64,000 nt of DNA, from sequence record NC_050154.1; one strand, written 5' to 3'. Numbering within the stretch: the first letter of the stretch is position 1; each line of letters starts with the position of its first letter. The notes below the pieces were generated by a model. It did no database searches, was not told the DNA's origin, and saw only the letters and a list, made by a program, of their open reading frames with translations. The stretch comes from Escherichia phage D6. Positions 1 through 64,000 of this stretch are shown piece after piece. Position numbers and translations under genes: made by a program.

Positions 1-538
1 CGCGGTCTACATCTGTGAGTCTTTCTCGCACCAGTACGGGCATAGACATTTGCGAAATTTCGTCAGGATTCAGACCAAACTCTTTCGCATGGTCGATCAG
101 GTACTGGCGATACTCATCCGCCTGTCCTTGCTCATAGGCACGCCAGATACCCATACTCCTTCCGTTGCCGGATTCAACAACGTTGTCCGGACCAACTATC
201 GGCGCTCCGTGGCTGCTCATACCGGAATCCATTAATTGTGCCGGGCGTAAATCGGAGGCAATACGGTTAACCTGGAGTTTGCTGGATAGCCGGGTACGAT
301 CTCGTGGTTGGAGTTCTTCCGGGAAGGCCGGGTTAATCGTACCGTCAAGGTTGTTCGAAATGATCAGACTGCTGGCATCAACGACCTTAAAAGCCGTCTT
401 TACCTCTGCACCTTTGCTGGTGACTACGTAGCTACTTCGCCCCAGGCGTGTTTCTTTCCTCTCTAATGAAGAAACCAGAGCAATGACGCTGTTAATATCT
501 GCGGCCTCGGAAAGCGCAGAAGTAACTGATTTGTTCAA
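1..538 (-). CDS. hypothetical late-operon protein, truncated by window start (N-terminal ~179 codons present)
   Basis: Own translation: minus-strand frame open from about 538 to position 1 with no stop; GGAG 6 nt upstream of a TTG; absent from ORF track because no stop lies in the window. Confidence 0.4.
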   Translation of the reverse strand, partial: MNKSVTSALSEAADINSVIALVSSLERKETRLGRSSYVVTSKGAEVKTAFKVVDASSLIISNNLDGTINPAFPEELQPRDRTRLSSKLQVNRIASDLRPAQLMDSGMSSHGAPIVGPDNVVESGNGRSMGIWRAYEQGQADEYRQYLIDHAKEFGLNPDEISQMSMPVLVRERLTDVDR

Positions 539-577
539 AATACACTCCAACTATAGAGAAAGCTGTGAGTGTAAAAA

Positions 578-590
578 GAGTGTGATTTAT
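578..590 (-). promoter_or_regulatory. candidate late-promoter box (AAATCACA core, read on minus strand)
   Basis: Member of a motif family found upstream of several minus-strand late operons; here upstream of the truncated gene. Confidence 0.4.
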
Positions 591-632
591 GTGAGAACAG
601 AGAAGTGAAAGGGGCATTTCACCCCCTTTTGA

Positions 633-1007
633 TTACCCGGCATAACCGTTGGCTTTCACCCAGCTTATGGTCTGCTCTTTAGCCTGCTCCAACGTAAGGA
701 ATTCACCAACATAGTTTGAGATCCCACGCAGCGCATCAATAAATTCCATTTGTGTGGACTTTGTGAACACGCCGCCCAGGAAGTCAGTCACTATCTTAGG
801 AACTTCATCTGCAACAGGATCAGACTGTGGTTGTGGTTGCGGTTCCGACATCGGTTGAGCGGCAGTACCCAACCCCAGTTTAAGCATCAGATCAACAATC
901 TGCTTACCAATGGCGACGCGTTGTAATACTGGCGCGGTTTTCTGCGCCTGCATTAAATCTGATAGCTCTTTACCCAATTTCAGACGGTCTAAAACAGAGA
1001 TAGTCAT
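633..1007 (-). CDS. hypothetical protein (dar-operon-like small protein)
   Basis: 124-aa ORF; its start abuts the end of the upstream gene (coupled). Confidence 0.55.
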   Translation of the reverse strand: MTISVLDRLKLGKELSDLMQAQKTAPVLQRVAIGKQIVDLMLKLGLGTAAQPMSEPQPQPQSDPVADEVPKIVTDFLGGVFTKSTQMEFIDALRGISNYVGEFLTLEQAKEQTISWVKANGYAG

Positions 1008-2983
1008 TAAGCACCTCCCTGCTGAATTTCAGCCAGAATGTTGATCAGGTAGTCAACTGCTGCGCCAACCGTTGATTCGTTCTCGTCGTATCGACCAGCA
1101 CTGATAAGAGCGTTTGCAGCTTCCTGCACATGGTCAAGTTCGGCACTGATTACCGTCAGATCGCGAGATGTAAACTGCACCGGGACGGATTTAAGGTACT
1201 CCAACGCTTTATCTGCTTCCTGATCAGCTTCAGTTGCCGCTTCTTCAGCGTCTTCCGGCGTTGGCTGTTGCTCTGGTGCTGTTTGTGGGTGTGATTCTGG
1301 CTCAACTACAGGTGCTAATTCAGGATCTGGCGTTACTTCGTTTGAATGATTTTGAAGGGCGTTATATACGTCCATAATGAAAAGGTTCTCCCCATCACCA
1401 AGTGGATACGCCACGTTTGGAAACGCTTTGCGGAAAAGAATTTTCACTTGCGCCTTGAATGTTTTCAGGTCACTGCCAAACAGGTCTACATAGCCATCAA
1501 TATGTTTCGACATGCTGGACACAACCAATTGGCCTGCAAAATCTTTCAGCTCATCTTCATCAGGAAGATAGAGCAACTCGTACTGGCTGACTTCTTCATC
1601 TGTCAGTTTACGGTCATACGTAATGATACCGTGACGAGCATATTCGTAATACTGATCAGCCTGGTCAGGACGATCAAGCACGGCTTTATTTCCATCCGGC
1701 ACAGCACCAACACCAGCCGGGCGAGATAGAAGTGCATAGTGGTATTTACCTACATCCTGGCTCTCTGGTTGTGATACTGGGTTCGTCTCGGGGTCTGTCT
1801 GTGGTGGTTCGGGGTCTTCCTGCTGGCCTGGTAACACATCAACTTTATATTTATCTGCGTTATGCTCTCGGTAGGCTTTAAGTAATTTGGTTGCAGCATC
1901 TGCCAAACTGCCTCCTTTGACAGCACTGGCATTAATACTGAATTTACCTTCAGGTGCTACTATCGTAACGAAATTGTCACTGCCGGACGTGACATAATTA
2001 ACTTCAGCGCCATTATCCAGCACTGTTTTTCCGTCAATGGCAAGATTATGTTTTACATGTCGCAGCTGGTCGCTAAACGCTCGTTCTTTCGTTTTTTCAC
2101 CTTTAGCAGACAACAATTTATCGCGTGTTGCTTGTAATTCCTCGTTGATGGCTTTCTGGGCATCAAGTTTTTTTTGCATCTCCGTAAGAGCAGCACGCTT
2201 TTCAGTCAGCCCACGTTGCGCAACTTCCACCTGATCAATCATTATTGACCGTTCTTCTGCCAGTTTATCTGCTTCATTGAGATAACTCTCAATATCTGCC
2301 TTCATTTTGTCCTGGCGCTCTTTTGCTTTCTTAAATTTTTCGCTGTTACGCTCAATCAAATTAGATAGCGCCTGGCATACCTGGCTTAAAGAAACATCTC
2401 TCCCACCAATCGGGGCGACAACGTGAGTTACGTTACGCTTATTAAGTAAAAACTGAAATGCAACAAGCTCGTCGTTACTCTTTATTTTTGCCCCGTCAGC
2501 TGTTGGAGAGTGGAAAATTATGCTTGTACTCTGCCCGTCAGTAAGCGGTATCTGCGCGGTCAAAACAGGGATATTAGCTACCCGACGTACACGACCGATA
2601 ATCGCACCACCAATACAATTACGTCCATTTTCATCGGTCCCAGCTTCATCAGTCCCTGCCATAATATTCGTACCATTCAGGCCACGATTCAGCGCACGGA
2701 CGAAAGCTCGCATTGTTTGAGCTAACCGAATTCTGGTTGTAGTTATGGACTCAAACATAGCTTCGTCAGACACAACCAGAATTTCATTGCCCATATAGGC
2801 AAGCTCAATATCTTCTAAGGTCGCCGCCTCAAAAATCAGGTCATCTTCGCTTAATTCTTCTGAAGACCAGCGACTTGGCATATAGCCGGGGATCGTATCA
2901 GCAAAAGTAGACTGAATATTAATTCGTAAAGGATTGTTAATCATGCTCATCCTCCAGGCGCGCGATTTCTTCTTTAAGAGCAC
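1007..2983 (-). CDS. large coiled-coil virion protein, DarA-like (name tentative, from size and position next to lyd-like genes)
   Basis: 658-aa ORF, acidic Pro/Glu-rich N-terminus, central coiled coil; position matches the P1 lydA-lydB-darA arrangement. Confidence 0.55.
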   Translation of the reverse strand: MLLKKKSRAWRMSMINNPLRINIQSTFADTIPGYMPSRWSSEELSEDDLIFEAATLEDIELAYMGNEILVVSDEAMFESITTTRIRLAQTMRAFVRALNRGLNGTNIMAGTDEAGTDENGRNCIGGAIIGRVRRVANIPVLTAQIPLTDGQSTSIIFHSPTADGAKIKSNDELVAFQFLLNKRNVTHVVAPIGGRDVSLSQVCQALSNLIERNSEKFKKAKERQDKMKADIESYLNEADKLAEERSIMIDQVEVAQRGLTEKRAALTEMQKKLDAQKAINEELQATRDKLLSAKGEKTKERAFSDQLRHVKHNLAIDGKTVLDNGAEVNYVTSGSDNFVTIVAPEGKFSINASAVKGGSLADAATKLLKAYREHNADKYKVDVLPGQQEDPEPPQTDPETNPVSQPESQDVGKYHYALLSRPAGVGAVPDGNKAVLDRPDQADQYYEYARHGIITYDRKLTDEEVSQYELLYLPDEDELKDFAGQLVVSSMSKHIDGYVDLFGSDLKTFKAQVKILFRKAFPNVAYPLGDGENLFIMDVYNALQNHSNEVTPDPELAPVVEPESHPQTAPEQQPTPEDAEEAATEADQEADKALEYLKSVPVQFTSRDLTVISAELDHVQEAANALISAGRYDENESTVGAAVDYLINILAEIQQGGA

Positions 2984-3572
2984 GTGTCTTAGCTACTTCC
3001 TGAGACAAGGCAGCTTTAACATTACCCGTATCTTGCATTACTTTGTCTGACTTGCTCTGGAGTTTAGACAGTTTGTCGTTAGCATTAGCGATATCTTCAC
3101 GGAGTGCATCACGTGATTCTTTCGCTTCAGCTAATTTCTGAGCGTTAGATTTAACTCCCTGCCGCTTCTTATTTCCGTCATCAATATTTTTTGCTGCACG
3201 AGCAAGTTTTCGAGCTAATGACTTCTGGAAAGAAGTTGCTCCACGATTAAATAAAGCCGCAAGAGATTGCCCCAAAGCCGACATTGTTTTTACTGGCTTG
3301 AACGGTACTGTTTTACCATTCAGTTTGATCCCAGATATATCACCGGTATCGTTAACCTGAACTTCCATTGTCTGTTCATCAATACCAATAAGGGTAAACG
3401 TGCGCGTCATGATCCCATCTTTCTTCCTGCCATTACTTGCAGGGATCACCCTCGCTATCTTGTAACCACCTTTGCTGATTTCTTTGACGAGTTTTGACAG
3501 CCCCTTTTCGTTTAACTCATCATAATTAAGAAGAACATAATTATTTTTATTTGACATCCCAGTCTCCTTCAC
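2937..3572 (-). CDS. hypothetical coiled-coil protein
   Basis: 211-aa ORF in the same operon; coiled-coil C-terminus. Confidence 0.5.
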   Translation of the reverse strand: MKETGMSNKNNYVLLNYDELNEKGLSKLVKEISKGGYKIARVIPASNGRKKDGIMTRTFTLIGIDEQTMEVQVNDTGDISGIKLNGKTVPFKPVKTMSALGQSLAALFNRGATSFQKSLARKLARAAKNIDDGNKKRQGVKSNAQKLAEAKESRDALREDIANANDKLSKLQSKSDKVMQDTGNVKAALSQEVAKTRALKEEIARLEDEHD

Positions 3573-3993
3573 GCTTTTCGATCGTAAACTGGCGCTCTAT
3601 GCAGTCATTGATAGGGAAAATGCGATAAAGCGGATTCAGTCGGCAGTTACCGTTAGTCAATGTGACTTTCAGATCCCACTTCGTTGGCTCAAGATATTTC
3701 GTATCGATGAGCAAATACTCTTCTCTCTCACCGCGTTTTGAGGCGTCAACTGGTCGCGTTTTCCCTGAAATAACCACAGATGGATTTTTCAGGTCTTGCA
3801 ACCAATATTCGATTTGAGCATTGCTCACCCAGCTTCGCTTAACACGTAGCGAAACAGGAAATGCTATAGCGGATTCTTTCACTACAGCGTCACCAATACT
3901 CAAAATCTCAACACTCTTGCGACGAAAAATGAAACGGTCAATGATGGCAACAAATGCCATGATAAAAATGAAATAATTTCCAAAGTTACCCAT
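3547..3993 (-). CDS. putative antiholin/lysis regulator (LydB-like)
   Basis: 148 aa with one N-terminal hydrophobic segment; immediately downstream of the holin-like gene. Confidence 0.45.
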   Translation of the reverse strand: MGNFGNYFIFIMAFVAIIDRFIFRRKSVEILSIGDAVVKESAIAFPVSLRVKRSWVSNAQIEYWLQDLKNPSVVISGKTRPVDASKRGEREEYLLIDTKYLEPTKWDLKVTLTNGNCRLNPLYRIFPINDCIERQFTIEKREGDWDVK

Positions 3994-4319
3994 TATTTCT
4001 CTCCACCTTTTCCCCCATTCGCTATTACGCTTAAGAGATTCAAGACGTTACTAGCTCTGGACTTCAAGCCCTGTAAAATTTCACTACCGTTGTTACTGGC
4101 AATCAGAACAACGCAGAAAATGATACCTTCAGGCCATTCTTGGCTAACCGCCACCCCATACCCCGCAAGCCCGGCTGTTACCGCAGTAAACAATTCACTC
4201 GCAAGATTGAGCAGGGACGCAGAAATGCGCCCGTCTCTAACTCCGAGAAGGAATACGCCGGTTCCACTTAGTAGGGATGTTATGACTACTACAGCCAGAT
4301 TTTCATAATCTGCAAACAT
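3993..4319 (-). CDS. putative holin (LydA-like)
   Basis: 108 aa with several hydrophobic segments and a charged C-terminus; first gene of the late lysis/dar operon. Confidence 0.5.
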   Translation of the reverse strand: MFADYENLAVVVITSLLSGTGVFLLGVRDGRISASLLNLASELFTAVTAGLAGYGVAVSQEWPEGIIFCVVLIASNNGSEILQGLKSRASNVLNLLSVIANGGKGGEK

Positions 4320-4359
4320 ACCCCTCCAGAAATAACATCTAATGCGCCACTAACTTAGT

Positions 4360-4374
4360 CAGTTTGTTATTTCC
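4360..4374 (-). promoter_or_regulatory. candidate late-promoter box (GGAAATAACAAACTG on minus strand)
   Basis: One mismatch to the box seen at 10964 and 44949; upstream of the holin-like gene. Confidence 0.45.
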
Positions 4375-4424
4375 TTACAGGACATCTTCTAGAATCTCCC
4401 CCCTTAACATACAAGGGGGGACAT

Positions 4425-4985
4425 ATGCTTATTGGATACATTCGCGTATCAACTAATGACCAAAACACCGCTTTACAACGAAACGCCCTTGAAAGCGCAG
4501 GATGTGAGCTAATTTTTGAGGATAAGGCGAGCGGCAAAAAGGCTGAACGCCCAGGGTTAAAAAAGGTTCTGCGTATTCTTTCCAGAGGTGACACCCTGGT
4601 CGTATGGAAGTTAGATCGCCTTGGGCGCAGCATGCGTCACTTGGTTGTGCTGGTGGAAGAGCTGCGTGACAGAGGCATTAACTTCCGGAGTCTCACTGAC
4701 TCCATCGACACCAGTACACCAATGGGGCGCTTTTTCTTTCACGTAATGGGTGCGCTGGCAGAAATGGAACGTGAGCTTATCATTGAACGTACACGCGCTG
4801 GACTTGATGCAGCTCGCGCAGAAGGTCGTATAGGTGGGCGTCGGCCTAAATACCAAGAAGAAACATGGCAGCAAATGCGGCGATTGCTGGAGAAGGGCAT
4901 CCCTCGTAAGCAGGTTGCAATCATCTATGATGTGGCTGTTTCCACGCTTTATAAGAAGTTTCCGGCATCATCATTTCAATCCTAA
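4425..4985 (+). CDS. cin: serine DNA invertase, Cin/Gin/Hin/Pin family
   Basis: MLIGYIRVSTNDQNT...LVVWKLDRLGRS...GINFRSLTDSIDTS...IPRKQVAIIYDV; resolvase/invertase N-terminal catalytic motif and C-terminal HTH; AGGGGGG-type RBS. Confidence 0.95.
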   Translation: MLIGYIRVSTNDQNTALQRNALESAGCELIFEDKASGKKAERPGLKKVLRILSRGDTLVVWKLDRLGRSMRHLVVLVEELRDRGINFRSLTDSIDTSTPMGRFFFHVMGALAEMERELIIERTRAGLDAARAEGRIGGRRPKYQEETWQQMRRLLEKGIPRKQVAIIYDVAVSTLYKKFPASSFQS

Positions 4986-5003
4986 ACCTTGGTTTAAGAG
5001 AAC
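4978..5003. other. cix-type crossover site, left, overlapping the cin stop
   Basis: Imperfect 26-bp palindrome AATCCTAAACCTTGGTTTAAGAGAAC sharing ACCTTGGTTTAAGAGAA with the site at 9242. Confidence 0.7.
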
Positions 5004-5597
5004 TCGGTACCAGTGGTGAAAAGATCCCCCTGTTGAGTACGGCTAACACATGGAGTGCGCGCCAGACTTTCAATGGCGGGATCACCGGGGCGCTGATAGG
5101 GAACGCCGACACCGCGACGAAATTGAAAACAGCCATAAACATTAATGGCGTCAGGTTCGATGGTTCGGCTGACATTAATATCAATACTCTGGTATCGCGT
5201 GGTCGCGTAACGGCTCTGGGGGCGAATGCACAGGGGACATCCGGGATTCAGCTGTATGAGGCATACAACAATGGCTATCCTTCCCCCTATGGCAATGTGC
5301 TTCACCTTAAAGGTGCCACCGCTGCTGGCGAAGGTGAATTATTCATTGGCTGGAGTGTCTCGAGCGGTGACCATGCGCCCGTACATATCCGTTCGCGGCG
5401 TGATATTGATTCTGCCAACTGGTCTGAATGGGCACAGGTCTATACGTCAAAAGATTCAGTTCCCGGCGTTAATGCCAAAGGGAATCAGGATACCTCTGGT
5501 AATGCGGCTACAGCGACCAAATTGCAGACGGCGTGTACTATCAACGGTGTCTCGTTTGATGGTTCTAAAAACATTGAGCTAACGGCGGAAGATTTAA
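4997..5597. repeat. ~0.6 kb inverted repeat, left copy
   Basis: Encodes GTSGEKIPLLSTANTWSARQTFNGG...NIELTAEDLNL, near-identical to an internal segment of the 941-aa tail fiber on the opposite strand. Confidence 0.8.
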
Positions 5598-6553
5598 ATC
5601 TTGAGCAAACCGTAGAATTAGCCGCAGGAGCATTGCAGAAAAACCAGAACGGTGCAGATATTCCGAATAAAGATAAATTCATACAAAACACAGGGGCCTG
5701 TCGTGCATTTAGCGGTCAGACTGATATCGATGGTTCACAAGGTGAATGGTCGACAGTTGCATTTATCTCGTGGCTGGAGAATAACGGAGCTTTCCGACAT
5801 CCATACTGGATGTGTAAAGGGTCATGGTCCTATGCCAGAAACAGGGTTATTACGGATACCGGTTGTGGAAATATCTGCCTTGCCGGAGCCGTGATTGAGG
5901 TTATGGGAACCCGCGGCGCAATGACCATACGCGTTACCACGCCGAGCACGTCCAGCGGTGGCGGAATCACTAACGCTCAATTCACTTATATTAATCATGG
6001 TGATGCTTACGCTCCTGGCTGGCGACGAGACTACAACACGAAAAACCAGCAGCCTGCATTTGCTTTAGGGCAAACAGGACGCAGGGTCGCAAATGATAAA
6101 GCTGTTGGCTGGAACTGGAATAGCGGCGTTTATGATGCAGATATCAGTGGCGCATCGACATTAATCCTCCACTTTAATATGAATGCGGGGAGTTGCCCTG
6201 CTGTACAGTTCCGCGTGAATTACAGAAATGGCGGTATCTTTTATCGTTCAGCGCGTGATGGTTATGGCTTTGAAGCTAACTGGTCAGAGTTTTACACCAC
6301 AACACGCAAACCCTCTGCGGGAGATGTTGGTGCATATACGCAGGCAGAATGTAACTCAAGGTTTATTACAGGTATTCGCCTTGGCGGTCTGTCATCTGTT
6401 CAGACATGGAATGGTCCTGGCTGGTCTGACAGGTCAGGTTATGTCGTTACTGGTTCAGTTAACGGAAACCGTGATGAATTAATTGATACAACTCAGGCAA
6501 GGCCAATTCAGTATTGCATTAATGGAACGTGGTATAACGCGGGGAGTATTTAA
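5033..6553 (+). CDS. alternative tail-fiber variable C-terminal cassette (Sv'-type), silent in this orientation
   Basis: N-terminal ~190 aa equal the shared repeat, C-terminus diverges; no RBS or promoter of its own. Confidence 0.75.
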   Translation: MSTANTWSARQTFNGGITGALIGNADTATKLKTAININGVRFDGSADININTLVSRGRVTALGANAQGTSGIQLYEAYNNGYPSPYGNVLHLKGATAAGEGELFIGWSVSSGDHAPVHIRSRRDIDSANWSEWAQVYTSKDSVPGVNAKGNQDTSGNAATATKLQTACTINGVSFDGSKNIELTAEDLNLEQTVELAAGALQKNQNGADIPNKDKFIQNTGACRAFSGQTDIDGSQGEWSTVAFISWLENNGAFRHPYWMCKGSWSYARNRVITDTGCGNICLAGAVIEVMGTRGAMTIRVTTPSTSSGGGITNAQFTYINHGDAYAPGWRRDYNTKNQQPAFALGQTGRRVANDKAVGWNWNSGVYDADISGASTLILHFNMNAGSCPAVQFRVNYRNGGIFYRSARDGYGFEANWSEFYTTTRKPSAGDVGAYTQAECNSRFITGIRLGGLSSVQTWNGPGWSDRSGYVVTGSVNGNRDELIDTTQARPIQYCINGTWYNAGSI

Positions 6554-6555
6554 TT

Positions 6556-7089
6556 ATGATGCACTTAAAAAATATTACTGCTGGCAACCCTAAAACAAAA
6601 GAGCAATACCAGCTAACAAAGCAATTTAACATCAAATGGCTTTATTCAGATGATGGAAAAAACTGGTATGAGGAACAAAAGAATTTCCGGCCAGACACTT
6701 TGAAAATGGTCTATGACCATAACGGCGTTATTATTTGTATTGAAAAGGATGTTTCAGCAATTAATCCGGAAGGCGCAAGCGTCGTTGAATTACCTGATAT
6801 TACAGCAAATCGCCGGGCTGATATTTCGGGTAAATGGATGTTCAAAGATGGCGTAGTGATAAAGCGAACTTATACCGAGGAGGAACAGAGGCAGCAGGCA
6901 GAGAATGAAAAGCAAAGCCTGTTGCAACTTGTCAGGGATAAAACCCAGCTATGGGACTCACAGCTACGGCTGGGTATCATTTCCGACGAGAATAAACAAA
7001 AATTAACCGAGTGGATGCTCTATGCGCAGAAGGTCGAATCCACAGACACCTCCAGCCTGCCAGTAACGTTTCCAGAACAACCAGAATGA
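6556..7089 (+). CDS. tail fiber assembly chaperone, alternative copy (U-type)
   Basis: 177 aa, paralogous to the 176-aa ORF at 7118..7648 ([22 protein letters not shown]...ITANRRAD). Confidence 0.8.
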   Translation: MMHLKNITAGNPKTKEQYQLTKQFNIKWLYSDDGKNWYEEQKNFRPDTLKMVYDHNGVIICIEKDVSAINPEGASVVELPDITANRRADISGKWMFKDGVVIKRTYTEEEQRQQAENEKQSLLQLVRDKTQLWDSQLRLGIISDENKQKLTEWMLYAQKVESTDTSSLPVTFPEQPE

Positions 7090-7093
7090 AACA

Positions 7094-7110
7094 AGGCCCG
7101 CTATCGGGCC
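7094..7110. terminator. bidirectional hairpin between the two convergent chaperone genes
   Basis: GGCCCGCTATCGGGCC followed by a T-run. Confidence 0.6.
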
Positions 7111-7117
7111 TTAATTT

Positions 7118-7648
7118 TTATTCAGGCTTTTGTGGCCATTCAGGATTTGCCGTATCCACACGGCTGACCAGAACACTGTAGCGTTCCCATGACTCCAGTC
7201 GTGCGCGTTCCTCATCCGTCGCCATATTCAGTCTGACAGCGCGTTCCAGTGGCTGAATAACGTTTTCTGCTTCGGAAAGTAACGCGGCCTTTTGTGATTC
7301 GGCCTGTTGTTGTTGCTCGTCTGCCGTATAAATCCGTTTAACCACAGCTCCGTCCTTAAACATCCACTTCCCTGAATCATCGGCACGACGATTGGCTGTT
7401 ATATCTGGAATCTCAACGACGCTAAAGCCTTCGGGATTAAGCGTTGAGGCATCTTTGGTTATGGCAACAATAATATTATTTTCGTCGTATACAATCTTTA
7501 TGGTGTCGTCCTGAAAGTTATTTACTTCTTCATACCAGTTTTTACCGTCTTCGGACCATAACCAGATAACATCAAAATTCTTTGTTAGCTGATATTGTTC
7601 TTTCGTTTTAGGATTTCCAGACTTAATATTTTTTAAATGCTGCATCAT
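7118..7648 (-). CDS. tail fiber assembly chaperone (U'-type), expressed orientation
   Basis: 176 aa directly downstream of the tail fiber gene; paralog of 6556..7089. Confidence 0.8.
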
Positions 7649-10474
7649 TTACACCTGTGCGACGTTATACCATGTGCCATTGATGTATTTTTGTATTGGC
7701 CTGAAGATGGCTTCATCATCGCCATCTACTTCACCAATGATTCTTAATCCGGTAATTGCGTGTCCGGCTTTTTCATAACGACCACCACGCGCCATCAATT
7801 GAACAACACGTGTGCCAAGTCGGACATCTCTCACATAGCGTGAGTCAAAATTGCCATAATTGCCGGGAATAACTTGCGCACCACAAAGCCAGTTACCGTT
7901 ATTATCCATGTACGCCTGACCATCGGTGCCATTGGCTGTCCTTGAGTTATTAATCATGTAGATGCCAAATTGCTTGTTCCCCAGTCCACCTATCATGAAC
8001 TTTCGGTCGGCGTGATTCTGGCGAAGTAACGCCTGAGCGCTATCAGTGTTAACTATATTTTTCCCAAAGATAGCGTTGTTATCGCGCATCTGAATCCACA
8101 TACCATTACTGCTGTTAATAGCAAAACGGTCTGAAAGTGTCTCCCCTGAAACATTAAGACCACGTCCCATCGAAACAGCGCCAGTAGCGTTATTAATCCA
8201 TAATGGCCTTAATCCGTTATAAGTCCCCATGTTGTCACCGGAGTTTGTCAACATGAAGTATGTATTTGAACCATCATTACGAATAAAGAATCCGTAATTA
8301 CCATAAGCAATACGTAGGCCGTTTGCTGATTTTGATATGACTTCGCCATTTACAATGGCATTGACAAGAACATACAAAGCATCCCATTTAAGATTCATCA
8401 GGTCTTTTGTTGTGGTACTTTGTTTGCTTCTCCATTTGAAATATTCATTGCCGTTGTCGCCTGTCTCAAACCACATGTATGAATCAGTATCGCTGTCGGC
8501 ATCATTTTTAAAACCAATCTTCGCCCAGTCAGTATTCCGAATCCAGGCAAGGATTGAGTCGTTTTCAAAAGTAAGTCCACCGGACAAGGTATCGCCTGTC
8601 TTTTGAACCGCGTTATCAGCCTTGTTTACCGTTTCCTGTAGATTTAAATCTTCCGCCGTTAGCTCAATATTTTTAGAACCGTCAAACGAGACGCCGTTGA
8701 TAGTACATGCTATCTGCAATTTGGTCGCTGTAGCCGCATTACCAGAGGTGTCCTGATTCCCTTTGGCATTGACGCCGGGAACTGAATCTTTTGACGTATA
8801 GATCTGTGCCCACTCGGACCATGCCGCAGCAGTGCTATCTCTTTTGGATCGAATGAAAGCAGGTGCATGAGCGCCATTTGTGCCACTCCAGCCAATGAAT
8901 AACTCACCTTCGCCAGCAGCGGTGGCACCTTTAAGGTGAAGCACATTGCCATAGGGGGAAGGGTAGCCATTGTTGTATGCCTCATACATCTGCAATCCAG
9001 TAGCAGCACCTTGCGTTGTACCGGTAAGCGCAGTAACGCGTCCTCTAGACGTAATTGTTGGTATCGAAATGTTCGTAGAACCATCGAACCTGACGCCATT
9101 AATGTTTATGGCTGTTTTTAATTTCGTCGCGGTATCGGCGTTCCCTGTCAGCGCCCCGGTGATCCCGCCGTTGAAAGTCTGGCGTGCACTCCACGTGTTA
9201 GCCGTGCTCAACAGGGGGATCTTTTCACCGCTGGTACCGAGTTCTCTTAAACCAAGGTATTGGATAACGGCCAGTGTGCTTGTTTTAGCCAGAATATCGC
9301 GACCGACTGACGTTAAATCAGTCTGCGCTACCGTATCCTTACCGGTGAAATAAGGCAGTTTGTTTGCACCAGTCGCAAGGCCAGCGAGCGCGGTTAAAGT
9401 TGCATCCAGAGGCTGTTTGCCTGCCAGCGCATTTGTCATTGTTGTCGCAAAGTTCGGGTCATTACCAAGTGCTGCGGCAAGCTCATTCAGGGTATCAAGA
9501 GCTTCTGGTGATGAACCAACCAATGCGGATATGGCAGCTCTTACATAAGCGGTCGTAGCAATCTGCGTGTTATTCGTACCCTGTGCAGCGGTAGGCGCAG
9601 TAGGTATTCCCGTTAATGCAGGACTTGCTAAAGGAGCTTTAAGAGCCAGAGCATTGTTGATAGTTGTGCTGAAATTCGGGTCGTTATTGATCGCAGCCGC
9701 TATTTCTTTCAGCGTGTCCATCGTTCCCGGAGCACCATTGATAAGCGCATTTATAGCAGCATAGACAAAGGCCGCATTTGCGATCTGTGTGTTGTTTGTA
9801 CCGGGTTCAGGTGTCGGCGAAGTCGGCGTACCTGACAGATGCGGACTATCGAGCGGAGCTTTTGTATCAACCAAATCATGGAGAGTTTTGACAGCCAGAG
9901 GTGTAGCCGCTTTTCTTTCTTCTGTACTGCTTATTTCATTAGAGAATTCGACACCAACAGCACGGTTAACCCGGTATTTAAGCACAATCATTTCTTTAGT
10001 CACAGCCGTTGCGCCGTTAGGCACGATAACTCGACATAATTCAATTTGATTCTGCCCAATAGTATTGTCCGTACGCGCGTAAATTCTTGCAGCACTGACA
10101 GAAGATGCGCTATCTACCTGTGTCGTTTTTACACCATGTTCAAAATTGGCTTCCAGCACAATAATGTTGGTAGCCCCAGCCTTTACCGAGACAGTCACAT
10201 CTTCTATTTGCTGAACGGATATCTGAACATTATTTACATCTACTGAAGCAGCCCCTTTACCTTCTGAGTTTTCAGAAGTTATACGAACACTCAACCCTGT
10301 GCCGGGAACTGGTTCAAATCCACAGTAAAAGCCAGGCAAAACAATATTTTTAAGTTTTCTGTTAAGAGCCGAACTACTATAGAGTTCGAAATATTGAACA
10401 TCAGCAAGCAAAGGCTGTGAGACACCAGAGGATAGTGTCATTATGTTGTTCGTTTTATCAGCCCCCATAATCAA
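7649..10474 (-). CDS. tail fiber protein S (constant N-terminal part fused to the currently selected variable part)
   Basis: 941 aa; Gly/Ala/Thr-rich repeats; contains the inverted-repeat segment and the cix site mid-gene. Confidence 0.9.
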   Translation of the reverse strand: MIMGADKTNNIMTLSSGVSQPLLADVQYFELYSSSALNRKLKNIVLPGFYCGFEPVPGTGLSVRITSENSEGKGAASVDVNNVQISVQQIEDVTVSVKAGATNIIVLEANFEHGVKTTQVDSASSVSAARIYARTDNTIGQNQIELCRVIVPNGATAVTKEMIVLKYRVNRAVGVEFSNEISSTEERKAATPLAVKTLHDLVDTKAPLDSPHLSGTPTSPTPEPGTNNTQIANAAFVYAAINALINGAPGTMDTLKEIAAAINNDPNFSTTINNALALKAPLASPALTGIPTAPTAAQGTNNTQIATTAYVRAAISALVGSSPEALDTLNELAAALGNDPNFATTMTNALAGKQPLDATLTALAGLATGANKLPYFTGKDTVAQTDLTSVGRDILAKTSTLAVIQYLGLRELGTSGEKIPLLSTANTWSARQTFNGGITGALTGNADTATKLKTAININGVRFDGSTNISIPTITSRGRVTALTGTTQGAATGLQMYEAYNNGYPSPYGNVLHLKGATAAGEGELFIGWSGTNGAHAPAFIRSKRDSTAAAWSEWAQIYTSKDSVPGVNAKGNQDTSGNAATATKLQIACTINGVSFDGSKNIELTAEDLNLQETVNKADNAVQKTGDTLSGGLTFENDSILAWIRNTDWAKIGFKNDADSDTDSYMWFETGDNGNEYFKWRSKQSTTTKDLMNLKWDALYVLVNAIVNGEVISKSANGLRIAYGNYGFFIRNDGSNTYFMLTNSGDNMGTYNGLRPLWINNATGAVSMGRGLNVSGETLSDRFAINSSNGMWIQMRDNNAIFGKNIVNTDSAQALLRQNHADRKFMIGGLGNKQFGIYMINNSRTANGTDGQAYMDNNGNWLCGAQVIPGNYGNFDSRYVRDVRLGTRVVQLMARGGRYEKAGHAITGLRIIGEVDGDDEAIFRPIQKYINGTWYNVAQV
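8641..9250. repeat. ~0.6 kb inverted repeat, right copy
   Basis: Reverse complement of 4997..5597. Confidence 0.8.
9242..9267. other. cix-type crossover site, right, inside the tail fiber gene
   Basis: TTCTCTTAAACCAAGGTATTGGATAA; shares a half-site with the left site. Confidence 0.7.
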
Positions 10475-10917
10475 CCCTCAACTTGCTCGATTGTCATGAG
10501 AATACTGTAACGTTTACCTTTATAGAGGGTATCTTGCTGGGTGCAAAGCACACCAAAAGCCCGTTCCTCAGCATCAACAAGCACAAGCGTGTTAAAATCG
10601 TAAGGCGTGTTATCCGGCATTCTTTCTTGTGGGAAGGCTGCATTGATAGTGATAATCCCATCCACGCTGGACAATATCAGATCGGACACAGCAAACTGTT
10701 GAGCGTCACTCAATTTAAAATCGAGTGGAATGTCCGCTATATTCCAGCCTCCTGCACCATTAGCAGTTACCAGACTAGATTTGCACCAATACGCCTTAGA
10801 GATAACAAAACGCGCACCTTTGCCGATCGCCGACTCAGCGCGGCGTGAATAATAGTAGGAAAGCAATTGTGCCTTATACAGGCGGTTACCATCTCTTGCC
10901 TTTAAATTTTCAGCCAT
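10471..10917 (-). CDS. tail-fiber-associated protein (P1 R-like position)
   Basis: 148 aa immediately upstream of S with overlapping stop/start; AAGGAG RBS. Confidence 0.5.
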   Translation of the reverse strand: MAENLKARDGNRLYKAQLLSYYYSRRAESAIGKGARFVISKAYWCKSSLVTANGAGGWNIADIPLDFKLSDAQQFAVSDLILSSVDGIITINAAFPQERMPDNTPYDFNTLVLVDAEERAFGVLCTQQDTLYKGKRYSILMTIEQVEG

Positions 10918-10963
10918 ACGAACATAGCTCCTTCATAAGCAATGAACCAAAGGAGAGTATGCT

Positions 10964-10978
10964 CAGTTTGTGATTTCC
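10964..10978 (-). promoter_or_regulatory. candidate late-promoter box (GGAAATCACAAACTG on minus strand)
   Basis: About 45 bp upstream of the R-like start, followed by a CATACT -10-like hexamer. Confidence 0.5.
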
Positions 10979-11011
10979 GTTGTTCTTCCCCCAAATGCGG
11001 GGGAGGAATTA

Positions 11012-11857
11012 TTAAACAGGTTGAAGGTGGTAATCCAAAGGCCACGCATCGAGTGGGGTTACATCAAGATGTAATTGCTTTTCTGCCGTTCGGTTCGGTA
11101 TGGCGTTAAGAGAAATATTGTCTACCTGGCAGGAGGTATCACTACGGGATAGCATATCAGCCATACTCTCAGTAACATAAACACCTTCAATTACCGAAAC
11201 ATCCGTAGACAAGCAATTTAGTATTTCTGCCACTTCAGGGAATACAGCACTAAGCCGAAACGAGACGCCATCAAAAACAATATGCAATGGCAATAAAGGG
11301 GCTATTACTGTTTCGAAGTCAGATAACAATTTCTGTACAGCGGCTTCTTTATCCTGCTCTCCATATGAGCGATATAGCTTGTTCTGATCAACAACGACCA
11401 GCCCCCTTGATGTCAGGAAGAACTCACCGAATTGAGCCTGTGCCGTAGGTATTTCTATTTCGGTCGCAAAATATGAACCATAGGGGTGTTTTTCTATATT
11501 TACAGGTGCATACAGCGGTTCCCAACTAACAGGAATACAACCGAATTCACGCCAGAATGTCTGCTCAATTGGCAAGATAGTGCCTTTAAAGTGCACTTCA
11601 TCTAAACGTTGTGCCAGCAGCATTGGCCTACGAGCCTTATCTTTTTCAGTGATAACGAAAAAACGCCCGTATTCAGCAATGCGGGCATCCATGTCCTCAC
11701 TGTCCATAGTGAAGAAGGATTTTCTGTTACTTATTCTTGTTAATATTGGTTCTACTGCCTCATTCCAGACATCCTGTAAAGCGTCTATAAATGCACTCCA
11801 GAGATGTGAATCCTGTTTTACTTTAGTTAATCGTTCCTTAAGCCAATTATCTTTCAT
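11012..11857 (-). CDS. putative baseplate protein (P1 gene 16-like position)
   Basis: 281-aa ORF in the tail fiber/baseplate operon. Confidence 0.45.
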   Translation of the reverse strand: MKDNWLKERLTKVKQDSHLWSAFIDALQDVWNEAVEPILTRISNRKSFFTMDSEDMDARIAEYGRFFVITEKDKARRPMLLAQRLDEVHFKGTILPIEQTFWREFGCIPVSWEPLYAPVNIEKHPYGSYFATEIEIPTAQAQFGEFFLTSRGLVVVDQNKLYRSYGEQDKEAAVQKLLSDFETVIAPLLPLHIVFDGVSFRLSAVFPEVAEILNCLSTDVSVIEGVYVTESMADMLSRSDTSCQVDNISLNAIPNRTAEKQLHLDVTPLDAWPLDYHLQPV

Positions 11858-11867
11858 GCTAACCTCA

Positions 11868-13298
11868 TTACGGGTAAGAAATGCTGAACGTTGAAGATTT
11901 CACGTCAAGATAAATGAAGTCATTAAAGTAAACTGCATCTTTCATATTTTGTATTGTTATGTCATAAGAGAGAAACATATCCAGCGACTCTATTACTCGC
12001 CAAATATCTTTAACTTTTACCTGTGCATAACATTGCTGAGAATCATCATCACTCTGTAGTAATAAACTGAATGATGACGAATCACGACCAAAATTTTCTT
12101 CCAACGCTGCTTTAATAGCATTTTGAGCGTCGTCTATCAGAACATTTTTACGTGCAATACCTGTAAATTTTATAGTAAATGGTTGTTCATTTGTATCTAC
12201 ATACTCAAACCGCTTGTTCAACTCATTTGGAACATTCTCTAGAGCTTTCAGTATTTCTGATTTTAGCTGAGCCTGGCTTACACCTGGCTTATGTCCGCAA
12301 AAGAAAATCTTGTTGATGTTTCGAACGTCAAACCCAGTTATTTTCTCTTGCAACGCTTCGCCCCAAACGTTCAACCATGAAGTTCCATGAACAACATTCT
12401 GAATGAATTGGCGATAATCACCGCCCCATACCACTTGTTCATCGTATGCAACATAATACTGAGCACGATTTCGAGTTTCTTCTGTAGTTTCCATACCACT
12501 ACCACCGGTAATGATCGAATCAGTTTTAAACTCTAGTGACTCCACATATTGAGCGATATTTCCAGCCGGTTCTAACTTTTGTCCTTCAGCCAAAGTATAG
12601 TCGCCAAGGCTAGCCATAACATCGATTCGAACCTGACAGCCTGCTGGAGGCATCATACCCATAGAACCATCACCAAACTTGACTCCAAGTTGTTCTGTAG
12701 GTTTATATGCCAATGAATAGTGCTTACTCTTGTCTCTGGACATTCTAAATAATGGGTTATATGTCCATTTTTCTTCTACGCCATCTGTAATAACATAAAC
12801 ATCCAGGCTAGAGACTTCTTTTGTTAATTCTCTGGAAAGCAACAATGTCAGAAATAAAGTTTCCTTCTCAATATCAAATGTAACGCTAACAGCTTCATGC
12901 TGTTTAGTTTCTACGCCAGAAACAGTTCCTCCAGCAGGAATTACAACACTGTTAATAATTGCCAAAGGTGTTTGGTCATTGGCAAGCAATTCAGCCCCGG
13001 CTGGTAACGTAATATCCCGATCAGTTTTATTGGTTATAGACGTTGTTCCGTATGAAGCACTAACAAATCGCCCTACGTAGCTACGGTCTTCAGCAACCGC
13101 TAAAATACTTGAGCGGCGCGTAGCCGTTGAAATAAGTCCCTCAGTGAGGCCGCGGCTTGCAAATGTACGGGCAATATAAATAAGCTGTGATCCGAATATA
13201 GCGTGCATCTGCACAAACTGACTATTTACAAATCGTGACCACCATGTGTTTTCATTTAACTTGGCGTTAAATTTGTCCAGTAATTCTGTAATCGTCAC
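11868..13298 (-). CDS. putative baseplate protein (BplA-like position)
   Basis: 476-aa ORF, operon context. Confidence 0.45.
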   Translation of the reverse strand: MTITELLDKFNAKLNENTWWSRFVNSQFVQMHAIFGSQLIYIARTFASRGLTEGLISTATRRSSILAVAEDRSYVGRFVSASYGTTSITNKTDRDITLPAGAELLANDQTPLAIINSVVIPAGGTVSGVETKQHEAVSVTFDIEKETLFLTLLLSRELTKEVSSLDVYVITDGVEEKWTYNPLFRMSRDKSKHYSLAYKPTEQLGVKFGDGSMGMMPPAGCQVRIDVMASLGDYTLAEGQKLEPAGNIAQYVESLEFKTDSIITGGSGMETTEETRNRAQYYVAYDEQVVWGGDYRQFIQNVVHGTSWLNVWGEALQEKITGFDVRNINKIFFCGHKPGVSQAQLKSEILKALENVPNELNKRFEYVDTNEQPFTIKFTGIARKNVLIDDAQNAIKAALEENFGRDSSSFSLLLQSDDDSQQCYAQVKVKDIWRVIESLDMFLSYDITIQNMKDAVYFNDFIYLDVKSSTFSISYP

Positions 13299-13669
13299 GC
13301 GCCCACCCCACTTGATTTCTGCATAACAATATCCATGCTCCCACCTTTCGCATAAAAACTAATTAATAAAGAATCTTCAGAAATTGATGTGCAACGAATC
13401 CCCTGCACATCCAAACCTGGCAAGTCTTGTCGTAGTTTTTTCATCATTCTCCCTTCAATAGCCACTTCAACTATGTGCGAAGTTTCAGAGCCGAATGGTT
13501 CATGCTTAAATTCTTCCATTGGATTCCCCCAAGAGGGTAAACCATAAACACTCCCTTCAGGGGTTCGTAGCCACTCGTCAAGTCGGGCCATCCATGCTGC
13601 GGAACTTCCTTCTGCAATAATGACACCGCTCTCATTCGTTTGAAGTCTTGCGTCTATTTCATAAAGCAT
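13295..13669 (-). CDS. putative morphogenetic protein (PmgA-like position)
   Basis: 124 aa, coupled to neighbours. Confidence 0.45.
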   Translation of the reverse strand: MLYEIDARLQTNESGVIIAEGSSAAWMARLDEWLRTPEGSVYGLPSWGNPMEEFKHEPFGSETSHIVEVAIEGRMMKKLRQDLPGLDVQGIRCTSISEDSLLISFYAKGGSMDIVMQKSSGVGA

Positions 13670-13674
13670 CTTTA

Positions 13675-16600
13675 TTAATCCTCAAGCAGAGCATCCAGCG
13701 ACGGGTCATTAATAGTTGTGCTAGCACGTGGTCGCGGTTGCGGCTGCGATGTTTTGACAACCTTATCCGGATCGCCTTTTGTATTGTTCTTGTTCACATT
13801 CAGAAGATCGTTCAGGATAGAGCAGATGTTATCCAGCGCCTTCAACATAGCAGGATCGTTATTTATAGTGTCAGTAGTTAATGGTTGTCTTATTCCGCTT
13901 CGTGCGAGATCTGTTACAGTAGGAAGCTGTGGTGGCATAGCAAGAAAAGGTTCTTGCACGGCTGACGCAGAGCCAAATATGGCATTATTGGCTTCGTTTG
14001 ATATACCTCTAATGCTATCTGCGGTTTGTTGAATACCATTATTCAGCCAACTACCGGCGCTCCTGGTAAGCGGGCTAATAGCCCTAGCAATTGTTGAGTT
14101 CTGCCCAGTAGCCTGATAAACCAAATCATTAACAATGCCAGTGCCATCTACCCCACCAATAAGTCGTGAAACGTTATCGCCAATTGCAGGTAACACAGCA
14201 GAGCTAATACGTTTCAGACCTGTTAATGACGAGTCAAACAAAGAGCCAAGCACCCCCTTATCTTCACCATCAATTACCTTGTATCCATTGTCATAAACTG
14301 GAATCCCCCTTGAGTTTACAGGGATTTTTTCACTCTCACTTGCCGAAGAAACACCGGAAAGAAGATCCACTGAAGGCATATCGCGTTCAGCTTTTGGTCT
14401 TTTTTGTAAAGCGTCTCTTATATCAGTTACCTGGCTTGCTTTTTGAAATCCAAAAGATTTACCGGTTAAGCTGGATATCTTTTCAGTAAGAGCCTGATCC
14501 ATTCCTTTCGCTTTTTCGGAAAGCGAAGATATAGAACCAAACGAAGTCGCCGACGCAAAATCCTTAATCAGGCCAAGGCTTGTACCAGCAAGGCTGGTAG
14601 CCGCACCTCCAAATAAATTACCTACCCCGCTGTCATTTATAGCGATTAATCTCTCAAGCAGACTTGATGGAGAGCCAGTATTAACATCAACGTTCTCTGG
14701 ATTAATCGGTTGCGATTGATTGCCTGTTTTTTGTGGCTTTTTGACTGCCTGGGCATATTGTGCAACCTCAATTGGCTGTTGTGTTGCTGTCGGAACGGCA
14801 TTCAAAACTGGTTGAGCTGGAGATTTTCCATTAACATATTTTATCTTGCGACCAACACTATATTGCGAATCGCGGGCAATTAGCTGACCACCATTTTCTT
14901 TCTGAATTTTATTAATCCGCGCCAATGTTTCGTCAGAGAATTGTCCCTCCCATCGACCAGTATTTGTGTTAAATGCCCCAAGAGCATTCTTTATGAACTC
15001 ATTGTTAACCGCCGGGTTTCCACCTTCTTTCGTCGCTATTGCACGAACTAATTGCGTCATAACCTCTGGGTTGCTGACGTCTATTTTTTCATTAGGCGAG
15101 ACGCCAAGATATTTGCTGACGTTATCAATATATTGATTAGTATTGTTCTCCTTTGGGGGTGCCCATTTGGAAATAATACTGGATACCGTCTGTAGCTTCT
15201 GATACCCAGCAGCGGCGCTGGTGCCGTTGTAATAGCTTGACACCTGGTTTGCCAGCGCCCTGATCCCTTCTTCAGGCGTGTTAAATCGCGCAAAACGTTG
15301 TTCACCTTTTGCATTTGGTGCTTCCAGCGTCGCCCCTTCCTGATTAGCGAAAACAAGGTTGCCGAGATTATTATTCCGGTAATTGCGGTTTTTGGCGTTG
15401 CTGCCACCAATATTCAGATCCGCTGCAATGGTGTTGCTGGTAGGGGCATTAAATTCAGCCGGGGAAGTATACCCGTGCTCACCAACACCATCTTCACCAT
15501 CACGCCCGCCTTGTAGCTGCTCACCTAAAGAATGAATCGCATCGACAGTTTTTTTGGTGCCGTCTTCAACAGCTTTTTTTACTTGTTTTGTGTTTTCGTC
15601 AGTGGATAAAAATGTATCCTTAAGGCTACCAAAAACAGATTTTGTGATATCTACCGCGCCGTTAACACCACGAGCAATATCTCCGGTATCAAAATTCTGA
15701 AGTTTTTCACCTGCTCTTTCAAATCCTAGCGCAGAAATTCCTTTCCCTATCAAGTTTGTTGCGCCCGACACCAAGCCCCCCATATCGAGCACATTAGCTG
15801 TTGCGTAAGCCGTTTTTTGCTGTTCGGATACAGCATCATCGTCACTTAAACCAAAGGCTGCCTTTTGCGCCTCTGTATCTGTGTAACCATCTATGGCGTC
15901 ATATCCAGCCATTGCCAGCGAACCGATGATAGGGACCGCTCTTGCCGCAGTGGATGCTGCTGATTTAACTCCTATTTTTGCAGCACTTTTGAGGGCTACA
16001 GATTCAGTTTTTTTCTTTGCAATGGCTTCGCCGGTTTTAATGGTGGCATCTTCAGCCACAACACCAGCTGACTTCACGGCCTTAGCAGTATTTTTTGTTT
16101 CCTTTGCAATCCCCTTTGATGTATCGCTGATAGTGCTTACATCTTTGGGTTTGCTGATCTCATTTTTAACTACTTTTGCTGCTCCGACACCAGTGCCAGC
16201 TGCAGCGCTACCGGCAGCAACTTTTTCGCCAACGGAGAGTGCTTTTTTCCCAAGATTGCGGCCTTTCCTTTTCGATTTATTCCGTTTATTTTTTCCCGTT
16301 TGATCACCAATATTGATTTTATTTCTTCTGCTTGCTCGATTTTTCCAGAGATCACTTAAGCCGAACTTATTTCCAGAAGACACTGATTTCCGAAGCTTAA
16401 CTATCTCGTCAGAAACATTTTCCAGACCATCAATTATTTTGTTGTCATTGGTCTGAAGGATTTTGGTTTGCTCTTCTACTGCTTGTGCGGATTTTGTCTC
16501 AACAGCGTTATTGAACGCTTTTGCAGATGTTGCTTTTTGAGAATTCACCGCCGCCGGATAAGTAATTACTGGTGATATCGCTTTCGAGGTTGATGTTTCT

Positions 16601-17457
16601 TTTTTCCCCTTTTCTACCCATTCTTTAAGAGATTCTGCTTTACCTGTGATCTCTTTAGTTATGTCGTACATGCCTCGAGCCGCCATCCATAACGGCCCAC
16701 CAGCACCGACACCAGCTGCATTTGTTAAAGACTCTTCACTGGAAGACTGATTGCCATCTACCCCCATAATGGAACCTAGCTTTCTGAGAAAGCCAGCTTG
16801 TAATTTTGCGTCGGCTTTACGTGCGTTCTGCAATTCTTTTTTTCTGGCTATATCCTCATTGCTTTTTTGGGATACAAAACGTCCATTACTATCCCGCAGC
16901 GGGCCTTTTAGACTTTGGGGGGATTGTGGTTCAAGAGGGGCTGAATTAGCCGCTACCGGTATAAAACCGTCCGATTTTCGGATGGTCTGACGTGATTGCA
17001 CGGAGCGAACACTTTCTGGTGTGTTCGTTGCAACGATAGCGCGGTCCACGGTTTGGTTTATCGGTGCCCTTTCCTTTTTAGCAGGGAGACGTTTTTTATA
17101 TGGGTTAGTTTGGGCATCTCTAACGCTATCAGATGTACTTTGCTCGTAGTCTTTACGCCTGCGTGATAGTCTGTTGCTAACTCTGCCTTGCTTTTCGTCC
17201 TGTTGAGTTATGGTGCCTACCCCAGAAAGAATGGCGTCTTTTACCTCAGCAAGAGCTTTAAGTTCGTTTGTGCTCGCCTCCTGAATAGCGTCAATTATTG
17301 CGATACGGTCTTTATTCTCTTTCAAAATAACCTCTCTTTTACCAGCGCGATCAACGTTTCCCGGCTTGAGCTTTGTATTTTTCTTCCAGGGCTTTTGACA
17401 TATGGAGTGCTCGCCATTGCGGTAATTGTTCAACGTCGCTAACGGGCTGATATCCAT
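13675..17457 (-). CDS. large structural/injection protein, Sit-like (tape-measure-like)
   Basis: 1260 aa, low-complexity Ala/Gly/Ser/Lys-rich, with a globular domain near residues 630-760. Confidence 0.65.
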   Translation of the reverse strand: MDISPLATLNNYRNGEHSICQKPWKKNTKLKPGNVDRAGKREVILKENKDRIAIIDAIQEASTNELKALAEVKDAILSGVGTITQQDEKQGRVSNRLSRRRKDYEQSTSDSVRDAQTNPYKKRLPAKKERAPINQTVDRAIVATNTPESVRSVQSRQTIRKSDGFIPVAANSAPLEPQSPQSLKGPLRDSNGRFVSQKSNEDIARKKELQNARKADAKLQAGFLRKLGSIMGVDGNQSSSEESLTNAAGVGAGGPLWMAARGMYDITKEITGKAESLKEWVEKGKKETSTSKAISPVITYPAAVNSQKATSAKAFNNAVETKSAQAVEEQTKILQTNDNKIIDGLENVSDEIVKLRKSVSSGNKFGLSDLWKNRASRRNKINIGDQTGKNKRNKSKRKGRNLGKKALSVGEKVAAGSAAAGTGVGAAKVVKNEISKPKDVSTISDTSKGIAKETKNTAKAVKSAGVVAEDATIKTGEAIAKKKTESVALKSAAKIGVKSAASTAARAVPIIGSLAMAGYDAIDGYTDTEAQKAAFGLSDDDAVSEQQKTAYATANVLDMGGLVSGATNLIGKGISALGFERAGEKLQNFDTGDIARGVNGAVDITKSVFGSLKDTFLSTDENTKQVKKAVEDGTKKTVDAIHSLGEQLQGGRDGEDGVGEHGYTSPAEFNAPTSNTIAADLNIGGSNAKNRNYRNNNLGNLVFANQEGATLEAPNAKGEQRFARFNTPEEGIRALANQVSSYYNGTSAAAGYQKLQTVSSIISKWAPPKENNTNQYIDNVSKYLGVSPNEKIDVSNPEVMTQLVRAIATKEGGNPAVNNEFIKNALGAFNTNTGRWEGQFSDETLARINKIQKENGGQLIARDSQYSVGRKIKYVNGKSPAQPVLNAVPTATQQPIEVAQYAQAVKKPQKTGNQSQPINPENVDVNTGSPSSLLERLIAINDSGVGNLFGGAATSLAGTSLGLIKDFASATSFGSISSLSEKAKGMDQALTEKISSLTGKSFGFQKASQVTDIRDALQKRPKAERDMPSVDLLSGVSSASESEKIPVNSRGIPVYDNGYKVIDGEDKGVLGSLFDSSLTGLKRISSAVLPAIGDNVSRLIGGVDGTGIVNDLVYQATGQNSTIARAISPLTRSAGSWLNNGIQQTADSIRGISNEANNAIFGSASAVQEPFLAMPPQLPTVTDLARSGIRQPLTTDTINNDPAMLKALDNICSILNDLLNVNKNNTKGDPDKVVKTSQPQPRPRASTTINDPSLDALLED

Positions 17458-17471
17458 ATAGAGTCAGGTTG

Positions 17472-18293
17472 TTAATAATGGTTAGCCATCCATTCAGATC
17501 TAATTGATGGGATAAACTCTCTATTGAGAAAGGGGACGTACAGTGTGGTTGTCACATCTGCACCCTCCTTAGCGTTTTTGCAATGTTGCGGAGGCAGGAT
17601 CAGTCGGCTTGTGCCTCTCTCAATAGACATTTTCAGGCCGTGGCGTAGGTCTTTTTGCATAAGCTGTATGCGAGCCACAAGCGGAGTAAATTCGGTTTCA
17701 AGCGCCATGCTTTCAATGATGTCAAAGCGTCGGTTAGCGGCCTGCGTGAAGTCCTCCGGATCGTCTTCAAGCGCCGTGCATAAAGCGAGTTCAGCAATTC
17801 GCATCCGTGCCACGCCAGCACTGTATTCGGGGCTTTTCATATCAGGAAGTGACGCTCGCATTCGTTCAAGGAGTTCCGCGCCTTTCCCGGTTAATGGTTT
17901 AAGTATCCAGTCAGTTGGTATTCCATTTACTGGTACGTTGGTTTTCACGTAAGGAGGTACAGTGAGTATTTCTACTGTTTGGGCCAGGTCGCTCAGGTTA
18001 ATATCTGCATGATGCGTATTACCGCAGTGACTGCACTCATAGGAGTAGGTCATTACTGCATCGGGGCGCGAATTAACAAATATCCACCAAAGAGCAGTTC
18101 TGCGATCCTGAACTGTCCAGTTAGCACTGTCGTTAATTTCACCATCCTGCATAGAGTTAAGGTACTCTGTAGTAGTTGCCTCATCTTCTGCCGGGTTCAG
18201 GTCAGAATATTTCAGCGCATCCTTCACGGTAGGGGCGTGGAACTGAATTTCTGTCTCAGGACGGGAAGGCAATGGGAATTTTGGAATGTTCAA
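17472..18293 (-). CDS. putative morphogenetic protein (PmgB-like position)
   Basis: 273 aa, first gene of the operon. Confidence 0.45.
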   Translation of the reverse strand: MNIPKFPLPSRPETEIQFHAPTVKDALKYSDLNPAEDEATTTEYLNSMQDGEINDSANWTVQDRRTALWWIFVNSRPDAVMTYSYECSHCGNTHHADINLSDLAQTVEILTVPPYVKTNVPVNGIPTDWILKPLTGKGAELLERMRASLPDMKSPEYSAGVARMRIAELALCTALEDDPEDFTQAANRRFDIIESMALETEFTPLVARIQLMQKDLRHGLKMSIERGTSRLILPPQHCKNAKEGADVTTTLYVPFLNREFIPSIRSEWMANHY

Positions 18294-18339
18294 TTATTCC
18301 TCCGAAAAGCAGGTATCTGTTCATTTTCCAGAGGATAGG

Positions 18340-18355
18340 GAGTGTGTGATTTGCG
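18340..18355 (-). promoter_or_regulatory. candidate late-promoter box (CGCAAATCACACACTC on minus strand)
   Basis: Upstream of the pmgB-like start; same AAATCACA core. Confidence 0.45.
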
Positions 18356-18398
18356 ATGGGGATTGAATGAAGATCTTTGCCGGTCGAGAAGCGATTAT

Positions 18399-18660
18399 TG
18401 AGGGTGATTTTTACACCTTAAGTGACGCTACTCACATATCCACAGAGTATTTTTATAAACCTTTTTCCATTTTTAATCCTTTTTAGATCCTTTTTAGGCG
18501 TCGCTGGAGCCAGTAGTGGCGCGGGCTGTAGAGGAGGCTGGTGTAAGATTTGCCCTCAATTAAATACGATCGGTGTAAGATTTGCCCTCAAAAGGTGTAA
18601 GATTTGCCCTCAAAAGGTGTAGTAATTGCCCTCAAAGTGATGTAAAAATTGCCCTCACCA
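18399..18660. other. origin-like region: inverted iteron, DnaA-box-like TATCCACAG (~18437), AT-rich stretch, five direct iterons
   Basis: Read directly; classic iteron-plasmid origin layout upstream of the rep gene. Confidence 0.65.
18540..18657 (+). repeat. iteron array, 5 direct copies of GGTGTAAGATTTGCCCTCA (last two degenerate), mostly 22-23 bp spacing
   Basis: Copies begin near 18540, 18572, 18594, 18616, 18639. Confidence 0.85.
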
Positions 18661-18681
18661 TTTGAAGGATCACACAGGGTT

Positions 18682-19437
18682 ATGAACAGAGCGGAATTAA
18701 CAGCAAAAGCCGTCAGCCTGATTGAGTCAGCGACACCTATTAGTCGTAGTTTGGCACAAGCCAATGAGATCACGGAGGCTGCTTATCACCTGACTCGCGA
18801 CCAAAAGCGACTGTTGTTTATTGTGGTGGGAAGACTTCGCTATGCTTCTAAGGATGGCGTTCTTGGTTCAGGTGCCTGTGAGTTGACGGTCAACGAATAT
18901 GCAGAGATGTATAATTTGCCCTCTGCTGAAGCCAGCAAGGATATTCGTAAGGCCATTTCAGGTCTTAGCGAGAAGAAAGTTACGATATATAACCCTGATG
19001 AATCGACCGAATCAGAAGACAGTTATGAGTCTTATCCTTGGATGATTAAGGATGCCTATTCACCACGGCGCGGGACTTACATTATTCATCTTAATCCATA
19101 TCTCATGCCGTTTTTTACTCTGCTTGATAAGAGATTCACAAGGCTGAATTTTACCGAAGTATCTCGCCTTACAAATCCTTATTCTATGCGGCTTTATGAG
19201 TCCTTATGCCAGTACAGGAAGGATGATGGAAGCGGCTTTGCCATACTTGGCGTCGAATGGATGCGGGAGCGTTATGGGTTACCAAAAAGCTATCAGCGGT
19301 ATGCCGAATTTAAGAGAAGTTTTTTAACGAAGGCTGTAGCAGAGATTGAAAAAAATACAAAAATGAAAATAGTCTTCTCAGAGGTGACGGAAGGCGGCAA
19401 AGTTACCAGGATAAAATTTACCTATCAGCAGTCTTAA
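18682..19437 (+). CDS. iteron-binding replication initiator, Rep_3-like
   Basis: ANEITEAAYHLTRDQKRLLFIVVGRL N-terminal signature; flanked by iterons; start moved to the ATG at 18682 because the track start lies inside an iteron. Confidence 0.8.
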   Translation: MNRAELTAKAVSLIESATPISRSLAQANEITEAAYHLTRDQKRLLFIVVGRLRYASKDGVLGSGACELTVNEYAEMYNLPSAEASKDIRKAISGLSEKKVTIYNPDESTESEDSYESYPWMIKDAYSPRRGTYIIHLNPYLMPFFTLLDKRFTRLNFTEVSRLTNPYSMRLYESLCQYRKDDGSGFAILGVEWMRERYGLPKSYQRYAEFKRSFLTKAVAEIEKNTKMKIVFSEVTEGGKVTRIKFTYQQS

Positions 19438-19770
19438 GGGCAATTTTTACACCCTTCTCAAGGTGTAGAATTTGCCCTTAACGATCGGCAATTGAGGGCA
19501 ATTTTTACATCTTAATTGCATGTATCTTGTTATTAGCAAGTTGTGTTTTTATATAACGTATTGATATATAAGGGTTATGTAAAAATCACCCTCAACCAAT
19601 ATCGTGCGTATCGTGCATTCTTATTGCGCTTTTTTATTATCATTCACTGTGTTAACTGATTGATATTATTGAAATGTGTAAAGAATGCCTTCATTACAGA
19701 TGAATTGATGATGTAAAAAATGCCCTCAAAATTGCGCTACCTTCCCTACCCGCTATCGTTGAGGGCGTGG
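19437..19770. repeat. downstream iteron-like copies in both orientations within AT-rich DNA (inc-type control region)
   Basis: AGGGCAATTTTTACACC, GGTGTAGAATTTGCCCTTA, TGAGGGCAATTTTTACATC, GATGTAAAAAATGCCCTCA. Confidence 0.6.
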
Positions 19771-19818
19771 GTGCTGACGGGAAATGAGCAACCCTCCAGC
19801 ACACATAATTAAAGCGCT

Positions 19819-20526
19819 TCAGAATTTAATCACTCCACTCACAGCTCCCTTTAACGCACTTGTAGCCATGCCTGCGGCACCGTTGACCAAAGCAGAAACA
19901 CCTGAGCCTGCGGATGTGTATTTCTGGAAAGTGATTGGGTATGACAAGAACTCTGACACCTGATCACGTGAGCGAGTGATTTCCCCAAGTTGTGTAGGAA
20001 ATACGCGCATTTCTTCTTCCAGTTCTTTTCCGCCGTCCTGAGTTACCCGGTAGACACGGATTTTCATCAGATATTCCGGAGGAAGGTTTATTGTTCCATC
20101 AGGATTTGTTACACGAGAACGACGCTCTTTGAACCAGTCCATGATCTTGCCATCTTCGGTATCCCTCACGGTCATAGTGACCGGTCCGGCGCTAACATAG
20201 GTTGGCTTGCTGAATTCTACGCTGCCGATCACCTTGCTTTCTGTCTCGATGTTCCCACTGCTGTAGGTGATATCCTTCACGAACATATCGAAGCCGTTCA
20301 GACCATCCACTTCAACGGTCCACTGCCACCCCTGGGCGTAACGGATACGCATAGCGGCAGCAACAATATTTTTCCCGTAGGCAATATCGCTACTGTAATT
20401 CCCGCTTACCCCGCCGCCTGATATGGCTTTATCAAGAATGTCGCTAATGAGGTTGCTGGTGAATGATTTCGTGTTAAATGACAATGCGGTGGTCAACGTT
20501 CTACCAACGCTGCTGAAAATACTCAC
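19819..20526 (-). CDS. hypothetical virion structural protein
   Basis: 235-aa ORF, last gene of the minus-strand structural operon. Confidence 0.5.
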   Translation of the reverse strand: MSIFSSVGRTLTTALSFNTKSFTSNLISDILDKAISGGGVSGNYSSDIAYGKNIVAAAMRIRYAQGWQWTVEVDGLNGFDMFVKDITYSSGNIETESKVIGSVEFSKPTYVSAGPVTMTVRDTEDGKIMDWFKERRSRVTNPDGTINLPPEYLMKIRVYRVTQDGGKELEEEMRVFPTQLGEITRSRDQVSEFLSYPITFQKYTSAGSGVSALVNGAAGMATSALKGAVSGVIKF

Positions 20527-20541
20527 TCTGCGCCTCCAGCG

Positions 20542-21093
20542 TTAAAAAATGGTAGCCCCCGGAATAATGGCCCGGTTTGAGGACATTTTTTCCTCAATCT
20601 CCTGCACGCGGGCATATAGCGTGGCTTCATCGGGCAGATCGGAGTAGTCAAATTTCCCGTCGATGGATGCTCTACGCTGCCGGGCGACATTTCTTACGTT
20701 GATAAGCGCCTCCAGATATTCCTCCAGCATTCCAATGATTGCAGGAGGCACTTGCCATTCATCCAGCTTTCTGTCGCGTAGATTAACCAGATACAGCATT
20801 CGAAAAGGCCAGCGTTCTGAACCTGTTAGCTCTAATTCAATAAAGCCGGATAATTCATCCGAATAGACCAACAGGCCGTTGTTGTCGGTAACATGAACCA
20901 GAGAGAGATAATCTTCTGGCAACGGGATTGCAGTACCACCAGCTCTTTCAAGTTTTAACGTTTTCACTACCCCTGCCCTGTCCTGATACGTGGTCAGAGC
21001 TTTGATCAGGAATGCTTTCAACGTTTCTTCTTCACGCACAAGCAGCGGATTAAATCGCTCTTTAACGCTTTCTAATAATTCAATTGGTGTCAT
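20542..21093 (-). CDS. hypothetical virion structural protein
   Basis: 183-aa ORF, operon context. Confidence 0.5.
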   Translation of the reverse strand: MTPIELLESVKERFNPLLVREEETLKAFLIKALTTYQDRAGVVKTLKLERAGGTAIPLPEDYLSLVHVTDNNGLLVYSDELSGFIELELTGSERWPFRMLYLVNLRDRKLDEWQVPPAIIGMLEEYLEALINVRNVARQRRASIDGKFDYSDLPDEATLYARVQEIEEKMSSNRAIIPGATIF

Positions 21094-21147
21094 TGTTGCC
21101 TACAACTCAATAACAAGGATGTTCCCGCCACAAGGGCGGGATAGGGA

Positions 21148-21639
21148 TTATTCCGCCCAGTTGTAAACAATGCGCAGGGAAGGTTTAACGACCGCCGTTA
21201 CGTCTTCGGATGAGAAGTCCACGGCGTCGGAATACACTTTGCAATGAGAATATGTGCGGATCAGACCTTTATGGTTACCGCTATTCGATTCAGCCGCCGC
21301 CTGTAAGGTAATTTCCAGATATTCTTTTCCGTATACCATCTGTTTTACAGCGGCGAGAACTGCGCCTTCGATAGTTTCCGCGCATGTGACCTGAAATTCA
21401 CCAGAGTTGCGTAATGGTCCGTGCTGGTTGAATTTCATGCCACCAGGGGCGTAATCCTCCACATCTTCACGTGTCATTTCTGGTAACTGAGCTGTACGAA
21501 CTAGTACAGACAGATGTTCGTAACCCTTAATGGTCATCCAATATTCAGAACCAATAAGTTTTTCGCCTGCAGCCAGGTTTTTATTAAACCGGGATTTTAG
21601 AAAGGCCATATCGGCTTTTGTATTTGCAAAACCGGACAT
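21148..21639 (-). CDS. hypothetical tail protein
   Basis: 163-aa ORF, operon context. Confidence 0.45.
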   Translation of the reverse strand: MSGFANTKADMAFLKSRFNKNLAAGEKLIGSEYWMTIKGYEHLSVLVRTAQLPEMTREDVEDYAPGGMKFNQHGPLRNSGEFQVTCAETIEGAVLAAVKQMVYGKEYLEITLQAAAESNSGNHKGLIRTYSHCKVYSDAVDFSSEDVTAVVKPSLRIVYNWAE

Positions 21640-21647
21640 AAATACTC

Positions 21648-22238
21648 CTACACAAAAACAGATGAGATATTGCTACGGTTGATCGATGTGTTACCGCTGC
21701 ATTGCAGGGTTACCGTGTTATGAGTGAAATAGCCTTCCGGTGTGCGCGGGGCGTCCAGTTGGTAACTCACGCTTTTGATAACAACGTCGGTAAGGGCTAT
21801 GTTCCTACCTATGTTTAACGTTACTGTCTCCGGGCGACGACCGAATGGCGCTACATTGTTCAGTTCCGGCGATTCCATCTTCAGCAATGCTGTAATGGCT
21901 GCGTTCACTTCAAGTTGCGCATTCACTGTCGCCATGAAATCAATTACCAGATTAAATTCAGGCGGTTGCTGACCTTCCCAAACAAGCATTGAGTTGAAGA
22001 GGGTTTTTGTTGTTACGCCGGTTGCGGTCTGAAGCGTATCTGCAAGAGAGCCAGCCGCAGCGCTAATACCGCCAAGCAAACCTCCTACTGACTGGTTTTC
22101 AAATGGTGATTGCCACATTGATGACAGTTCTGCGGTAGATCCTTCACCGATATAACCGACGACCATATCCTCTGAAGAGAGGATATAAACCTTCATTAAC
22201 GGACTTATTCCGTCAGGCATTATCGCGCCGCAAATCAA
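21648..22238 (-). CDS. putative tail tube protein
   Basis: 196 aa, two genes downstream of the sheath-like gene; size matches myovirus tube proteins. Confidence 0.4.
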   Translation of the reverse strand: MICGAIMPDGISPLMKVYILSSEDMVVGYIGEGSTAELSSMWQSPFENQSVGGLLGGISAAAGSLADTLQTATGVTTKTLFNSMLVWEGQQPPEFNLVIDFMATVNAQLEVNAAITALLKMESPELNNVAPFGRRPETVTLNIGRNIALTDVVIKSVSYQLDAPRTPEGYFTHNTVTLQCSGNTSINRSNISSVFV

Positions 22239-22287
22239 ACGCTATTTCTCCCAGGTAGAGGCCACCTTTGCAGGCGGCCTGTGTCAC

Positions 22288-23028
22288 TTACAAACCGCGT
22301 TTTTTGCGAATGCGCATTGATTTTTTGCGGTTGATATTCGCTACGGATGTATGTGCTTTGCGGCGTGCTTTTTTCAGCGCCTGTTTTTGCAATGACGTCA
22401 TGCGGCGAGGACGCGGGCGTTTACGGATGATGGTAACCTTGCCATCACGAACCACTTTTTTACGTACCGCTTCCAGCATTGCGCTATCACCACCAGCAAC
22501 GGTGTAAATGGCAATAGCTGTTTCCATCATGTCGGTGTCGCTTTCGGAAAGAGCGTCATAAACACGTTCGGCAGCTGAGTCATCTTCATCGTCGATCATT
22601 TCGGTTACATCGTCCTGATCAGCGCCAAGCGCAACAGCTGCATCAGCAAGAGCTGCGAGAGCATCGTTATAAGCATCGATTTGCTCATCGGTGAAATCGG
22701 TGTCTTCATCGATATCAGCCAGGCCAGCCATAGTGATTGCTAATGCATCAAATGAGTCAGCCTCCGGATCACCATCTTCAACCCAACCAGCAAGCATGGA
22801 AGCTGCCAGGCTGCGCATATCACCTTGTGCACGGGATTCAACCGCTTCCATCATCGCGGTTTCAATGTCGTCTTTGGGCTTTGGTTGAGTGTCCTTTCCT
22901 TTCTGTCCTGCGCTTTCCAGCATGGCGTTATCATTATTGTCCTGCGTGGATTTATCACCGCTTTCAAAGCAGCCAGAACCGAAAATCGCACGCATAAAAG
23001 GATCAGCAGTATAATTTTTCATATTCAA
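22288..23028 (-). CDS. acidic protein with basic C-terminal tail (scaffold/internal-protein-like)
   Basis: 246 aa, Asp/Glu-rich core and KKARRKAH...RKKRGL tail. Confidence 0.45.
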   Translation of the reverse strand: MNMKNYTADPFMRAIFGSGCFESGDKSTQDNNDNAMLESAGQKGKDTQPKPKDDIETAMMEAVESRAQGDMRSLAASMLAGWVEDGDPEADSFDALAITMAGLADIDEDTDFTDEQIDAYNDALAALADAAVALGADQDDVTEMIDDEDDSAAERVYDALSESDTDMMETAIAIYTVAGGDSAMLEAVRKKVVRDGKVTIIRKRPRPRRMTSLQKQALKKARRKAHTSVANINRKKSMRIRKKRGL

Positions 23029-23065
23029 ACCTCTCTCCCCCGCATCATTTAGCGGGGGTTATAAA

Positions 23066-24724
23066 TCAGCGCATCAGAATTGGCTTACCGACGATTCGGC
23101 GAGCTGTACCGGTCGGACAAACAGACCAGGACACTTCCCACAGATCGATGTCCTTTTGGACAACCTGAACAACATATGGATCTTCACCCTGGGACTTGTC
23201 ACGTGGAGTAACCAGCGCACCGGCTGCAACGTAACGGTCAAGCAATTCAGTCATTGCTTTCATTAGCGTTTCTTTGGTAATGCCATCCGGTTCGTGCTTA
23301 ATCGCCTGAGCTACTTCATAGAAATCTCTGGCGATGGCGTTCATCAAGGAAGACACATGCTGGAATCGCAGATAGTTGTTTTTGCTGTAAGTTGTTAAAG
23401 AGTCGTCAATGTAAACGGACCCGTCAGCAGCAACTGAAACTGGATTAATGCGCGCAAGAACGAACGCTTCACGATCAACTGCACCGATATTTGGAATTCG
23501 GGCAATGTTCTGTCGATCAATAATCGCGCGTGATATACCTGCCGGTGCGTAATGCCAACCACCAACATCCGGTACCAGCGCCACTCCTTTTGCTTTCGCT
23601 ACGAATGCGTCGCAGCTAATGCCATAGACGACATTCATTCCAGTGAAAGTATCTCGGCAGGAGAGCGGGAAGTAGTAACGGCTTGGTTGATGTGAGCCGC
23701 CAAAACTATGGCTTTTCGCTTCTGAAATAGCGTTTTCAGGTGTCTGGTTGCCCTTCAGGTCATAGAACATGTCTACGCGAACATCTTCAGCCAGCTTTTT
23801 GATTGCGGCTAAGGCGGATGCGTCATAACAACCCAGTGACAGCAATGCGGTGTAATTAACCTCTGAAGCTTCGAGAACCTTTAATGCTTCCAGATAGTCT
23901 TCAGTGTCAATTTCGGACAGATCTCCATCAGTACCACCTTCAAAAGCTACATCCTCAAAAATGAGTTGAGCAGCGGATGCTTCTGCATTATCTGCCAGTA
24001 CGGCACCAATGCGAGTGGACTGGCTTTCAAGCAGTGTCGGAATCCATGCTGGTTGGCCCATGTCGTTAGTGCCTTCTGGATTGAAAGACACTTGGTGGCT
24101 TTCCAGCACCTCAATGGACCCATCGGTTTGTTTTTCTTTCAGCGTCAGCGTAAAGAGTTCGCTTTCTTCATCATCGCGAGTTAGTGATAACGTGCGATTT
24201 TGAGATGCATCACCATCTTTGATGAAGAATAATGCCTTCTCTTCACCTTTAATCTGGGGCGTCTCTTTGGGTGTGAAGGACACTGATTGAGTCGTTGCAG
24301 TTGAAGCAACACCAACGCTTAATGTGTCACCTGGATTTACTGTGGTTTCAGTAGGTTCAACGGAAAGTTCTTTGCTCGCCTTTGCCGCTTTTGCTTTGCC
24401 CACAACGGAAACAGAAATACCCGGCACCTTCATGTCTTTAGCGCAAACTCGAACGACATATCCAGATCCGCCTTTTACTGCACGCTCCACGTGGCGATAT
24501 GGTTCAAATGCCGCGCCCTGGCGAGGGTGAATCGGTGAACCTAATACGCTTTGATAAGTCGTATCGTCAACTTTCAGTACCTTACCCGGTGCGCCACGAC
24601 GCGATATTACAAGCCCAGCAAAGACGGATGCGCCACCGCTGGTATTGGTGAGGGTAGCGTCAGCATTTACTGACATTACAGCAACGCCAGCTGCCTGCCC
24701 TACCGAAAAACTAATCTTATTCAT
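23066..24724 (-). CDS. putative contractile tail sheath protein
   Basis: 552 aa next to the largest structural gene; assignment by size and order. Confidence 0.45.
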   Translation of the reverse strand: MNKISFSVGQAAGVAVMSVNADATLTNTSGGASVFAGLVISRRGAPGKVLKVDDTTYQSVLGSPIHPRQGAAFEPYRHVERAVKGGSGYVVRVCAKDMKVPGISVSVVGKAKAAKASKELSVEPTETTVNPGDTLSVGVASTATTQSVSFTPKETPQIKGEEKALFFIKDGDASQNRTLSLTRDDEESELFTLTLKEKQTDGSIEVLESHQVSFNPEGTNDMGQPAWIPTLLESQSTRIGAVLADNAEASAAQLIFEDVAFEGGTDGDLSEIDTEDYLEALKVLEASEVNYTALLSLGCYDASALAAIKKLAEDVRVDMFYDLKGNQTPENAISEAKSHSFGGSHQPSRYYFPLSCRDTFTGMNVVYGISCDAFVAKAKGVALVPDVGGWHYAPAGISRAIIDRQNIARIPNIGAVDREAFVLARINPVSVAADGSVYIDDSLTTYSKNNYLRFQHVSSLMNAIARDFYEVAQAIKHEPDGITKETLMKAMTELLDRYVAAGALVTPRDKSQGEDPYVVQVVQKDIDLWEVSWSVCPTGTARRIVGKPILMR

Positions 24725-24791
24725 GCTGGTTCTTATCCTCTAAAGCGAGAGAACGAGGCAAGGCTACCCACGGTTAATGGGCAGCCTCTGA

Positions 24792-25070
24792 TCAGGATTC
24801 GCTTACCGTGAAGTTGTCGCCTACGGTTACTTCTTTCGTAGTTGGTTCAACACTGACGGCGCTTACGCTTTTAGGTGCCTCCCTAACAGTGACTGTGCAC
24901 TGTGCGGTTTTATTGCCGTCATTTGTTTTGATTGTCAGCACTGCCTGCCCGGCCTTAAGAGCGGTACATGTAGTGCCATCAACCTGGACAATTTCAGGGT
25001 GATCTGACTCAACAGTGAAAGATTTGTCTGTTGCGTCAGATGGCGTGATAGTTACTTGAATGTTTGCCAT
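24792..25070 (-). CDS. Ig-like domain protein (decoration/accessory)
   Basis: 92 aa, Thr/Val-rich beta-strand pattern. Confidence 0.45.
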   Translation of the reverse strand: MANIQVTITPSDATDKSFTVESDHPEIVQVDGTTCTALKAGQAVLTIKTNDGNKTAQCTVTVREAPKSVSAVSVEPTTKEVTVGDNFTVSES

Positions 25071-25217
25071 TCTTTTCTCCTGAACGCCCCTTATTCAGGG
25101 GCGTGTTTTTGCCTTACTTCTGCTTTGTTTTTTTCTGTGCCTTTGAAGTGTTCGCGGCGATAGTTTCACCTTCATCTACGTCAAGTGACGTTGGTGATAC
25201 CGACACGTTCGCCACCA

Positions 25218-26915
25218 TCACTTTTTTTCGTTAACCTTGCCTGTCAGCATGTCGATAGCACCTTCTTTGGCACGAGTCAGACGCAGGCGGGTGAAGTAGT
25301 TTTCACCGTTGCGAGGATGTACTTCGTTGATGGCACTGCCCCAGAGAGTGGTACGGTTAACGAGAGACGGATTGGTTTCGTGCACGTAAGGGATTGCTGG
25401 GACTGCATCACCAGCAATCAGACCGGCTTTACCGATGCCTTCGCCACGCCCATAGAAGAAGATGTCATCCAGCCCGAAGTCATATCCCTGTGCCTGGAAT
25501 TGCTCACAGACAGGTTGCGGCACTTCGTAAATACGAATCGTGCCAAACAGGGTGCCGATGTACTGTACATACGGCGACTGAACGTAACCTGGTGCGATCT
25601 GGAAGTGCTGTGGAGGCAGAGAGCGCAGGAAGTTCGCGGCGTCACCACCAGCAAAGCCGCCACGAATACCCGTTGTCAGGGTACGATTTGCCATTTCTTG
25701 AGACAGAGCGTTTACTACGTGACGCAGGAGGCCGACCCAGGACTCATAGTTTTGAGCTTCCGGCAGAGCCACATCAAATTCACGACCATAAACGGTATGG
25801 AATACCAGGGTGCGCAGACGCATGATGTCGGTTTCATGGGAGATCCAGTTACGCATCGCGGAGAACTGAAGTGCCGCTAATTCAAGGCCGTGCTCACGGC
25901 TTAAATCGGATGCGGACATTACCGTGTGTTCGGAAGCAATTACGTACTGGGACGGACGAACTTCGTACTTACGCATAGCCTGGTTGATCACCGGAATCAG
26001 GCTTGGATTGCGCTCGATGTTAATTTCGACCTGAACAGCAATTTCAGTACCTTCTGGCGGAGCCTGGGTAAATGTAATGTCAATGACACCAGTGTCATAG
26101 GCAACTTTGGCAGTCGCTGAGAAAGCATTACCTTTGCTGTCTTTAGCATTGAAATAAAGGTTGCCATCGCCGTCGTCAACTTTGGACGGTTTGCGGTTGA
26201 TCAGCAGTTTGTTATAACCAGCGCGAAGCGGGCAGGATTGTCCCTCAAAATTTTGGATGTCGAACTGGAAGGTTTTGGTGCTGCCATCCCCTTTAGTGGA
26301 AAGGGTATACAGGCGCTTCATTTGAGAATAAACACCAGCTGACTGCATATTCAGTTCGTCACCTTGTTTGAAGGTGCCGAATTTTGTGCCTGCTACGTTG
26401 ACCAGTTCATAAATATTTGACTCGTCACGATCACAAGGAACAAAAGTACAGGCATCACTGGTAGCAGCGCCCAGAGAGGCAGGCAGAATTAGAGCAGCAT
26501 ATTGAGCAACTTTCATTACGCCGTCAGAGCTACGCATTGATTGCGCGACAGACTCAAACATTGCCTTACCCGTGCCTTCATGGGTATCACTGGCACATTC
26601 AGTCATCAAGCGTTCAAGAGCCATGTGTGCGTTCGCCAGGATGTCACTTGCCGGGTAATGACCATGTTGACGTTTATACTCATGCAGAGACATAGCCCAC
26701 CCACCAGTGATCTGACGAGCGACCTCTGGATTTACGCCTTCAAACATAGGCACTTTCTGGATTGCTTTATCCAGGTTTTCCATCATTACTGCCTGGTCAG
26801 CAATCATGTTTCCTGCTGCATCGGTGGTCGGATCGACGGTCATAGCCATGACGCTTGCCGCCCGATTCATAATCTCGCGCTCGCGATCACGAGCTGGCTG
26901 AATGTTTTTATTCAC
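25218..26915 (-). CDS. putative major capsid protein
   Basis: 565 aa, first gene after a late-promoter box; assignment by size and order. Confidence 0.45.
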   Translation of the reverse strand: MNKNIQPARDREREIMNRAASVMAMTVDPTTDAAGNMIADQAVMMENLDKAIQKVPMFEGVNPEVARQITGGWAMSLHEYKRQHGHYPASDILANAHMALERLMTECASDTHEGTGKAMFESVAQSMRSSDGVMKVAQYAALILPASLGAATSDACTFVPCDRDESNIYELVNVAGTKFGTFKQGDELNMQSAGVYSQMKRLYTLSTKGDGSTKTFQFDIQNFEGQSCPLRAGYNKLLINRKPSKVDDGDGNLYFNAKDSKGNAFSATAKVAYDTGVIDITFTQAPPEGTEIAVQVEINIERNPSLIPVINQAMRKYEVRPSQYVIASEHTVMSASDLSREHGLELAALQFSAMRNWISHETDIMRLRTLVFHTVYGREFDVALPEAQNYESWVGLLRHVVNALSQEMANRTLTTGIRGGFAGGDAANFLRSLPPQHFQIAPGYVQSPYVQYIGTLFGTIRIYEVPQPVCEQFQAQGYDFGLDDIFFYGRGEGIGKAGLIAGDAVPAIPYVHETNPSLVNRTTLWGSAINEVHPRNGENYFTRLRLTRAKEGAIDMLTGKVNEKK

Positions 26916-26971
26916 GGTTAAGCCCTAAATTCGGGCGCGGCGTGAAGGTTCTTTTGACGGGCTAACAATAC

Positions 26972-26987
26972 CTACTTTGTGATTTAG
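26972..26987 (-). promoter_or_regulatory. candidate late-promoter box (CTAAATCACAAAGTAG on minus strand)
   Basis: Upstream of the capsid-like gene, followed by TATTGT. Confidence 0.45.
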
Positions 26988-27044
26988 TCAATAGGTTTAG
27001 TAAAATAAAATCTATTAACACTCATGTTGTTATGTGATTTAATT

Positions 27045-27067
27045 TTGGTTTTCTAACACAAATCATT
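27045..27067 (+). promoter_or_regulatory. candidate C1-type operator (TTTCTAACACAAA)
   Basis: Member of a recurring TGTGTTAGAAA family; directly upstream of the ATG at 27074. Confidence 0.5.
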
Positions 27068-27073
27068 AGAGTT

Positions 27074-27466
27074 ATGGCGTATCGAATCTTTGTTTCGTAT
27101 AAAAATGGCGCTAAGAGCCACTCTCTGAACACAACAAGTCGCTTTCTTGTTGAGGCGCAGTTGGCATCAATTCTTGCCGAAAGTGAGATACTCTCGCTCG
27201 CTGAACGGATCGTTATCCAGTTTTCTGGTAGAGATATACTCAATGCCCCCGCCCTCACTCCGGCCTCCGAAGTTATGGAATCAATTAAATGGCCTGTATG
27301 CGGATGTCCTGCCAGGGTTGAAGAGCCGGTAACAGCAACGCTCTACATGCCGAAAGCAGTAAGAGATTGGCTTGCTATGGTTGGTAATGGGAAAGTCAGT
27401 GCTGGACTTCGCAAGTTAATTGAAATGGCAGATATTCCTGAGTTAAAAAATGCATGGCGACAATGA
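27074..27466 (+). CDS. hypothetical protein, operator-controlled
   Basis: 130-aa ORF right after the operator-like motif. Confidence 0.55.
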   Translation: MAYRIFVSYKNGAKSHSLNTTSRFLVEAQLASILAESEILSLAERIVIQFSGRDILNAPALTPASEVMESIKWPVCGCPARVEEPVTATLYMPKAVRDWLAMVGNGKVSAGLRKLIEMADIPELKNAWRQ

Positions 27467-27482
27467 GTAAACAAGGGACAAA

Positions 27483-27941
27483 ATGAGTCACGTTAACCCA
27501 TCAAAAACACAATATCGCTTAATGCTGGCGATCGCGTCAGCTATACCAACCAGCCTGAATCCCCCGGCAGGCTATCCCGCTGTTGTTGATGATTGTTTTC
27601 AGTATTACGGAGAAGACATCCTGAGCCAGTCAAAAGCGCTCAAGCAGTTATGTAAGGCAGGTATTCTTCACTGTATCGGAGATCCGGACGATTTTGTTGT
27701 TATGCTGGCGGATCGTGACTCTTTTCTACTGTCCTGGAAAGCTGGTGCGCGCGAAGCACGTTTGGGGAATGGTATTGGTTACATAGACTATAGCGATTGT
27801 CCGCTGGCATTTGCTGGTGGATATATGCATTGGCATGAGCGAAATAGGGGCCGTCAGCGTCAGTATCGTTTGAGTGACTTTAACGTCTGTCACGGTTTCG
27901 AAGAAGCTGACAGCCAGGACATCTGGCTTCAGGAGCCTTGA
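27483..27941 (+). CDS. hypothetical protein
   Basis: 152-aa ORF, second gene of a plus-strand cassette inside the late region. Confidence 0.55.
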   Translation: MSHVNPSKTQYRLMLAIASAIPTSLNPPAGYPAVVDDCFQYYGEDILSQSKALKQLCKAGILHCIGDPDDFVVMLADRDSFLLSWKAGAREARLGNGIGYIDYSDCPLAFAGGYMHWHERNRGRQRQYRLSDFNVCHGFEEADSQDIWLQEP

Positions 27942-28240
27942 TCCCCCTTCCCTTCCCAAATCTCCCTGTTTCTTTGGTTATTCAGTGCGTTTCGTTGGTT
28001 GCATTCGTCGATCGTGCTGAATAACTGTTCAGCGTATGTCGGATACTTGTTTAACAGCACTGGCGTGTCTTCTGGCACTAAACAAGGGGAGTAATCAATC
28101 AGATTTGCCTGCGGCTTGCTGGTGGCTTCTACGGTAATTTTCACTGGCACGCTGGTTGATGGCTTTTGCCCGTTCCCGCTGCATCCTGATAACGTCATCA
28201 GGCACACGCACATCGTTAATCCCAGCACGGCGTAACGCAT
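27929..28240 (-). CDS. o-spanin (outer-membrane lipoprotein), overlapping the i-spanin 3' end
   Basis: Signal peptide with lipobox LMTLSGC, Pro-rich body; start chosen at MRYAVLG. Confidence 0.65.
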   Translation of the reverse strand: MRYAVLGLTMCVCLMTLSGCSGNGQKPSTSVPVKITVEATSKPQANLIDYSPCLVPEDTPVLLNKYPTYAEQLFSTIDECNQRNALNNQRNREIWEGKGDQGS

Positions 28241-28568
28241 TTTCAAGGCGAGTGATTTCATTCTGGCTTTCCTCTCGTTGTTTGATTAGGTTGGCATTCA
28301 GTTCTGCTGTTTTGCGCTGGTACTCCTTTTCCAGTGCTTTAATTCTTTCGTTTTCGGTCAGCATGGCTGAGCGAGCGTTCTCACTTAACTGTAATGCGGT
28401 AGAAAGCGTGTTGTTCGTGCTTTCCAGTTGTGATTTTGAGTCTTCAAGCGATCGGACATACCTGATGTGTTCGATAACTGCCGTCGTTGTTCGGTAAATT
28501 CCAGAAATGGCTAAAAGCGCAATTACAATCAAAATTATCTTTTTCAAAACCATCCTCTTCAGGTTCAT
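28095..28568 (-). CDS. i-spanin (inner-membrane, Rz-like)
   Basis: 157 aa, N-terminal TM anchor then long coiled coil; overlaps the o-spanin gene. Confidence 0.7.
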   Translation of the reverse strand: MNLKRMVLKKIILIVIALLAISGIYRTTTAVIEHIRYVRSLEDSKSQLESTNNTLSTALQLSENARSAMLTENERIKALEKEYQRKTAELNANLIKQREESQNEITRLENALRRAGINDVRVPDDVIRMQRERAKAINQRASENYRRSHQQAAGKSD

Positions 28569-28623
28569 TTTCGGTGTTAAACATGTACCAAATTACATCC
28601 TTTTGTGTGCCTAAGTGGTGTTG

Positions 28624-29430
28624 CTATGGTTCCTTTTTGGTGTTCTTTTGGAGCGCATCGATAACGCCTTGTGGCATGATTAAACTGATTGCCGGACTCA
28701 TTACTGCATCATCCAGTAGAGAACCAGTTAACGTGATGGCGACAGCGTTCTCTAAACCTTTGGTTGCCTGAGTGGTTGACGTTTTAATGCGACCTGTAAG
28801 GGCTACGACACTCTCACTTGCTGAGTTAATTTCGGAGAGTAAAGCTTCGGCGGCTGTCACTGCTTCCCGTAAAGCATCAATTTCATCCTGAGTAATGACT
28901 GGAGCCTGAGCGCCCCCAGCACCACCCTGTCCACCATTGCTATCACCACCACCAGCACTTCCGGCAGCTTCAATTTTTGCGTTAATGGCGTTCATGGCGG
29001 TTTTCAGAGCATCAAGTTTTAGCGCCGTCAATGCGTCCGTTAGAGATTGCGGAATGGAAACATTCCCCATTCCCTCAACAAGGGCGAAAGCAGGTATGGG
29101 GGTCAGCTCGTTACCTTTTGCGTAGCATTCCCAGCCAATCTTCATCTGTAACAGCTCTGATGGCTTGGTGTATGGGGAAAGAGAATCAGCCAGTAATGAA
29201 GACGCTTTGCTGGCCTCATTGAGCTGTTCAGAAAAGCCAAGCAATTGAGTAGTCCAGGCCGAAACAGAATCAGGATAGGTTTTATCGGCGTGAACTATTC
29301 CCTGTATGGCGCTGGCGAGCGATGAGGCTTTTACAGAAGCTGCTCGGCTTATGGTTATAGATTCTGGTGTAGAGATACCGGCATCTGACAGAATTTTGAA
29401 GGCTTTAACTTCACCTATTGAATCAAGCAT
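28624..29430 (-). CDS. hypothetical structural protein
   Basis: Start moved to MLDSIG; its ATG overlaps the TAA of the upstream gene. Confidence 0.5.
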   Translation of the reverse strand: MLDSIGEVKAFKILSDAGISTPESITISRAASVKASSLASAIQGIVHADKTYPDSVSAWTTQLLGFSEQLNEASKASSLLADSLSPYTKPSELLQMKIGWECYAKGNELTPIPAFALVEGMGNVSIPQSLTDALTALKLDALKTAMNAINAKIEAAGSAGGGDSNGGQGGAGGAQAPVITQDEIDALREAVTAAEALLSEINSASESVVALTGRIKTSTTQATKGLENAVAITLTGSLLDDAVMSPAISLIMPQGVIDALQKNTKKEP

Positions 29431-29714
29431 TATGCAACCTGAAAAATATCCTCGCCGTTGGCGATAACAGAACCACAAGAAAGCAGATCGCCTACACAGA
29501 CAACTCCCTTTCCACCTATCGAAAACCATGCTCGCGTCGATACAGCTGCCCCTGGATGTGCACTGTTACCGTCAGTGTGACTGGGAAACATGGCACCATC
29601 TACAACAACTGGCTTACCGTTAACGGTGAACCAGGGAACGGTTTCAGCTACCAGTCGCGGCGGAAATCCTCCGTGACCAGAACAAAGGGTGTCGCTGGTG
29701 GCTATTGCGCTCAT
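29430..29714 (-). CDS. PAAR-like spike-tip protein
   Basis: 94 aa with Gly/Cys pattern (CSGHGG, VNGKPVVVDGA, VCVGDLLSCGSVI). Confidence 0.55.
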   Translation of the reverse strand: MSAIATSDTLCSGHGGFPPRLVAETVPWFTVNGKPVVVDGAMFPSHTDGNSAHPGAAVSTRAWFSIGGKGVVCVGDLLSCGSVIANGEDIFQVA

Positions 29715-29789
29715 TCTTCACCTCCTGGTTATCCTTCTATTGTCATCACTTTGTTATTTCGTCATTCAAACGGAGAGTTAAATTTCGGA

Positions 29790-29965
29790 ATATTTTTGTA
29801 TTCTCAATTCGCTCTCAAATTTATCTCACTATCAGACCATCATTCGGTGGGTGATTAAGATATTCTCAAAATAAACTCAACAAGCGCCCTTTTTTATCTC
29901 GTTTGGTGTGGATTTTTGGGGGCTTCTCTTTTAAAATTACATTTTGATTCTCAAATGTGTCTCAG
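29790..29965 (+). repeat. parC-like centromere candidate, 5-7 copies of (A/T)TTCTCAAA
   Basis: GTATTCTCAATT, GCTCTCAAATTT, ATATTCTCAAAAT, GATTCTCAAATG, GTCTCAGAAG in the 190 bp before parM. Confidence 0.4.
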
Positions 29966-29980
29966 AAGTGGAGCAAGAAG

Positions 29981-30937
29981 ATGCGCATTTTTATCGATGA
30001 TGGTTCAACCAATATCAAAATGCTGTGGGAGCACGACGGGGAAACTCGCACTCACATCAGCCCTAACAGCTTTAAGCGCGGATGGTCAGCAACATTTGGT
30101 GCGGGCAAGCCGTTTAACTATGTCATTGACGACGAAAAGTATTCATACGACTTGATATCGCCAGATGTTCTGCCGACGAATAATGTGGAATGGCAATACA
30201 GCCCGCTTAACGTCCTGGCTGTTCACCATGCCCTGCTGACAAGCGGTATTGAGCCGCAGGAAGTAGAAATTGTGGTCACGCTGCCTCTGGCAGAGTTTTA
30301 CGACGACGACGCGCAATACAATCTCGATAACATCGAGCGCAAGAAAGCCAGTCTTATGCGCCCCGTCACGCTGAATAAAGGCAATGTATTCACTATTAAG
30401 AAAGTTACGGTACGCCCGGAGTCTATCCCGGCGGGAATTAGCCTGTGCGACAATCTGAACCCTGCCCACTCTGTTCTTATCGTCGATTTGGGTGGAACTA
30501 CCCTTGATGTTTCAATGGTCGCTGGACAAATGACGGCAGTTTCCCGTGTTTTTGGCGATTCGAATCTTGGTGTATCACTGGTCACCAGGGAAGTAAGGCA
30601 AGCACTTGCAAGGGCCAATACCGAAACGTCAAATTACAATGTTGATCAGCTCATTATTAACCGCCACGATGAAGATTATCTGAACGACAATATCAATGAC
30701 CCATCAGCGATTGGTGATGTGAAAAAGGCCATTGCCGCAAGCATTGACCGTCTGCGTACCCGCGTTCTTGATGTGATTGGCGACTTTAAAGGATATACGC
30801 ATGTCATGGTGATCGGTGGTGGCGCACCGCTGGTGGCAGATGCAATTCGCGAGCAAGTTAATATTCGTGATGACCGTTTCTTCGTGGCGGATGACCCGCA
30901 ACTTGCTCTTGTTCATGGCCTGAAAGCAATCGGTTAA
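29981..30937 (+). CDS. parM: actin-like partition ATPase ParM/StbA
   Basis: MRIFIDDGSTNIK...ISPNSFK...AVHHALLTSG...LIVDLGGTTLDVS; start moved to the RBS-supported ATG. Confidence 0.9.
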   Translation: MRIFIDDGSTNIKMLWEHDGETRTHISPNSFKRGWSATFGAGKPFNYVIDDEKYSYDLISPDVLPTNNVEWQYSPLNVLAVHHALLTSGIEPQEVEIVVTLPLAEFYDDDAQYNLDNIERKKASLMRPVTLNKGNVFTIKKVTVRPESIPAGISLCDNLNPAHSVLIVDLGGTTLDVSMVAGQMTAVSRVFGDSNLGVSLVTREVRQALARANTETSNYNVDQLIINRHDEDYLNDNINDPSAIGDVKKAIAASIDRLRTRVLDVIGDFKGYTHVMVIGGGAPLVADAIREQVNIRDDRFFVADDPQLALVHGLKAIG

Positions 30938-30943
30938 CGAGGT

Positions 30944-31288
30944 ATGTCCATGTCTCAGGAACGTAAGAAAGTGATGATTTATCTTCGCCCAGAGGCTTAT
31001 GCCAATGAAAAGGCGGCGAGCGAGAAGATAAAAAAACATAGCGATATGGCAAGAACTGCATTGTTGGCAGGGCTTGCGCTGGGAGAAGTCGATAGCAGGC
31101 TTCCAGGATTACTGGCTTCCCTGCTGACCGAAGACAATAACCCGGAGCTGATCCGAAAAATGCTGGCATCCTTCTTGGAACTACCAGCTGCGGTTGAGGA
31201 GCGCCCTGCCTCCATTGAGCCAGTGAAGGAGCAATTTGTTGCCAAAAGCGCGTCGGCGCGCAATCTGGCTGACTCTCTACCTGATTGA
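30944..31288 (+). CDS. parR: ParR/StbB-like centromere-binding protein
   Basis: 114 aa immediately after parM; N-terminal RHH-like region, acidic C-terminus. Confidence 0.6.
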   Translation: MSMSQERKKVMIYLRPEAYANEKAASEKIKKHSDMARTALLAGLALGEVDSRLPGLLASLLTEDNNPELIRKMLASFLELPAAVEERPASIEPVKEQFVAKSASARNLADSLPD

Positions 31289-31307
31289 CAGAAGATGTGC
31301 TGGTTTA

Positions 31308-31333
31308 AGGCTGCAAATTGCAGCCTTTTTTAT
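31308..31333 (+). terminator. intrinsic terminator after parR
   Basis: AAGGCTGCAAATTGCAGCCTT followed by TTTTT. Confidence 0.7.
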
Positions 31334-31344
31334 GCCTTAATGGT

Positions 31345-31420
31345 GTCTAATTAGTGTTAATCTGGCACCAGTTAGGTGCTGTTATGGTGCAATTTTGTAT
31401 CTGGTTCCAATTTGGGGCTG
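31345..31420. repeat. GGTGC(A/T) and GGTTCCAATT boxes upstream of the parA-like gene
   Basis: CTGGCACCAGTTAGGTGCTGTTATGGTGCAATT...CTGGTTCCAATTTGG; same motifs recur after the RHH gene. Confidence 0.45.
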
Positions 31421-31575
31421 CTTTCGTGTTAAATAGGATGCAATATAAGGTGTATTTGGTCTGATTGATGTTATACTTTGCCAAACATTCATGACTCCAT
31501 TATAGAGCCTGTCCCGCATCAAAAAGGCTCTTATCTGGAACCGTTTTGATACCAAAATCACACCGAGGAACGGAT

Positions 31576-32217
31576 ATGATTATATTGGTAGTCAGCCAAA
31601 AAGGTGGCTGTGGAAAATCAACCACAAGCGTAAACATCTGTGCGGAGCTTGCCCGCGAAAATAAGGATGTAGTGTTACTAGATGCAGACAAGCAAGGAAC
31701 AGCTGCCCGCTGGGCAGCTGACCGTAACACGGCAGAGGTTTCTCCTGTAATTCATTGTGTCCAGAAGTTTGGTAATATTCGAGAAACACTTCTCGATCTG
31801 GATAAGCGTTATGAATTTGTAGTTGTTGATACAGCCGGGCGCGATAGCAAAGAGATGCGTACAGGCATAACCGCTGCAGATATTGTGTTGGTCCCATTCA
31901 GACCATCTCAACCAGATTTAGACACGCTGGCACACTTTGTTGAAGTGTTTGAAGAGGCTTTGGACCTGATGCCTAATCCTAGCATCAAGGCGTTCGCAGT
32001 CTTAACAATGGCCCCATCCAATCCGGTTGTGAATGAAACCAATGAGGCCAAAGAGTACCTGGCTGAATATCCGCAACTGAAGTTGCTGAAAACCATCATT
32101 CGTGATCGTAAGGTTTACCGCGATTGCATGGCTGAAGGGAAGGGCGTTGTTGAGATGGACAACGGGAAAGCTAAAGGTGAAATCCAGATGTTGGTTAAGG
32201 AGTTATTAAGTGATTAA
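31576..32217 (+). CDS. small Walker-type partition ATPase (ParA/ParF-like, type Ib)
   Basis: deviant Walker A VVSQKGGCGKST; about 213 aa; GAGGAA RBS. Confidence 0.85.
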   Translation: MIILVVSQKGGCGKSTTSVNICAELARENKDVVLLDADKQGTAARWAADRNTAEVSPVIHCVQKFGNIRETLLDLDKRYEFVVVDTAGRDSKEMRTGITAADIVLVPFRPSQPDLDTLAHFVEVFEEALDLMPNPSIKAFAVLTMAPSNPVVNETNEAKEYLAEYPQLKLLKTIIRDRKVYRDCMAEGKGVVEMDNGKAKGEIQMLVKELLSD

Positions 32218-32497
32218 GCCTCGTAAATCGGTAAAAGCCCCCGAAGTAAAAGACCCTGATCTTGAACGCCGAATTGAGGATTTTGCCAGTAAGGCTGATT
32301 TGGTGCCGGGTGAGCAACCAGAAGACAACAAAGTGCTCGATAAGGACGCTCCACGTGATTTTAAATCTATTCGTGTTGGTTTCAATGAATACGAGTACCA
32401 AGTACTTGATGCGTTAAGTAAAAAGCATAATCGCAGCAAATTGAATATGATCCGCCATGCTATCCTCATGTTAGCGGAGTCTGAGGAAGCAAAATAA
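32210..32497 (+). CDS. ParG-like RHH centromere-binding protein
   Basis: 95 aa overlapping the ParA stop; C-terminal RHH-like FKSIRVGFNEYEYQVLDALSKKHNRSKLNMIRHAILMLAE. Confidence 0.55.
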   Translation: MIKPRKSVKAPEVKDPDLERRIEDFASKADLVPGEQPEDNKVLDKDAPRDFKSIRVGFNEYEYQVLDALSKKHNRSKLNMIRHAILMLAESEEAK

Positions 32498-32539
32498 AGT
32501 CTTTCAGGTTGGTTTTAGAACTTAAAAAGTCTTGAACCA

Positions 32540-32620
32540 AAGGTGCACCAATACACCACTAATTTGGTGCACCTTTACATCCTTTTTGGTTCCAATTGTG
32601 TACCATTTGTCATTAATTTA
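32540..32620. repeat. 13-bp perfect inverted repeat AAAGGTGCACCAA plus a GGTTCCAATT box
   Basis: Palindrome with 13-bp spacer; matches the boxes upstream of the parA-like gene. Confidence 0.5.
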
Positions 32621-32765
32621 CTTATGCGCAAAAGTGGGCTTCATGAAAAAGCTCATTATTGAAATAACGATAGAAAGCAATTTCTAATCAACTAGTGGTT
32701 GTCAGCCTATTCGGCTTATAAGATCATACGCTGTTATACGTTGTTTACGCTTTGAGGAATCCACA

Positions 32766-34427
32766 ATGAGTGAGGCAGAAGCCCGCCCGACTAACTTTAT
32801 TCGTCAGATCATCGATGAAGATCTGGCCAGTGGTAAGCACACCACAGTACATACCCGTTTCCCGCCGGAACCGAATGGCTATCTGCATATTGGTCATGCG
32901 AAATCTATCTGCCTGAACTTCGGGATCGCCCAGGACTATAAAGGCCAGTGCAACCTGCGTTTCGACGACACTAACCCGGTAAAAGAAGATATCGAGTACG
33001 TCGAGTCGATTAAAAACGACGTTGAATGGTTAGGTTTTCACTGGTCTGGCAACATCCGTTACTCCTCCGATTATTTTGACAAACTCCATGCCTATGCTGT
33101 TGAACTGATCAACAAAGGCCTGGCGTATGTTGACGAACTGACGCCGGAACAGATCCGCGAATACCGCGGCACCCTGACGCAGCCGGGTAAAAATAGCCCG
33201 TACCGCGATCGCAGCGTTGAAGAGAACCTGGCGCTGTTCGAAAAAATGCGTGCCGGTGGTTTTGAAGAAGGTAAAGCCTGCCTGCGTGCGAAAATCGATA
33301 TGGCTTCGCCGTTTATCGTGATGCGCGACCCGGTGCTGTACCGCATTAAGTTTGCTGAACACCACCAGACTGGCAACAAGTGGTGCATCTACCCGATGTA
33401 CGACTTCACCCACTGCATCAGCGATGCGCTGGAAGGTATTACGCACTCTCTGTGTACGCTTGAGTTCCAGGACAACCGTCGTCTGTATGACTGGGTACTG
33501 GACAACATCACCATTCCTGTTCACCCGCGCCAGTACGAATTCTCGCGCCTGAATCTGGAATACACTGTGATGTCCAAGCGTAAGCTGAACCTGCTGGTGA
33601 CCGACAAGCACGTTGAAGGCTGGGATGACCCGCGTATGCCGACCATTTCCGGTCTGCGTCGTCGTGGTTACACTGCTGCTTCTATTCGTGAGTTCTGCAA
33701 ACGCATCGGCGTGACCAAGCAGGACAACACCATTGAGATGGCGTCGTTGGAATCCTGCATCCGTGAAGATCTCAACGAAAATGCGCCGCGCGCAATGGCG
33801 GTTATCGATCCGGTGAAACTGGTTATCGAAAACTATCAGGGCGAAGGCGAAATGGTCACCATGCCGAACCATCCGAACAAACCGGAAATGGGGAGCCGTC
33901 AGGTGCCGTTTAGCGGTGAGATTTGGATTGATCGCGCCGATTTCCGCGAAGAAGCTAACAAGCAGTACAAACGTCTGGTGCTGGGTAAAGAAGTGCGTCT
34001 GCGTAATGCTTATGTGATTAAGGCAGAACGCGTCGAGAAAGATGCCGAAGGTAATATCACCACCATCTTCTGTACTTATGACGCCGATACCTTAAGCAAA
34101 GATCCGGCAGATGGTCGTAAAGTCAAAGGTGTTATTCACTGGGTGAGCGCGGCACATGCGCAGCCGGTTGAAATCCGTTTGTATGACCGTCTGTTCAGCG
34201 TGCCGAACCCAGGTGCTGCGGATGATTTCCTGTCGGTGATTAACCCGGAATCGCTGGTGATCAAACAGGGCTTTGCTGAACCGTCGCTGAAAGATGCGGT
34301 TGCGGGTAAAGCATTCCAGTTTGAGCGTGAAGGTTACTTCTGCCTCGACAGCCGCCATTCTACGGCGGAAAAACCGGTATTTAACCGCACCGTTGGGCTG
34401 CGTGATACCTGGGCGAAGTTAGGTTAA
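32766..34427 (+). CDS. glnS: glutaminyl-tRNA synthetase, host-like
   Basis: 553 aa with class I HIGH motif and VMSKR (KMSKS) motif; full-length match to E. coli GlnRS as I recall it; the upstream leader ends in TTTACGCTTTGAGGAATCCACA as in the E. coli glnS leader. Confidence 0.97.
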
Positions 34428-34451
34428 TAGGTATTTCGCCACATAAAAAAG

Positions 34452-34477
34452 TAAACGCCGCTACTGCGGCGTTTTTT
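34452..34477 (+). terminator. glnS intrinsic terminator, overlapping the last codons of the convergent methyltransferase gene
   Basis: AACGCCGCTACTGCGGCGTT followed by TTTTTAC. Confidence 0.8.
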
Positions 34478-35477
34478 ACTTCATTATTGCAATTATATCG
34501 TTAGCAACTACACGTGTTGACGCCTTGCAGGACACCGACCGTCTGGCTGCCATATGATGTACTTTAAACCCGTTTCCTTCATATAGTTCACGGATGTTTG
34601 GCGCACCACTATTTGTTATCACTACCTTAGCGCCGCGCTGGTGGGCTTCCACCAATAGAGATACCAGCCGTTTCTGTTCGTCGAAACGGAAGCTATTTCC
34701 TGAATAACTGGTAAACCCTTCTGTATCCGGCAGCGGTTCATACGGCGGATCGCAAAAAATCACATCGCCTTCACCAGCCGCCTCGATGACGCCAGCAAAG
34801 TCACCTGATACAAAGGACGTGTTTTTGAGTACGTCATCAGCCAAAAATGCCTCCATCTCTGCATGTGGGAAGTAGGGCGCTTTGTATTTGCCATACCCCA
34901 CGTTGAACTCGCCATTTTGGTTGTACCGCGTTACGCCATTAAAACAGTGCCGATTAAGGTACAAAAAGGCGGCAGCATGATGTAGCTGGTCATACTTTCC
35001 TCTGTTAAATGCCTCACGCACTTCGAGGTAAGCGTCAGCGTTGTTGTAATTTTGGAAAAAACTATATGACAGCGTGACGAGCGAATGTCCTTCTCGCTGC
35101 AATGTCTGATAGAAGTTAATCAGGTCACCGTTAATATCATTAAGCAGGTTGTGGCGAAATCCTGCATTCGTAAATACGGAACCGCCACCAACGAATGGTT
35201 CTATTAACCGCTTACCGTGTGGTAGATGCTCAAGCACTGTAGGCAATTCTGAGAATTTACCACCTACCCATTTGAATATCGGACGCTCATATTCATCCGG
35301 AGTCCGAATGGTGCGCATATAGCTAATTTCAGCCATCGTATCCTGTTTTTCTATGGCTATGCTTGCTATAGATTTACTCATAGAGCACCCCCTTATTCGC
35401 TTCGAAAACTGCCTTTGCGAATCCATGTGGAGTAGCACTTCGAAAATTAGCCCTGTCAGGCCCTGGTGGCGCGGCAT
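34476..35477 (-). CDS. Dam-family N6-adenine DNA methyltransferase domain protein (C-terminal half of a dmt-like locus)
   Basis: FKWVGGK AdoMet motif and DPPY catalytic motif. Confidence 0.85.
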   Translation of the reverse strand: MPRHQGLTGLIFEVLLHMDSQRQFSKRIRGCSMSKSIASIAIEKQDTMAEISYMRTIRTPDEYERPIFKWVGGKFSELPTVLEHLPHGKRLIEPFVGGGSVFTNAGFRHNLLNDINGDLINFYQTLQREGHSLVTLSYSFFQNYNNADAYLEVREAFNRGKYDQLHHAAAFLYLNRHCFNGVTRYNQNGEFNVGYGKYKAPYFPHAEMEAFLADDVLKNTSFVSGDFAGVIEAAGEGDVIFCDPPYEPLPDTEGFTSYSGNSFRFDEQKRLVSLLVEAHQRGAKVVITNSGAPNIRELYEGNGFKVHHMAARRSVSCKASTRVVANDIIAIMK

Positions 35478-36054
35478 GGATTCTGTTATCTGGCTTGCCT
35501 AATGATTCGTCCATTAGGGCATCAGGCATGACAAAGCCCTGGCCGCTCCAGAGGCATGTTTTTTTGGTGTAGTTATCTTCCTGACAATATGCAGTGAAGA
35601 AGTAAGGGTGAAAGATGTGATCTGGCTTACGCCAGAATGTCGATATTTTGCTGACCGGATTTTCAATCATGTACGGACAACCGATCATCTTTGCAATGTC
35701 ATAACACTGCCAGACAACCTGCATTGCTTTGAACTGGAAAACCGGATCTTTATTAGCCTTGTCCGAAAACCAGCGCGCGCCGGAAACAGCCAGGTCAGTA
35801 CACGGTGGGAACCCGGCCAGAAACACGATGCGCTGCAAATTCTTACGGAGAAAAGCGTATACTTCATCGCTATCGATGATCGCACTAATACGCGTCAGAA
35901 CGGCACCTGATTGCATCCGCTCGTCACTGGTCGATAAGTGCTGTGGATCGACGATAGCGGCATCGACACCGTATTCCAGCCAGGGGGCAACCATTGCCCC
36001 CGTAAAATCACAAAGACTCACAACAAGCGGTCGGTTATTATCGTTCTGCTTCAC
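35374..36054 (-). CDS. C5-cytosine methyltransferase-like domain ORF (N-terminal half of the dmt-like locus); overlaps the Dam ORF in another frame
   Basis: GFPPC (PC motif) and IENP (ENV-like) motifs; start moved to a GTG with GGAGG RBS because the track start would overlap hrdC by ~90 nt. Confidence 0.5.
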
Positions 36055-36943
36055 CGCCAATGGCCTCCACCAGCGCGTTAAACAGTGCAGATAATTCGCC
36101 CGTAAAGAGCACGAAATCAGCATCAAATCGTTGTGCTACATCCTCCCGGTCGATATCGTCGTTCTGGTCATAGAGATCATCACAGAATGTCAGGGCTTTG
36201 ATACTCATATCATCGTTGACTCTGAACGACGCGCGGTCCATCCAGTTAATTGCAACGGTCGTAGCTACTTTCCCCGCCTCAATGTGAGACATAATCTCGT
36301 CGGACTGTAGATCAACTTTGTTGCAGCGAACGGCACCACCATTATCGAGCAGACCCTTTAATGTGGCGTCTTCACCTGCTGTAAATCCGGCAGGGAAGCC
36401 GTTTTTAAACCACTCGGTCATTGTAATTTCCAGCGGTTCGCGTGGTGTGAATGGAATGACAGGCAGGCTGCCGAGCGATTTTCGCAATAAAGCCAGCTGG
36501 TCCTCTGCCTTTTTGGCGCTGCTTGCCTCAACGAATACCAGATGGTTTCTGCGGTCGATCAGGATTTTGGCGAGTGATTTTCTCGTGAAAGCACGAGGAA
36601 GAAGAGAGTGAAGCACTTCATCCTTCAGCGAATCTTTTTCGGTCTTCTTCAGCTTTCTGTCTTGCTCTTCTTCAAGTGTCAGGATTTTTTTCTGTAACTC
36701 TTCTTTGAGCACTTGAGAAGGTAGGATTTTTTCCTCTCGTTTATGCTGTATCAGAAGAAAACCCTGGTATTCATGGGTGAGGTTGTCACCAAGAACGGAG
36801 GTCCAACCAGCTTTAGCCATATCCTGAGAACCGCATGGGGTAAACACAAACTTGCTAAGGGCTGCATTTACTTCTGCAGTATCCCAGCTAACTTCGCGTG
36901 AAAGACGATAGATGAAGATATTTTTGAAAGCGACTGATCTCAT
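36038..36943 (-). CDS. hrdC: RdgC-family recombination-associated protein (P1 hrdC-like)
   Basis: Near-colinear with E. coli RdgC: [91 protein letters not shown]. Confidence 0.9.
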
Positions 36944-36950
36944 GTCTCAC

Positions 36951-36992
36951 CATTTGTGTTAGAAAATACATATTAATTATCTAACACAAATG
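36951..36992. promoter_or_regulatory. palindromic pair of candidate C1-type operators just upstream of hrdC
   Basis: CATTTGTGTTAGAAAATACATATTAATTATCTAACACAAATG. Confidence 0.55.
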
Positions 36993-37002
36993 GGTGCATT
37001 TT

Positions 37003-37656
37003 CTATCCTTTCTTGAAATCGAAGTTGCCAGCAGTGGCCTGAAAGGTTCCTCCTGCCTTGAAAGCTATGTCTCCGTTAGCGGTGACAGCTATATTTTCCC
37101 CATTAACATTGATGTTGTTGGCTGATTTGACGTTAACACTCCCTCCTGCATTCACGATTACATCAGCCGGACCAATGATATATATCTGCCCGGACTCATT
37201 CATGCCAATCCTTGCGCCTGCTGCCGTATTGGCAATTTCATAGCCGCCACCAGCAGTTCGTACTTCAAGAATATTGTTGCGGTGAATAACGAAGTCTTTC
37301 GTTGCTGAGATTTGGGGGCGGGGAGGTGCTCCATCTACTTCCGGCGGCGTCCAGCCGTTGCCTTTGCCAGATGCTTCTGGTGCAACGTTTGGAATTCCTC
37401 CCGGTGCATCCTGAGCGGCACCAACTATCATTGGGCGTCTGGTGTCTATTCGACCGTTAACATCTAAATAAGGAAACTCTACCCAGACCAGGTCACCTTT
37501 GACTGTGGGTACAAAAGCGTTTCCGATGGGTAACAGGTATTCCGCCCAGGGTAGATCGTCATCAGGAACGCCATTCCAGTCAGGTAAAACACGGACTTGA
37601 GCACGCATAAGCCCTGCCGGGTGCACAGTTCCAACAATTTGCGCTCTACGCTTCAT
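37003..37656 (-). CDS. hypothetical protein with beta-helix-like repeats
   Basis: 217 aa; C-terminal VNAGGSVNVKSANNINVNGENIAVTANGDIAFKAGG repeats. Confidence 0.5.
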   Translation of the reverse strand: MKRRAQIVGTVHPAGLMRAQVRVLPDWNGVPDDDLPWAEYLLPIGNAFVPTVKGDLVWVEFPYLDVNGRIDTRRPMIVGAAQDAPGGIPNVAPEASGKGNGWTPPEVDGAPPRPQISATKDFVIHRNNILEVRTAGGGYEIANTAAGARIGMNESGQIYIIGPADVIVNAGGSVNVKSANNINVNGENIAVTANGDIAFKAGGTFQATAGNFDFKKG

Positions 37657-38633
37657 TTGTTCGGCACTCCCAATATCATTCGTGTTGTGTAGCCTACGCG
37701 GTCTTCAAAGTGCGCAACATTTTTTACTATCAGCTTACGGGGCATTGATTCATCAATGCGGTTTTCCTGGTCATAGCGGTATACGATAATCTCTATCACC
37801 ATCCCCGGTTTTATATCAGGATTGCCTGCGACTTCTATATCCATTTTGGGGACGAGAGACAGCTGCATATTGCGAAGAGTTTCCATATCAGAGTCGGATA
37901 TATAACGCACTGGGAGTGAGCTATCGCCATATTCGACGTAGCCATCGGTCATGGAATACCCAACAAAACGATATTGATTCTTTGCTGTTGTCGCATGTTC
38001 CTGTTGGAGTAGGCGCATTTTGGACAAAGTGTATTCTGCTTTAGGGTTATTCCCCTCGTAGGTAAATGATGGCGTTTGCTTCATCAGATCAGCCAGGGTG
38101 TAAAAGTTAAATTCCCCCCGGCATACCCAACATAATGCACCTTTGTCTCGCGCTATCTCCGAAAGCATTTTTGACGGTTTGTCACCGGCATTCAGATGAT
38201 ATGTAACTGCGCGTTTTAGCACGCTGCTGGTAATTTTAAGCTTGCCGGAATATGCCTTGAATATAGCGTCTGGTGTTTTGTTGGTATGTAAATTTGTGCG
38301 CGGGGAGGGGATCTTAAACCTGCGCACGTCTTCACTGACAGCAATAACGGTAACAACATCACCAGCCAGCATTGCAGACGTAACAAAGAAATCTGTTTTA
38401 AAAGTGCCTGCATTACCGTTTGGATCGCCCATTTCAGCCACCAGCGATGCACCGTATTTGGCTTTCCAGTCATCAATTACGGTGCCGGTAGCGTCATGAA
38501 TTTCCAGTTTTAGCAAAGGGGCTTTGAGGCTGGTTTTTTCTACATATACTGCGGTAAAAATCCAGTCTCGTGGCACTTTGTTATCGTTAATGAGCACTGA
38601 CTGTAGAAAATATTGTTGTAACTCCTGGGCCAC
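37653..38633 (-). CDS. hypothetical protein
   Basis: 326-aa ORF coupled to neighbours. Confidence 0.5.
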   Translation of the reverse strand: MAQELQQYFLQSVLINDNKVPRDWIFTAVYVEKTSLKAPLLKLEIHDATGTVIDDWKAKYGASLVAEMGDPNGNAGTFKTDFFVTSAMLAGDVVTVIAVSEDVRRFKIPSPRTNLHTNKTPDAIFKAYSGKLKITSSVLKRAVTYHLNAGDKPSKMLSEIARDKGALCWVCRGEFNFYTLADLMKQTPSFTYEGNNPKAEYTLSKMRLLQQEHATTAKNQYRFVGYSMTDGYVEYGDSSLPVRYISDSDMETLRNMQLSLVPKMDIEVAGNPDIKPGMVIEIIVYRYDQENRIDESMPRKLIVKNVAHFEDRVGYTTRMILGVPNK

Positions 38634-38636
38634 TTA

Positions 38637-39404
38637 TCACCCCATAGATATCGAGGTTTCGGTAATAATACGTTTTGCGTCCAACTCCCATGCTGTGATC
38701 ACGTCTGCAATCACACTTATCGGCGCTTGTGTGGCATAAATACGCTCTTCTCCAATTGGTGCTGAAACATCCGTAAAGCCGACTTCTTTGGCATCCTGTA
38801 TCGAGCAAATCAGCGGGACCGGGACACGAACAAGGTGAGTGGTTGCTTCAAATTGTGTACCTGTCATCAGGCGAAGCCGTGCGCCCAGCGAATTACACAT
38901 CAGACTCATGGTCGCTTTATCAGTTGCCATTAACGTAACGTCATACGTCAGAATAGCCTGGGTGTATTCCAGTTCTGCTAAAGGCATTCCGGTATCCGGT
39001 TCGCAAAAACTGGCTACTTTTTTGCGGTCAATCTGCTGATCATCGTTGATATAATTGATATCCATAGTGCGTGAGATATTGACCAGGGGGAGAGCATCCC
39101 GGTTAATGTTCTGGTTTTCAGGTTTTCTCCCTTGCCCGGCATTTGCGCGACGAACTGCTTTAAGAAACTCGATCGCATTGTCGAAACGGGCCACATAAAC
39201 ACGCTCTGCTGGTGGACGATTCAGGAATGACGCAAAGCGTTTTTCTTCCGGCGCGGGGGCCACCAGTAAGATATCAGAAAAAATGTTGCTGATTAGCGTC
39301 GCAAACGCGTTATCCACGTTTTCAAAGCCCGTGGTCTGGAATTTTCCTGTGCGTGAGGTTTGCCATTCACCTGTTCGCGCCAGGAGGGTTTTATTTGAAG
39401 TCAT
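38637..39404 (-). CDS. hypothetical protein
   Basis: 255-aa ORF. Confidence 0.5.
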   Translation of the reverse strand: MTSNKTLLARTGEWQTSRTGKFQTTGFENVDNAFATLISNIFSDILLVAPAPEEKRFASFLNRPPAERVYVARFDNAIEFLKAVRRANAGQGRKPENQNINRDALPLVNISRTMDINYINDDQQIDRKKVASFCEPDTGMPLAELEYTQAILTYDVTLMATDKATMSLMCNSLGARLRLMTGTQFEATTHLVRVPVPLICSIQDAKEVGFTDVSAPIGEERIYATQAPISVIADVITAWELDAKRIITETSISMG

Positions 39405-40204
39405 TCGATCACTCCGTTTTGAGTCGTATCAAAATTCCTGGCAGGTATGCAGTAGTAAAGCGAACCAACATGCTGTGTGCCGTAGCTAAAAATACGGTGC
39501 ACGTACCACCAGCGGCGCGCTACGCCGTTTACCATCTCTTCATTCCATTCAAGAATTGAGCCGACGGGGACGTTATTTGCTGCAATACGCAGAATCAGAA
39601 CATCATCGGTTAAGCCATCCTGCTCACCGTCTGCGTCAATCGCATGGAAAGAGTCACGCCCGTCAGGGTTATCCAGCACATAAACGATTTCAGGTTCCTG
39701 GTAAGTCAGTTCGCGTTGGTTGTTATCCAGTTCAGTGAATGACTCTTCTCCTGTTTCGTCGCTGACTACCCCATATGTGCCAACATCTGGTCGATATAAG
39801 AGAGCCTGAAACGCGTCTGGGCTGGATTCAATAATCAGCATCCAGTCTGCGCGGATTTGGTCGTTAAAGGCTTTATGCCCGTTATAGCGTGCTTTTAGCT
39901 GTGGAGTTGATTCTCTGCCAGCCAGGGAAGGTGGAAGTATGGCTATATCTGATTCGCCAGCATCCGGAGTAAGGCCACCGTTGCTATCAGCAAAATTATC
40001 ATGGCTATCAGCTTTGGCGGCGGGTTGCTCTTCCAGAATGCTGAATGAATCCGAACCGGTATTGCCATGTTCCGGCGCGCCTCCTGCATTCACTTCAATC
40101 GGCGCTGGCGTTTCTCTCTGCGTGCTGTCATGTTCTGACTCCTTACTTGCCAGGTTTGCATCGTCAGCAAACCATTCGTCAAAACGGCCCATAAGCATCC
40201 TCAA
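39401..40204 (-). CDS. hypothetical acidic protein
   Basis: 267-aa ORF; an AAATCACAA-type box lies ~40 bp upstream (40242..40257). Confidence 0.5.
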   Translation of the reverse strand: MRMLMGRFDEWFADDANLASKESEHDSTQRETPAPIEVNAGGAPEHGNTGSDSFSILEEQPAAKADSHDNFADSNGGLTPDAGESDIAILPPSLAGRESTPQLKARYNGHKAFNDQIRADWMLIIESSPDAFQALLYRPDVGTYGVVSDETGEESFTELDNNQRELTYQEPEIVYVLDNPDGRDSFHAIDADGEQDGLTDDVLILRIAANNVPVGSILEWNEEMVNGVARRWWYVHRIFSYGTQHVGSLYYCIPARNFDTTQNGVIE

Positions 40205-40354
40205 AGGTCGATCTGTCAGGTATCGAAAGGAAGATTTTCGGGAGATTGTGATTTTGGATGAAGGAGGGGGAATTCATAAAATGCACTTGCGCACAGTGCA
40301 ACGGTGCGCTATAGTTATGGCATTCGGTAATCATCACGGAGGATCAAATGACTA

Positions 40355-40657
40355 ATGACCAAAAAAATTAACATAAAGGATTTCAGGGATGCGTGGCTTG
40401 ATGATTTTTTTGAATTTTCAACACCACATAGAAAGATACCTCCTGATATTCATATGACATTGTCACGGAAGTTGGACATTATCAATGCCGCAACTACCTG
40501 TAAGGATTTAAGATCACCACCAGGTAATCGGTATGAGGAACTGTCAGGGAAGCTAAATGGCTATTCATCAGTAAGGGTGAATAAGCAATATAGGTTAATT
40601 TTTAAGTGGGTTAACGGAAAGGCCGAGGACTTGTATCTCGACCCTCACAAATACTAA
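40355..40657 (+). CDS. higB: HigB-type toxin (RelE/ParE superfamily, plasmid killer)
   Basis: 100 aa, C-terminal YRLIFKWVNGKAEDLYLDPHKY; toxin-first order with an HTH partner. Confidence 0.75.
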   Translation: MTKKINIKDFRDAWLDDFFEFSTPHRKIPPDIHMTLSRKLDIINAATTCKDLRSPPGNRYEELSGKLNGYSSVRVNKQYRLIFKWVNGKAEDLYLDPHKY

Positions 40658-40727
40658 AACAGATACCCGGTTACGGACCGGGTTCTGACCAGAGTCCACT
40701 TAATACGCACGCTAGTAAGGGCAAAAA

Positions 40728-41066
40728 ATGAAACAGGCAACCAGAAAACCGACGACCGTAGGTGATATCCTGCTGTACGAATACCTGGAGCCGTTAGAGC
40801 TGAAGATCAACGAGTTAGCAGAAATACTTCATGTTCATCGTAACACCGTAAGTGCTCTTGTTAATAATAATCGTAAGCTAACGATGGATATGGCATATCG
40901 CCTGGCAAAAGCATTCGATACTTCTGTAGATTTTTGGATTAATCTTCAGACCGCAGTAGATCTGTGGGAAGTCGAAAATGATATGCGCGTTCAGGAAGAG
41001 TTAAGTCGTATCAATACTGCTGAAAAATTTATTTCTCAGCGTAACCTGAATAAAAAAGCAGCCTGA
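40728..41066 (+). CDS. higA: HigA antitoxin (XRE HTH)
   Basis: GDILLYEYLEPLELKINELAEILHVHRNTVSALVNNNRKLTMDMAYRLAKAFDTSVDFWINLQ. Confidence 0.8.
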   Translation: MKQATRKPTTVGDILLYEYLEPLELKINELAEILHVHRNTVSALVNNNRKLTMDMAYRLAKAFDTSVDFWINLQTAVDLWEVENDMRVQEELSRINTAEKFISQRNLNKKAA

Positions 41067-41085
41067 TATAGTAAAACACATACAA

Positions 41086-41110
41086 AAAGCCCACTTAGCA
41101 AGTGGGCTTT
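41086..41110 (+). terminator. intrinsic terminator after higA
   Basis: AAAGCCCACTTAGCAAGTGGGCTTT. Confidence 0.7.
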
Positions 41111-41122
41111 CCTTTGTAATTA

Positions 41123-41482
41123 ATGAACATTAAACCTATCCGTACAGAACAAGATTATGAGGCCGCACTGCGTGCGGTCGAACCGATGTTCGATAACGAA
41201 CCGGAAATGAATACTCCGGAAGGTGATTTCTTTGAGGTTATGAGTCTTCTCATTGAGGAGTACGAGAAGAAACATTACCCAATTGAGCCACCATCACCTA
41301 TTGAGGCCATTAAATTCCGTATGGAACAGCAAGGGCTGACCGTGAAGGATCTGGAACCGGCGATTGGTAAGTCAAATCGTGTTTACGAAGTGCTAAATGG
41401 GACACGAAATTTGACGTTACCTATGATTCGCCGTTTACATTCCCAGTTTGGCATTCCTCTTGAAAGCTTGGTTGGTATTTGA
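41123..41482 (+). CDS. second HigA-like antitoxin-type HTH protein, no adjacent toxin
   Basis: 119 aa; C-terminal HTH IGKSNRVYEVLNGTRNLTLPMIRRLHSQFGIPLESL resembling E. coli HigA-type antitoxins. Confidence 0.65.
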   Translation: MNIKPIRTEQDYEAALRAVEPMFDNEPEMNTPEGDFFEVMSLLIEEYEKKHYPIEPPSPIEAIKFRMEQQGLTVKDLEPAIGKSNRVYEVLNGTRNLTLPMIRRLHSQFGIPLESLVGI

Positions 41483-41544
41483 GTTTGGCGGTCTGGATGA
41501 CCGCTATTTTCATAAAATAGATATTAGAAATCACGGTAGTTTAT

Positions 41545-42273
41545 ATGAATACAGATTCATCAACAGAAAAATTGACTGAAAATGATCTAATCAAAGTATC
41601 TTTTGGAGATGCCATAAAAGACAAGCTTTTTAATAAAGTGTTTGCATATATATTAATTTCTTTTCTAATTATTAATTGGAAAGATATACTAATATTGATG
41701 AAGTCAAAGGATGATATCCTATATACTTTATCTGTAACATTTGTTGGAGGTAAGATTCCTCTAGTTTATGAAGGCGTTTTGTCTCCTTGGCTTTATCATT
41801 TTTGCTTGCCATTTATTTTTGGAATTATTGCATCAATTGCAGCTCCGATTGTCACTCTTTGCGTATCAAAGCTAACAAGTAAAATATATACAGAGATAAG
41901 GTATTTGGATGCCGACATGGATCAAAATAAAAGAAAGGCGTTGCAAATAAAAGAGACTGAAATAATAAAAAGTATTAATGATACACAATTCAACAAAAGA
42001 ATTATGGATGAAAATAAAAATGAACTTGAGAGATTGCTTAGGCAGCAAAAAGAGATTATGGCGGCAATAAAGTTATTATATGATGATGTTGGAGTTATCA
42101 TTGAGCTTTTTAAAAGTAGAGGGGTTGGTATTGACTCCCCAGAAAAGTTATATGATTTTGTAATGGCAATAAAGAAGACTTCGCTTTATAATGGCGATCA
42201 TGATTTTAATAAATTGGTTGCTGATATTTCAAATTTATTTGATAAAACGGAAATTGATTTTTCAAAAAGATGA
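41545..42273 (+). CDS. AT-rich hypothetical membrane protein (2 TM segments plus coiled-coil C-terminus)
   Basis: 242 aa, visibly lower GC than flanks; 62 bp after the orphan HigA-like gene. Confidence 0.65.
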   Translation: MNTDSSTEKLTENDLIKVSFGDAIKDKLFNKVFAYILISFLIINWKDILILMKSKDDILYTLSVTFVGGKIPLVYEGVLSPWLYHFCLPFIFGIIASIAAPIVTLCVSKLTSKIYTEIRYLDADMDQNKRKALQIKETEIIKSINDTQFNKRIMDENKNELERLLRQQKEIMAAIKLLYDDVGVIIELFKSRGVGIDSPEKLYDFVMAIKKTSLYNGDHDFNKLVADISNLFDKTEIDFSKR

Positions 42274-42274
42274 A

Positions 42275-42297
42275 AGCCTAGCCTAGGCAGCTAGGCT
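42275..42297. terminator. hairpin between convergent genes
   Basis: AGCCTAGC...GCTAGGCT palindrome. Confidence 0.5.
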
Positions 42298-42306
42298 ATG
42301 TGTAGT

Positions 42307-43500
42307 TTATGCTTTTTTTACATACTCCATGAACATTTTTTCAGCTTGTGCTGGTGGTGTTCCAGCCATGACAAGCGCATCAATGAACGCCTGCTTCTTC
42401 AGTGCGAACTGATCGGCAAGGCGTTGCTGAAGCTCCTTGTTTTTCTGTTTCTCACGTTGCAAGGCCGCTTCTTTTGCTGCCGCCCGTTTTTTCTGTGCAT
42501 CTGACAACTTTCTGGCCTTGGTCAATTGGTCACGTAGTTTGTCGATCTTGCCGTTGTCCTTTGCCAGTTTTGTACTTAAAGCTGCCTGGCGCTTCTGATA
42601 GAGCCTCCATTCGCGTTTGGCGGCTTCAACGTTCGTTTTACTGCTACGATTGCGATTAAACTCCTTCTCGTCTTCTTTTGAGAAGTGTTTGGTTGTACGG
42701 CGGCGATCGTCACCAAATGCAATTTGCGTTGCAGCCTTTTGTAGCGCACGAGCAATACTCATTTGCCAACTGGCGGACTGTAACCGCGTCATTGAGTGGA
42801 TCACGTGTTTACAGGCGACGCCTTGCAGCTTCGGGTTGCGAACTTTTGGATAGGCGTATTCTTTTGGCGGTGCCAGGGCAAAGTTACCCGCAGTGGCGAT
42901 GTAACGATACCAGTATTGATGACGACCACAGTCACAATCGAAAGACACTCGCCCGGCGCACAGTGATTTAGTGATTTTGAGAGCTGATTTATCGTCTTCT
43001 GCGATGTCATCAACCATCTGATCCCATTCTTCAAAGCGTATCCGGACGATATGGTGCTGGTGGACGGATATATCCGATGCTTCTACGCGGATATTAATCA
43101 CATTGTGGCGAAGAGATACGGGTGTAGCTCTTTTGATACCAGATCCGTCATCCACGGCGTTATTTGCACGCTTAATATCGATTGCCTGGCTGGATGCCAC
43201 CAGCTGGGCGTATGTGATGCCAGCCGTCTTGCTGTCATATTTTTCGCGCGTTTTACTCCGTAGCTTTTCGAAACCTTTCAGGTCGTCTCGCGTGAAGAAC
43301 GTGCCGCCTTTTTTCTTCCCTAACTTGAGAATATCTTCGGCGGATTTGTTCCTCAGTCTACTTGGCGTCAGCGTCCGGTGAGCTTGTCGGCGCTTACGGG
43401 TTTGTTCTTTCCTGATAAGCTCGAATAAACGCGTGAAGTCCTTAGAGGACAGGCCGTCAGTGATATAGCGCCCGTCCTGGTTTTTCAGGAAATCAGGCAT
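42307..43500 (-). CDS. hypothetical protein with SWIM-type zinc finger and Lys/Arg-rich coiled coil
   Basis: 397 aa; CDCGRHQ...GVACKHV (CxC...CxH). Confidence 0.55.
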   Translation of the reverse strand: MPDFLKNQDGRYITDGLSSKDFTRLFELIRKEQTRKRRQAHRTLTPSRLRNKSAEDILKLGKKKGGTFFTRDDLKGFEKLRSKTREKYDSKTAGITYAQLVASSQAIDIKRANNAVDDGSGIKRATPVSLRHNVINIRVEASDISVHQHHIVRIRFEEWDQMVDDIAEDDKSALKITKSLCAGRVSFDCDCGRHQYWYRYIATAGNFALAPPKEYAYPKVRNPKLQGVACKHVIHSMTRLQSASWQMSIARALQKAATQIAFGDDRRRTTKHFSKEDEKEFNRNRSSKTNVEAAKREWRLYQKRQAALSTKLAKDNGKIDKLRDQLTKARKLSDAQKKRAAAKEAALQREKQKNKELQQRLADQFALKKQAFIDALVMAGTPPAQAEKMFMEYVKKA

Positions 43501-43822
43501 TTTCTATCTCCGGTTCCGCGCTCGCGTAATCACGGATCTTGTTCCTCAGCCATGCCACATCAGGAAGAGTTAACGTGGTCCCGGCGGGCATTTCTTCCAT
43601 TTCTGACTCATGGCCCACCAGCACCCGGAATACCCAGCGCAAATCTGCATTGCCATACGCCCTGTAGGCTGCAAGGTCTGAACGATATACTTCATCAATC
43701 TTTATCGTGTACTGGAAATTATCAGAGTGATACTCCGATACCCGCTTAATCATTTCCTGGTGAAACAGCGCACGAAAAATATCGTCTTCAATGTACCTAT
43801 CGTCGAGTCTGCTATAGCCCAT
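43493..43822 (-). CDS. hypothetical protein
   Basis: 109-aa ORF coupled to the downstream gene. Confidence 0.5.
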   Translation of the reverse strand: MGYSRLDDRYIEDDIFRALFHQEMIKRVSEYHSDNFQYTIKIDEVYRSDLAAYRAYGNADLRWVFRVLVGHESEMEEMPAGTTLTLPDVAWLRNKIRDYASAEPEIENA

Positions 43823-44015
43823 AACAAAGCCTCTCAGTCATAACCTGGGGGAAACTGTATGCAGGGTGTGAAATGCGAGAAACAGACAGGCCACCAGTTC
43901 AGGGGGATGTGGTTCATAAATCCCCTCACTGGTGACAAGTGACTTTCATTAATCTTTATGCGTGGGCCAGCTTCATTTGCTGGCATTAGATTAAAAATTA
44001 AACGGAGTGAATGAC

Positions 44016-44150
44016 ATGGATGTTATCTTCGAATTATTAATGCTAATTGATCTGTTTATGAACGCTTCATTGACCACGCAAATACTGGCGTCAATATTTT
44101 TGTTACTCTTCTACCTGGTATTGAGGGAGTTAACAAAGCTACTAATGTGA
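44016..44150 (+). CDS. small hydrophobic peptide (44 aa)
   Basis: Own translation MDVIFELLMLIDLFMNASLTTQILASIFLLLFYLVLRELTKLLM with GGAG RBS; not in ORF track. Confidence 0.35.
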   Translation: MDVIFELLMLIDLFMNASLTTQILASIFLLLFYLVLRELTKLLM

Positions 44151-44804
44151 TCAAAGTATCACGGTATCTTCATCAACTTCTTTCCCAGCCAGTGACTTTG
44201 GCTGGGAGGTGCCTGCTTTAACTTTTTCATGCCCAATAATGGAAAGGAACGAAGCGAGTATGCCTGTTTTTTGCTCTTTCTCGACTGTACCGATCATCTG
44301 CTCTACGTAATCCGCACTGGCAACGTTGTGGTATACGGTCGCGTAGCAACACAGGATCATCAGAATATGCTCCGGCCTGATATCCTGCCAGTTCACCCTG
44401 TAGACTTCTTCTCCGTTACCGTTGTATTCGGTATCAACGATAGAGTCGGGGATTTCGAAAGCACCTTTGTTATTTTGCGGCAGGGATAATAGTTTCTGGA
44501 GTTTTAACTCTCTGTATCTTTCCATCCCGACGATGATTGCTGCTCTACCATCGGCATGACGGGTCTTGAGAGTCACCTGGCTTGCTCCGGTGCCAGCGGA
44601 GATCGTTGGCGTAATTTCGTCTACTAGAACCTTGAATTTGCTTTTCCGCAGGGCTGCTATAGCTGGAGGAATTTTTTGCTTTTGCTCCAATGCTGACGCA
44701 GGAAGGGGTTTTACTTCGTTAATAATGAGAGCACCGTCTTTCAGTATTGCAGTGAGCATTTGAGGCTTGCTGGTGGTCAGGCTGAATATTGCGATCTTTT
44801 CCAT
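44151..44804 (-). CDS. hypothetical protein
   Basis: Start moved to MEKIAIF with GGAGGAAGG RBS. Confidence 0.55.
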   Translation of the reverse strand: MEKIAIFSLTTSKPQMLTAILKDGALIINEVKPLPASALEQKQKIPPAIAALRKSKFKVLVDEITPTISAGTGASQVTLKTRHADGRAAIIVGMERYRELKLQKLLSLPQNNKGAFEIPDSIVDTEYNGNGEEVYRVNWQDIRPEHILMILCCYATVYHNVASADYVEQMIGTVEKEQKTGILASFLSIIGHEKVKAGTSQPKSLAGKEVDEDTVIL

Positions 44805-44822
44805 TGTCCTTCCTCCACGGAT

Positions 44823-44856
44823 GACGGATACAAAAAAAGGCCGCACATGGCGGCCT
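44823..44856 (-). terminator. intrinsic-terminator-like hairpin in the 5' leader of the 44804 gene
   Basis: Minus strand: AGGCCGCCATGTGCGGCCT followed by TTTTTTT, between the late box and the RBS. Confidence 0.5.
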
Positions 44857-44948
44857 GCTTTGGCGTTATGACTCCCTACCGCGCTTCGGCTGAAAGTTAA
44901 TCGTCAAAAGAACCTTCAACGGGAGCCGTTAGCGCGATGGATTATGTG

Positions 44949-44963
44949 CAGTTTGTGATTTCC
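44949..44963 (-). promoter_or_regulatory. candidate late-promoter box (GGAAATCACAAACTG on minus strand)
   Basis: Identical 15-mer to the one at 10964; followed by CATAAT. Confidence 0.5.
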
Positions 44964-45149
44964 AAAATAGTGTCAACCACTTTTTGTGGATTTTATTTTT
45001 TGACAGAAATTTGGCCTAAATCATGTTGATTTGGCTGATTATTTTTATAACATAAAAGTCATTTTGATTGCATGAAGGACGGTGCAGTGAAGTTAATGGT
45101 TTTAGGGACCGCGCTCGCGGCTAAGATGGTAAGGTATGGAGTTAATGAA

Positions 45150-45983
45150 ATGTTTTTTATAAAAAATGGAAAAAGATTTTCCTCAACAATACTAGCTACT
45201 GTTGTTGCTCTTTTTGTTCCCACACTCACCTTTGCTTATGATTTTAGCAAAATTGACTGCAATTCCCCTAAAACTAGGCAGATGTTAATCGATGATTATA
45301 ATGAACTGCTGAAGGACGAGCAGGAAGCAATCTCTGTAATTGATGCTTATAATCAGATCAATGAGATAAGAGAAAACAATAAGCTCCAATGCCTGGGAAC
45401 GTATGAATTCTCAGATGGAAGTGCGCTTAGGGTTAGATATAAGTTATATTTAAATAGCCTCGGCACACCCATATATGAATTTGCTCCAGTTGAGGAATTA
45501 ACGCAAGATGATGTAAGCGCATCTATTCATAATTCCCCTGCAACTCCTGCAAGCATGGCTGGACATGATAAAAAAAATAATGGTGAAACGTATGCCTGTA
45601 AGGTGGCTGTAACTTACAAGGGGGAGCGTTCTAACTATATGGGGGATTCCGGAACATGGGATCGTGTGATTACTGACTATGGCACTTATTTTTCATGGGA
45701 TTTGCCACGCGGAAACCGAGGCAACAGCACAGGTCAGGATGCTTTTAGTGGCATGGACGAATCAAAGCCTGTATTAGAAAATCAGCTAGTGAGAAAGGAA
45801 ACTGAAAAAGATGGTAGCGTGGTTGATGAATTTAGGACTGATGTAAGTTATGGGGAAAAACAACCAGTTCATAAGTTTGTATATGCTCGTAGAATAAAAC
45901 CTACAGGCATGAGAGAGTATTATGTTACGGATTTAACAGACAAGCGGGCGTTTATGTTTCTGAATTGTCAGAGAGATTCGTGA
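45150..45983 (+). CDS. hypothetical secreted/periplasmic protein
   Basis: Signal peptide MFFIKNGKRFSSTILATVVALFVPTLTFA; moderately AT-rich; start moved to the RBS-supported ATG. Confidence 0.6.
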   Translation: MFFIKNGKRFSSTILATVVALFVPTLTFAYDFSKIDCNSPKTRQMLIDDYNELLKDEQEAISVIDAYNQINEIRENNKLQCLGTYEFSDGSALRVRYKLYLNSLGTPIYEFAPVEELTQDDVSASIHNSPATPASMAGHDKKNNGETYACKVAVTYKGERSNYMGDSGTWDRVITDYGTYFSWDLPRGNRGNSTGQDAFSGMDESKPVLENQLVRKETEKDGSVVDEFRTDVSYGEKQPVHKFVYARRIKPTGMREYYVTDLTDKRAFMFLNCQRDS

Positions 45984-46022
45984 TTGACATAGCAGGCTTA
46001 CTATTAAGCCTGCTTTTTGGCT

Positions 46023-46382
46023 TTACTCGGTAATAGTTTTGCAGTTGTTTTGATTTAATGACAATCCTAGCTTGCTAGCAGCCAACTCATTTTCTGTGTG
46101 AGAACCAGCAAAAATGAAGCCTTGTTTTATCTTATTTACGGTGAAATATTTATTATACATGAACGCCCAGATAAATGAGGCAATCCACGGGCCAATTCCG
46201 GCTGTGAGGAATGCCAGTATCAGCATCACTACAAATACCCCAATAAAAGTTATAAAGTCTTTCCTGAACAAAGCTGGAAAAGCACCAAACAAGAATGTAG
46301 TCCAGGAAAAACCATAAAAACCGGTGATTGATTCGCCAGTTTGAGGGTTTTCAAGTTTAATTTTAGTAGCCACGATTATCAT
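46023..46382 (-). CDS. small inner-membrane protein (2 TM)
   Basis: 119 aa, GFSWTTFLFGAFPALF...FIGVFVVMLILAFLTAGIGPWIASFIWAF. Confidence 0.55.
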   Translation of the reverse strand: MIIVATKIKLENPQTGESITGFYGFSWTTFLFGAFPALFRKDFITFIGVFVVMLILAFLTAGIGPWIASFIWAFMYNKYFTVNKIKQGFIFAGSHTENELAASKLGLSLNQNNCKTITE

Positions 46383-46518
46383 CCTTTTACATAAAAAACA
46401 TATAGTTATAGTGCTGTGTGAGATTCTAATGTTACTAATTTACACTTTGTAATGCAATTAAATAACTTTAGGCAGTGGAAGTAACTATTCGTGGCAGACT
46501 ATCGTTAAGATCTTTCAA

Positions 46519-46803
46519 TTATGGTTGCTGTAAGTGGAGGGGAACAGCCTGTTCTATCATCTCGCGTATCAAGCCAACTTCAAGTAGTTCCTCGTATTCC
46601 CAGTATCTGTTTGTCACCAGATCCAGGCTGGCTATGACCTTGTGCCGGTCATTCGGCATAGCCAATTTTTCTGCTATAACCATCAGTGAAAACTCTTCAT
46701 CCAGTAGAATTTGATAGCAGTTTTTTGATAGTTCCACTTCCCTTATGAGACTGAAACGTCGCTGGATTGTGGCAGCAGAGTAAGTGAAATCTATTTTCTT
46801 CAT
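46519..46803 (-). CDS. hypothetical protein
   Basis: 94-aa ORF. Confidence 0.45.
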   Translation of the reverse strand: MKKIDFTYSAATIQRRFSLIREVELSKNCYQILLDEEFSLMVIAEKLAMPNDRHKVIASLDLVTNRYWEYEELLEVGLIREMIEQAVPLHLQQP

Positions 46804-46835
46804 CGTGCGGAGAATCCGGTTATTTAGTAGTTAAA

Positions 46836-46854
46836 GCCCCGGACAGGCCGGGGC
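46836..46854. terminator. hairpin after the ant-like gene
   Basis: GCCCCGGACAGGCCGGGGC. Confidence 0.6.
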
Positions 46855-46862
46855 AACAGTAA

Positions 46863-47804
46863 TTAACTAACAATCCAGTCCGTAGCAACAACATCCTCTG
46901 GAGCTAAATCAATCGCATGGATTTTCCCATCCCGGATAGTGCGCCAGTGCTTTCGTGATCCACCTTCGGGCCACACCCATACACCTTCAGGCCAGGATGC
47001 TCGACGGCATACGATTGCATAGCCTGTTTTAATCCTCTCTCTGGCGGTATGCAACGACAGGTTTGCCTTTGGACTTTCAGGCACAGGATGGTGGATTGCC
47101 TGAAACATCCCCATCTTTGGATGATACCAGCGTTTATTGCGTGGTTCTGCCTCCGACATCACCTGCTTAAAGGCTTTCCGGAAGGGGGCCAGGGCCACAA
47201 TGGAGCGTTGCGCAAGCAAACCATCGGGAGTTAAAAACTCATGCGTATCGGTGGGAATCCGGTAAGCGTTAACCAGGTTTCGGCATTTGGCTTCAGTCAG
47301 GCCACATTTCGCCGCCAGCTGGCGGTAGCCAATGTAGCCTTCCGGAATATTGCCTTTCTTTATTTGCTCGAGTGTTTCAGCGACCATCGATACTTGTGCT
47401 GATACCTCGGCTACCTGGGCATTTACGGCGTTGATCCGGCGTTCATGCTCAAGATGCATTTGCGCCATTTCAGCCAGAATTTCGGCTTTTGATTTTAACT
47501 GTACCCGGGCATTCTCCAGTTCGCGCCAGCGGTCCACCAGCCGGGCGGTGAATTCGGGAGAGAGCTGCGCGACGACAACAATGCTGTCTCGTTTGCCTTG
47601 CTCGCCTTCGAAGACATAGACCGGATCTTTGACAACCTTCCCTAAGTTATTGATTCTTTCGACGAACTCATTTTGAGTTTCTCGGATGACACCGCTAGCC
47701 ATCATATTGCGAATGGTACGTAAAACATTGCCGTGACGACTACCAACTAACTCTGCAATATCTAGGCTACTCATTGTCGCTTTTTGAGAGATGGACAGAT
47801 TCAT
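46863..47804 (-). CDS. antirepressor-like protein (Rha/Ant-type N-terminus)
   Basis: 313 aa; N-terminal SSLDIAELVGSRHGNVLRTIRNM; sits downstream of an icd-like ORF and a c4-like RNA. Confidence 0.55.
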   Translation of the reverse strand: MNLSISQKATMSSLDIAELVGSRHGNVLRTIRNMMASGVIRETQNEFVERINNLGKVVKDPVYVFEGEQGKRDSIVVVAQLSPEFTARLVDRWRELENARVQLKSKAEILAEMAQMHLEHERRINAVNAQVAEVSAQVSMVAETLEQIKKGNIPEGYIGYRQLAAKCGLTEAKCRNLVNAYRIPTDTHEFLTPDGLLAQRSIVALAPFRKAFKQVMSEAEPRNKRWYHPKMGMFQAIHHPVPESPKANLSLHTARERIKTGYAIVCRRASWPEGVWVWPEGGSRKHWRTIRDGKIHAIDLAPEDVVATDWIVS

Positions 47805-48019
47805 CAGCGCACCTCCACGCAGTTCATCGGCAGATTCCAGTAATTGAGGATCTCCATCGCATCAAGAGTGAAGCGAGCAGCAAAAATGCAGGGTTCTTCG
47901 GGAAGGTATGAGCGCGCCTCTGATTCGGTAGCAGCCATGACGCAGATATACAGGTGCTTTTGGCAGGAATAGAAACGCCAGATAAATTCAGAATGAGTTG
48001 GGGTAGGGATAGTAGCCAT
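47804..48019 (-). CDS. Icd-like small protein
   Basis: 71 aa, stop overlaps the ant-like start; AAAAGGAGG RBS. Confidence 0.45.
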   Translation of the reverse strand: MATIPTPTHSEFIWRFYSCQKHLYICVMAATESEARSYLPEEPCIFAARFTLDAMEILNYWNLPMNCVEVR

Positions 48020-48079
48020 ATTGGCAGCCTCCTTTTGCTAATTTAAGGAGCTACCGCGTGAGGTCTCAATCTCAATGGC

Positions 48080-48155
48080 GGTAGCACTGGCTGGGTTGAG
48101 ACTACCGGCGCAAAAGGGAACCGGCCTGCCTTTCGGCAGCCCAGCCAGCACTACC
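48080..48155 (-). ncRNA. candidate c4-type antisense regulatory RNA (~76 nt)
   Basis: 16-bp closing stem with two G-U pairs enclosing a GAAA-looped hairpin; a loop GUCUCAA is complementary to two UUGAGAC sites, one just before the icd-like RBS. Confidence 0.4.
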
Positions 48156-48206
48156 ATTGATCTTGGAGCTATACGCTACGTATGGCTGTGCGATGGCATG
48201 ACACAA

Positions 48207-48228
48207 AAAAAGACGCTTTCGGCGTCTG
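48207..48228 (-). terminator. intrinsic terminator upstream of the c4-like RNA
   Basis: Minus strand GACGCCGAAAGCGTC followed by TTTTTTT. Confidence 0.6.
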
Positions 48229-48817
48229 TGTCGCCTTTTGCATTATCCGGGGTCTCAATCCCGGCACCCGTTTTTCTAAGGTGCCGTAGAAATATACCCC
48301 ACGATAATGCCAGGGCGCAACAGTCAGTATTTTATGCTTTGGCGGATTTCTTCCGGGCTTGCTTGCAGGCGTAGGCCATTGCTTTAGCTTTCACTTCATC
48401 CAGCTTCCCGGTGATCACTTCTTTTCCGAGAGTGACAAACCAGTCATAGCAACCGCCAGTGATGTTCTGGATTTGAAAGTTGAGGTAGCGAACTGTCATT
48501 TTGACCCCCCCAGCGCGAGTAAAGAATGCAGATTATCGCGTGAGTGGCGGACAACGAGTGATGGGAAAAGACAGTAGCTGTTCATAGTGTAGTGACTCCT
48601 TGCTTTCGGAGCCGCCATCGACTGTTCCACGGTCTGGTGGCGGCGCAATAAAGGCTGGAACACCGTGAGTCAACGGGGGCTTTTCAGCCACCTATATTGC
48701 ACCGCCATAGGTATAGCGGCGGCAATAATACGAAAAACTAAACAGTTTGTCTCAAAAAGTTGACCGGTGTGCCAATCGGTAGTGAATGTACATCGGAGAA
48801 ATTTACAATTCAACTTA

Positions 48818-48839
48818 AAATGTTAGAAAACTAATTTAT
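48818..48839. promoter_or_regulatory. candidate C1-type operator upstream of the immI-like unit
   Basis: AATGTTAGAAAACTAATTTAT, 17/19 identical to the motif at 62787; overlaps the ref-like stop. Confidence 0.5.
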
Positions 48840-49409
48840 CAATTCAATCGCCATCTGATACAACGTCATTTCATCGGCATTGTGCCGCATGAAATCTGCT
48901 TTTCCGCCTATTTTTCCGTCAGCATGAACAGGGACCAGCCAGGGATATTGTTCTCGGACCTCGGCTGGCGCTGCGTACTGGTGGTGCCATTTACACAAAG
49001 GGAGGACATATTTATGCGCGTTCTCTGCCGTTCTCCCGAAGATATGGTGCAGGGATACCACTGGGCTATGTTGCCCGTGAATATGGCAGGCAATGCAGGG
49101 GAGAGCACCGATAGCGGTCTGTATCCGGCGTTCATCGGCTGTGAGTGATCTGCCTTTCAGGCCGCGTGACGTGCGTGTTTTTTTGGACGGAGCGGATACA
49201 GCTTTATCTTTTCTCCGCTGTTCATATTGCTTTGCTTTTTCAATTTTCTTTTGCCGATATTCAGGCGATGCGGCTTTTTCTCTCGCTCGCTGCTGCTGGC
49301 GTTGAGCTTGTTGAAGGCACTTTGCCCTTTGTTCCTCTCGCCAGGCTGGGTCAGCCAATTTTTGCATGGCTTTTTGTCTCTGTTTCTCCCAATAGCTCTG
49401 TTTCTGCAT
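48831..49409 (-). CDS. HNH-type endonuclease with Lys/Arg/Gln-rich N-terminal extension (P1 Ref-like)
   Basis: 192 aa; CIACHIHGQHSPVVSLHHIFGRT...LPLCKWHH; operator-like motif ~60 bp upstream. Confidence 0.55.
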   Translation of the reverse strand: MQKQSYWEKQRQKAMQKLADPAWREEQRAKCLQQAQRQQQRAREKAASPEYRQKKIEKAKQYEQRRKDKAVSAPSKKTRTSRGLKGRSLTADERRIQTAIGALPCIACHIHGQHSPVVSLHHIFGRTAENAHKYVLPLCKWHHQYAAPAEVREQYPWLVPVHADGKIGGKADFMRHNADEMTLYQMAIELIN

Positions 49410-49472
49410 GATGGCTGCCTCTTACTTTTCAGCGATTTTTCTATGATTGATCAAAATGATTAGATATTCAAA

Positions 49473-49493
49473 ATTGATTTTCTAACACAAAAC
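49473..49493. promoter_or_regulatory. candidate C1-type operator in a divergent promoter region
   Basis: ATTGATTTTCTAACACAAAAC. Confidence 0.55.
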
Positions 49494-49681
49494 ATTAATA
49501 TCATTCCTGATAACTGTTTGGAGGACATGATGCTTATAGCTTTAAGTGCGATCCACCAGCCATCTGTGAATGAGATTGGCCTGTTCTATGTGTTGTTTTT
49601 CGGGGCGTTGGCGCTACTTGAGCTTGGTATTGAGCTTTTCGCAGTGCTTATGTTTTGCGTCACGATTTTGGGGAAATTTTG

Positions 49682-50293
49682 ATGGTGAAACGTGTTTTGA
49701 AAATTTACATCGCGGGGCCGATGACTGGTTATCCAGATTACAACCGTGCTGCGTTTAATGCGAAAGCGAGCGAGCTGATGGCTGAAGGGCATATCGTTCT
49801 GAATCCAGCTGTGTTACCTGGTGGCCTTTGTCAGAGTGAATACATGGATATTTGCCTGGCAATGGTGCGTTCTGCTGATGCGATCTACTTGCTCAATCGA
49901 TGGGAGGAATCGATTGGTGCTCGTGCAGAGCACGCGCTGGCTGAAAAGCTGGGGCTGACTGTAATTTATGAGTCACCAACCAACATTGAATGCCAGGTTG
50001 CTCCGCATATTTACCGGGAACTGGTCAATGCACTGTGTGATATCGCTGCTGTATATCACGGCACAGAACAGCTTCGTGAGCGTTTAGCCCATACCATTTC
50101 CTATTACCTGTCTTTATCTCATGAGCACAAGCTCCGCCAGAAGGTAATGATCAAATTTATCATGAGGTTATCGAAATCCCTGGCAAACGCCGATCCAAAG
50201 AATCCATTACCGAAAGAGGCAATGAATTACCTGAAGTCCTGCAACGTTGTTTCTGAAGATGGCGTGCTTTTGGTTAGAAGGAGTTCTGCGTGA
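49682..50293 (+). CDS. DUF4406-like protein with C-terminal extension
   Basis: KIYIAGPMTGYPDYNRAAF N-terminus; C-terminal HIYRELVNALCD...GTEQLRERL module also present in the 56427 ORF. Confidence 0.6.
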   Translation: MVKRVLKIYIAGPMTGYPDYNRAAFNAKASELMAEGHIVLNPAVLPGGLCQSEYMDICLAMVRSADAIYLLNRWEESIGARAEHALAEKLGLTVIYESPTNIECQVAPHIYRELVNALCDIAAVYHGTEQLRERLAHTISYYLSLSHEHKLRQKVMIKFIMRLSKSLANADPKNPLPKEAMNYLKSCNVVSEDGVLLVRRSSA

Positions 50294-50607
50294 GCTGGCG
50301 GGGATGGGGAAGGGCAGAAATCATGATACTCCGCCAGTGCGCCGGGACTATGACAGTCGAGAGTATTGGGAGGCTGATCGGGCGTACCGGTAGTGCTGTC
50401 AGAACCAAAGCGCGGCAACTGCGGATCTGCATGATTCTGAAAGGAGACTTTCACCCGTCAGCCAAATACCGGCAGGGCGATATAGAACTGGCACGGCAAC
50501 TTCATCGGTGTGGTGTTCCCCGCCGTGAGATCGCGGAAAAACTCGAAATGCCCCTAGGCATGATTAATCAGTACGTTTATTTCGAAAGGAGAGTGTATGA
50601 AGTCTGA
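50290..50607 (+). CDS. putative HTH DNA-binding protein
   Basis: 105-aa ORF coupled to the upstream gene. Confidence 0.5.
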   Translation: MSWRGWGRAEIMILRQCAGTMTVESIGRLIGRTGSAVRTKARQLRICMILKGDFHPSAKYRQGDIELARQLHRCGVPRREIAEKLEMPLGMINQYVYFERRVYEV

Positions 50608-50953
50608 AGGTTTAACGCCCGCACAACTGGCAGAGCGTAACGCTGAGTATGTAACGGAAATTTCCCGACTTGAGAAAGCGTGTGCTGCGCTGGCGGCGGA
50701 GAATGCTGGGCTGAAACATGCAATGGCTGTAACTCTTGAGCATGTGTCGGTCACGGATGCAGGTCAGGCCGGAGTTGCTGCAATGATTATCAACGATGCC
50801 CTGCACCACAGCGAAACTCCAGCCACCGATGATTTTCTGGCTGAAGTACGTGCGCAGGGCGTGGAGATGTTTGCTGAGTGCGCATACACACTTGAACATC
50901 ATGATCACGCAGTAGCTTTTGCCGCTGAGCTTCGTACAGGAAATAAACAGTGA
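50597..50953 (+). CDS. hypothetical protein (paralogous module family)
   Basis: 118 aa; LAEVRAQGVEMFAE module similar to [13 protein letters not shown] in the next ORF. Confidence 0.5.
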   Translation: MKSEGLTPAQLAERNAEYVTEISRLEKACAALAAENAGLKHAMAVTLEHVSVTDAGQAGVAAMIINDALHHSETPATDDFLAEVRAQGVEMFAECAYTLEHHDHAVAFAAELRTGNKQ

Positions 50954-51618
50954 ATGAGATTTACTACCTGACGTTACGTGAACGTTATTCACCAAAACCA
51001 GCGCCTAAATGCTCTGTTTGTGGCGAGGAAATGTCAATGCAGCGCATATCTGGATCACATGTTGTTTATGCCTGTTCTGGCATGGAGGATGACGGATGCT
51101 TCAAAACTGGACGAACTTATGCTGACGAGCATTACAAAAAATCGCGCATAACAGTAGTTGATGATAGCGATCCTGATGTGATTGAACTGCTGGACGAGAA
51201 CGTGGAGATGGCTCTAACGCTTGAGAATCTGCGTGTTGAGCTGGAAGCCGCTAAAAAGTGTATTGCAGAGCTGGAAAGCAATTGCGGGGCGCTGGTGGCG
51301 GAATGCCAAAACAAAAAAGCAGCACTTGAGGAAATTCTTAGCCATCTCCCAATTAATCATCCAGATATAGACATCGCATGTGTAGCGAACATAGCTCATA
51401 ACAAATTAGGCGAGGCGAAAAGCACTACATCTGAAGCTTACCTTGTTGAAATACAGGCTCAGGGATTGGAGGCATTCGCTTTGACGATGCGCGATACCGG
51501 AGATGATCCATTTTTTGATTCCGTTGCTTCTGCTTGCGCGGATGCGGCTGACAGGTTCGCAGCCCTGCTTCGTAAAGGACAATCCTGCCTGCGCCCGAAC
51601 TTTGAAGGGAAAAGATGA
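50950..51618 (+). CDS. hypothetical protein with N-terminal Cys cluster and coiled coil
   Basis: 222-aa ORF, overlapping stop/start. Confidence 0.5.
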
Positions 51619-51938
51619 TGACCACATCGCATTCTGCAATTACCCAAGAAAAAGCCTTCAACATACTCGAACGACTAGAGACGCTCGCTACGGAGGAGGA
51701 TATATCCCCGGAGAAACTGGTTGAGTTCAGCCGTGTGATATTGCGTCGCAAGAACGATATGGAGCGGCTGACATCTGGCGCTCCATCCTTATCAGTCAGT
51801 CCAGCGCTTTATTGCAGCTTCTGCAACAAATCCCAGCACACCGTTAAAAAGTTAATTGCTGGGGACGCCGTTTTCATCTGCGACGAGTGTGTGGATGCGT
51901 GCAACAACGTTATCCGGGAAGAGGGCTTAAGAAAATGA
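51615..51938 (+). CDS. small protein with ClpX-type N-terminal zinc-binding domain at its C-terminus
   Basis: [39 protein letters not shown], near-colinear with the E. coli ClpX zinc finger as recalled. Confidence 0.75.
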
Positions 51939-52029
51939 ATGACGAATTTGACCGCTTTGAATTTTAACGGGGCGCACCGTCGCCCCGCATGGGAGGGGGA
52001 TACGATGAAAAAAGATGAGGCAGAATCCA

Positions 52030-52305
52030 ATGAATATCGACACGACAATAACGATCGATACGCTCCTAAATTCCGGTCTGGCACTTCTCGGTTGGTTTTA
52101 CATCATGTTCAGTGCGGGGAAGTGGGCGGCCTCTGTTTTTCTAAAGCAGTGGGGAAAGCGCCGCAAACAGGAAAAACGCCAGAAAGCGTTGGAGGCGTTC
52201 TATGACGCATTTGAACTTAGCCGCATTGAACCAGGCACAACAGCCAGGATAGCGACAAAAGGCGACCTGATGATAGTGATGTTCAGACAGGAGAAAACCA
52301 AATGA
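52030..52305 (+). CDS. small membrane protein
   Basis: Hydrophobic LALLGWFYIMFSAGKWAASVF then basic tail; coupled to the next gene. Confidence 0.45.
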   Translation: MNIDTTITIDTLLNSGLALLGWFYIMFSAGKWAASVFLKQWGKRRKQEKRQKALEAFYDAFELSRIEPGTTARIATKGDLMIVMFRQEKTK

Positions 52306-52526
52306 CAGAACAGACGATGACAAATCGCGAACTTGTTGATGCCGCGATTGAACTTGCTGGCGATTTTTATTCCATGATGGGGTACACGCATCGCCCAGGC
52401 TTCAAATATTGGGAGTCTCCGCACCCGCAAGAGCAACGGGTATTTCAAATGGCCTGTCGCGCTTTTGAAGTTATTCGCGGTTCTGATGTGATGGACGCGG
52501 TTGCTGATTTGGAGGATGAAGAGTGA
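52302..52526 (+). CDS. hypothetical protein
   Basis: 74-aa ORF. Confidence 0.5.
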   Translation: MTEQTMTNRELVDAAIELAGDFYSMMGYTHRPGFKYWESPHPQEQRVFQMACRAFEVIRGSDVMDAVADLEDEE

Positions 52527-52834
52527 ACACAATTAAAGAAATGCCGGTAGAACGTGATGAATATGGCTGCTGGACACATCCGGAGTATGAAAAGTTTTGC
52601 GCAGGTCGTGAATATATATCCACTGAGGAATTTGACGCCTGGATGAAGGAAAATAATCTTCAGTGGACTATTCGCAGTATGGATGAAGATGATTTTGATC
52701 TGGACGCAGCTGGTCCCGATATTGCCGTCTGGGAACCGGAGCGACCAGAGGGTGAAGGCTGGTTTGTTGGCTCTATTCATGACACTGAAGATGGTCCAGT
52801 TTGTATCTGGCTGCGGGAGAAGGTTGCCGCATGA
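52523..52834 (+). CDS. hypothetical protein
   Basis: 103-aa ORF. Confidence 0.5.
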
Positions 52835-53523
52835 TCCAGACTATGCATGAAGTGAATTTATATAGCCGTATTGATGGTTCTGGCTACAGAAACATATGGG
52901 TTGTTGGTGATCTGCATGGTTGCTACACCAGACTGATGTCCGAACTCCATCGTGTGGATTTTGACCCGGCGCAGGATTTACTGATATCTGTTGGCGACCT
53001 TATCGATCGCGGTACTGAAAATGTCGAATGTCTGGAACTATTGCAGATGCCCTGGTTCAGGGCAGTAATGGGGAACCATGAGCGGTTGATGCTTGATGCG
53101 TTAAGTCCTGATGGCAACGTGAATAACTGGCTAATGAATGGCGGACAATGGTTCTTCATGCTGGACACTGATCAGGAAATATTAGCCTGGGCGCTGGTGG
53201 AGCTGGTAAAGCGTCTGCCATATATCATTGAGTTGAACACCGGGCATGAAACTATCGTTATAGCCCATGCCGACTATCCAGGTGGAGAGTACCAGTTCGG
53301 TAAGGATGTGTCGCTTTTTGATGTTGTCTGGTCGCGCAGTCGCGTCGGTGATTCGATAGATGGCATTGGTGGAGAAATCACAGGCGCAGATCGCTTTATC
53401 TTTGGGCACACACCGGTACGAAGACCAAAAGCATACTGGAATCAGCACTACATAGACACGGGCGCGGTTTTTTGCGGAAATCTGACGCTAATGCAGGTGA
53501 AGGGAGGGCAGCTTAAAGTCTGA
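52831..53523 (+). CDS. Ser/Thr protein phosphatase, lambda-phosphatase/PrpA family
   Basis: GDLHGC, GDLIDRG, GNHE metallophosphatase motifs; colinear with E. coli PrpA as recalled. Confidence 0.9.
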
Positions 53524-53550
53524 TCAAATCATTTACGCACTCAAAATTAC

Positions 53551-53580
53551 GTTAGAACATTGATTTTAGTTTTCTAACAT
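53551..53580. promoter_or_regulatory. inverted pair of candidate C1-type operator half-sites
   Basis: GTTAGAACATTGATTTTAGTTTTCTAACAT, ~40 bp upstream of the 53622 ATG. Confidence 0.5.
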
Positions 53581-53621
53581 ATTATTTTACCGCTCGGAAC
53601 AAAACAGAGTCGGTATACATT

Positions 53622-54617
53622 ATGAGTGCAATAATCACACCTCATTTCGTAAACGGAGCTGGTGTGGCTGTCTTTCCGGTAGACAAGCCCACCAGTAACT
53701 ACATTGGCGCAGGTCGCCGTTTCATTATCTCCCCACTTCCGCGTGAACAGGCTGAAAACACGCCAGATGGCGTAGTGGATCTGAATTATTCGCTGGTTGC
53801 CAACCAGTCTCTGAAACCGTTTTTTCAAAGCGAGCGCGTATTTAACGCGTTAGGCGGTGAAGATTCGCTTGTTCATTGGGTAAGTTCCAATATCCACGAT
53901 TGCCAGGCGCACGATAAGCGCGATTGTAGCCACCAGCTAACCACTCATTTCTATAACGGCTCTGCCGTTCGCCTGTGCTGGAAGCATGATGCGGAATACA
54001 TGATGAAGGGGTACAGCAAGCTGGACGACCAGTTATCCCTGAATCGCGCCAACTGGGTTATGAACTGGGCTGCGAGCGAGTTAAAACTACCGCCAGAACG
54101 CGATCTGAGCATGGTTGAACTCACTTTTTGGGCCATTCGCCGGAATCTGAAAGATGAGCTGCCAGATGAAGCCGGTCGCATTGCATTTTGTCAGCCAAAA
54201 ACTGAAATCCCTACCGGTACGCTGAAAGAATCAGATATCACTTGGGAGCACAGTACCCGCGAGCTGGTGGACATAACCGCAGAGCAGATCGTCAACCTGT
54301 CTGTAGATGAGGATTCCGGCCTGCTTTATATGCGCCGACCAAAAGTGGTCCTCGGTAAAAGCCCAGCTTATCTCCGGTTTGTGGTTTCTCGTCCGTGCAT
54401 CGGATGCGGTGGCAAAGTTAACCACCCGTTCATGTACCGCGTCCGCTCGTTAAACGAACACGACCGCTGGGCTGTTCCTCTTTGCGATGACTGCGCCAGA
54501 AGCGCAGAAAACGATGTCCGGGCATGGGAAAAAGCACATGGCATACGACTTTATGTAGCCGCTAACCAGCTTTTCGACTTCGCCATCGAGCGCGGAGTGA
54601 TCACGTTTAATAACTGA
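53622..54617 (+). CDS. hypothetical protein with C-terminal zinc-ribbon-like Cys motifs
   Basis: 331 aa; PCIGCGG...PLCDDC. Confidence 0.5.
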   Translation: MSAIITPHFVNGAGVAVFPVDKPTSNYIGAGRRFIISPLPREQAENTPDGVVDLNYSLVANQSLKPFFQSERVFNALGGEDSLVHWVSSNIHDCQAHDKRDCSHQLTTHFYNGSAVRLCWKHDAEYMMKGYSKLDDQLSLNRANWVMNWAASELKLPPERDLSMVELTFWAIRRNLKDELPDEAGRIAFCQPKTEIPTGTLKESDITWEHSTRELVDITAEQIVNLSVDEDSGLLYMRRPKVVLGKSPAYLRFVVSRPCIGCGGKVNHPFMYRVRSLNEHDRWAVPLCDDCARSAENDVRAWEKAHGIRLYVAANQLFDFAIERGVITFNN

Positions 54618-54630
54618 TGGGAACAACGCA

Positions 54631-54930
54631 ATGAGTCAAGGTAACGGTGACGGAGCTGCAAAGTGCAGAATCTCCACTTGTTTGATTAATGGCAGAAAAA
54701 TAGAACCGTGCGCGGCGCTGGCACAATCTCTGGAGCAGGATGCTGAATACACGACGCGAAAAGGCCTGCTGAAATACAAAGTCTATAACCATGAATTAAT
54801 TCATTCACAGGACCTGATCATGCTGCGGTCTGGTGAATTTTCTAAATCGCCTATTCGAGTTTCATTTTGCCCATTCTGTGGTGAAAGTCTGAAAACGTGG
54901 GAAGCGGAGGCAACCAGTGAGCAAGATTGA
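54631..54930 (+). CDS. hypothetical zinc-ribbon protein
   Basis: 99 aa; C-x4-C ... CPFCG. Confidence 0.45.
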   Translation: MSQGNGDGAAKCRISTCLINGRKIEPCAALAQSLEQDAEYTTRKGLLKYKVYNHELIHSQDLIMLRSGEFSKSPIRVSFCPFCGESLKTWEAEATSEQD

Positions 54931-55564
54931 TTATCAAAAGCTTCGTGAAATCGCTGAAAAAACAAAAATTGCTGGTGAAGCACCTGTAATGCCTTTCGAT
55001 CAGCGAATTAATGCGCTTAACGATTTTATGAAGCACTTTTCGCCAGATATCGCGCTGGCATTGTTGGATGAACGGGAAAGAAACCTGCAATACATCAAAA
55101 GCCGCGATCAGGAGAACGAGGATATTGCGCTAACGGTAGGGAAGCTGCGTGTTGAGCTGGAAGCAGCAGAGAACAACCTTATTGATAGTGAATGCCATGT
55201 TGCTGAACTGGAAGAAGCGCTACGCGATAAGCAGGCGTTACTTGAAGCATCAGAAAAGCGCATAGCAGAACTGGAAGCACGGGAAATAAAACCAGCCAAA
55301 GGTGAAGTTCTTGTCGTTGTTTCTGGTTTTACTGGTTGCGGAAAAAGCGCCATCGCCGGGGAAATAGAAATCGCGATGAAGGCTATTGGTGTACCGGTTA
55401 AGTGGACTAATGGCGATGCAGAAAAGCGCATGACTGGCGCTGACTGGCTGACAGCGATTGAGATGTACAAACCAACAGTGCGCATCGTGGAAGTTAATGT
55501 GCCACGCGTCGCTGGCATTTGCATCAAAGGAGACGCAGGAGAGCAAAACGATGAAAAACCGTAA
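54917..55564 (+). CDS. hypothetical coiled-coil protein (paralogous module family)
   Basis: [14 protein letters not shown] resembles [14 protein letters not shown] in the 50950 ORF. Confidence 0.5.
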   Translation: MSKIDYQKLREIAEKTKIAGEAPVMPFDQRINALNDFMKHFSPDIALALLDERERNLQYIKSRDQENEDIALTVGKLRVELEAAENNLIDSECHVAELEEALRDKQALLEASEKRIAELEAREIKPAKGEVLVVVSGFTGCGKSAIAGEIEIAMKAIGVPVKWTNGDAEKRMTGADWLTAIEMYKPTVRIVEVNVPRVAGICIKGDAGEQNDEKP

Positions 55565-55742
55565 AGCTAAGATGCTTATCTCCCGTGTATACAGACTTTG
55601 CTATCCCAGCCAGTGGTTGAGAGTTAGCAATCGTCGTGTGGTGTTGTTTTCATTTTCTGGAATTGCCAGAGAGGGAGTCCGAGATAAGGGCAGCGCGGCG
55701 CAAAACCGCTGGAAAAACCACCTGCGCACTAAAGGAGACTGA
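55551..55742 (+). CDS. hypothetical small basic protein
   Basis: RBS-supported ATG inside a longer track ORF. Confidence 0.4.
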   Translation: MKNRKAKMLISRVYRLCYPSQWLRVSNRRVVLFSFSGIAREGVRDKGSAAQNRWKNHLRTKGD

Positions 55743-55743
55743 T

Positions 55744-55959
55744 ATGGCTATTGCCGCAAGTTACACCATGCATCTCTACTGTGATTGTCGCCAGTGTACA
55801 AATGGTAAATATCAAACGCCAGACTTCGGTGAGTATATCGGTACGTCATGGGCTGGCTGTGCAAAAGAGGCGCGTAAGGATGGCTGGCGAATAAGCGCCG
55901 ACAAAACGCGTGCTTTTGCGCCAGGTCATAAAATTTTGAGGATCAACAAAGGAGAGTGA
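55744..55959 (+). CDS. hypothetical Cys-rich small protein
   Basis: AAGGAG RBS before MAIAASYTMHLYCDCRQC. Confidence 0.45.
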   Translation: MAIAASYTMHLYCDCRQCTNGKYQTPDFGEYIGTSWAGCAKEARKDGWRISADKTRAFAPGHKILRINKGE

Positions 55960-55960
55960 T

Positions 55961-56416
55961 GTGCCGACATTATTCAGAAAAGAATATCCGCGAAGAAGCA
56001 GGGCTATAGAACTCTTGTTTCTCATTCTGTTTATCGTGCTGCTGATACCGATATCCTCAATATTAGTGACTGTTCTAGTGGGGAAAGCATTTGAACCGTT
56101 AGTTGACCTGTATATCGATATAGTGTGTAAACCATTCGGGGCACTACACAATAAAATTAACCCATACAAGGAAACTGATATGGCAACTTTGACAAAAGAA
56201 GAGAGTTTTACCAAAAAACAAATCGCCGAGGCAAAAATCCTCGACAATAACGGAACCTACTTTATCAACGGCTCCATCCTTCCTGTTTATATCAATGAAA
56301 ATGGCGACACTTACCTTATTGAAGAGTACGAAAAAGGCAAGCCGAGCGAACACCTCATTAAAGACTTATTCGCCGACGGCGTTCTTGTTGCTGTTAATCC
56401 GATTGGCTACAACTGA
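55961..56416 (+). CDS. AT-rich hypothetical protein with N-terminal TM segment (possibly two short genes)
   Basis: GTG start after GGAG; an internal Met at MATLTKEE could begin a second product. Confidence 0.45.
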   Translation: MPTLFRKEYPRRSRAIELLFLILFIVLLIPISSILVTVLVGKAFEPLVDLYIDIVCKPFGALHNKINPYKETDMATLTKEESFTKKQIAEAKILDNNGTYFINGSILPVYINENGDTYLIEEYEKGKPSEHLIKDLFADGVLVAVNPIGYN

Positions 56417-56426
56417 GGCATAAATT

Positions 56427-57509
56427 ATGACCGTTTTAACCGACAAAGAACTGATTAAAGAAATCAAAGAGCGCATAGGCAGTCTGGACGTTCGAGACAA
56501 TATTGAGCGCCGTGCTTATGAAATTGCGCTGGCATCGCTGGAAGCAGAGCCTGTTGGTGAGTTTTATGAATACAAACCGGGTGACTGGTATCAGCGTTCG
56601 GTCGGGGATAAAGCACCAAAGTGGGTGCCGTTATATGCTACTCCGCCAGTTCGGGAATTGCAGGCTGATGTCGCGCAAGCAATTGAAAATCTCAAGCAGA
56701 AGTTAGTGGAATGCAATCGCTATAACTACTGCGCAGATGCCGTTAAAGGTGTTGAGGATGCCAGCCGCGTCTTGGCACTCCAAAATCAAAATATGTCAGC
56801 GCCGATAACGCCGGAGGCCATTGAAAACGCAATTGAATACATCCGCAGTATCGCTTTTCACATCGATGAAGACGATTACCACGGCAAACATATTGCGTAT
56901 TTCATGCGACAAGCATTGGCCTGGCTGGAAGGGCATTCATGCAGCAACGACAGACTGGGTAAAGCCGATAATCAACCAGTACGCGGCAACCAGGCTGCCG
57001 AATCCAATCGCGGTAATGAGTGGACCGGCAATCCTGATATTGATAACGCCATCATCATGCTCGATCGCATAGATACGCTGGAAAATTGCGATGATGACCG
57101 TATTGAGGCTGTTAAGGCCGTTTTGCGTAGACTGGCTGGCAACTATCCGGATATTCCGGATAGTTCGGTGCCAGCGCCAGGAAAGGGCGTCACCGGTGAA
57201 CGTATCCGAATTAAGCCGCATGTTTATCGCGAACTGGTTAACCGTCTCCACGATACAGCGATCAAGAGTGCGGGCACCCAGCAATTACGAGAAAGAATTA
57301 GCCGTGTTTTGGGCGACGTTATTACACCAGATCATCATAAACAAGCCGAGAAAAGTGGCTTGGAAAGGTGTCACCTTGAGGCGGCATTAAACATTAAGCC
57401 GGGGCATACGCTTGGCATTATTGATGCACTATTGGTTCATAAGATGGCCAGGGCTTTATTGCCGCTGGTGGCTGAAAAGCATGAGGCGGACCATGCCAAC
57501 GAAAGCTGA
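56427..57509 (+). CDS. hypothetical protein, mosaic with the 49682 ORF
   Basis: 360 aa; shares the HVYRELVNRLHD...GTQQLRERI module. Confidence 0.55.
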   Translation: MTVLTDKELIKEIKERIGSLDVRDNIERRAYEIALASLEAEPVGEFYEYKPGDWYQRSVGDKAPKWVPLYATPPVRELQADVAQAIENLKQKLVECNRYNYCADAVKGVEDASRVLALQNQNMSAPITPEAIENAIEYIRSIAFHIDEDDYHGKHIAYFMRQALAWLEGHSCSNDRLGKADNQPVRGNQAAESNRGNEWTGNPDIDNAIIMLDRIDTLENCDDDRIEAVKAVLRRLAGNYPDIPDSSVPAPGKGVTGERIRIKPHVYRELVNRLHDTAIKSAGTQQLRERISRVLGDVITPDHHKQAEKSGLERCHLEAALNIKPGHTLGIIDALLVHKMARALLPLVAEKHEADHANES

Positions 57510-57645
57510 ATTACAGGTGCGCGTAGATGAGCTTGAAAAAGAGAACGCGAGCCTCAAAAAAATGCTGTCGCGGGATTATCAGGCAAATTATTGCCAGAAG
57601 AACTGCCACCAGCAGATATACCTGATCGAGTGTCCTGGTGGATGA
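57493..57645 (+). CDS. hypothetical small protein
   Basis: Start chosen at MPTKAELQVRVDELEKENASLKK. Confidence 0.4.
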   Translation: MPTKAELQVRVDELEKENASLKKMLSRDYQANYCQKNCHQQIYLIECPGG

Positions 57646-57751
57646 AGTATTTCCGTGCACCGTGGGAGGCGTTTTGGTGCTACGACCATCGCAGATGGTG
57701 TGATGAACTTGATAGCAGTTTTCCCTACTTTGCGGAAGGGAACACCTGCCC

Positions 57752-58102
57752 TCAATGCAGGGGATAGCATTTGACGAAATCGATCACCCTATCCTGAACT
57801 TCAGAAAGAAGGTCTTTTTCACGCGCCAGGACGTCAGGATATTGACGTTCTGGCCTTACTAGATGCCGGAGCTTCCCATTAAGCAGAATGGCCTCAGAAA
57901 ACACTTTTACGCTGTGCTTTATCCCCTCTGTTTCACTTTTCAGCGTCAAAATAAAGCGCAATTGCTTATTAGCCTGATTCAGATTCAATACACGAATTTG
58001 CAGTTCGTCTATGCTGTTTCGCAATGGGATTGATGCCACCACACTGGTGCAGTCTCTGATTGTCTGAATTGAACGGCTAACATTGAGAACGTTATTGTGC
58101 AT
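57752..58102 (-). CDS. hypothetical protein
   Basis: 116-aa ORF, divergent from the hot/humD promoter region. Confidence 0.45.
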   Translation of the reverse strand: MHNNVLNVSRSIQTIRDCTSVVASIPLRNSIDELQIRVLNLNQANKQLRFILTLKSETEGIKHSVKVFSEAILLNGKLRHLVRPERQYPDVLAREKDLLSEVQDRVIDFVKCYPLH

Positions 58103-58134
58103 GTGCCTGATCCACTAACTCCTGGAGGTTTCTT

Positions 58135-58281
58135 GTGTCAGATCGAAATATAGCAGCTAAAAGCCAGGAAGAGCGAGACAAGGTGAACGTAGACCTTGCC
58201 GCCAGCGGCGTTGCTTACAAACCCCGCTTTCACAAACTATGCCTTTTCAATGTATACTGTATGAATAAACAGTATCATTGA
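58135..58281 (+). pseudogene. hot: truncated hot (homolog of Pol III theta, HolE) remnant
   Basis: GTG after GGAGG; ERDKVNVDLAASGVAYKPRF aligns with HolE DKVNVDLAAAGVAFKERY, then homology stops and the frame ends inside the LexA box. Confidence 0.5.
58255..58274. promoter_or_regulatory. LexA box (SOS operator) upstream of humD
   Basis: TACTGTATGAATAAACAGTA, perfect CTGT-N8-ACAG. Confidence 0.8.
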
Positions 58282-58292
58282 GGTAAAACGCT

Positions 58293-58682
58293 ATGGGCTT
58301 CCCTTCTCCTGCGGCGGATTATGTTGAAAGCCGAATTTCTCTTGATCAGCAACTAATTAGACATCCATCAGCAACCTACTTCATGCGGGCAGCTGATAGC
58401 CATCACCGTGAGGGAATATTGCAGGGTGCTTTGCTGGTGGTTGATTCCTCACTTACTCCGGTTGATGGCTCACTGCTTATATGCGCTATGGAGGGGGAAT
58501 ATCGCGTAAAAAGATACCGGAAGTATCCGCGCCAGCACCTGGAGGATTTAAGCACCGGGAAGAAAGAGGCGTTACCAGTAGATGACGATGGTTACACGGG
58601 TAGTAATGCTGTTTTTGGTGTGATCACCCACATTATCAATGACGCCAGGGGCGGTGAATTTGATGATAGTCCTGCTATATGA
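58293..58682 (+). CDS. humD: UmuD'-like S24 peptidase-fold protein
   Basis: 129 aa; SATYFMRAADSHHREGI...GALLVVDSS; lacks the UmuD N-terminal arm. Confidence 0.85.
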   Translation: MGFPSPAADYVESRISLDQQLIRHPSATYFMRAADSHHREGILQGALLVVDSSLTPVDGSLLICAMEGEYRVKRYRKYPRQHLEDLSTGKKEALPVDDDGYTGSNAVFGVITHIINDARGGEFDDSPAI

Positions 58683-58816
58683 TTTGTTTTCAGAGAAACC
58701 ATAGAGAGGCATGACTGGATCTATATCGCCCTGGCCATTTAAATGATTCCTCCCATTAGACGCGGTTACTCACTTGAAGATAAGATGAGGTTATAATTCT
58801 CTTTTTAGGTACGCGA

Positions 58817-59239
58817 ATGAGTTCGTCTGCTTTTGTCACTGTTGTCACTGGAGTAAGCGTTTTTGTCCTAGGTCGACTCATCATCAAGGGGGTTGAGTCT
58901 TACATTTCATTCAAGGAACAGTTGGGGGAAATATCGCATCTGTTATTGTCTAACCAAGCAAAGCTATCGAATCCCCGCTCTGACTTAAAACAAGAAATCA
59001 TCCATGATTTGAAAGATGCGGCAGCACAGTTACGGGTGAAGTACGAACTATTACCTTTCTATATCAAAATGTTACACATCGGTTTTCGCCTTGTTCCATC
59101 AGAAACTGAAATTCGTAAAGCGGCGCAAGAATTGAATCTGATAGCCTCGATACATGACGGTAAAACCGGAGAGCTGCCATATGAGCACATAGCCAAGATT
59201 GGATTACTGCTCAGAATTCCAACCACTTATTCTGCTTAA
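58817..59239 (+). CDS. AT-rich hypothetical membrane-anchored protein between humD and phd
   Basis: 140 aa, N-terminal TM FVTVVTGVSVFVLGRLII; lower GC than flanks. Confidence 0.55.
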   Translation: MSSSAFVTVVTGVSVFVLGRLIIKGVESYISFKEQLGEISHLLLSNQAKLSNPRSDLKQEIIHDLKDAAAQLRVKYELLPFYIKMLHIGFRLVPSETEIRKAAQELNLIASIHDGKTGELPYEHIAKIGLLLRIPTTYSA

Positions 59240-59347
59240 TCCCAGCAATTGCAAGACTGCATCTCGAGGATTTAAGGCACCAAGAAGTGGTATTCAGCAT
59301 CATTAAAACCTATAATTGCGTACACATAACGAGCACACGAGGTGTTT

Positions 59348-59569
59348 ATGCAATCCATTAACTTCCGTACCGCGCGCGGCAACCTTTCTGAAGTGCTCAA
59401 CAATGTTGAAGCCGGGGAAGAGGTTGAAATCACCCGCAGAGGCCGTGAGCCAGCAGTAATTGTTAGCAAGGCTACTTTTGAAGCCTACAAAAAAGCGGCG
59501 CTGGATGCCGAATTTGCATCCCTGTTTGACACCCTGGACTCCACCAACAAGGAACTGGTTAACCGATAA
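59348..59569 (+). CDS. phd: Phd antitoxin
   Basis: [73 protein letters not shown], matches P1 Phd as recalled. Confidence 0.97.
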
Positions 59570-59949
59570 TGAGGCATATATCACCGGAAGAACTTATTGC
59601 GCTTCATGATGCGAATATAAGCCGCTACGGTGGCCTGCCGGGAATGTCAGATCCGGGTAGGGCAGAGGCCATTATCGGGAGAGTTCAGGCCAGAGTTGCC
59701 TACGAAGAGATCAGCGACCTTTTCGAAGTCTCCGCCACCTACCTGGTGGCTACAGCGAGAGGGCATATATTCAATGATGCCAATAAGCGTACCGCGCTAA
59801 ACAGTGCGCTGCTATTTCTACGCCGTAACGGGGTTCAGGTATTTGATTCACCTGAACTGGCAGACCTTACTGTAGGCGCTGCGACTGGCGAGATATCTGT
59901 ATCTTCTGTCGCCGACACGTTACGTAGATTGTATGGTTCTGCGGAGTAG
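59569..59949 (+). CDS. doc: Doc toxin (Fic-fold kinase)
   Basis: [11 protein letters not shown] Fic-type motif; full-length match to P1 Doc as recalled. Confidence 0.97.
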
Positions 59950-59953
59950 ATTA

Positions 59954-60151
59954 ATGGCACGTAAATACAACAAGTTGTCCCGTGAAGCGTTAAAGATGCT
60001 TCTTGATGGCGTGAGTCGCCGCGAGGTAAAGCAATACCTGGTTGGTAAGCAAATTGGTGCCAGGACCGCTATTGCTGTGTTATGCCGTCAGGAAATGGTT
60101 GTGCTTAAACAGAGAATGCTTGGTAGCAGACAAAGTGCTTCCAGTATTTGA
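59954..60151 (+). CDS. hypothetical small protein downstream of doc
   Basis: Start chosen at MARKYNKL. Confidence 0.4.
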   Translation: MARKYNKLSREALKMLLDGVSRREVKQYLVGKQIGARTAIAVLCRQEMVVLKQRMLGSRQSASSI

Positions 60152-60156
60152 AAAGA

Positions 60157-60179
60157 AGCCCGCCATACCAAGCGGGCTT
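60157..60179. terminator. bidirectional terminator
   Basis: AAGCCCGCCATACCAAGCGGGCTT flanked by A- and T-runs. Confidence 0.7.
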
Positions 60180-60183
60180 TTTG

Positions 60184-60960
60184 TTATTCCACCTCTTCTG
60201 CCGCTGTATCATTGGACTGTTCTTCTTTGGCCCGTTCTGCAATCGCCGCACGGCATTTCGCCCTGGCTGTAGCGATTGCTTCTGCTCGCACATCGTCTGG
60301 AATCGTTGACGTGATATACATATCCAGTTCTTCGGCACGGAATACTGTTTGGTCCAGATATTCGCGTAGCATCCAGGTAAATTCGAAATCACACGCGATA
60401 ATCTCTGCGCTACCTTCTGCACCATTTGGGAAATGAATAAATGCCTGTTTAGCCAAACCGATAACACGACATGCGGTTGCCAAAACAGCGACAACCAGGT
60501 TTACATTTTCACACGCTACGGGCTGATTAACGCCGGAGATTACTCCATTTAACTGTCGGTTATATGGAAGGTAGTTTGAGATGCGTTCTACGCGCCATGT
60601 GCCAGTCAGGCTGCCATTCTTAAAGATAATTGGTGTAACGGATAGCCCAAGCTCGCGTATAAGTCGTTGCGCTATAGCAGGATCATTAAACATGTCTAAT
60701 GCTACACATTCGAAAGACTGTGCAAGGGTAAACAGTTCTTCCAGAGAGTAGTCTTTGCCCCTGGCGGTGATGTAACGATGAACGCCGCTTTCTGCATCGC
60801 TCCATATAGCTACGCCATGCTCTTCATTCAGTTCTTCATTAAAGCCGAGATATGTCATGATAGTGCGTTCAATCGTGTCAAACGGCAGTGACATGTCGGC
60901 GTTAACAGCCACCAGCAGGCCATTACGCAAGCGGTATTGAATTGCTTTAGTATTTTCCAC
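60184..60960 (-). CDS. hypothetical protein
   Basis: 258-aa ORF. Confidence 0.55.
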   Translation of the reverse strand: MENTKAIQYRLRNGLLVAVNADMSLPFDTIERTIMTYLGFNEELNEEHGVAIWSDAESGVHRYITARGKDYSLEELFTLAQSFECVALDMFNDPAIAQRLIRELGLSVTPIIFKNGSLTGTWRVERISNYLPYNRQLNGVISGVNQPVACENVNLVVAVLATACRVIGLAKQAFIHFPNGAEGSAEIIACDFEFTWMLREYLDQTVFRAEELDMYITSTIPDDVRAEAIATARAKCRAAIAERAKEEQSNDTAAEEVE

Positions 60961-60966
60961 GTTAAA

Positions 60967-61407
60967 TCACTCCACCACAAACCAGTCACATGCCAGTAAG
61001 TCGCCTACAGAAGGAACCCACGGAACAACTACACCTTGTGCATTTTTTAAGGCGAAATAAGCACCATACGGAACGAGGTCGCCGGGGAAATATCCCTTAA
61101 TGGCTTCCATTCGTGCCGGGTACTGTCCTTCAGGAACCAGCCAGCAGAATTGGTTTTCGCCGTTCCACCCGCGTCGAGCAACTTTCTTGCCATCCTTCAG
61201 CCACATCAGCGCGTCAGAAAAGTCGGCTGCTTCAAGGTCGATTTCTTCTTGCTGGGTGGTGATGCCACCAGCAGAAATAGTTACGCTCCCGGTAAGATTA
61301 ATCATCACGCCGTTGTCATCCGTAATGATGACCGTGGTTCCATTTTTTTTGTGAGCTTTGTATTTTGGAAGGAACTTAAAAAGCTCTTTCGTTGCCATGT
61401 TATTCAT
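60967..61407 (-). CDS. DUF2829-like protein (Tad2-type fold candidate) with N-terminal extension
   Basis: FSDALMWLKDGKKVARRGWNGENQFCWL in the C-terminal ~85 aa. Confidence 0.55.
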   Translation of the reverse strand: MNNMATKELFKFLPKYKAHKKNGTTVIITDDNGVMINLTGSVTISAGGITTQQEEIDLEAADFSDALMWLKDGKKVARRGWNGENQFCWLVPEGQYPARMEAIKGYFPGDLVPYGAYFALKNAQGVVVPWVPSVGDLLACDWFVVE

Positions 61408-61421
61408 AGTCTTTTCTCTGC

Positions 61422-61916
61422 TTATAACTTTTCGTACTGAAGCGGTGAACGCTTAATTTCAAAGTGGCCTTCCGATGTGCTACCAAAGCCACCATCACCA
61501 CGTTCCGTTTCGTTGAGTTCCTCAACCTCGACTAGTGAGACTTGTTCAACACGCTCAAAAATTCCTTGCATGACAGCCATTCCAGGCTTGAGACAAACGC
61601 CTTCCCCGCCGGGATCAGTAATCAGTTTTGCCATGATTTCGCCGCGATAATCGGAGTCGATAATTCCTACGCAGTTAGCCAGGCGAGTATGTTTTTTGCA
61701 GCCCAATCCGGATCGCGGATAGAGTTTCAGACACCAGCCGGGCGGGATCTCCATAGCCAATCCGGTGTACACCCACCAGCTTGAGGAAATTGCACCATTG
61801 CTATCGACACATGGTTTTATTTCAACAGCCTCAAAATCCATCGCCGCCGATCCGGAGGTGGCATAAGCTGGAAGTTTTGCTGCCGGATGTAGGCGTTTCA
61901 CTTTTACGTAAATCAT
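61422..61916 (-). CDS. dut: dUTP diphosphatase
   Basis: GIIDSDYRGE and RGDGGFGSTS dUTPase motifs. Confidence 0.92.
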   Translation of the reverse strand: MIYVKVKRLHPAAKLPAYATSGSAAMDFEAVEIKPCVDSNGAISSSWWVYTGLAMEIPPGWCLKLYPRSGLGCKKHTRLANCVGIIDSDYRGEIMAKLITDPGGEGVCLKPGMAVMQGIFERVEQVSLVEVEELNETERGDGGFGSTSEGHFEIKRSPLQYEKL

Positions 61917-62389
61917 TGTTTTTTAGCTCTCTGCGTGAAGGTGTAAACCCGACGTTTGATATGTGGAACGGTTGGAACAGGAAGACAGGAACTTTCAATA
62001 ACTCCTTGCTCCTCCAGCGATCGCACCGCCCGCAAGAACTGCGACGTGTCGCCGCCAAACTGGCGGGCATAGGTGCTGCCGTTATGAAGTATTTGAGCTA
62101 TTACCCGAGCTTTTGTCTGGCTGTCACGATATGCGAATAGCCGCACGGCCTCTTCTGGCGCAATCGATAACTGATAGCCTTTACCGGCACGGTGTCGAAT
62201 GAATCCATGCGCCAGTAGGTTTTTGAGTTCGTTACGAGTGCGAACAGATCCGTAATCCAGGAAGTGTGGATTGATAACGACTGGCTTAAACCATTCCGTA
62301 GGTGCTTTAGCTAATAGAGCTAACAGCTTCCCGGACAATCCTGGATAGGAAGACGGGTAACAATTCAGAGATGGGTAATAAGTTTTCAC
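61913..62389 (-). CDS. hypothetical protein
   Basis: 158-aa ORF coupled to dut. Confidence 0.5.
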   Translation of the reverse strand: MKTYYPSLNCYPSSYPGLSGKLLALLAKAPTEWFKPVVINPHFLDYGSVRTRNELKNLLAHGFIRHRAGKGYQLSIAPEEAVRLFAYRDSQTKARVIAQILHNGSTYARQFGGDTSQFLRAVRSLEEQGVIESSCLPVPTVPHIKRRVYTFTQRAKKQ

Positions 62390-62742
62390 CGACGCCCCCT
62401 TGCCGGATATCGACCTGCATTAGTATCCGGTGCAATAAAGCCGGTAGTGGGGCGAGTGAAAGCGAGATTAATCTTCTCGACCATAGTGCGATAATTTTCC
62501 TGATAGTGGGCCAGGAGTTTTTCGGCGGCAATGATGGTTACTTTCCGGACGTAGCTTTCTGCTTCCTCCAGATTTCGCCAGTTTTTTTCGAGGGTAAACA
62601 CAGGGACGGCCTCAAGCCCGGTCATGATGCCGAATACAACGACAGCATGACTGTTCTTAACACCAGCGGCGAAGGTTACGGTGTAACCATCCACCGTGAA
62701 GCGTCTTGATTCCGTGATTTGACTCTGCAAAGCACCCTCCAA
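62386..62742 (-). CDS. hypothetical protein
   Basis: 118-aa ORF, first gene after the operator-like motif. Confidence 0.5.
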   Translation of the reverse strand: MEGALQSQITESRRFTVDGYTVTFAAGVKNSHAVVVFGIMTGLEAVPVFTLEKNWRNLEEAESYVRKVTIIAAEKLLAHYQENYRTMVEKINLAFTRPTTGFIAPDTNAGRYPARGRR

Positions 62743-62786
62743 AATAGGCGAGGGTACTTTACAGCAAAGATATCAATCTAAAAAGA

Positions 62787-62807
62787 TGTGTTAGAAATTT
62801 AATTTAT
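62787..62807. promoter_or_regulatory. candidate C1-type operator, overlapping the recombinase stop
   Basis: TGTGTTAGAAATTTAATTTAT. Confidence 0.5.
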
Positions 62808-63832
62808 GAATCCATCAAGCGGCTATTAGCCCCCACAGACACACCGCCACGGCGCAGATACCGCATAAGTGTTTCCGGTTTCTTCCAGGTTCCTTCCTGC
62901 ATAATCTCCACCATAGACACCTGCTTTTCAGCCATATCGATAGCGGCCCCGACACGAGCACTATGCCCGGTCCACGTCCGGTATCTCCCTTTGTTTGGCG
63001 TGGCATCCCTTTTATTCAGCAACACCCAGGCGTCGCTGAATATTTTCTCCATTGCAGGTGCAGTAAGGGGCGTTGTCGTAATCCTGGCCTTATTGCTACG
63101 GTGTATCGGCGGGAACAGCACCGCGTCAGGATGTTCACGAAGCCCGGAAACATCCAGCCAGTCATTCAGCACAGCAGTAGTGCGACGGGAAAGCACCTTA
63201 TCAAGCCCGGCGGCGGTCGTTATTGTCTTCGTGTGTGAAATATGTAGCGTGACAGTGTCACCTGTTTGGTCCAGATCTCCTACACGAATACGCGAGATTT
63301 CCGACATACGCATCAGCGTATTGTATGCAACAAAGAGAAAAGCCCGGTTGCGCAGGTCCACCAGCCGTTCTGACCTGGACAACAGGACGTCGAGCAGTTT
63401 CAGGTCGTCCCATCGCAGCGGTATAGCCTGGCCTGTTCGTTCGCCTTTTTCCGTTGCCGCTTCGCGCCGGATACGCCGCATAGCCAGAGAAACACTTTTA
63501 TCATCCGAAAGTGGCGGAAGGCCACAATGAGAAAGCAGCATGTTAAGCATGGCGTAGTGCTTATCAATGGTGGTCGAAGCCAGATCGGCATCATGCAACT
63601 GAAGAAAATACTCGCGGGCCATTTCTGGTGAGATCGGAAACCAGGCAAGCTGGCGAGCGTGACACCAGCGCGCCCAGGAATGAAACACCAACCGGAGGTC
63701 GCGCAGAGTATTCGGCGCATAAGCACCCTGATCATTCATGAACCGCATAAAGTTTTCTGCGGCTTCCTGGTACTCTTTGCCAATGTTGCGCAGAAAACCA
63801 CCGGAACTGCCAGAGATAATTAATTCACTCAT
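62804..63832 (-). CDS. Cre-family tyrosine recombinase (Dre-like)
   Basis: 342 aa colinear with P1 Cre at reduced identity: HSWARWCHARQLAWFP, SVSLAMRRIRRE, GHSARVGAAIDMA; rox-like half-site follows. Confidence 0.9.
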   Translation of the reverse strand: MSELIISGSSGGFLRNIGKEYQEAAENFMRFMNDQGAYAPNTLRDLRLVFHSWARWCHARQLAWFPISPEMAREYFLQLHDADLASTTIDKHYAMLNMLLSHCGLPPLSDDKSVSLAMRRIRREAATEKGERTGQAIPLRWDDLKLLDVLLSRSERLVDLRNRAFLFVAYNTLMRMSEISRIRVGDLDQTGDTVTLHISHTKTITTAAGLDKVLSRRTTAVLNDWLDVSGLREHPDAVLFPPIHRSNKARITTTPLTAPAMEKIFSDAWVLLNKRDATPNKGRYRTWTGHSARVGAAIDMAEKQVSMVEIMQEGTWKKPETLMRYLRRGGVSVGANSRLMDS

Positions 63833-63984
63833 GAAACCATTTCACCTCTATATACAGATGACGCTACGCGAAAAATATAAAAATGACAGGGTAGCTATAA
63901 GTTAATTTTCAAAATACAAGCCTTTGATTGGAGGTACGTATTTTCAGTGATGTCAATACTGTTCATCTACACATGATTATAGCC

Positions 63985-64000
63985 TAACTTTAAATAATGC
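63985..64000. other. partial rox-type recombination site (first 16 bp, cut by window end)
   Basis: TAACTTTAAATAATGC equals the first 16 bp of rox (TAACTTTAAATAATGCCAATTATTTAAAGTTA) as I recall it. Confidence 0.6.

Follow-up and report, generated by a model that had tools for sequence, protein, structure and literature searches.

The dre gene and the adjoining rox half-site in a 64-kb sequence of the phage D6 type

Identification of dre and rox

The window, i.e. the whole analysed stretch of 64,000 nucleotides, very probably ends with the site-specific recombination module dre-rox of either phage D6 or a plasmid prophage that cannot be told from it here, and is cut in the middle of rox. The dre gene, encoding the Cre-like tyrosine recombinase Dre, occupies positions 62804-63832 of the minus strand (stop codon included), as an open reading frame of 342 amino acids with an ATG start. 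The first half of rox lies at 63985-64000 and comprises the 14-nt arm TAACTTTAAATAAT (63985-63998) and GC, two of the four spacer bases. Between them lie 152 nt (63833-63984, minus strand), representing the leader and regulatory region of dre. The pair found at the window end is an already known, previously described system. Dre/rox of phage D6 was reportedly presented by Sauer and McDermott in 2004 (GenBank AY753669), and the complete D6 genome is said to have been published by Gilcrease and Casjens in 2018. Since 2004, Dre/rox has become a standard tool of genome engineering (PMC3553980, PMC4777119, PMC3082901, PMC12331466).

When window positions 62700-64000 were compared with 50,697 phage records by megablast, a single match was obtained, AY753669.1 ('Enterobacteria phage D6 immC region', a 7.6-kb fragment deposited in 2004), with 100.0% identity. 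The dre coding sequence is 100% identical at the DNA level to that annotated as dre (AAV84949.1) in this record, and all 342 of the 342 Dre residues are shared with D6 Dre. Base-for-base identity extends over 2,389 nt (61612-64000); in a gapped BLAST alignment, the two sequences are collinear over approximately 61608-64000 without mismatches, with a single gap at the alignment edge beside a GATC. The comparison with D6 covers the AY753669 stretch, and the phage collection searched was one without the complete D6 genome. An earlier note on this DNA had assigned the recombination module to the D6 type, which agrees with the identity of both protein and DNA to D6 dre; its description of the backbone as D6-like was right as to the type and understated over the AY753669 stretch, where the window is identical to D6.

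When the window and the D6 record were aligned without gaps, 254 mismatches appeared. We rejected these as a biological difference, as all of them fall into the last ~330 bases of the record, within GATC-bounded repeats. Left of the GATC, AY753669 is made up of GATC-bounded pieces that recur (L001 1-71 equals 258-328, and L001 72-257 equals 329-515), and collinearity with the window is lost in this far end (L001 1-328). It looks like a cloning chimera starting at GATC, not like a genome difference.

As for rox, positions 63985-64000 read TAACTTTAAATAATGC, which exactly matches the first 16 nt of the site (TAACTTTAAATAATGCCAATTATTTAAAGTTA), as the earlier note had recognized. The D6 record carries a 32-bp misc_recomb feature described as 'region of crossover (rox) site for Dre recombinase', and the last base of the window is base 16 of this feature. 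From there, AY753669 runs on as CAATTATTTAAAGTTA, completing TAACTTTAAATAAT-GCCA-ATTATTTAAAGTTA, and an inverted-repeat search of the full site in the D6 record returned 14-nt arms that are 100% complementary and separated by 4 nt. The sequence expected past base 64000 is thus CAATTATTTAAAGTTA, followed by TAAAATGCCGATTTTTTTT. The published rox, (A)TAACTTTAAATAAT TGGC ATTATTTAAAGTTA(G) (PMC3082901), is the reverse complement of the AY753669 site, with both flanking bases in agreement, and its layout is given as 14-4-14 (PMC4777119). Counted from the dre ATG, the half-site begins at a distance of 153 nt, exactly as in D6. The site is situated upstream of dre, between this gene and c1; the latter gene lies beyond the window and follows rox in D6 and in related contigs.

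While bases 1-16 of the 32-bp rox are present in the window as an exact match, the other 16 were seen in the D6 record and in contig L016. This contig has a single mismatch to the last 4,000 bases of the window and carries the remaining half of rox immediately past the window end. The completeness of rox in this exact molecule is accordingly a presumption, made from identical or near-identical records. The abrupt end within rox looks like a convention of record linearisation, the source record having been opened at the midpoint of this site, since the P1 RefSeq record opens at the central A of lox and the record of plasmid pYU39_89 opens inside the rox spacer.

Properties of Dre and its gene neighbourhood

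Dre is clearly a member of the Cre family diverged from P1 Cre, as claimed in the earlier note: the two proteins (Cre taken from P1 RefSeq) share 40.5% identity in a global full-length alignment. When solved structures were searched (phmmer against PDB), Cre was the best match (E 5e-69, residues 22-341), and the resemblance extends across both domains; the hits were all chains of Cre apart from one Tre chain derived from it, and no Dre structure was among them. With 342 of 342 residues shared with D6 Dre as against 40.5% identity to Cre, no other Cre relative aligned better. The Pfam family Phage_integrase matches Dre with E 5e-17, and the N-terminal SAM-like domain is matched weakly (E 2.6e-4, just below the curated cut-off). 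The annotation of dre in AY753669, 'tyrosine recombinase; similar to the P1 Cre recombinase', is of the same sense.

The catalytic domain of Dre contains the R-E-K-H-R-W/H-Y active-site set of Cre-like tyrosine recombinases. All seven active-site residues of Cre are kept, namely R175, E178, K202, H290, R293, W316 and Y325 of Dre, which correspond in the alignment, in that order, to R173, E176, K201, H289, R292, W315 and Y324 of Cre. Five of them (R175, H290, R293, W316 and Y325) have been listed as conserved with Cre (PMC4777119). The term paralog, used for Dre in the earlier note, does not apply. There is no cre in the window, and neither loxP nor the 13-nt lox arm occurs on either strand; Dre is rather the positional counterpart of Cre, placed beside c1 and the pac genes.

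A GAGGTG hexamer is present on the minus strand at 63843-63848, 10 nt 5' of the dre ATG, and its columns are invariant across an alignment of nine sequences. As read from the sequence, it is the probable ribosome-binding site of dre. Downstream of dre, four open reading frames share its strand (60967-62742): orf2 (62386-62742), orf3 (61913-62389) and dut (61422-61916), all annotated in AY753669, and a Tad2-like ORF (60967-61407). Pfam matches were obtained for dut (dUTPase, E 6.5e-15) and the Tad2-like ORF (E 7.7e-23), while no Pfam family was matched by orf2 and orf3. The order pacB-c1-gap-dre-orf2-orf3-dut-Tad2-like ORF was found in eight of the eight places listed with the exact Dre.

In public assemblies, 5,863 index blocks contain a protein identical to Dre. 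Over the dre region, the best of 116 matching plasmids reaches 99.8% identity; the matching plasmids are approximately 90 kb in size and are typed as non-mobilizable. None of the 100 matches in 5,426 complete E. coli genomes was chromosomal; all were located on plasmids.

Conservation of rox and dre among relatives

We examined 16 relatives (8 plasmid records and 8 assembly contigs). Followed past the point where the window stops, the rox palindrome is completed in the D6 record, in contig L016 and in the 15 other relatives, and the distance from the rox start to the recombinase ATG is 153 nt in all 16. This offset is kept even where dre has diverged to about 80% DNA identity (305-308 of 342 residues at the protein level) and the spacer to 73%; altogether, the identity of the dre-rox spacer to D6 ranges from 73 to 100%. 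The 32-bp rox itself is identical in 12 relatives, and the other four carry a single substitution. In the nine-sequence alignment, rox appears as a block of invariant columns within variable non-coding DNA, which is the pattern expected when a recombinase holds its site constant.

The substitution seen in the four relatives is a T to C change at position 24 (T24C), i.e. a natural single-base variant of rox. Among variants of Dre with protein identities as low as 89%, some of them on P1-type IncY plasmids, the rox core is invariant.

In four relatives, the dre side is 95-98% identical to D6 but the c1 side only about 71%, and the drop sets in within the rox arm facing c1; one relative exhibits the reverse pattern. 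As judged from these identities, the switch in relatedness would fit an exchange of modules at or near rox. Ordinary homologous recombination would be another way to arrive at the same switch.

The D6-type backbone and its P1-like islands

A comparison of the whole window brought the same result as its end, i.e. a D6-type backbone. When aligned to the whole P1 genome by sensitive blastn, 9.6 of the 64 kb could be aligned and nothing reached 99% identity, whereas D6-group plasmids are collinear with the window at 95-99.6%. Positions 1-14000 are covered to 91-98% by D6-group plasmids at 94-97% identity. Positions 14001-39000 gave no megablast match to any phage record, and are 100% covered, at 97.8-99.6%, by non-mobilizable plasmids of approximately 90 kb from Salmonella and E. 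coli that carry dre. Positions 39001-64000 are covered to 91-94% by D6-group plasmids at 96-99%, and 37 plasmids each cover at least 80% of this part in one collinear place. No tRNA genes were found in the window. It is syntenic with P1, and most of its ORFs share 30-57% protein identity with their P1 counterparts, so that Dre, at 41%, is typical of the backbone. In one preprint, D6 is the nearest relative of the P1-like clade that lies outside it.

The portions alignable to P1 at the DNA level form five islands: cin with the invertible tail-fibre segment (4423-9919, 90.5% DNA identity), ppp (52866-53504, 89%), pmgT/U (57134-57474, 94.7%), humD (58240-58672, 92.9%) and phd-doc-pdcA (59311-60135, 97.9% to P1 88009-88833). 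The last one contains the phd-doc addiction module (59348-59949, plus strand), located by tblastn with the P1 proteins. The two genes are adjacent; Doc is a Fic-fold toxin and Phd is its antitoxin. Phd is identical to that of P1 in 73 of 73 residues and Doc in 125 of 126 (99.2%). The earlier note had called phd-doc P1-identical, which holds well for the proteins and less so for the DNA, with its 97.9%. In related contigs, a Fic-family match was likewise obtained for the gene that occupies the place of doc.

The closest plasmid checked, pYU39_89, carries a humD-like gene, phd, doc, pdcA-like and isaA-like genes, a DUF2829 gene, dut, orf3, orf2 and dre, in the same order as the window, and the P1-like islands are found in this plasmid too. 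Because of this shared gene order and the collinearity of the plasmids with the window, we take the window to be an ordinary D6-group sequence, as far as such sequence comparisons tell, and its P1-like islands to be standing features of the lineage. The P1-like patches would then be normal in the D6 lineage. With the window anchored as D6 or a D6-group phage-plasmid, D6 and P1 can serve as references for annotating the rest of it.

Alternative explanations

Several other readings were weighed against the dre-rox module of D6. The mosaic of P1-like and D6-like modules proposed in the earlier note could be taken to mean that the window is not D6 at all, being a new P1 x D6 hybrid which recently gained the P1 phd-doc and other segments. 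Five islands at 89-98% DNA identity to P1 within a sequence otherwise unalignable to it, together with the protein identities of Phd (100%) and Doc (99.2%), would suit such a hybrid. Yet pYU39_89 holds the same genes in the same order (humD-phd-doc-...-dre), the 37 plasmids mentioned above cover at least 80% of 39001-64000, the whole window is collinear with plasmids of the D6 group, and no island is 99% or more identical to P1, indicating that the exchanges were not very recent. A new hybrid is therefore quite improbable, and the mosaic holds as a contrast between the D6 lineage and P1 and not as a description of a newly formed element.

The 16-nt match to rox might also be a coincidence or a remnant, in which case the palindrome would be incomplete and the recombinase would act elsewhere or be an orphan. 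Such a reading is invited by the window ending at base 16 of 32 with the second arm outside. However, the 16-mer is present once in the window even when up to two mismatches are allowed, against 0.06 occurrences expected from shuffles, and for this reason the half-site is not a matter of chance. Moreover, the 2,389 nt are those of the D6 record with its full site, the full rox is found in all 16 relatives at the 153-nt offset, and the records of P1 RefSeq and pYU39_89 were opened inside their sites too, so we regard this reading as practically negligible. Finally, Dre/rox could serve mainly for chromosomal integration and excision in the style of a lambda-type integrase, not for dimer resolution and cyclization. 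Dre is able to catalyse intermolecular integration between rox sites (PMC3553980), and a few of the contigs bearing the exact Dre are very long (0.2-1 Mb, in 7 index blocks; L016, for instance, has 388 kb and L018 823 kb). These contigs, however, keep pacB-c1-rox-dre contiguous, and all 100 matches in the 5,426 complete E. coli genomes are on plasmids. Furthermore, rox is a simple 32-bp palindrome without arm-type sites and stays intact beside dre in every relative, with no split into attL and attR. A role primarily in integration appears highly improbable.

Predicted mechanism and roles

For the dre-rox module of D6, a mechanism can be proposed because Cre is well understood and its active site is conserved in Dre. 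According to it, two Dre monomers would sit on the pair of 14-bp arms in each rox, and two occupied sites would synapse as a tetramer. Tyr325 would then cleave the DNA, forming a 3'-phosphotyrosine link, and the strands would be exchanged in pairs via a Holliday-junction intermediate, presumably with no need for accessory proteins. The asymmetric 4-bp centre would provide the site with its direction.

By analogy with P1 Cre/lox, and given the shared pac-c1-site-recombinase neighbourhood and the location on plasmids, two roles of Dre/rox in D6 may be inferred. Dimers of the circular plasmid prophage of about 90 kb would be resolved, allowing each daughter cell to inherit a copy, and the terminally redundant linear DNA of an infecting phage would be circularised when rox lies within the redundancy.

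Comparison with known recombination systems

The window shares with D6 Dre/rox the same protein (342/342), the DNA of 61612-64000, the first 16 nt of rox, the 152-nt spacer and the orf2-orf3-dut genes. As far as can be seen, there are no biological differences between them; the window stops within the site.

Cre/loxP of P1 is alike in belonging to the same family, in the predicted mechanism and in having as its site a short inverted repeat whose centre is asymmetric. The neighbourhood is common to both phages as well, with lpa-pacA-pacB-c1-rox-dre in D6 and lpa-pacA-pacB ... lox-cra-cre in P1; in the latter, c1 lies between pacB and lox. The orientation of the lpa-pac-c1-site-recombinase block relative to phd-doc is inverted in D6 as compared to P1. 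The sites differ in their layout, as rox is 14-4-14 (32 bp) and loxP 13-8-13 (34 bp) (PMC4777119). Dre recombines rox efficiently in E. coli, without cross-reaction on loxP, VloxP and vox (PMC3553980, PMC3082901, PMC12331466), and no cross-recombination between Dre/rox and Cre/loxP has been reported (PMC3082901, PMC3553980). The activity on rox and not on loxP was published for precisely the protein and site found here (PMC3553980, PMC3082901).

Vika/vox, VCre/VloxP, SCre/SloxP, Nigri/nox and Panto/pox likewise consist of two components, a tyrosine recombinase and a palindromic site, and the Cre-like tool systems are mutually orthogonal (PMC3553980, PMC3082901, PMC4957104). Dre is 23% identical to Vika, which comes from Vibrio coralliilyticus (PMC3553980), and the VloxP and SloxP sites are of the 13-8-13 type (PMC3082901). 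The Vika, VCre, SCre, Nigri and Panto systems originate from other bacteria and are much more distant from Dre. Replicon dimers are also turned into monomers by tyrosine recombinases in the case of XerCD acting at cer/dif. The Xer recombinases are host-encoded and heterotetrameric, and their plasmid sites require accessory proteins and sequences that impose selectivity for resolution; in contrast, Dre/rox is encoded by the element itself and would do without accessory factors.

A putative promoter overlapping rox

A promoter scan predicted a near-consensus sigma-70 promoter that reads into dre, with its -10 hexamer TATAAT at 63976-63981 and its -35 hexamer TTGGCA at 63998-64003 (both on the minus strand). 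The -35 hexamer is made up of the rox spacer and neighbouring bases of the arm, and part of it lies beyond the window. In the D6 record, the scan gave TTGGCA-16-TATAAT (11/12) on the strand of dre as the only sigma-70-like site around dre-rox-c1, and no other sigma-70 site of at least 11/12 was found on either strand of the 64-kb window. A literature search returned nothing relevant on promoter activity at rox. In P1, by comparison, cra is located between lox and cre, and none of the three annotated cre promoters overlaps lox. The -10 hexamer is kept in eight of nine aligned relatives though its flanks vary.

If the predicted promoter is genuine, Dre bound to rox could repress dre, with the site doubling as an operator. 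We would only tentatively go further and propose that rox is more than a crossover site, acting both as an operator for dre and as a natural junction at which D6-type elements residing in one cell exchange their immunity and packaging modules; this broader role appears rather doubtful at present. The promoter-like element inside rox may also be of interest wherever rox sites are placed in bacterial constructs.

Results and discussion

The relatedness between D6 and several other dre-carrying elements changes over at or near rox, the 32-bp target site of the Dre recombinase. In four of the 16 relatives compared (plasmid records or assembly contigs L005, L013, L014 and L015), rox contained a natural variant, T to C at position 24 in the c1-side arm (ATTATCTAAAGTTA), and the Dre proteins were identical or 341/342 identical. 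All four were 95-98% identical to D6 on the dre side of the site, while the flank on the c1 side was about 71% identical. A further relative, L006, showed the opposite discordance between the two sides. From these discordant identities, it follows that the switch in relatedness is located at or near rox.

Dre was also found in different plasmid backgrounds. Variants 305-308/342 aa identical (about 80% at the DNA level) were present in NZ_CP054995 (L009), NZ_MG825383 (L010) and NZ_OP242238 (L011), each with a 100% identical rox beside the gene; one of them adjoins IS26. The carriers are plasmids of IncY (i.e. the P1-type replicon) and IncFIB, 80-192 kb in size, and the remaining records in the same identity group span 61-215 kb. 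Given Dre variants and identical rox sites on IncY plasmids, some P1-replicon elements appear to use Dre/rox instead of Cre/lox. The exact Dre protein occurred in 5,863 index blocks of public assemblies. A few Dre-bearing contigs were 0.2-1 Mb long (for example L016, 388 kb, and L018, 823 kb), far larger than a 90-kb plasmid; their size could reflect misassembly, cointegrate formation or integration of the element.

A sigma-70 promoter close to consensus (TTGGCA-16-TATAAT, 11/12) is predicted on the minus strand at 63976-64000 plus the next three bases (2696-2723 of L001, the reverse complement of AY753669, the D6 immC-region record of 2004). It is directed into dre, with its -35 element on the rox spacer, and no second sigma-70-like site of at least 11/12 was detected within the 64-kb window. 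The -10 element was kept in 8/9 relatives. This predicted overlap suggests that Dre is autoregulated at rox and, in bacterial constructs with rox, the site may bring promoter activity along.

Base 1 of the P1 RefSeq record (NC_005856) is the central A of lox, and base 1 of pYU39_89 (NZ_CP011430), the closest D6-group plasmid, lies within the rox spacer. The cut through rox at position 64000 is therefore probably a convention of record linearisation. As for AY753669, its far end (L001 1-328) loses collinearity with the window at about 61608, exactly at a GATC, and is made up of segments that are bounded by GATC and occur twice (1-71 equals 258-328, and 72-257 equals 329-515). This looks like a cloning chimera, which would account for the different C-terminus of dut in this record (148 aa, versus 164 aa in the window and related plasmids).

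The largest P1-like island by far comprised the invertase gene cin together with the invertible tail-fibre C segment (4359-10477; DNA 90.5% identical to P1, Cin protein 97%); outside such islands the backbone was not alignable to P1. The humD-phd interval is about 640 bp in D6 (58672-59311) compared to 46 bp in P1, and a hypothetical ORF of 140 aa is annotated there in pYU39_89. Gene order was compared using 59348-64000 together with L001 2721-7644. Relative to phd-doc, the lpa-pacA-pacB-c1-rox-dre block of D6 is inverted: D6 has doc> ... <dre rox c1> <pacB <pacA <lpa, whereas P1 has doc> lpa> pacA> pacB> ... lox cre>, with c1 between pacB and lox.

A C4 antisense RNA (48074-48161, minus strand; Rfam, 76 bits) and an isrK-type RNA (48206-48284, minus strand; 59 bits) adjoin an icd-like ORF, so D6 possesses a P1-type immI region. 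While P1 has three tRNA genes (Asn, Thr, Ile), ARAGORN detected none in 1-64000. Within the equivalent of 14001-39000, collinear D6-group plasmids are annotated with glnS, encoding glutamine--tRNA ligase, and with a segregation protein of the ParM type, the latter in contrast to ParA/ParB of P1. Finally, three genes downstream of dre, an ORF of 146 aa (60967-61407, minus strand; 146-225 aa among relatives) matched the Pfam Tad2-like (Thoeris anti-defense 2-like) domain with an E-value of 7.7e-23, which marks it as a candidate for an anti-defence function encoded by the D6 backbone.
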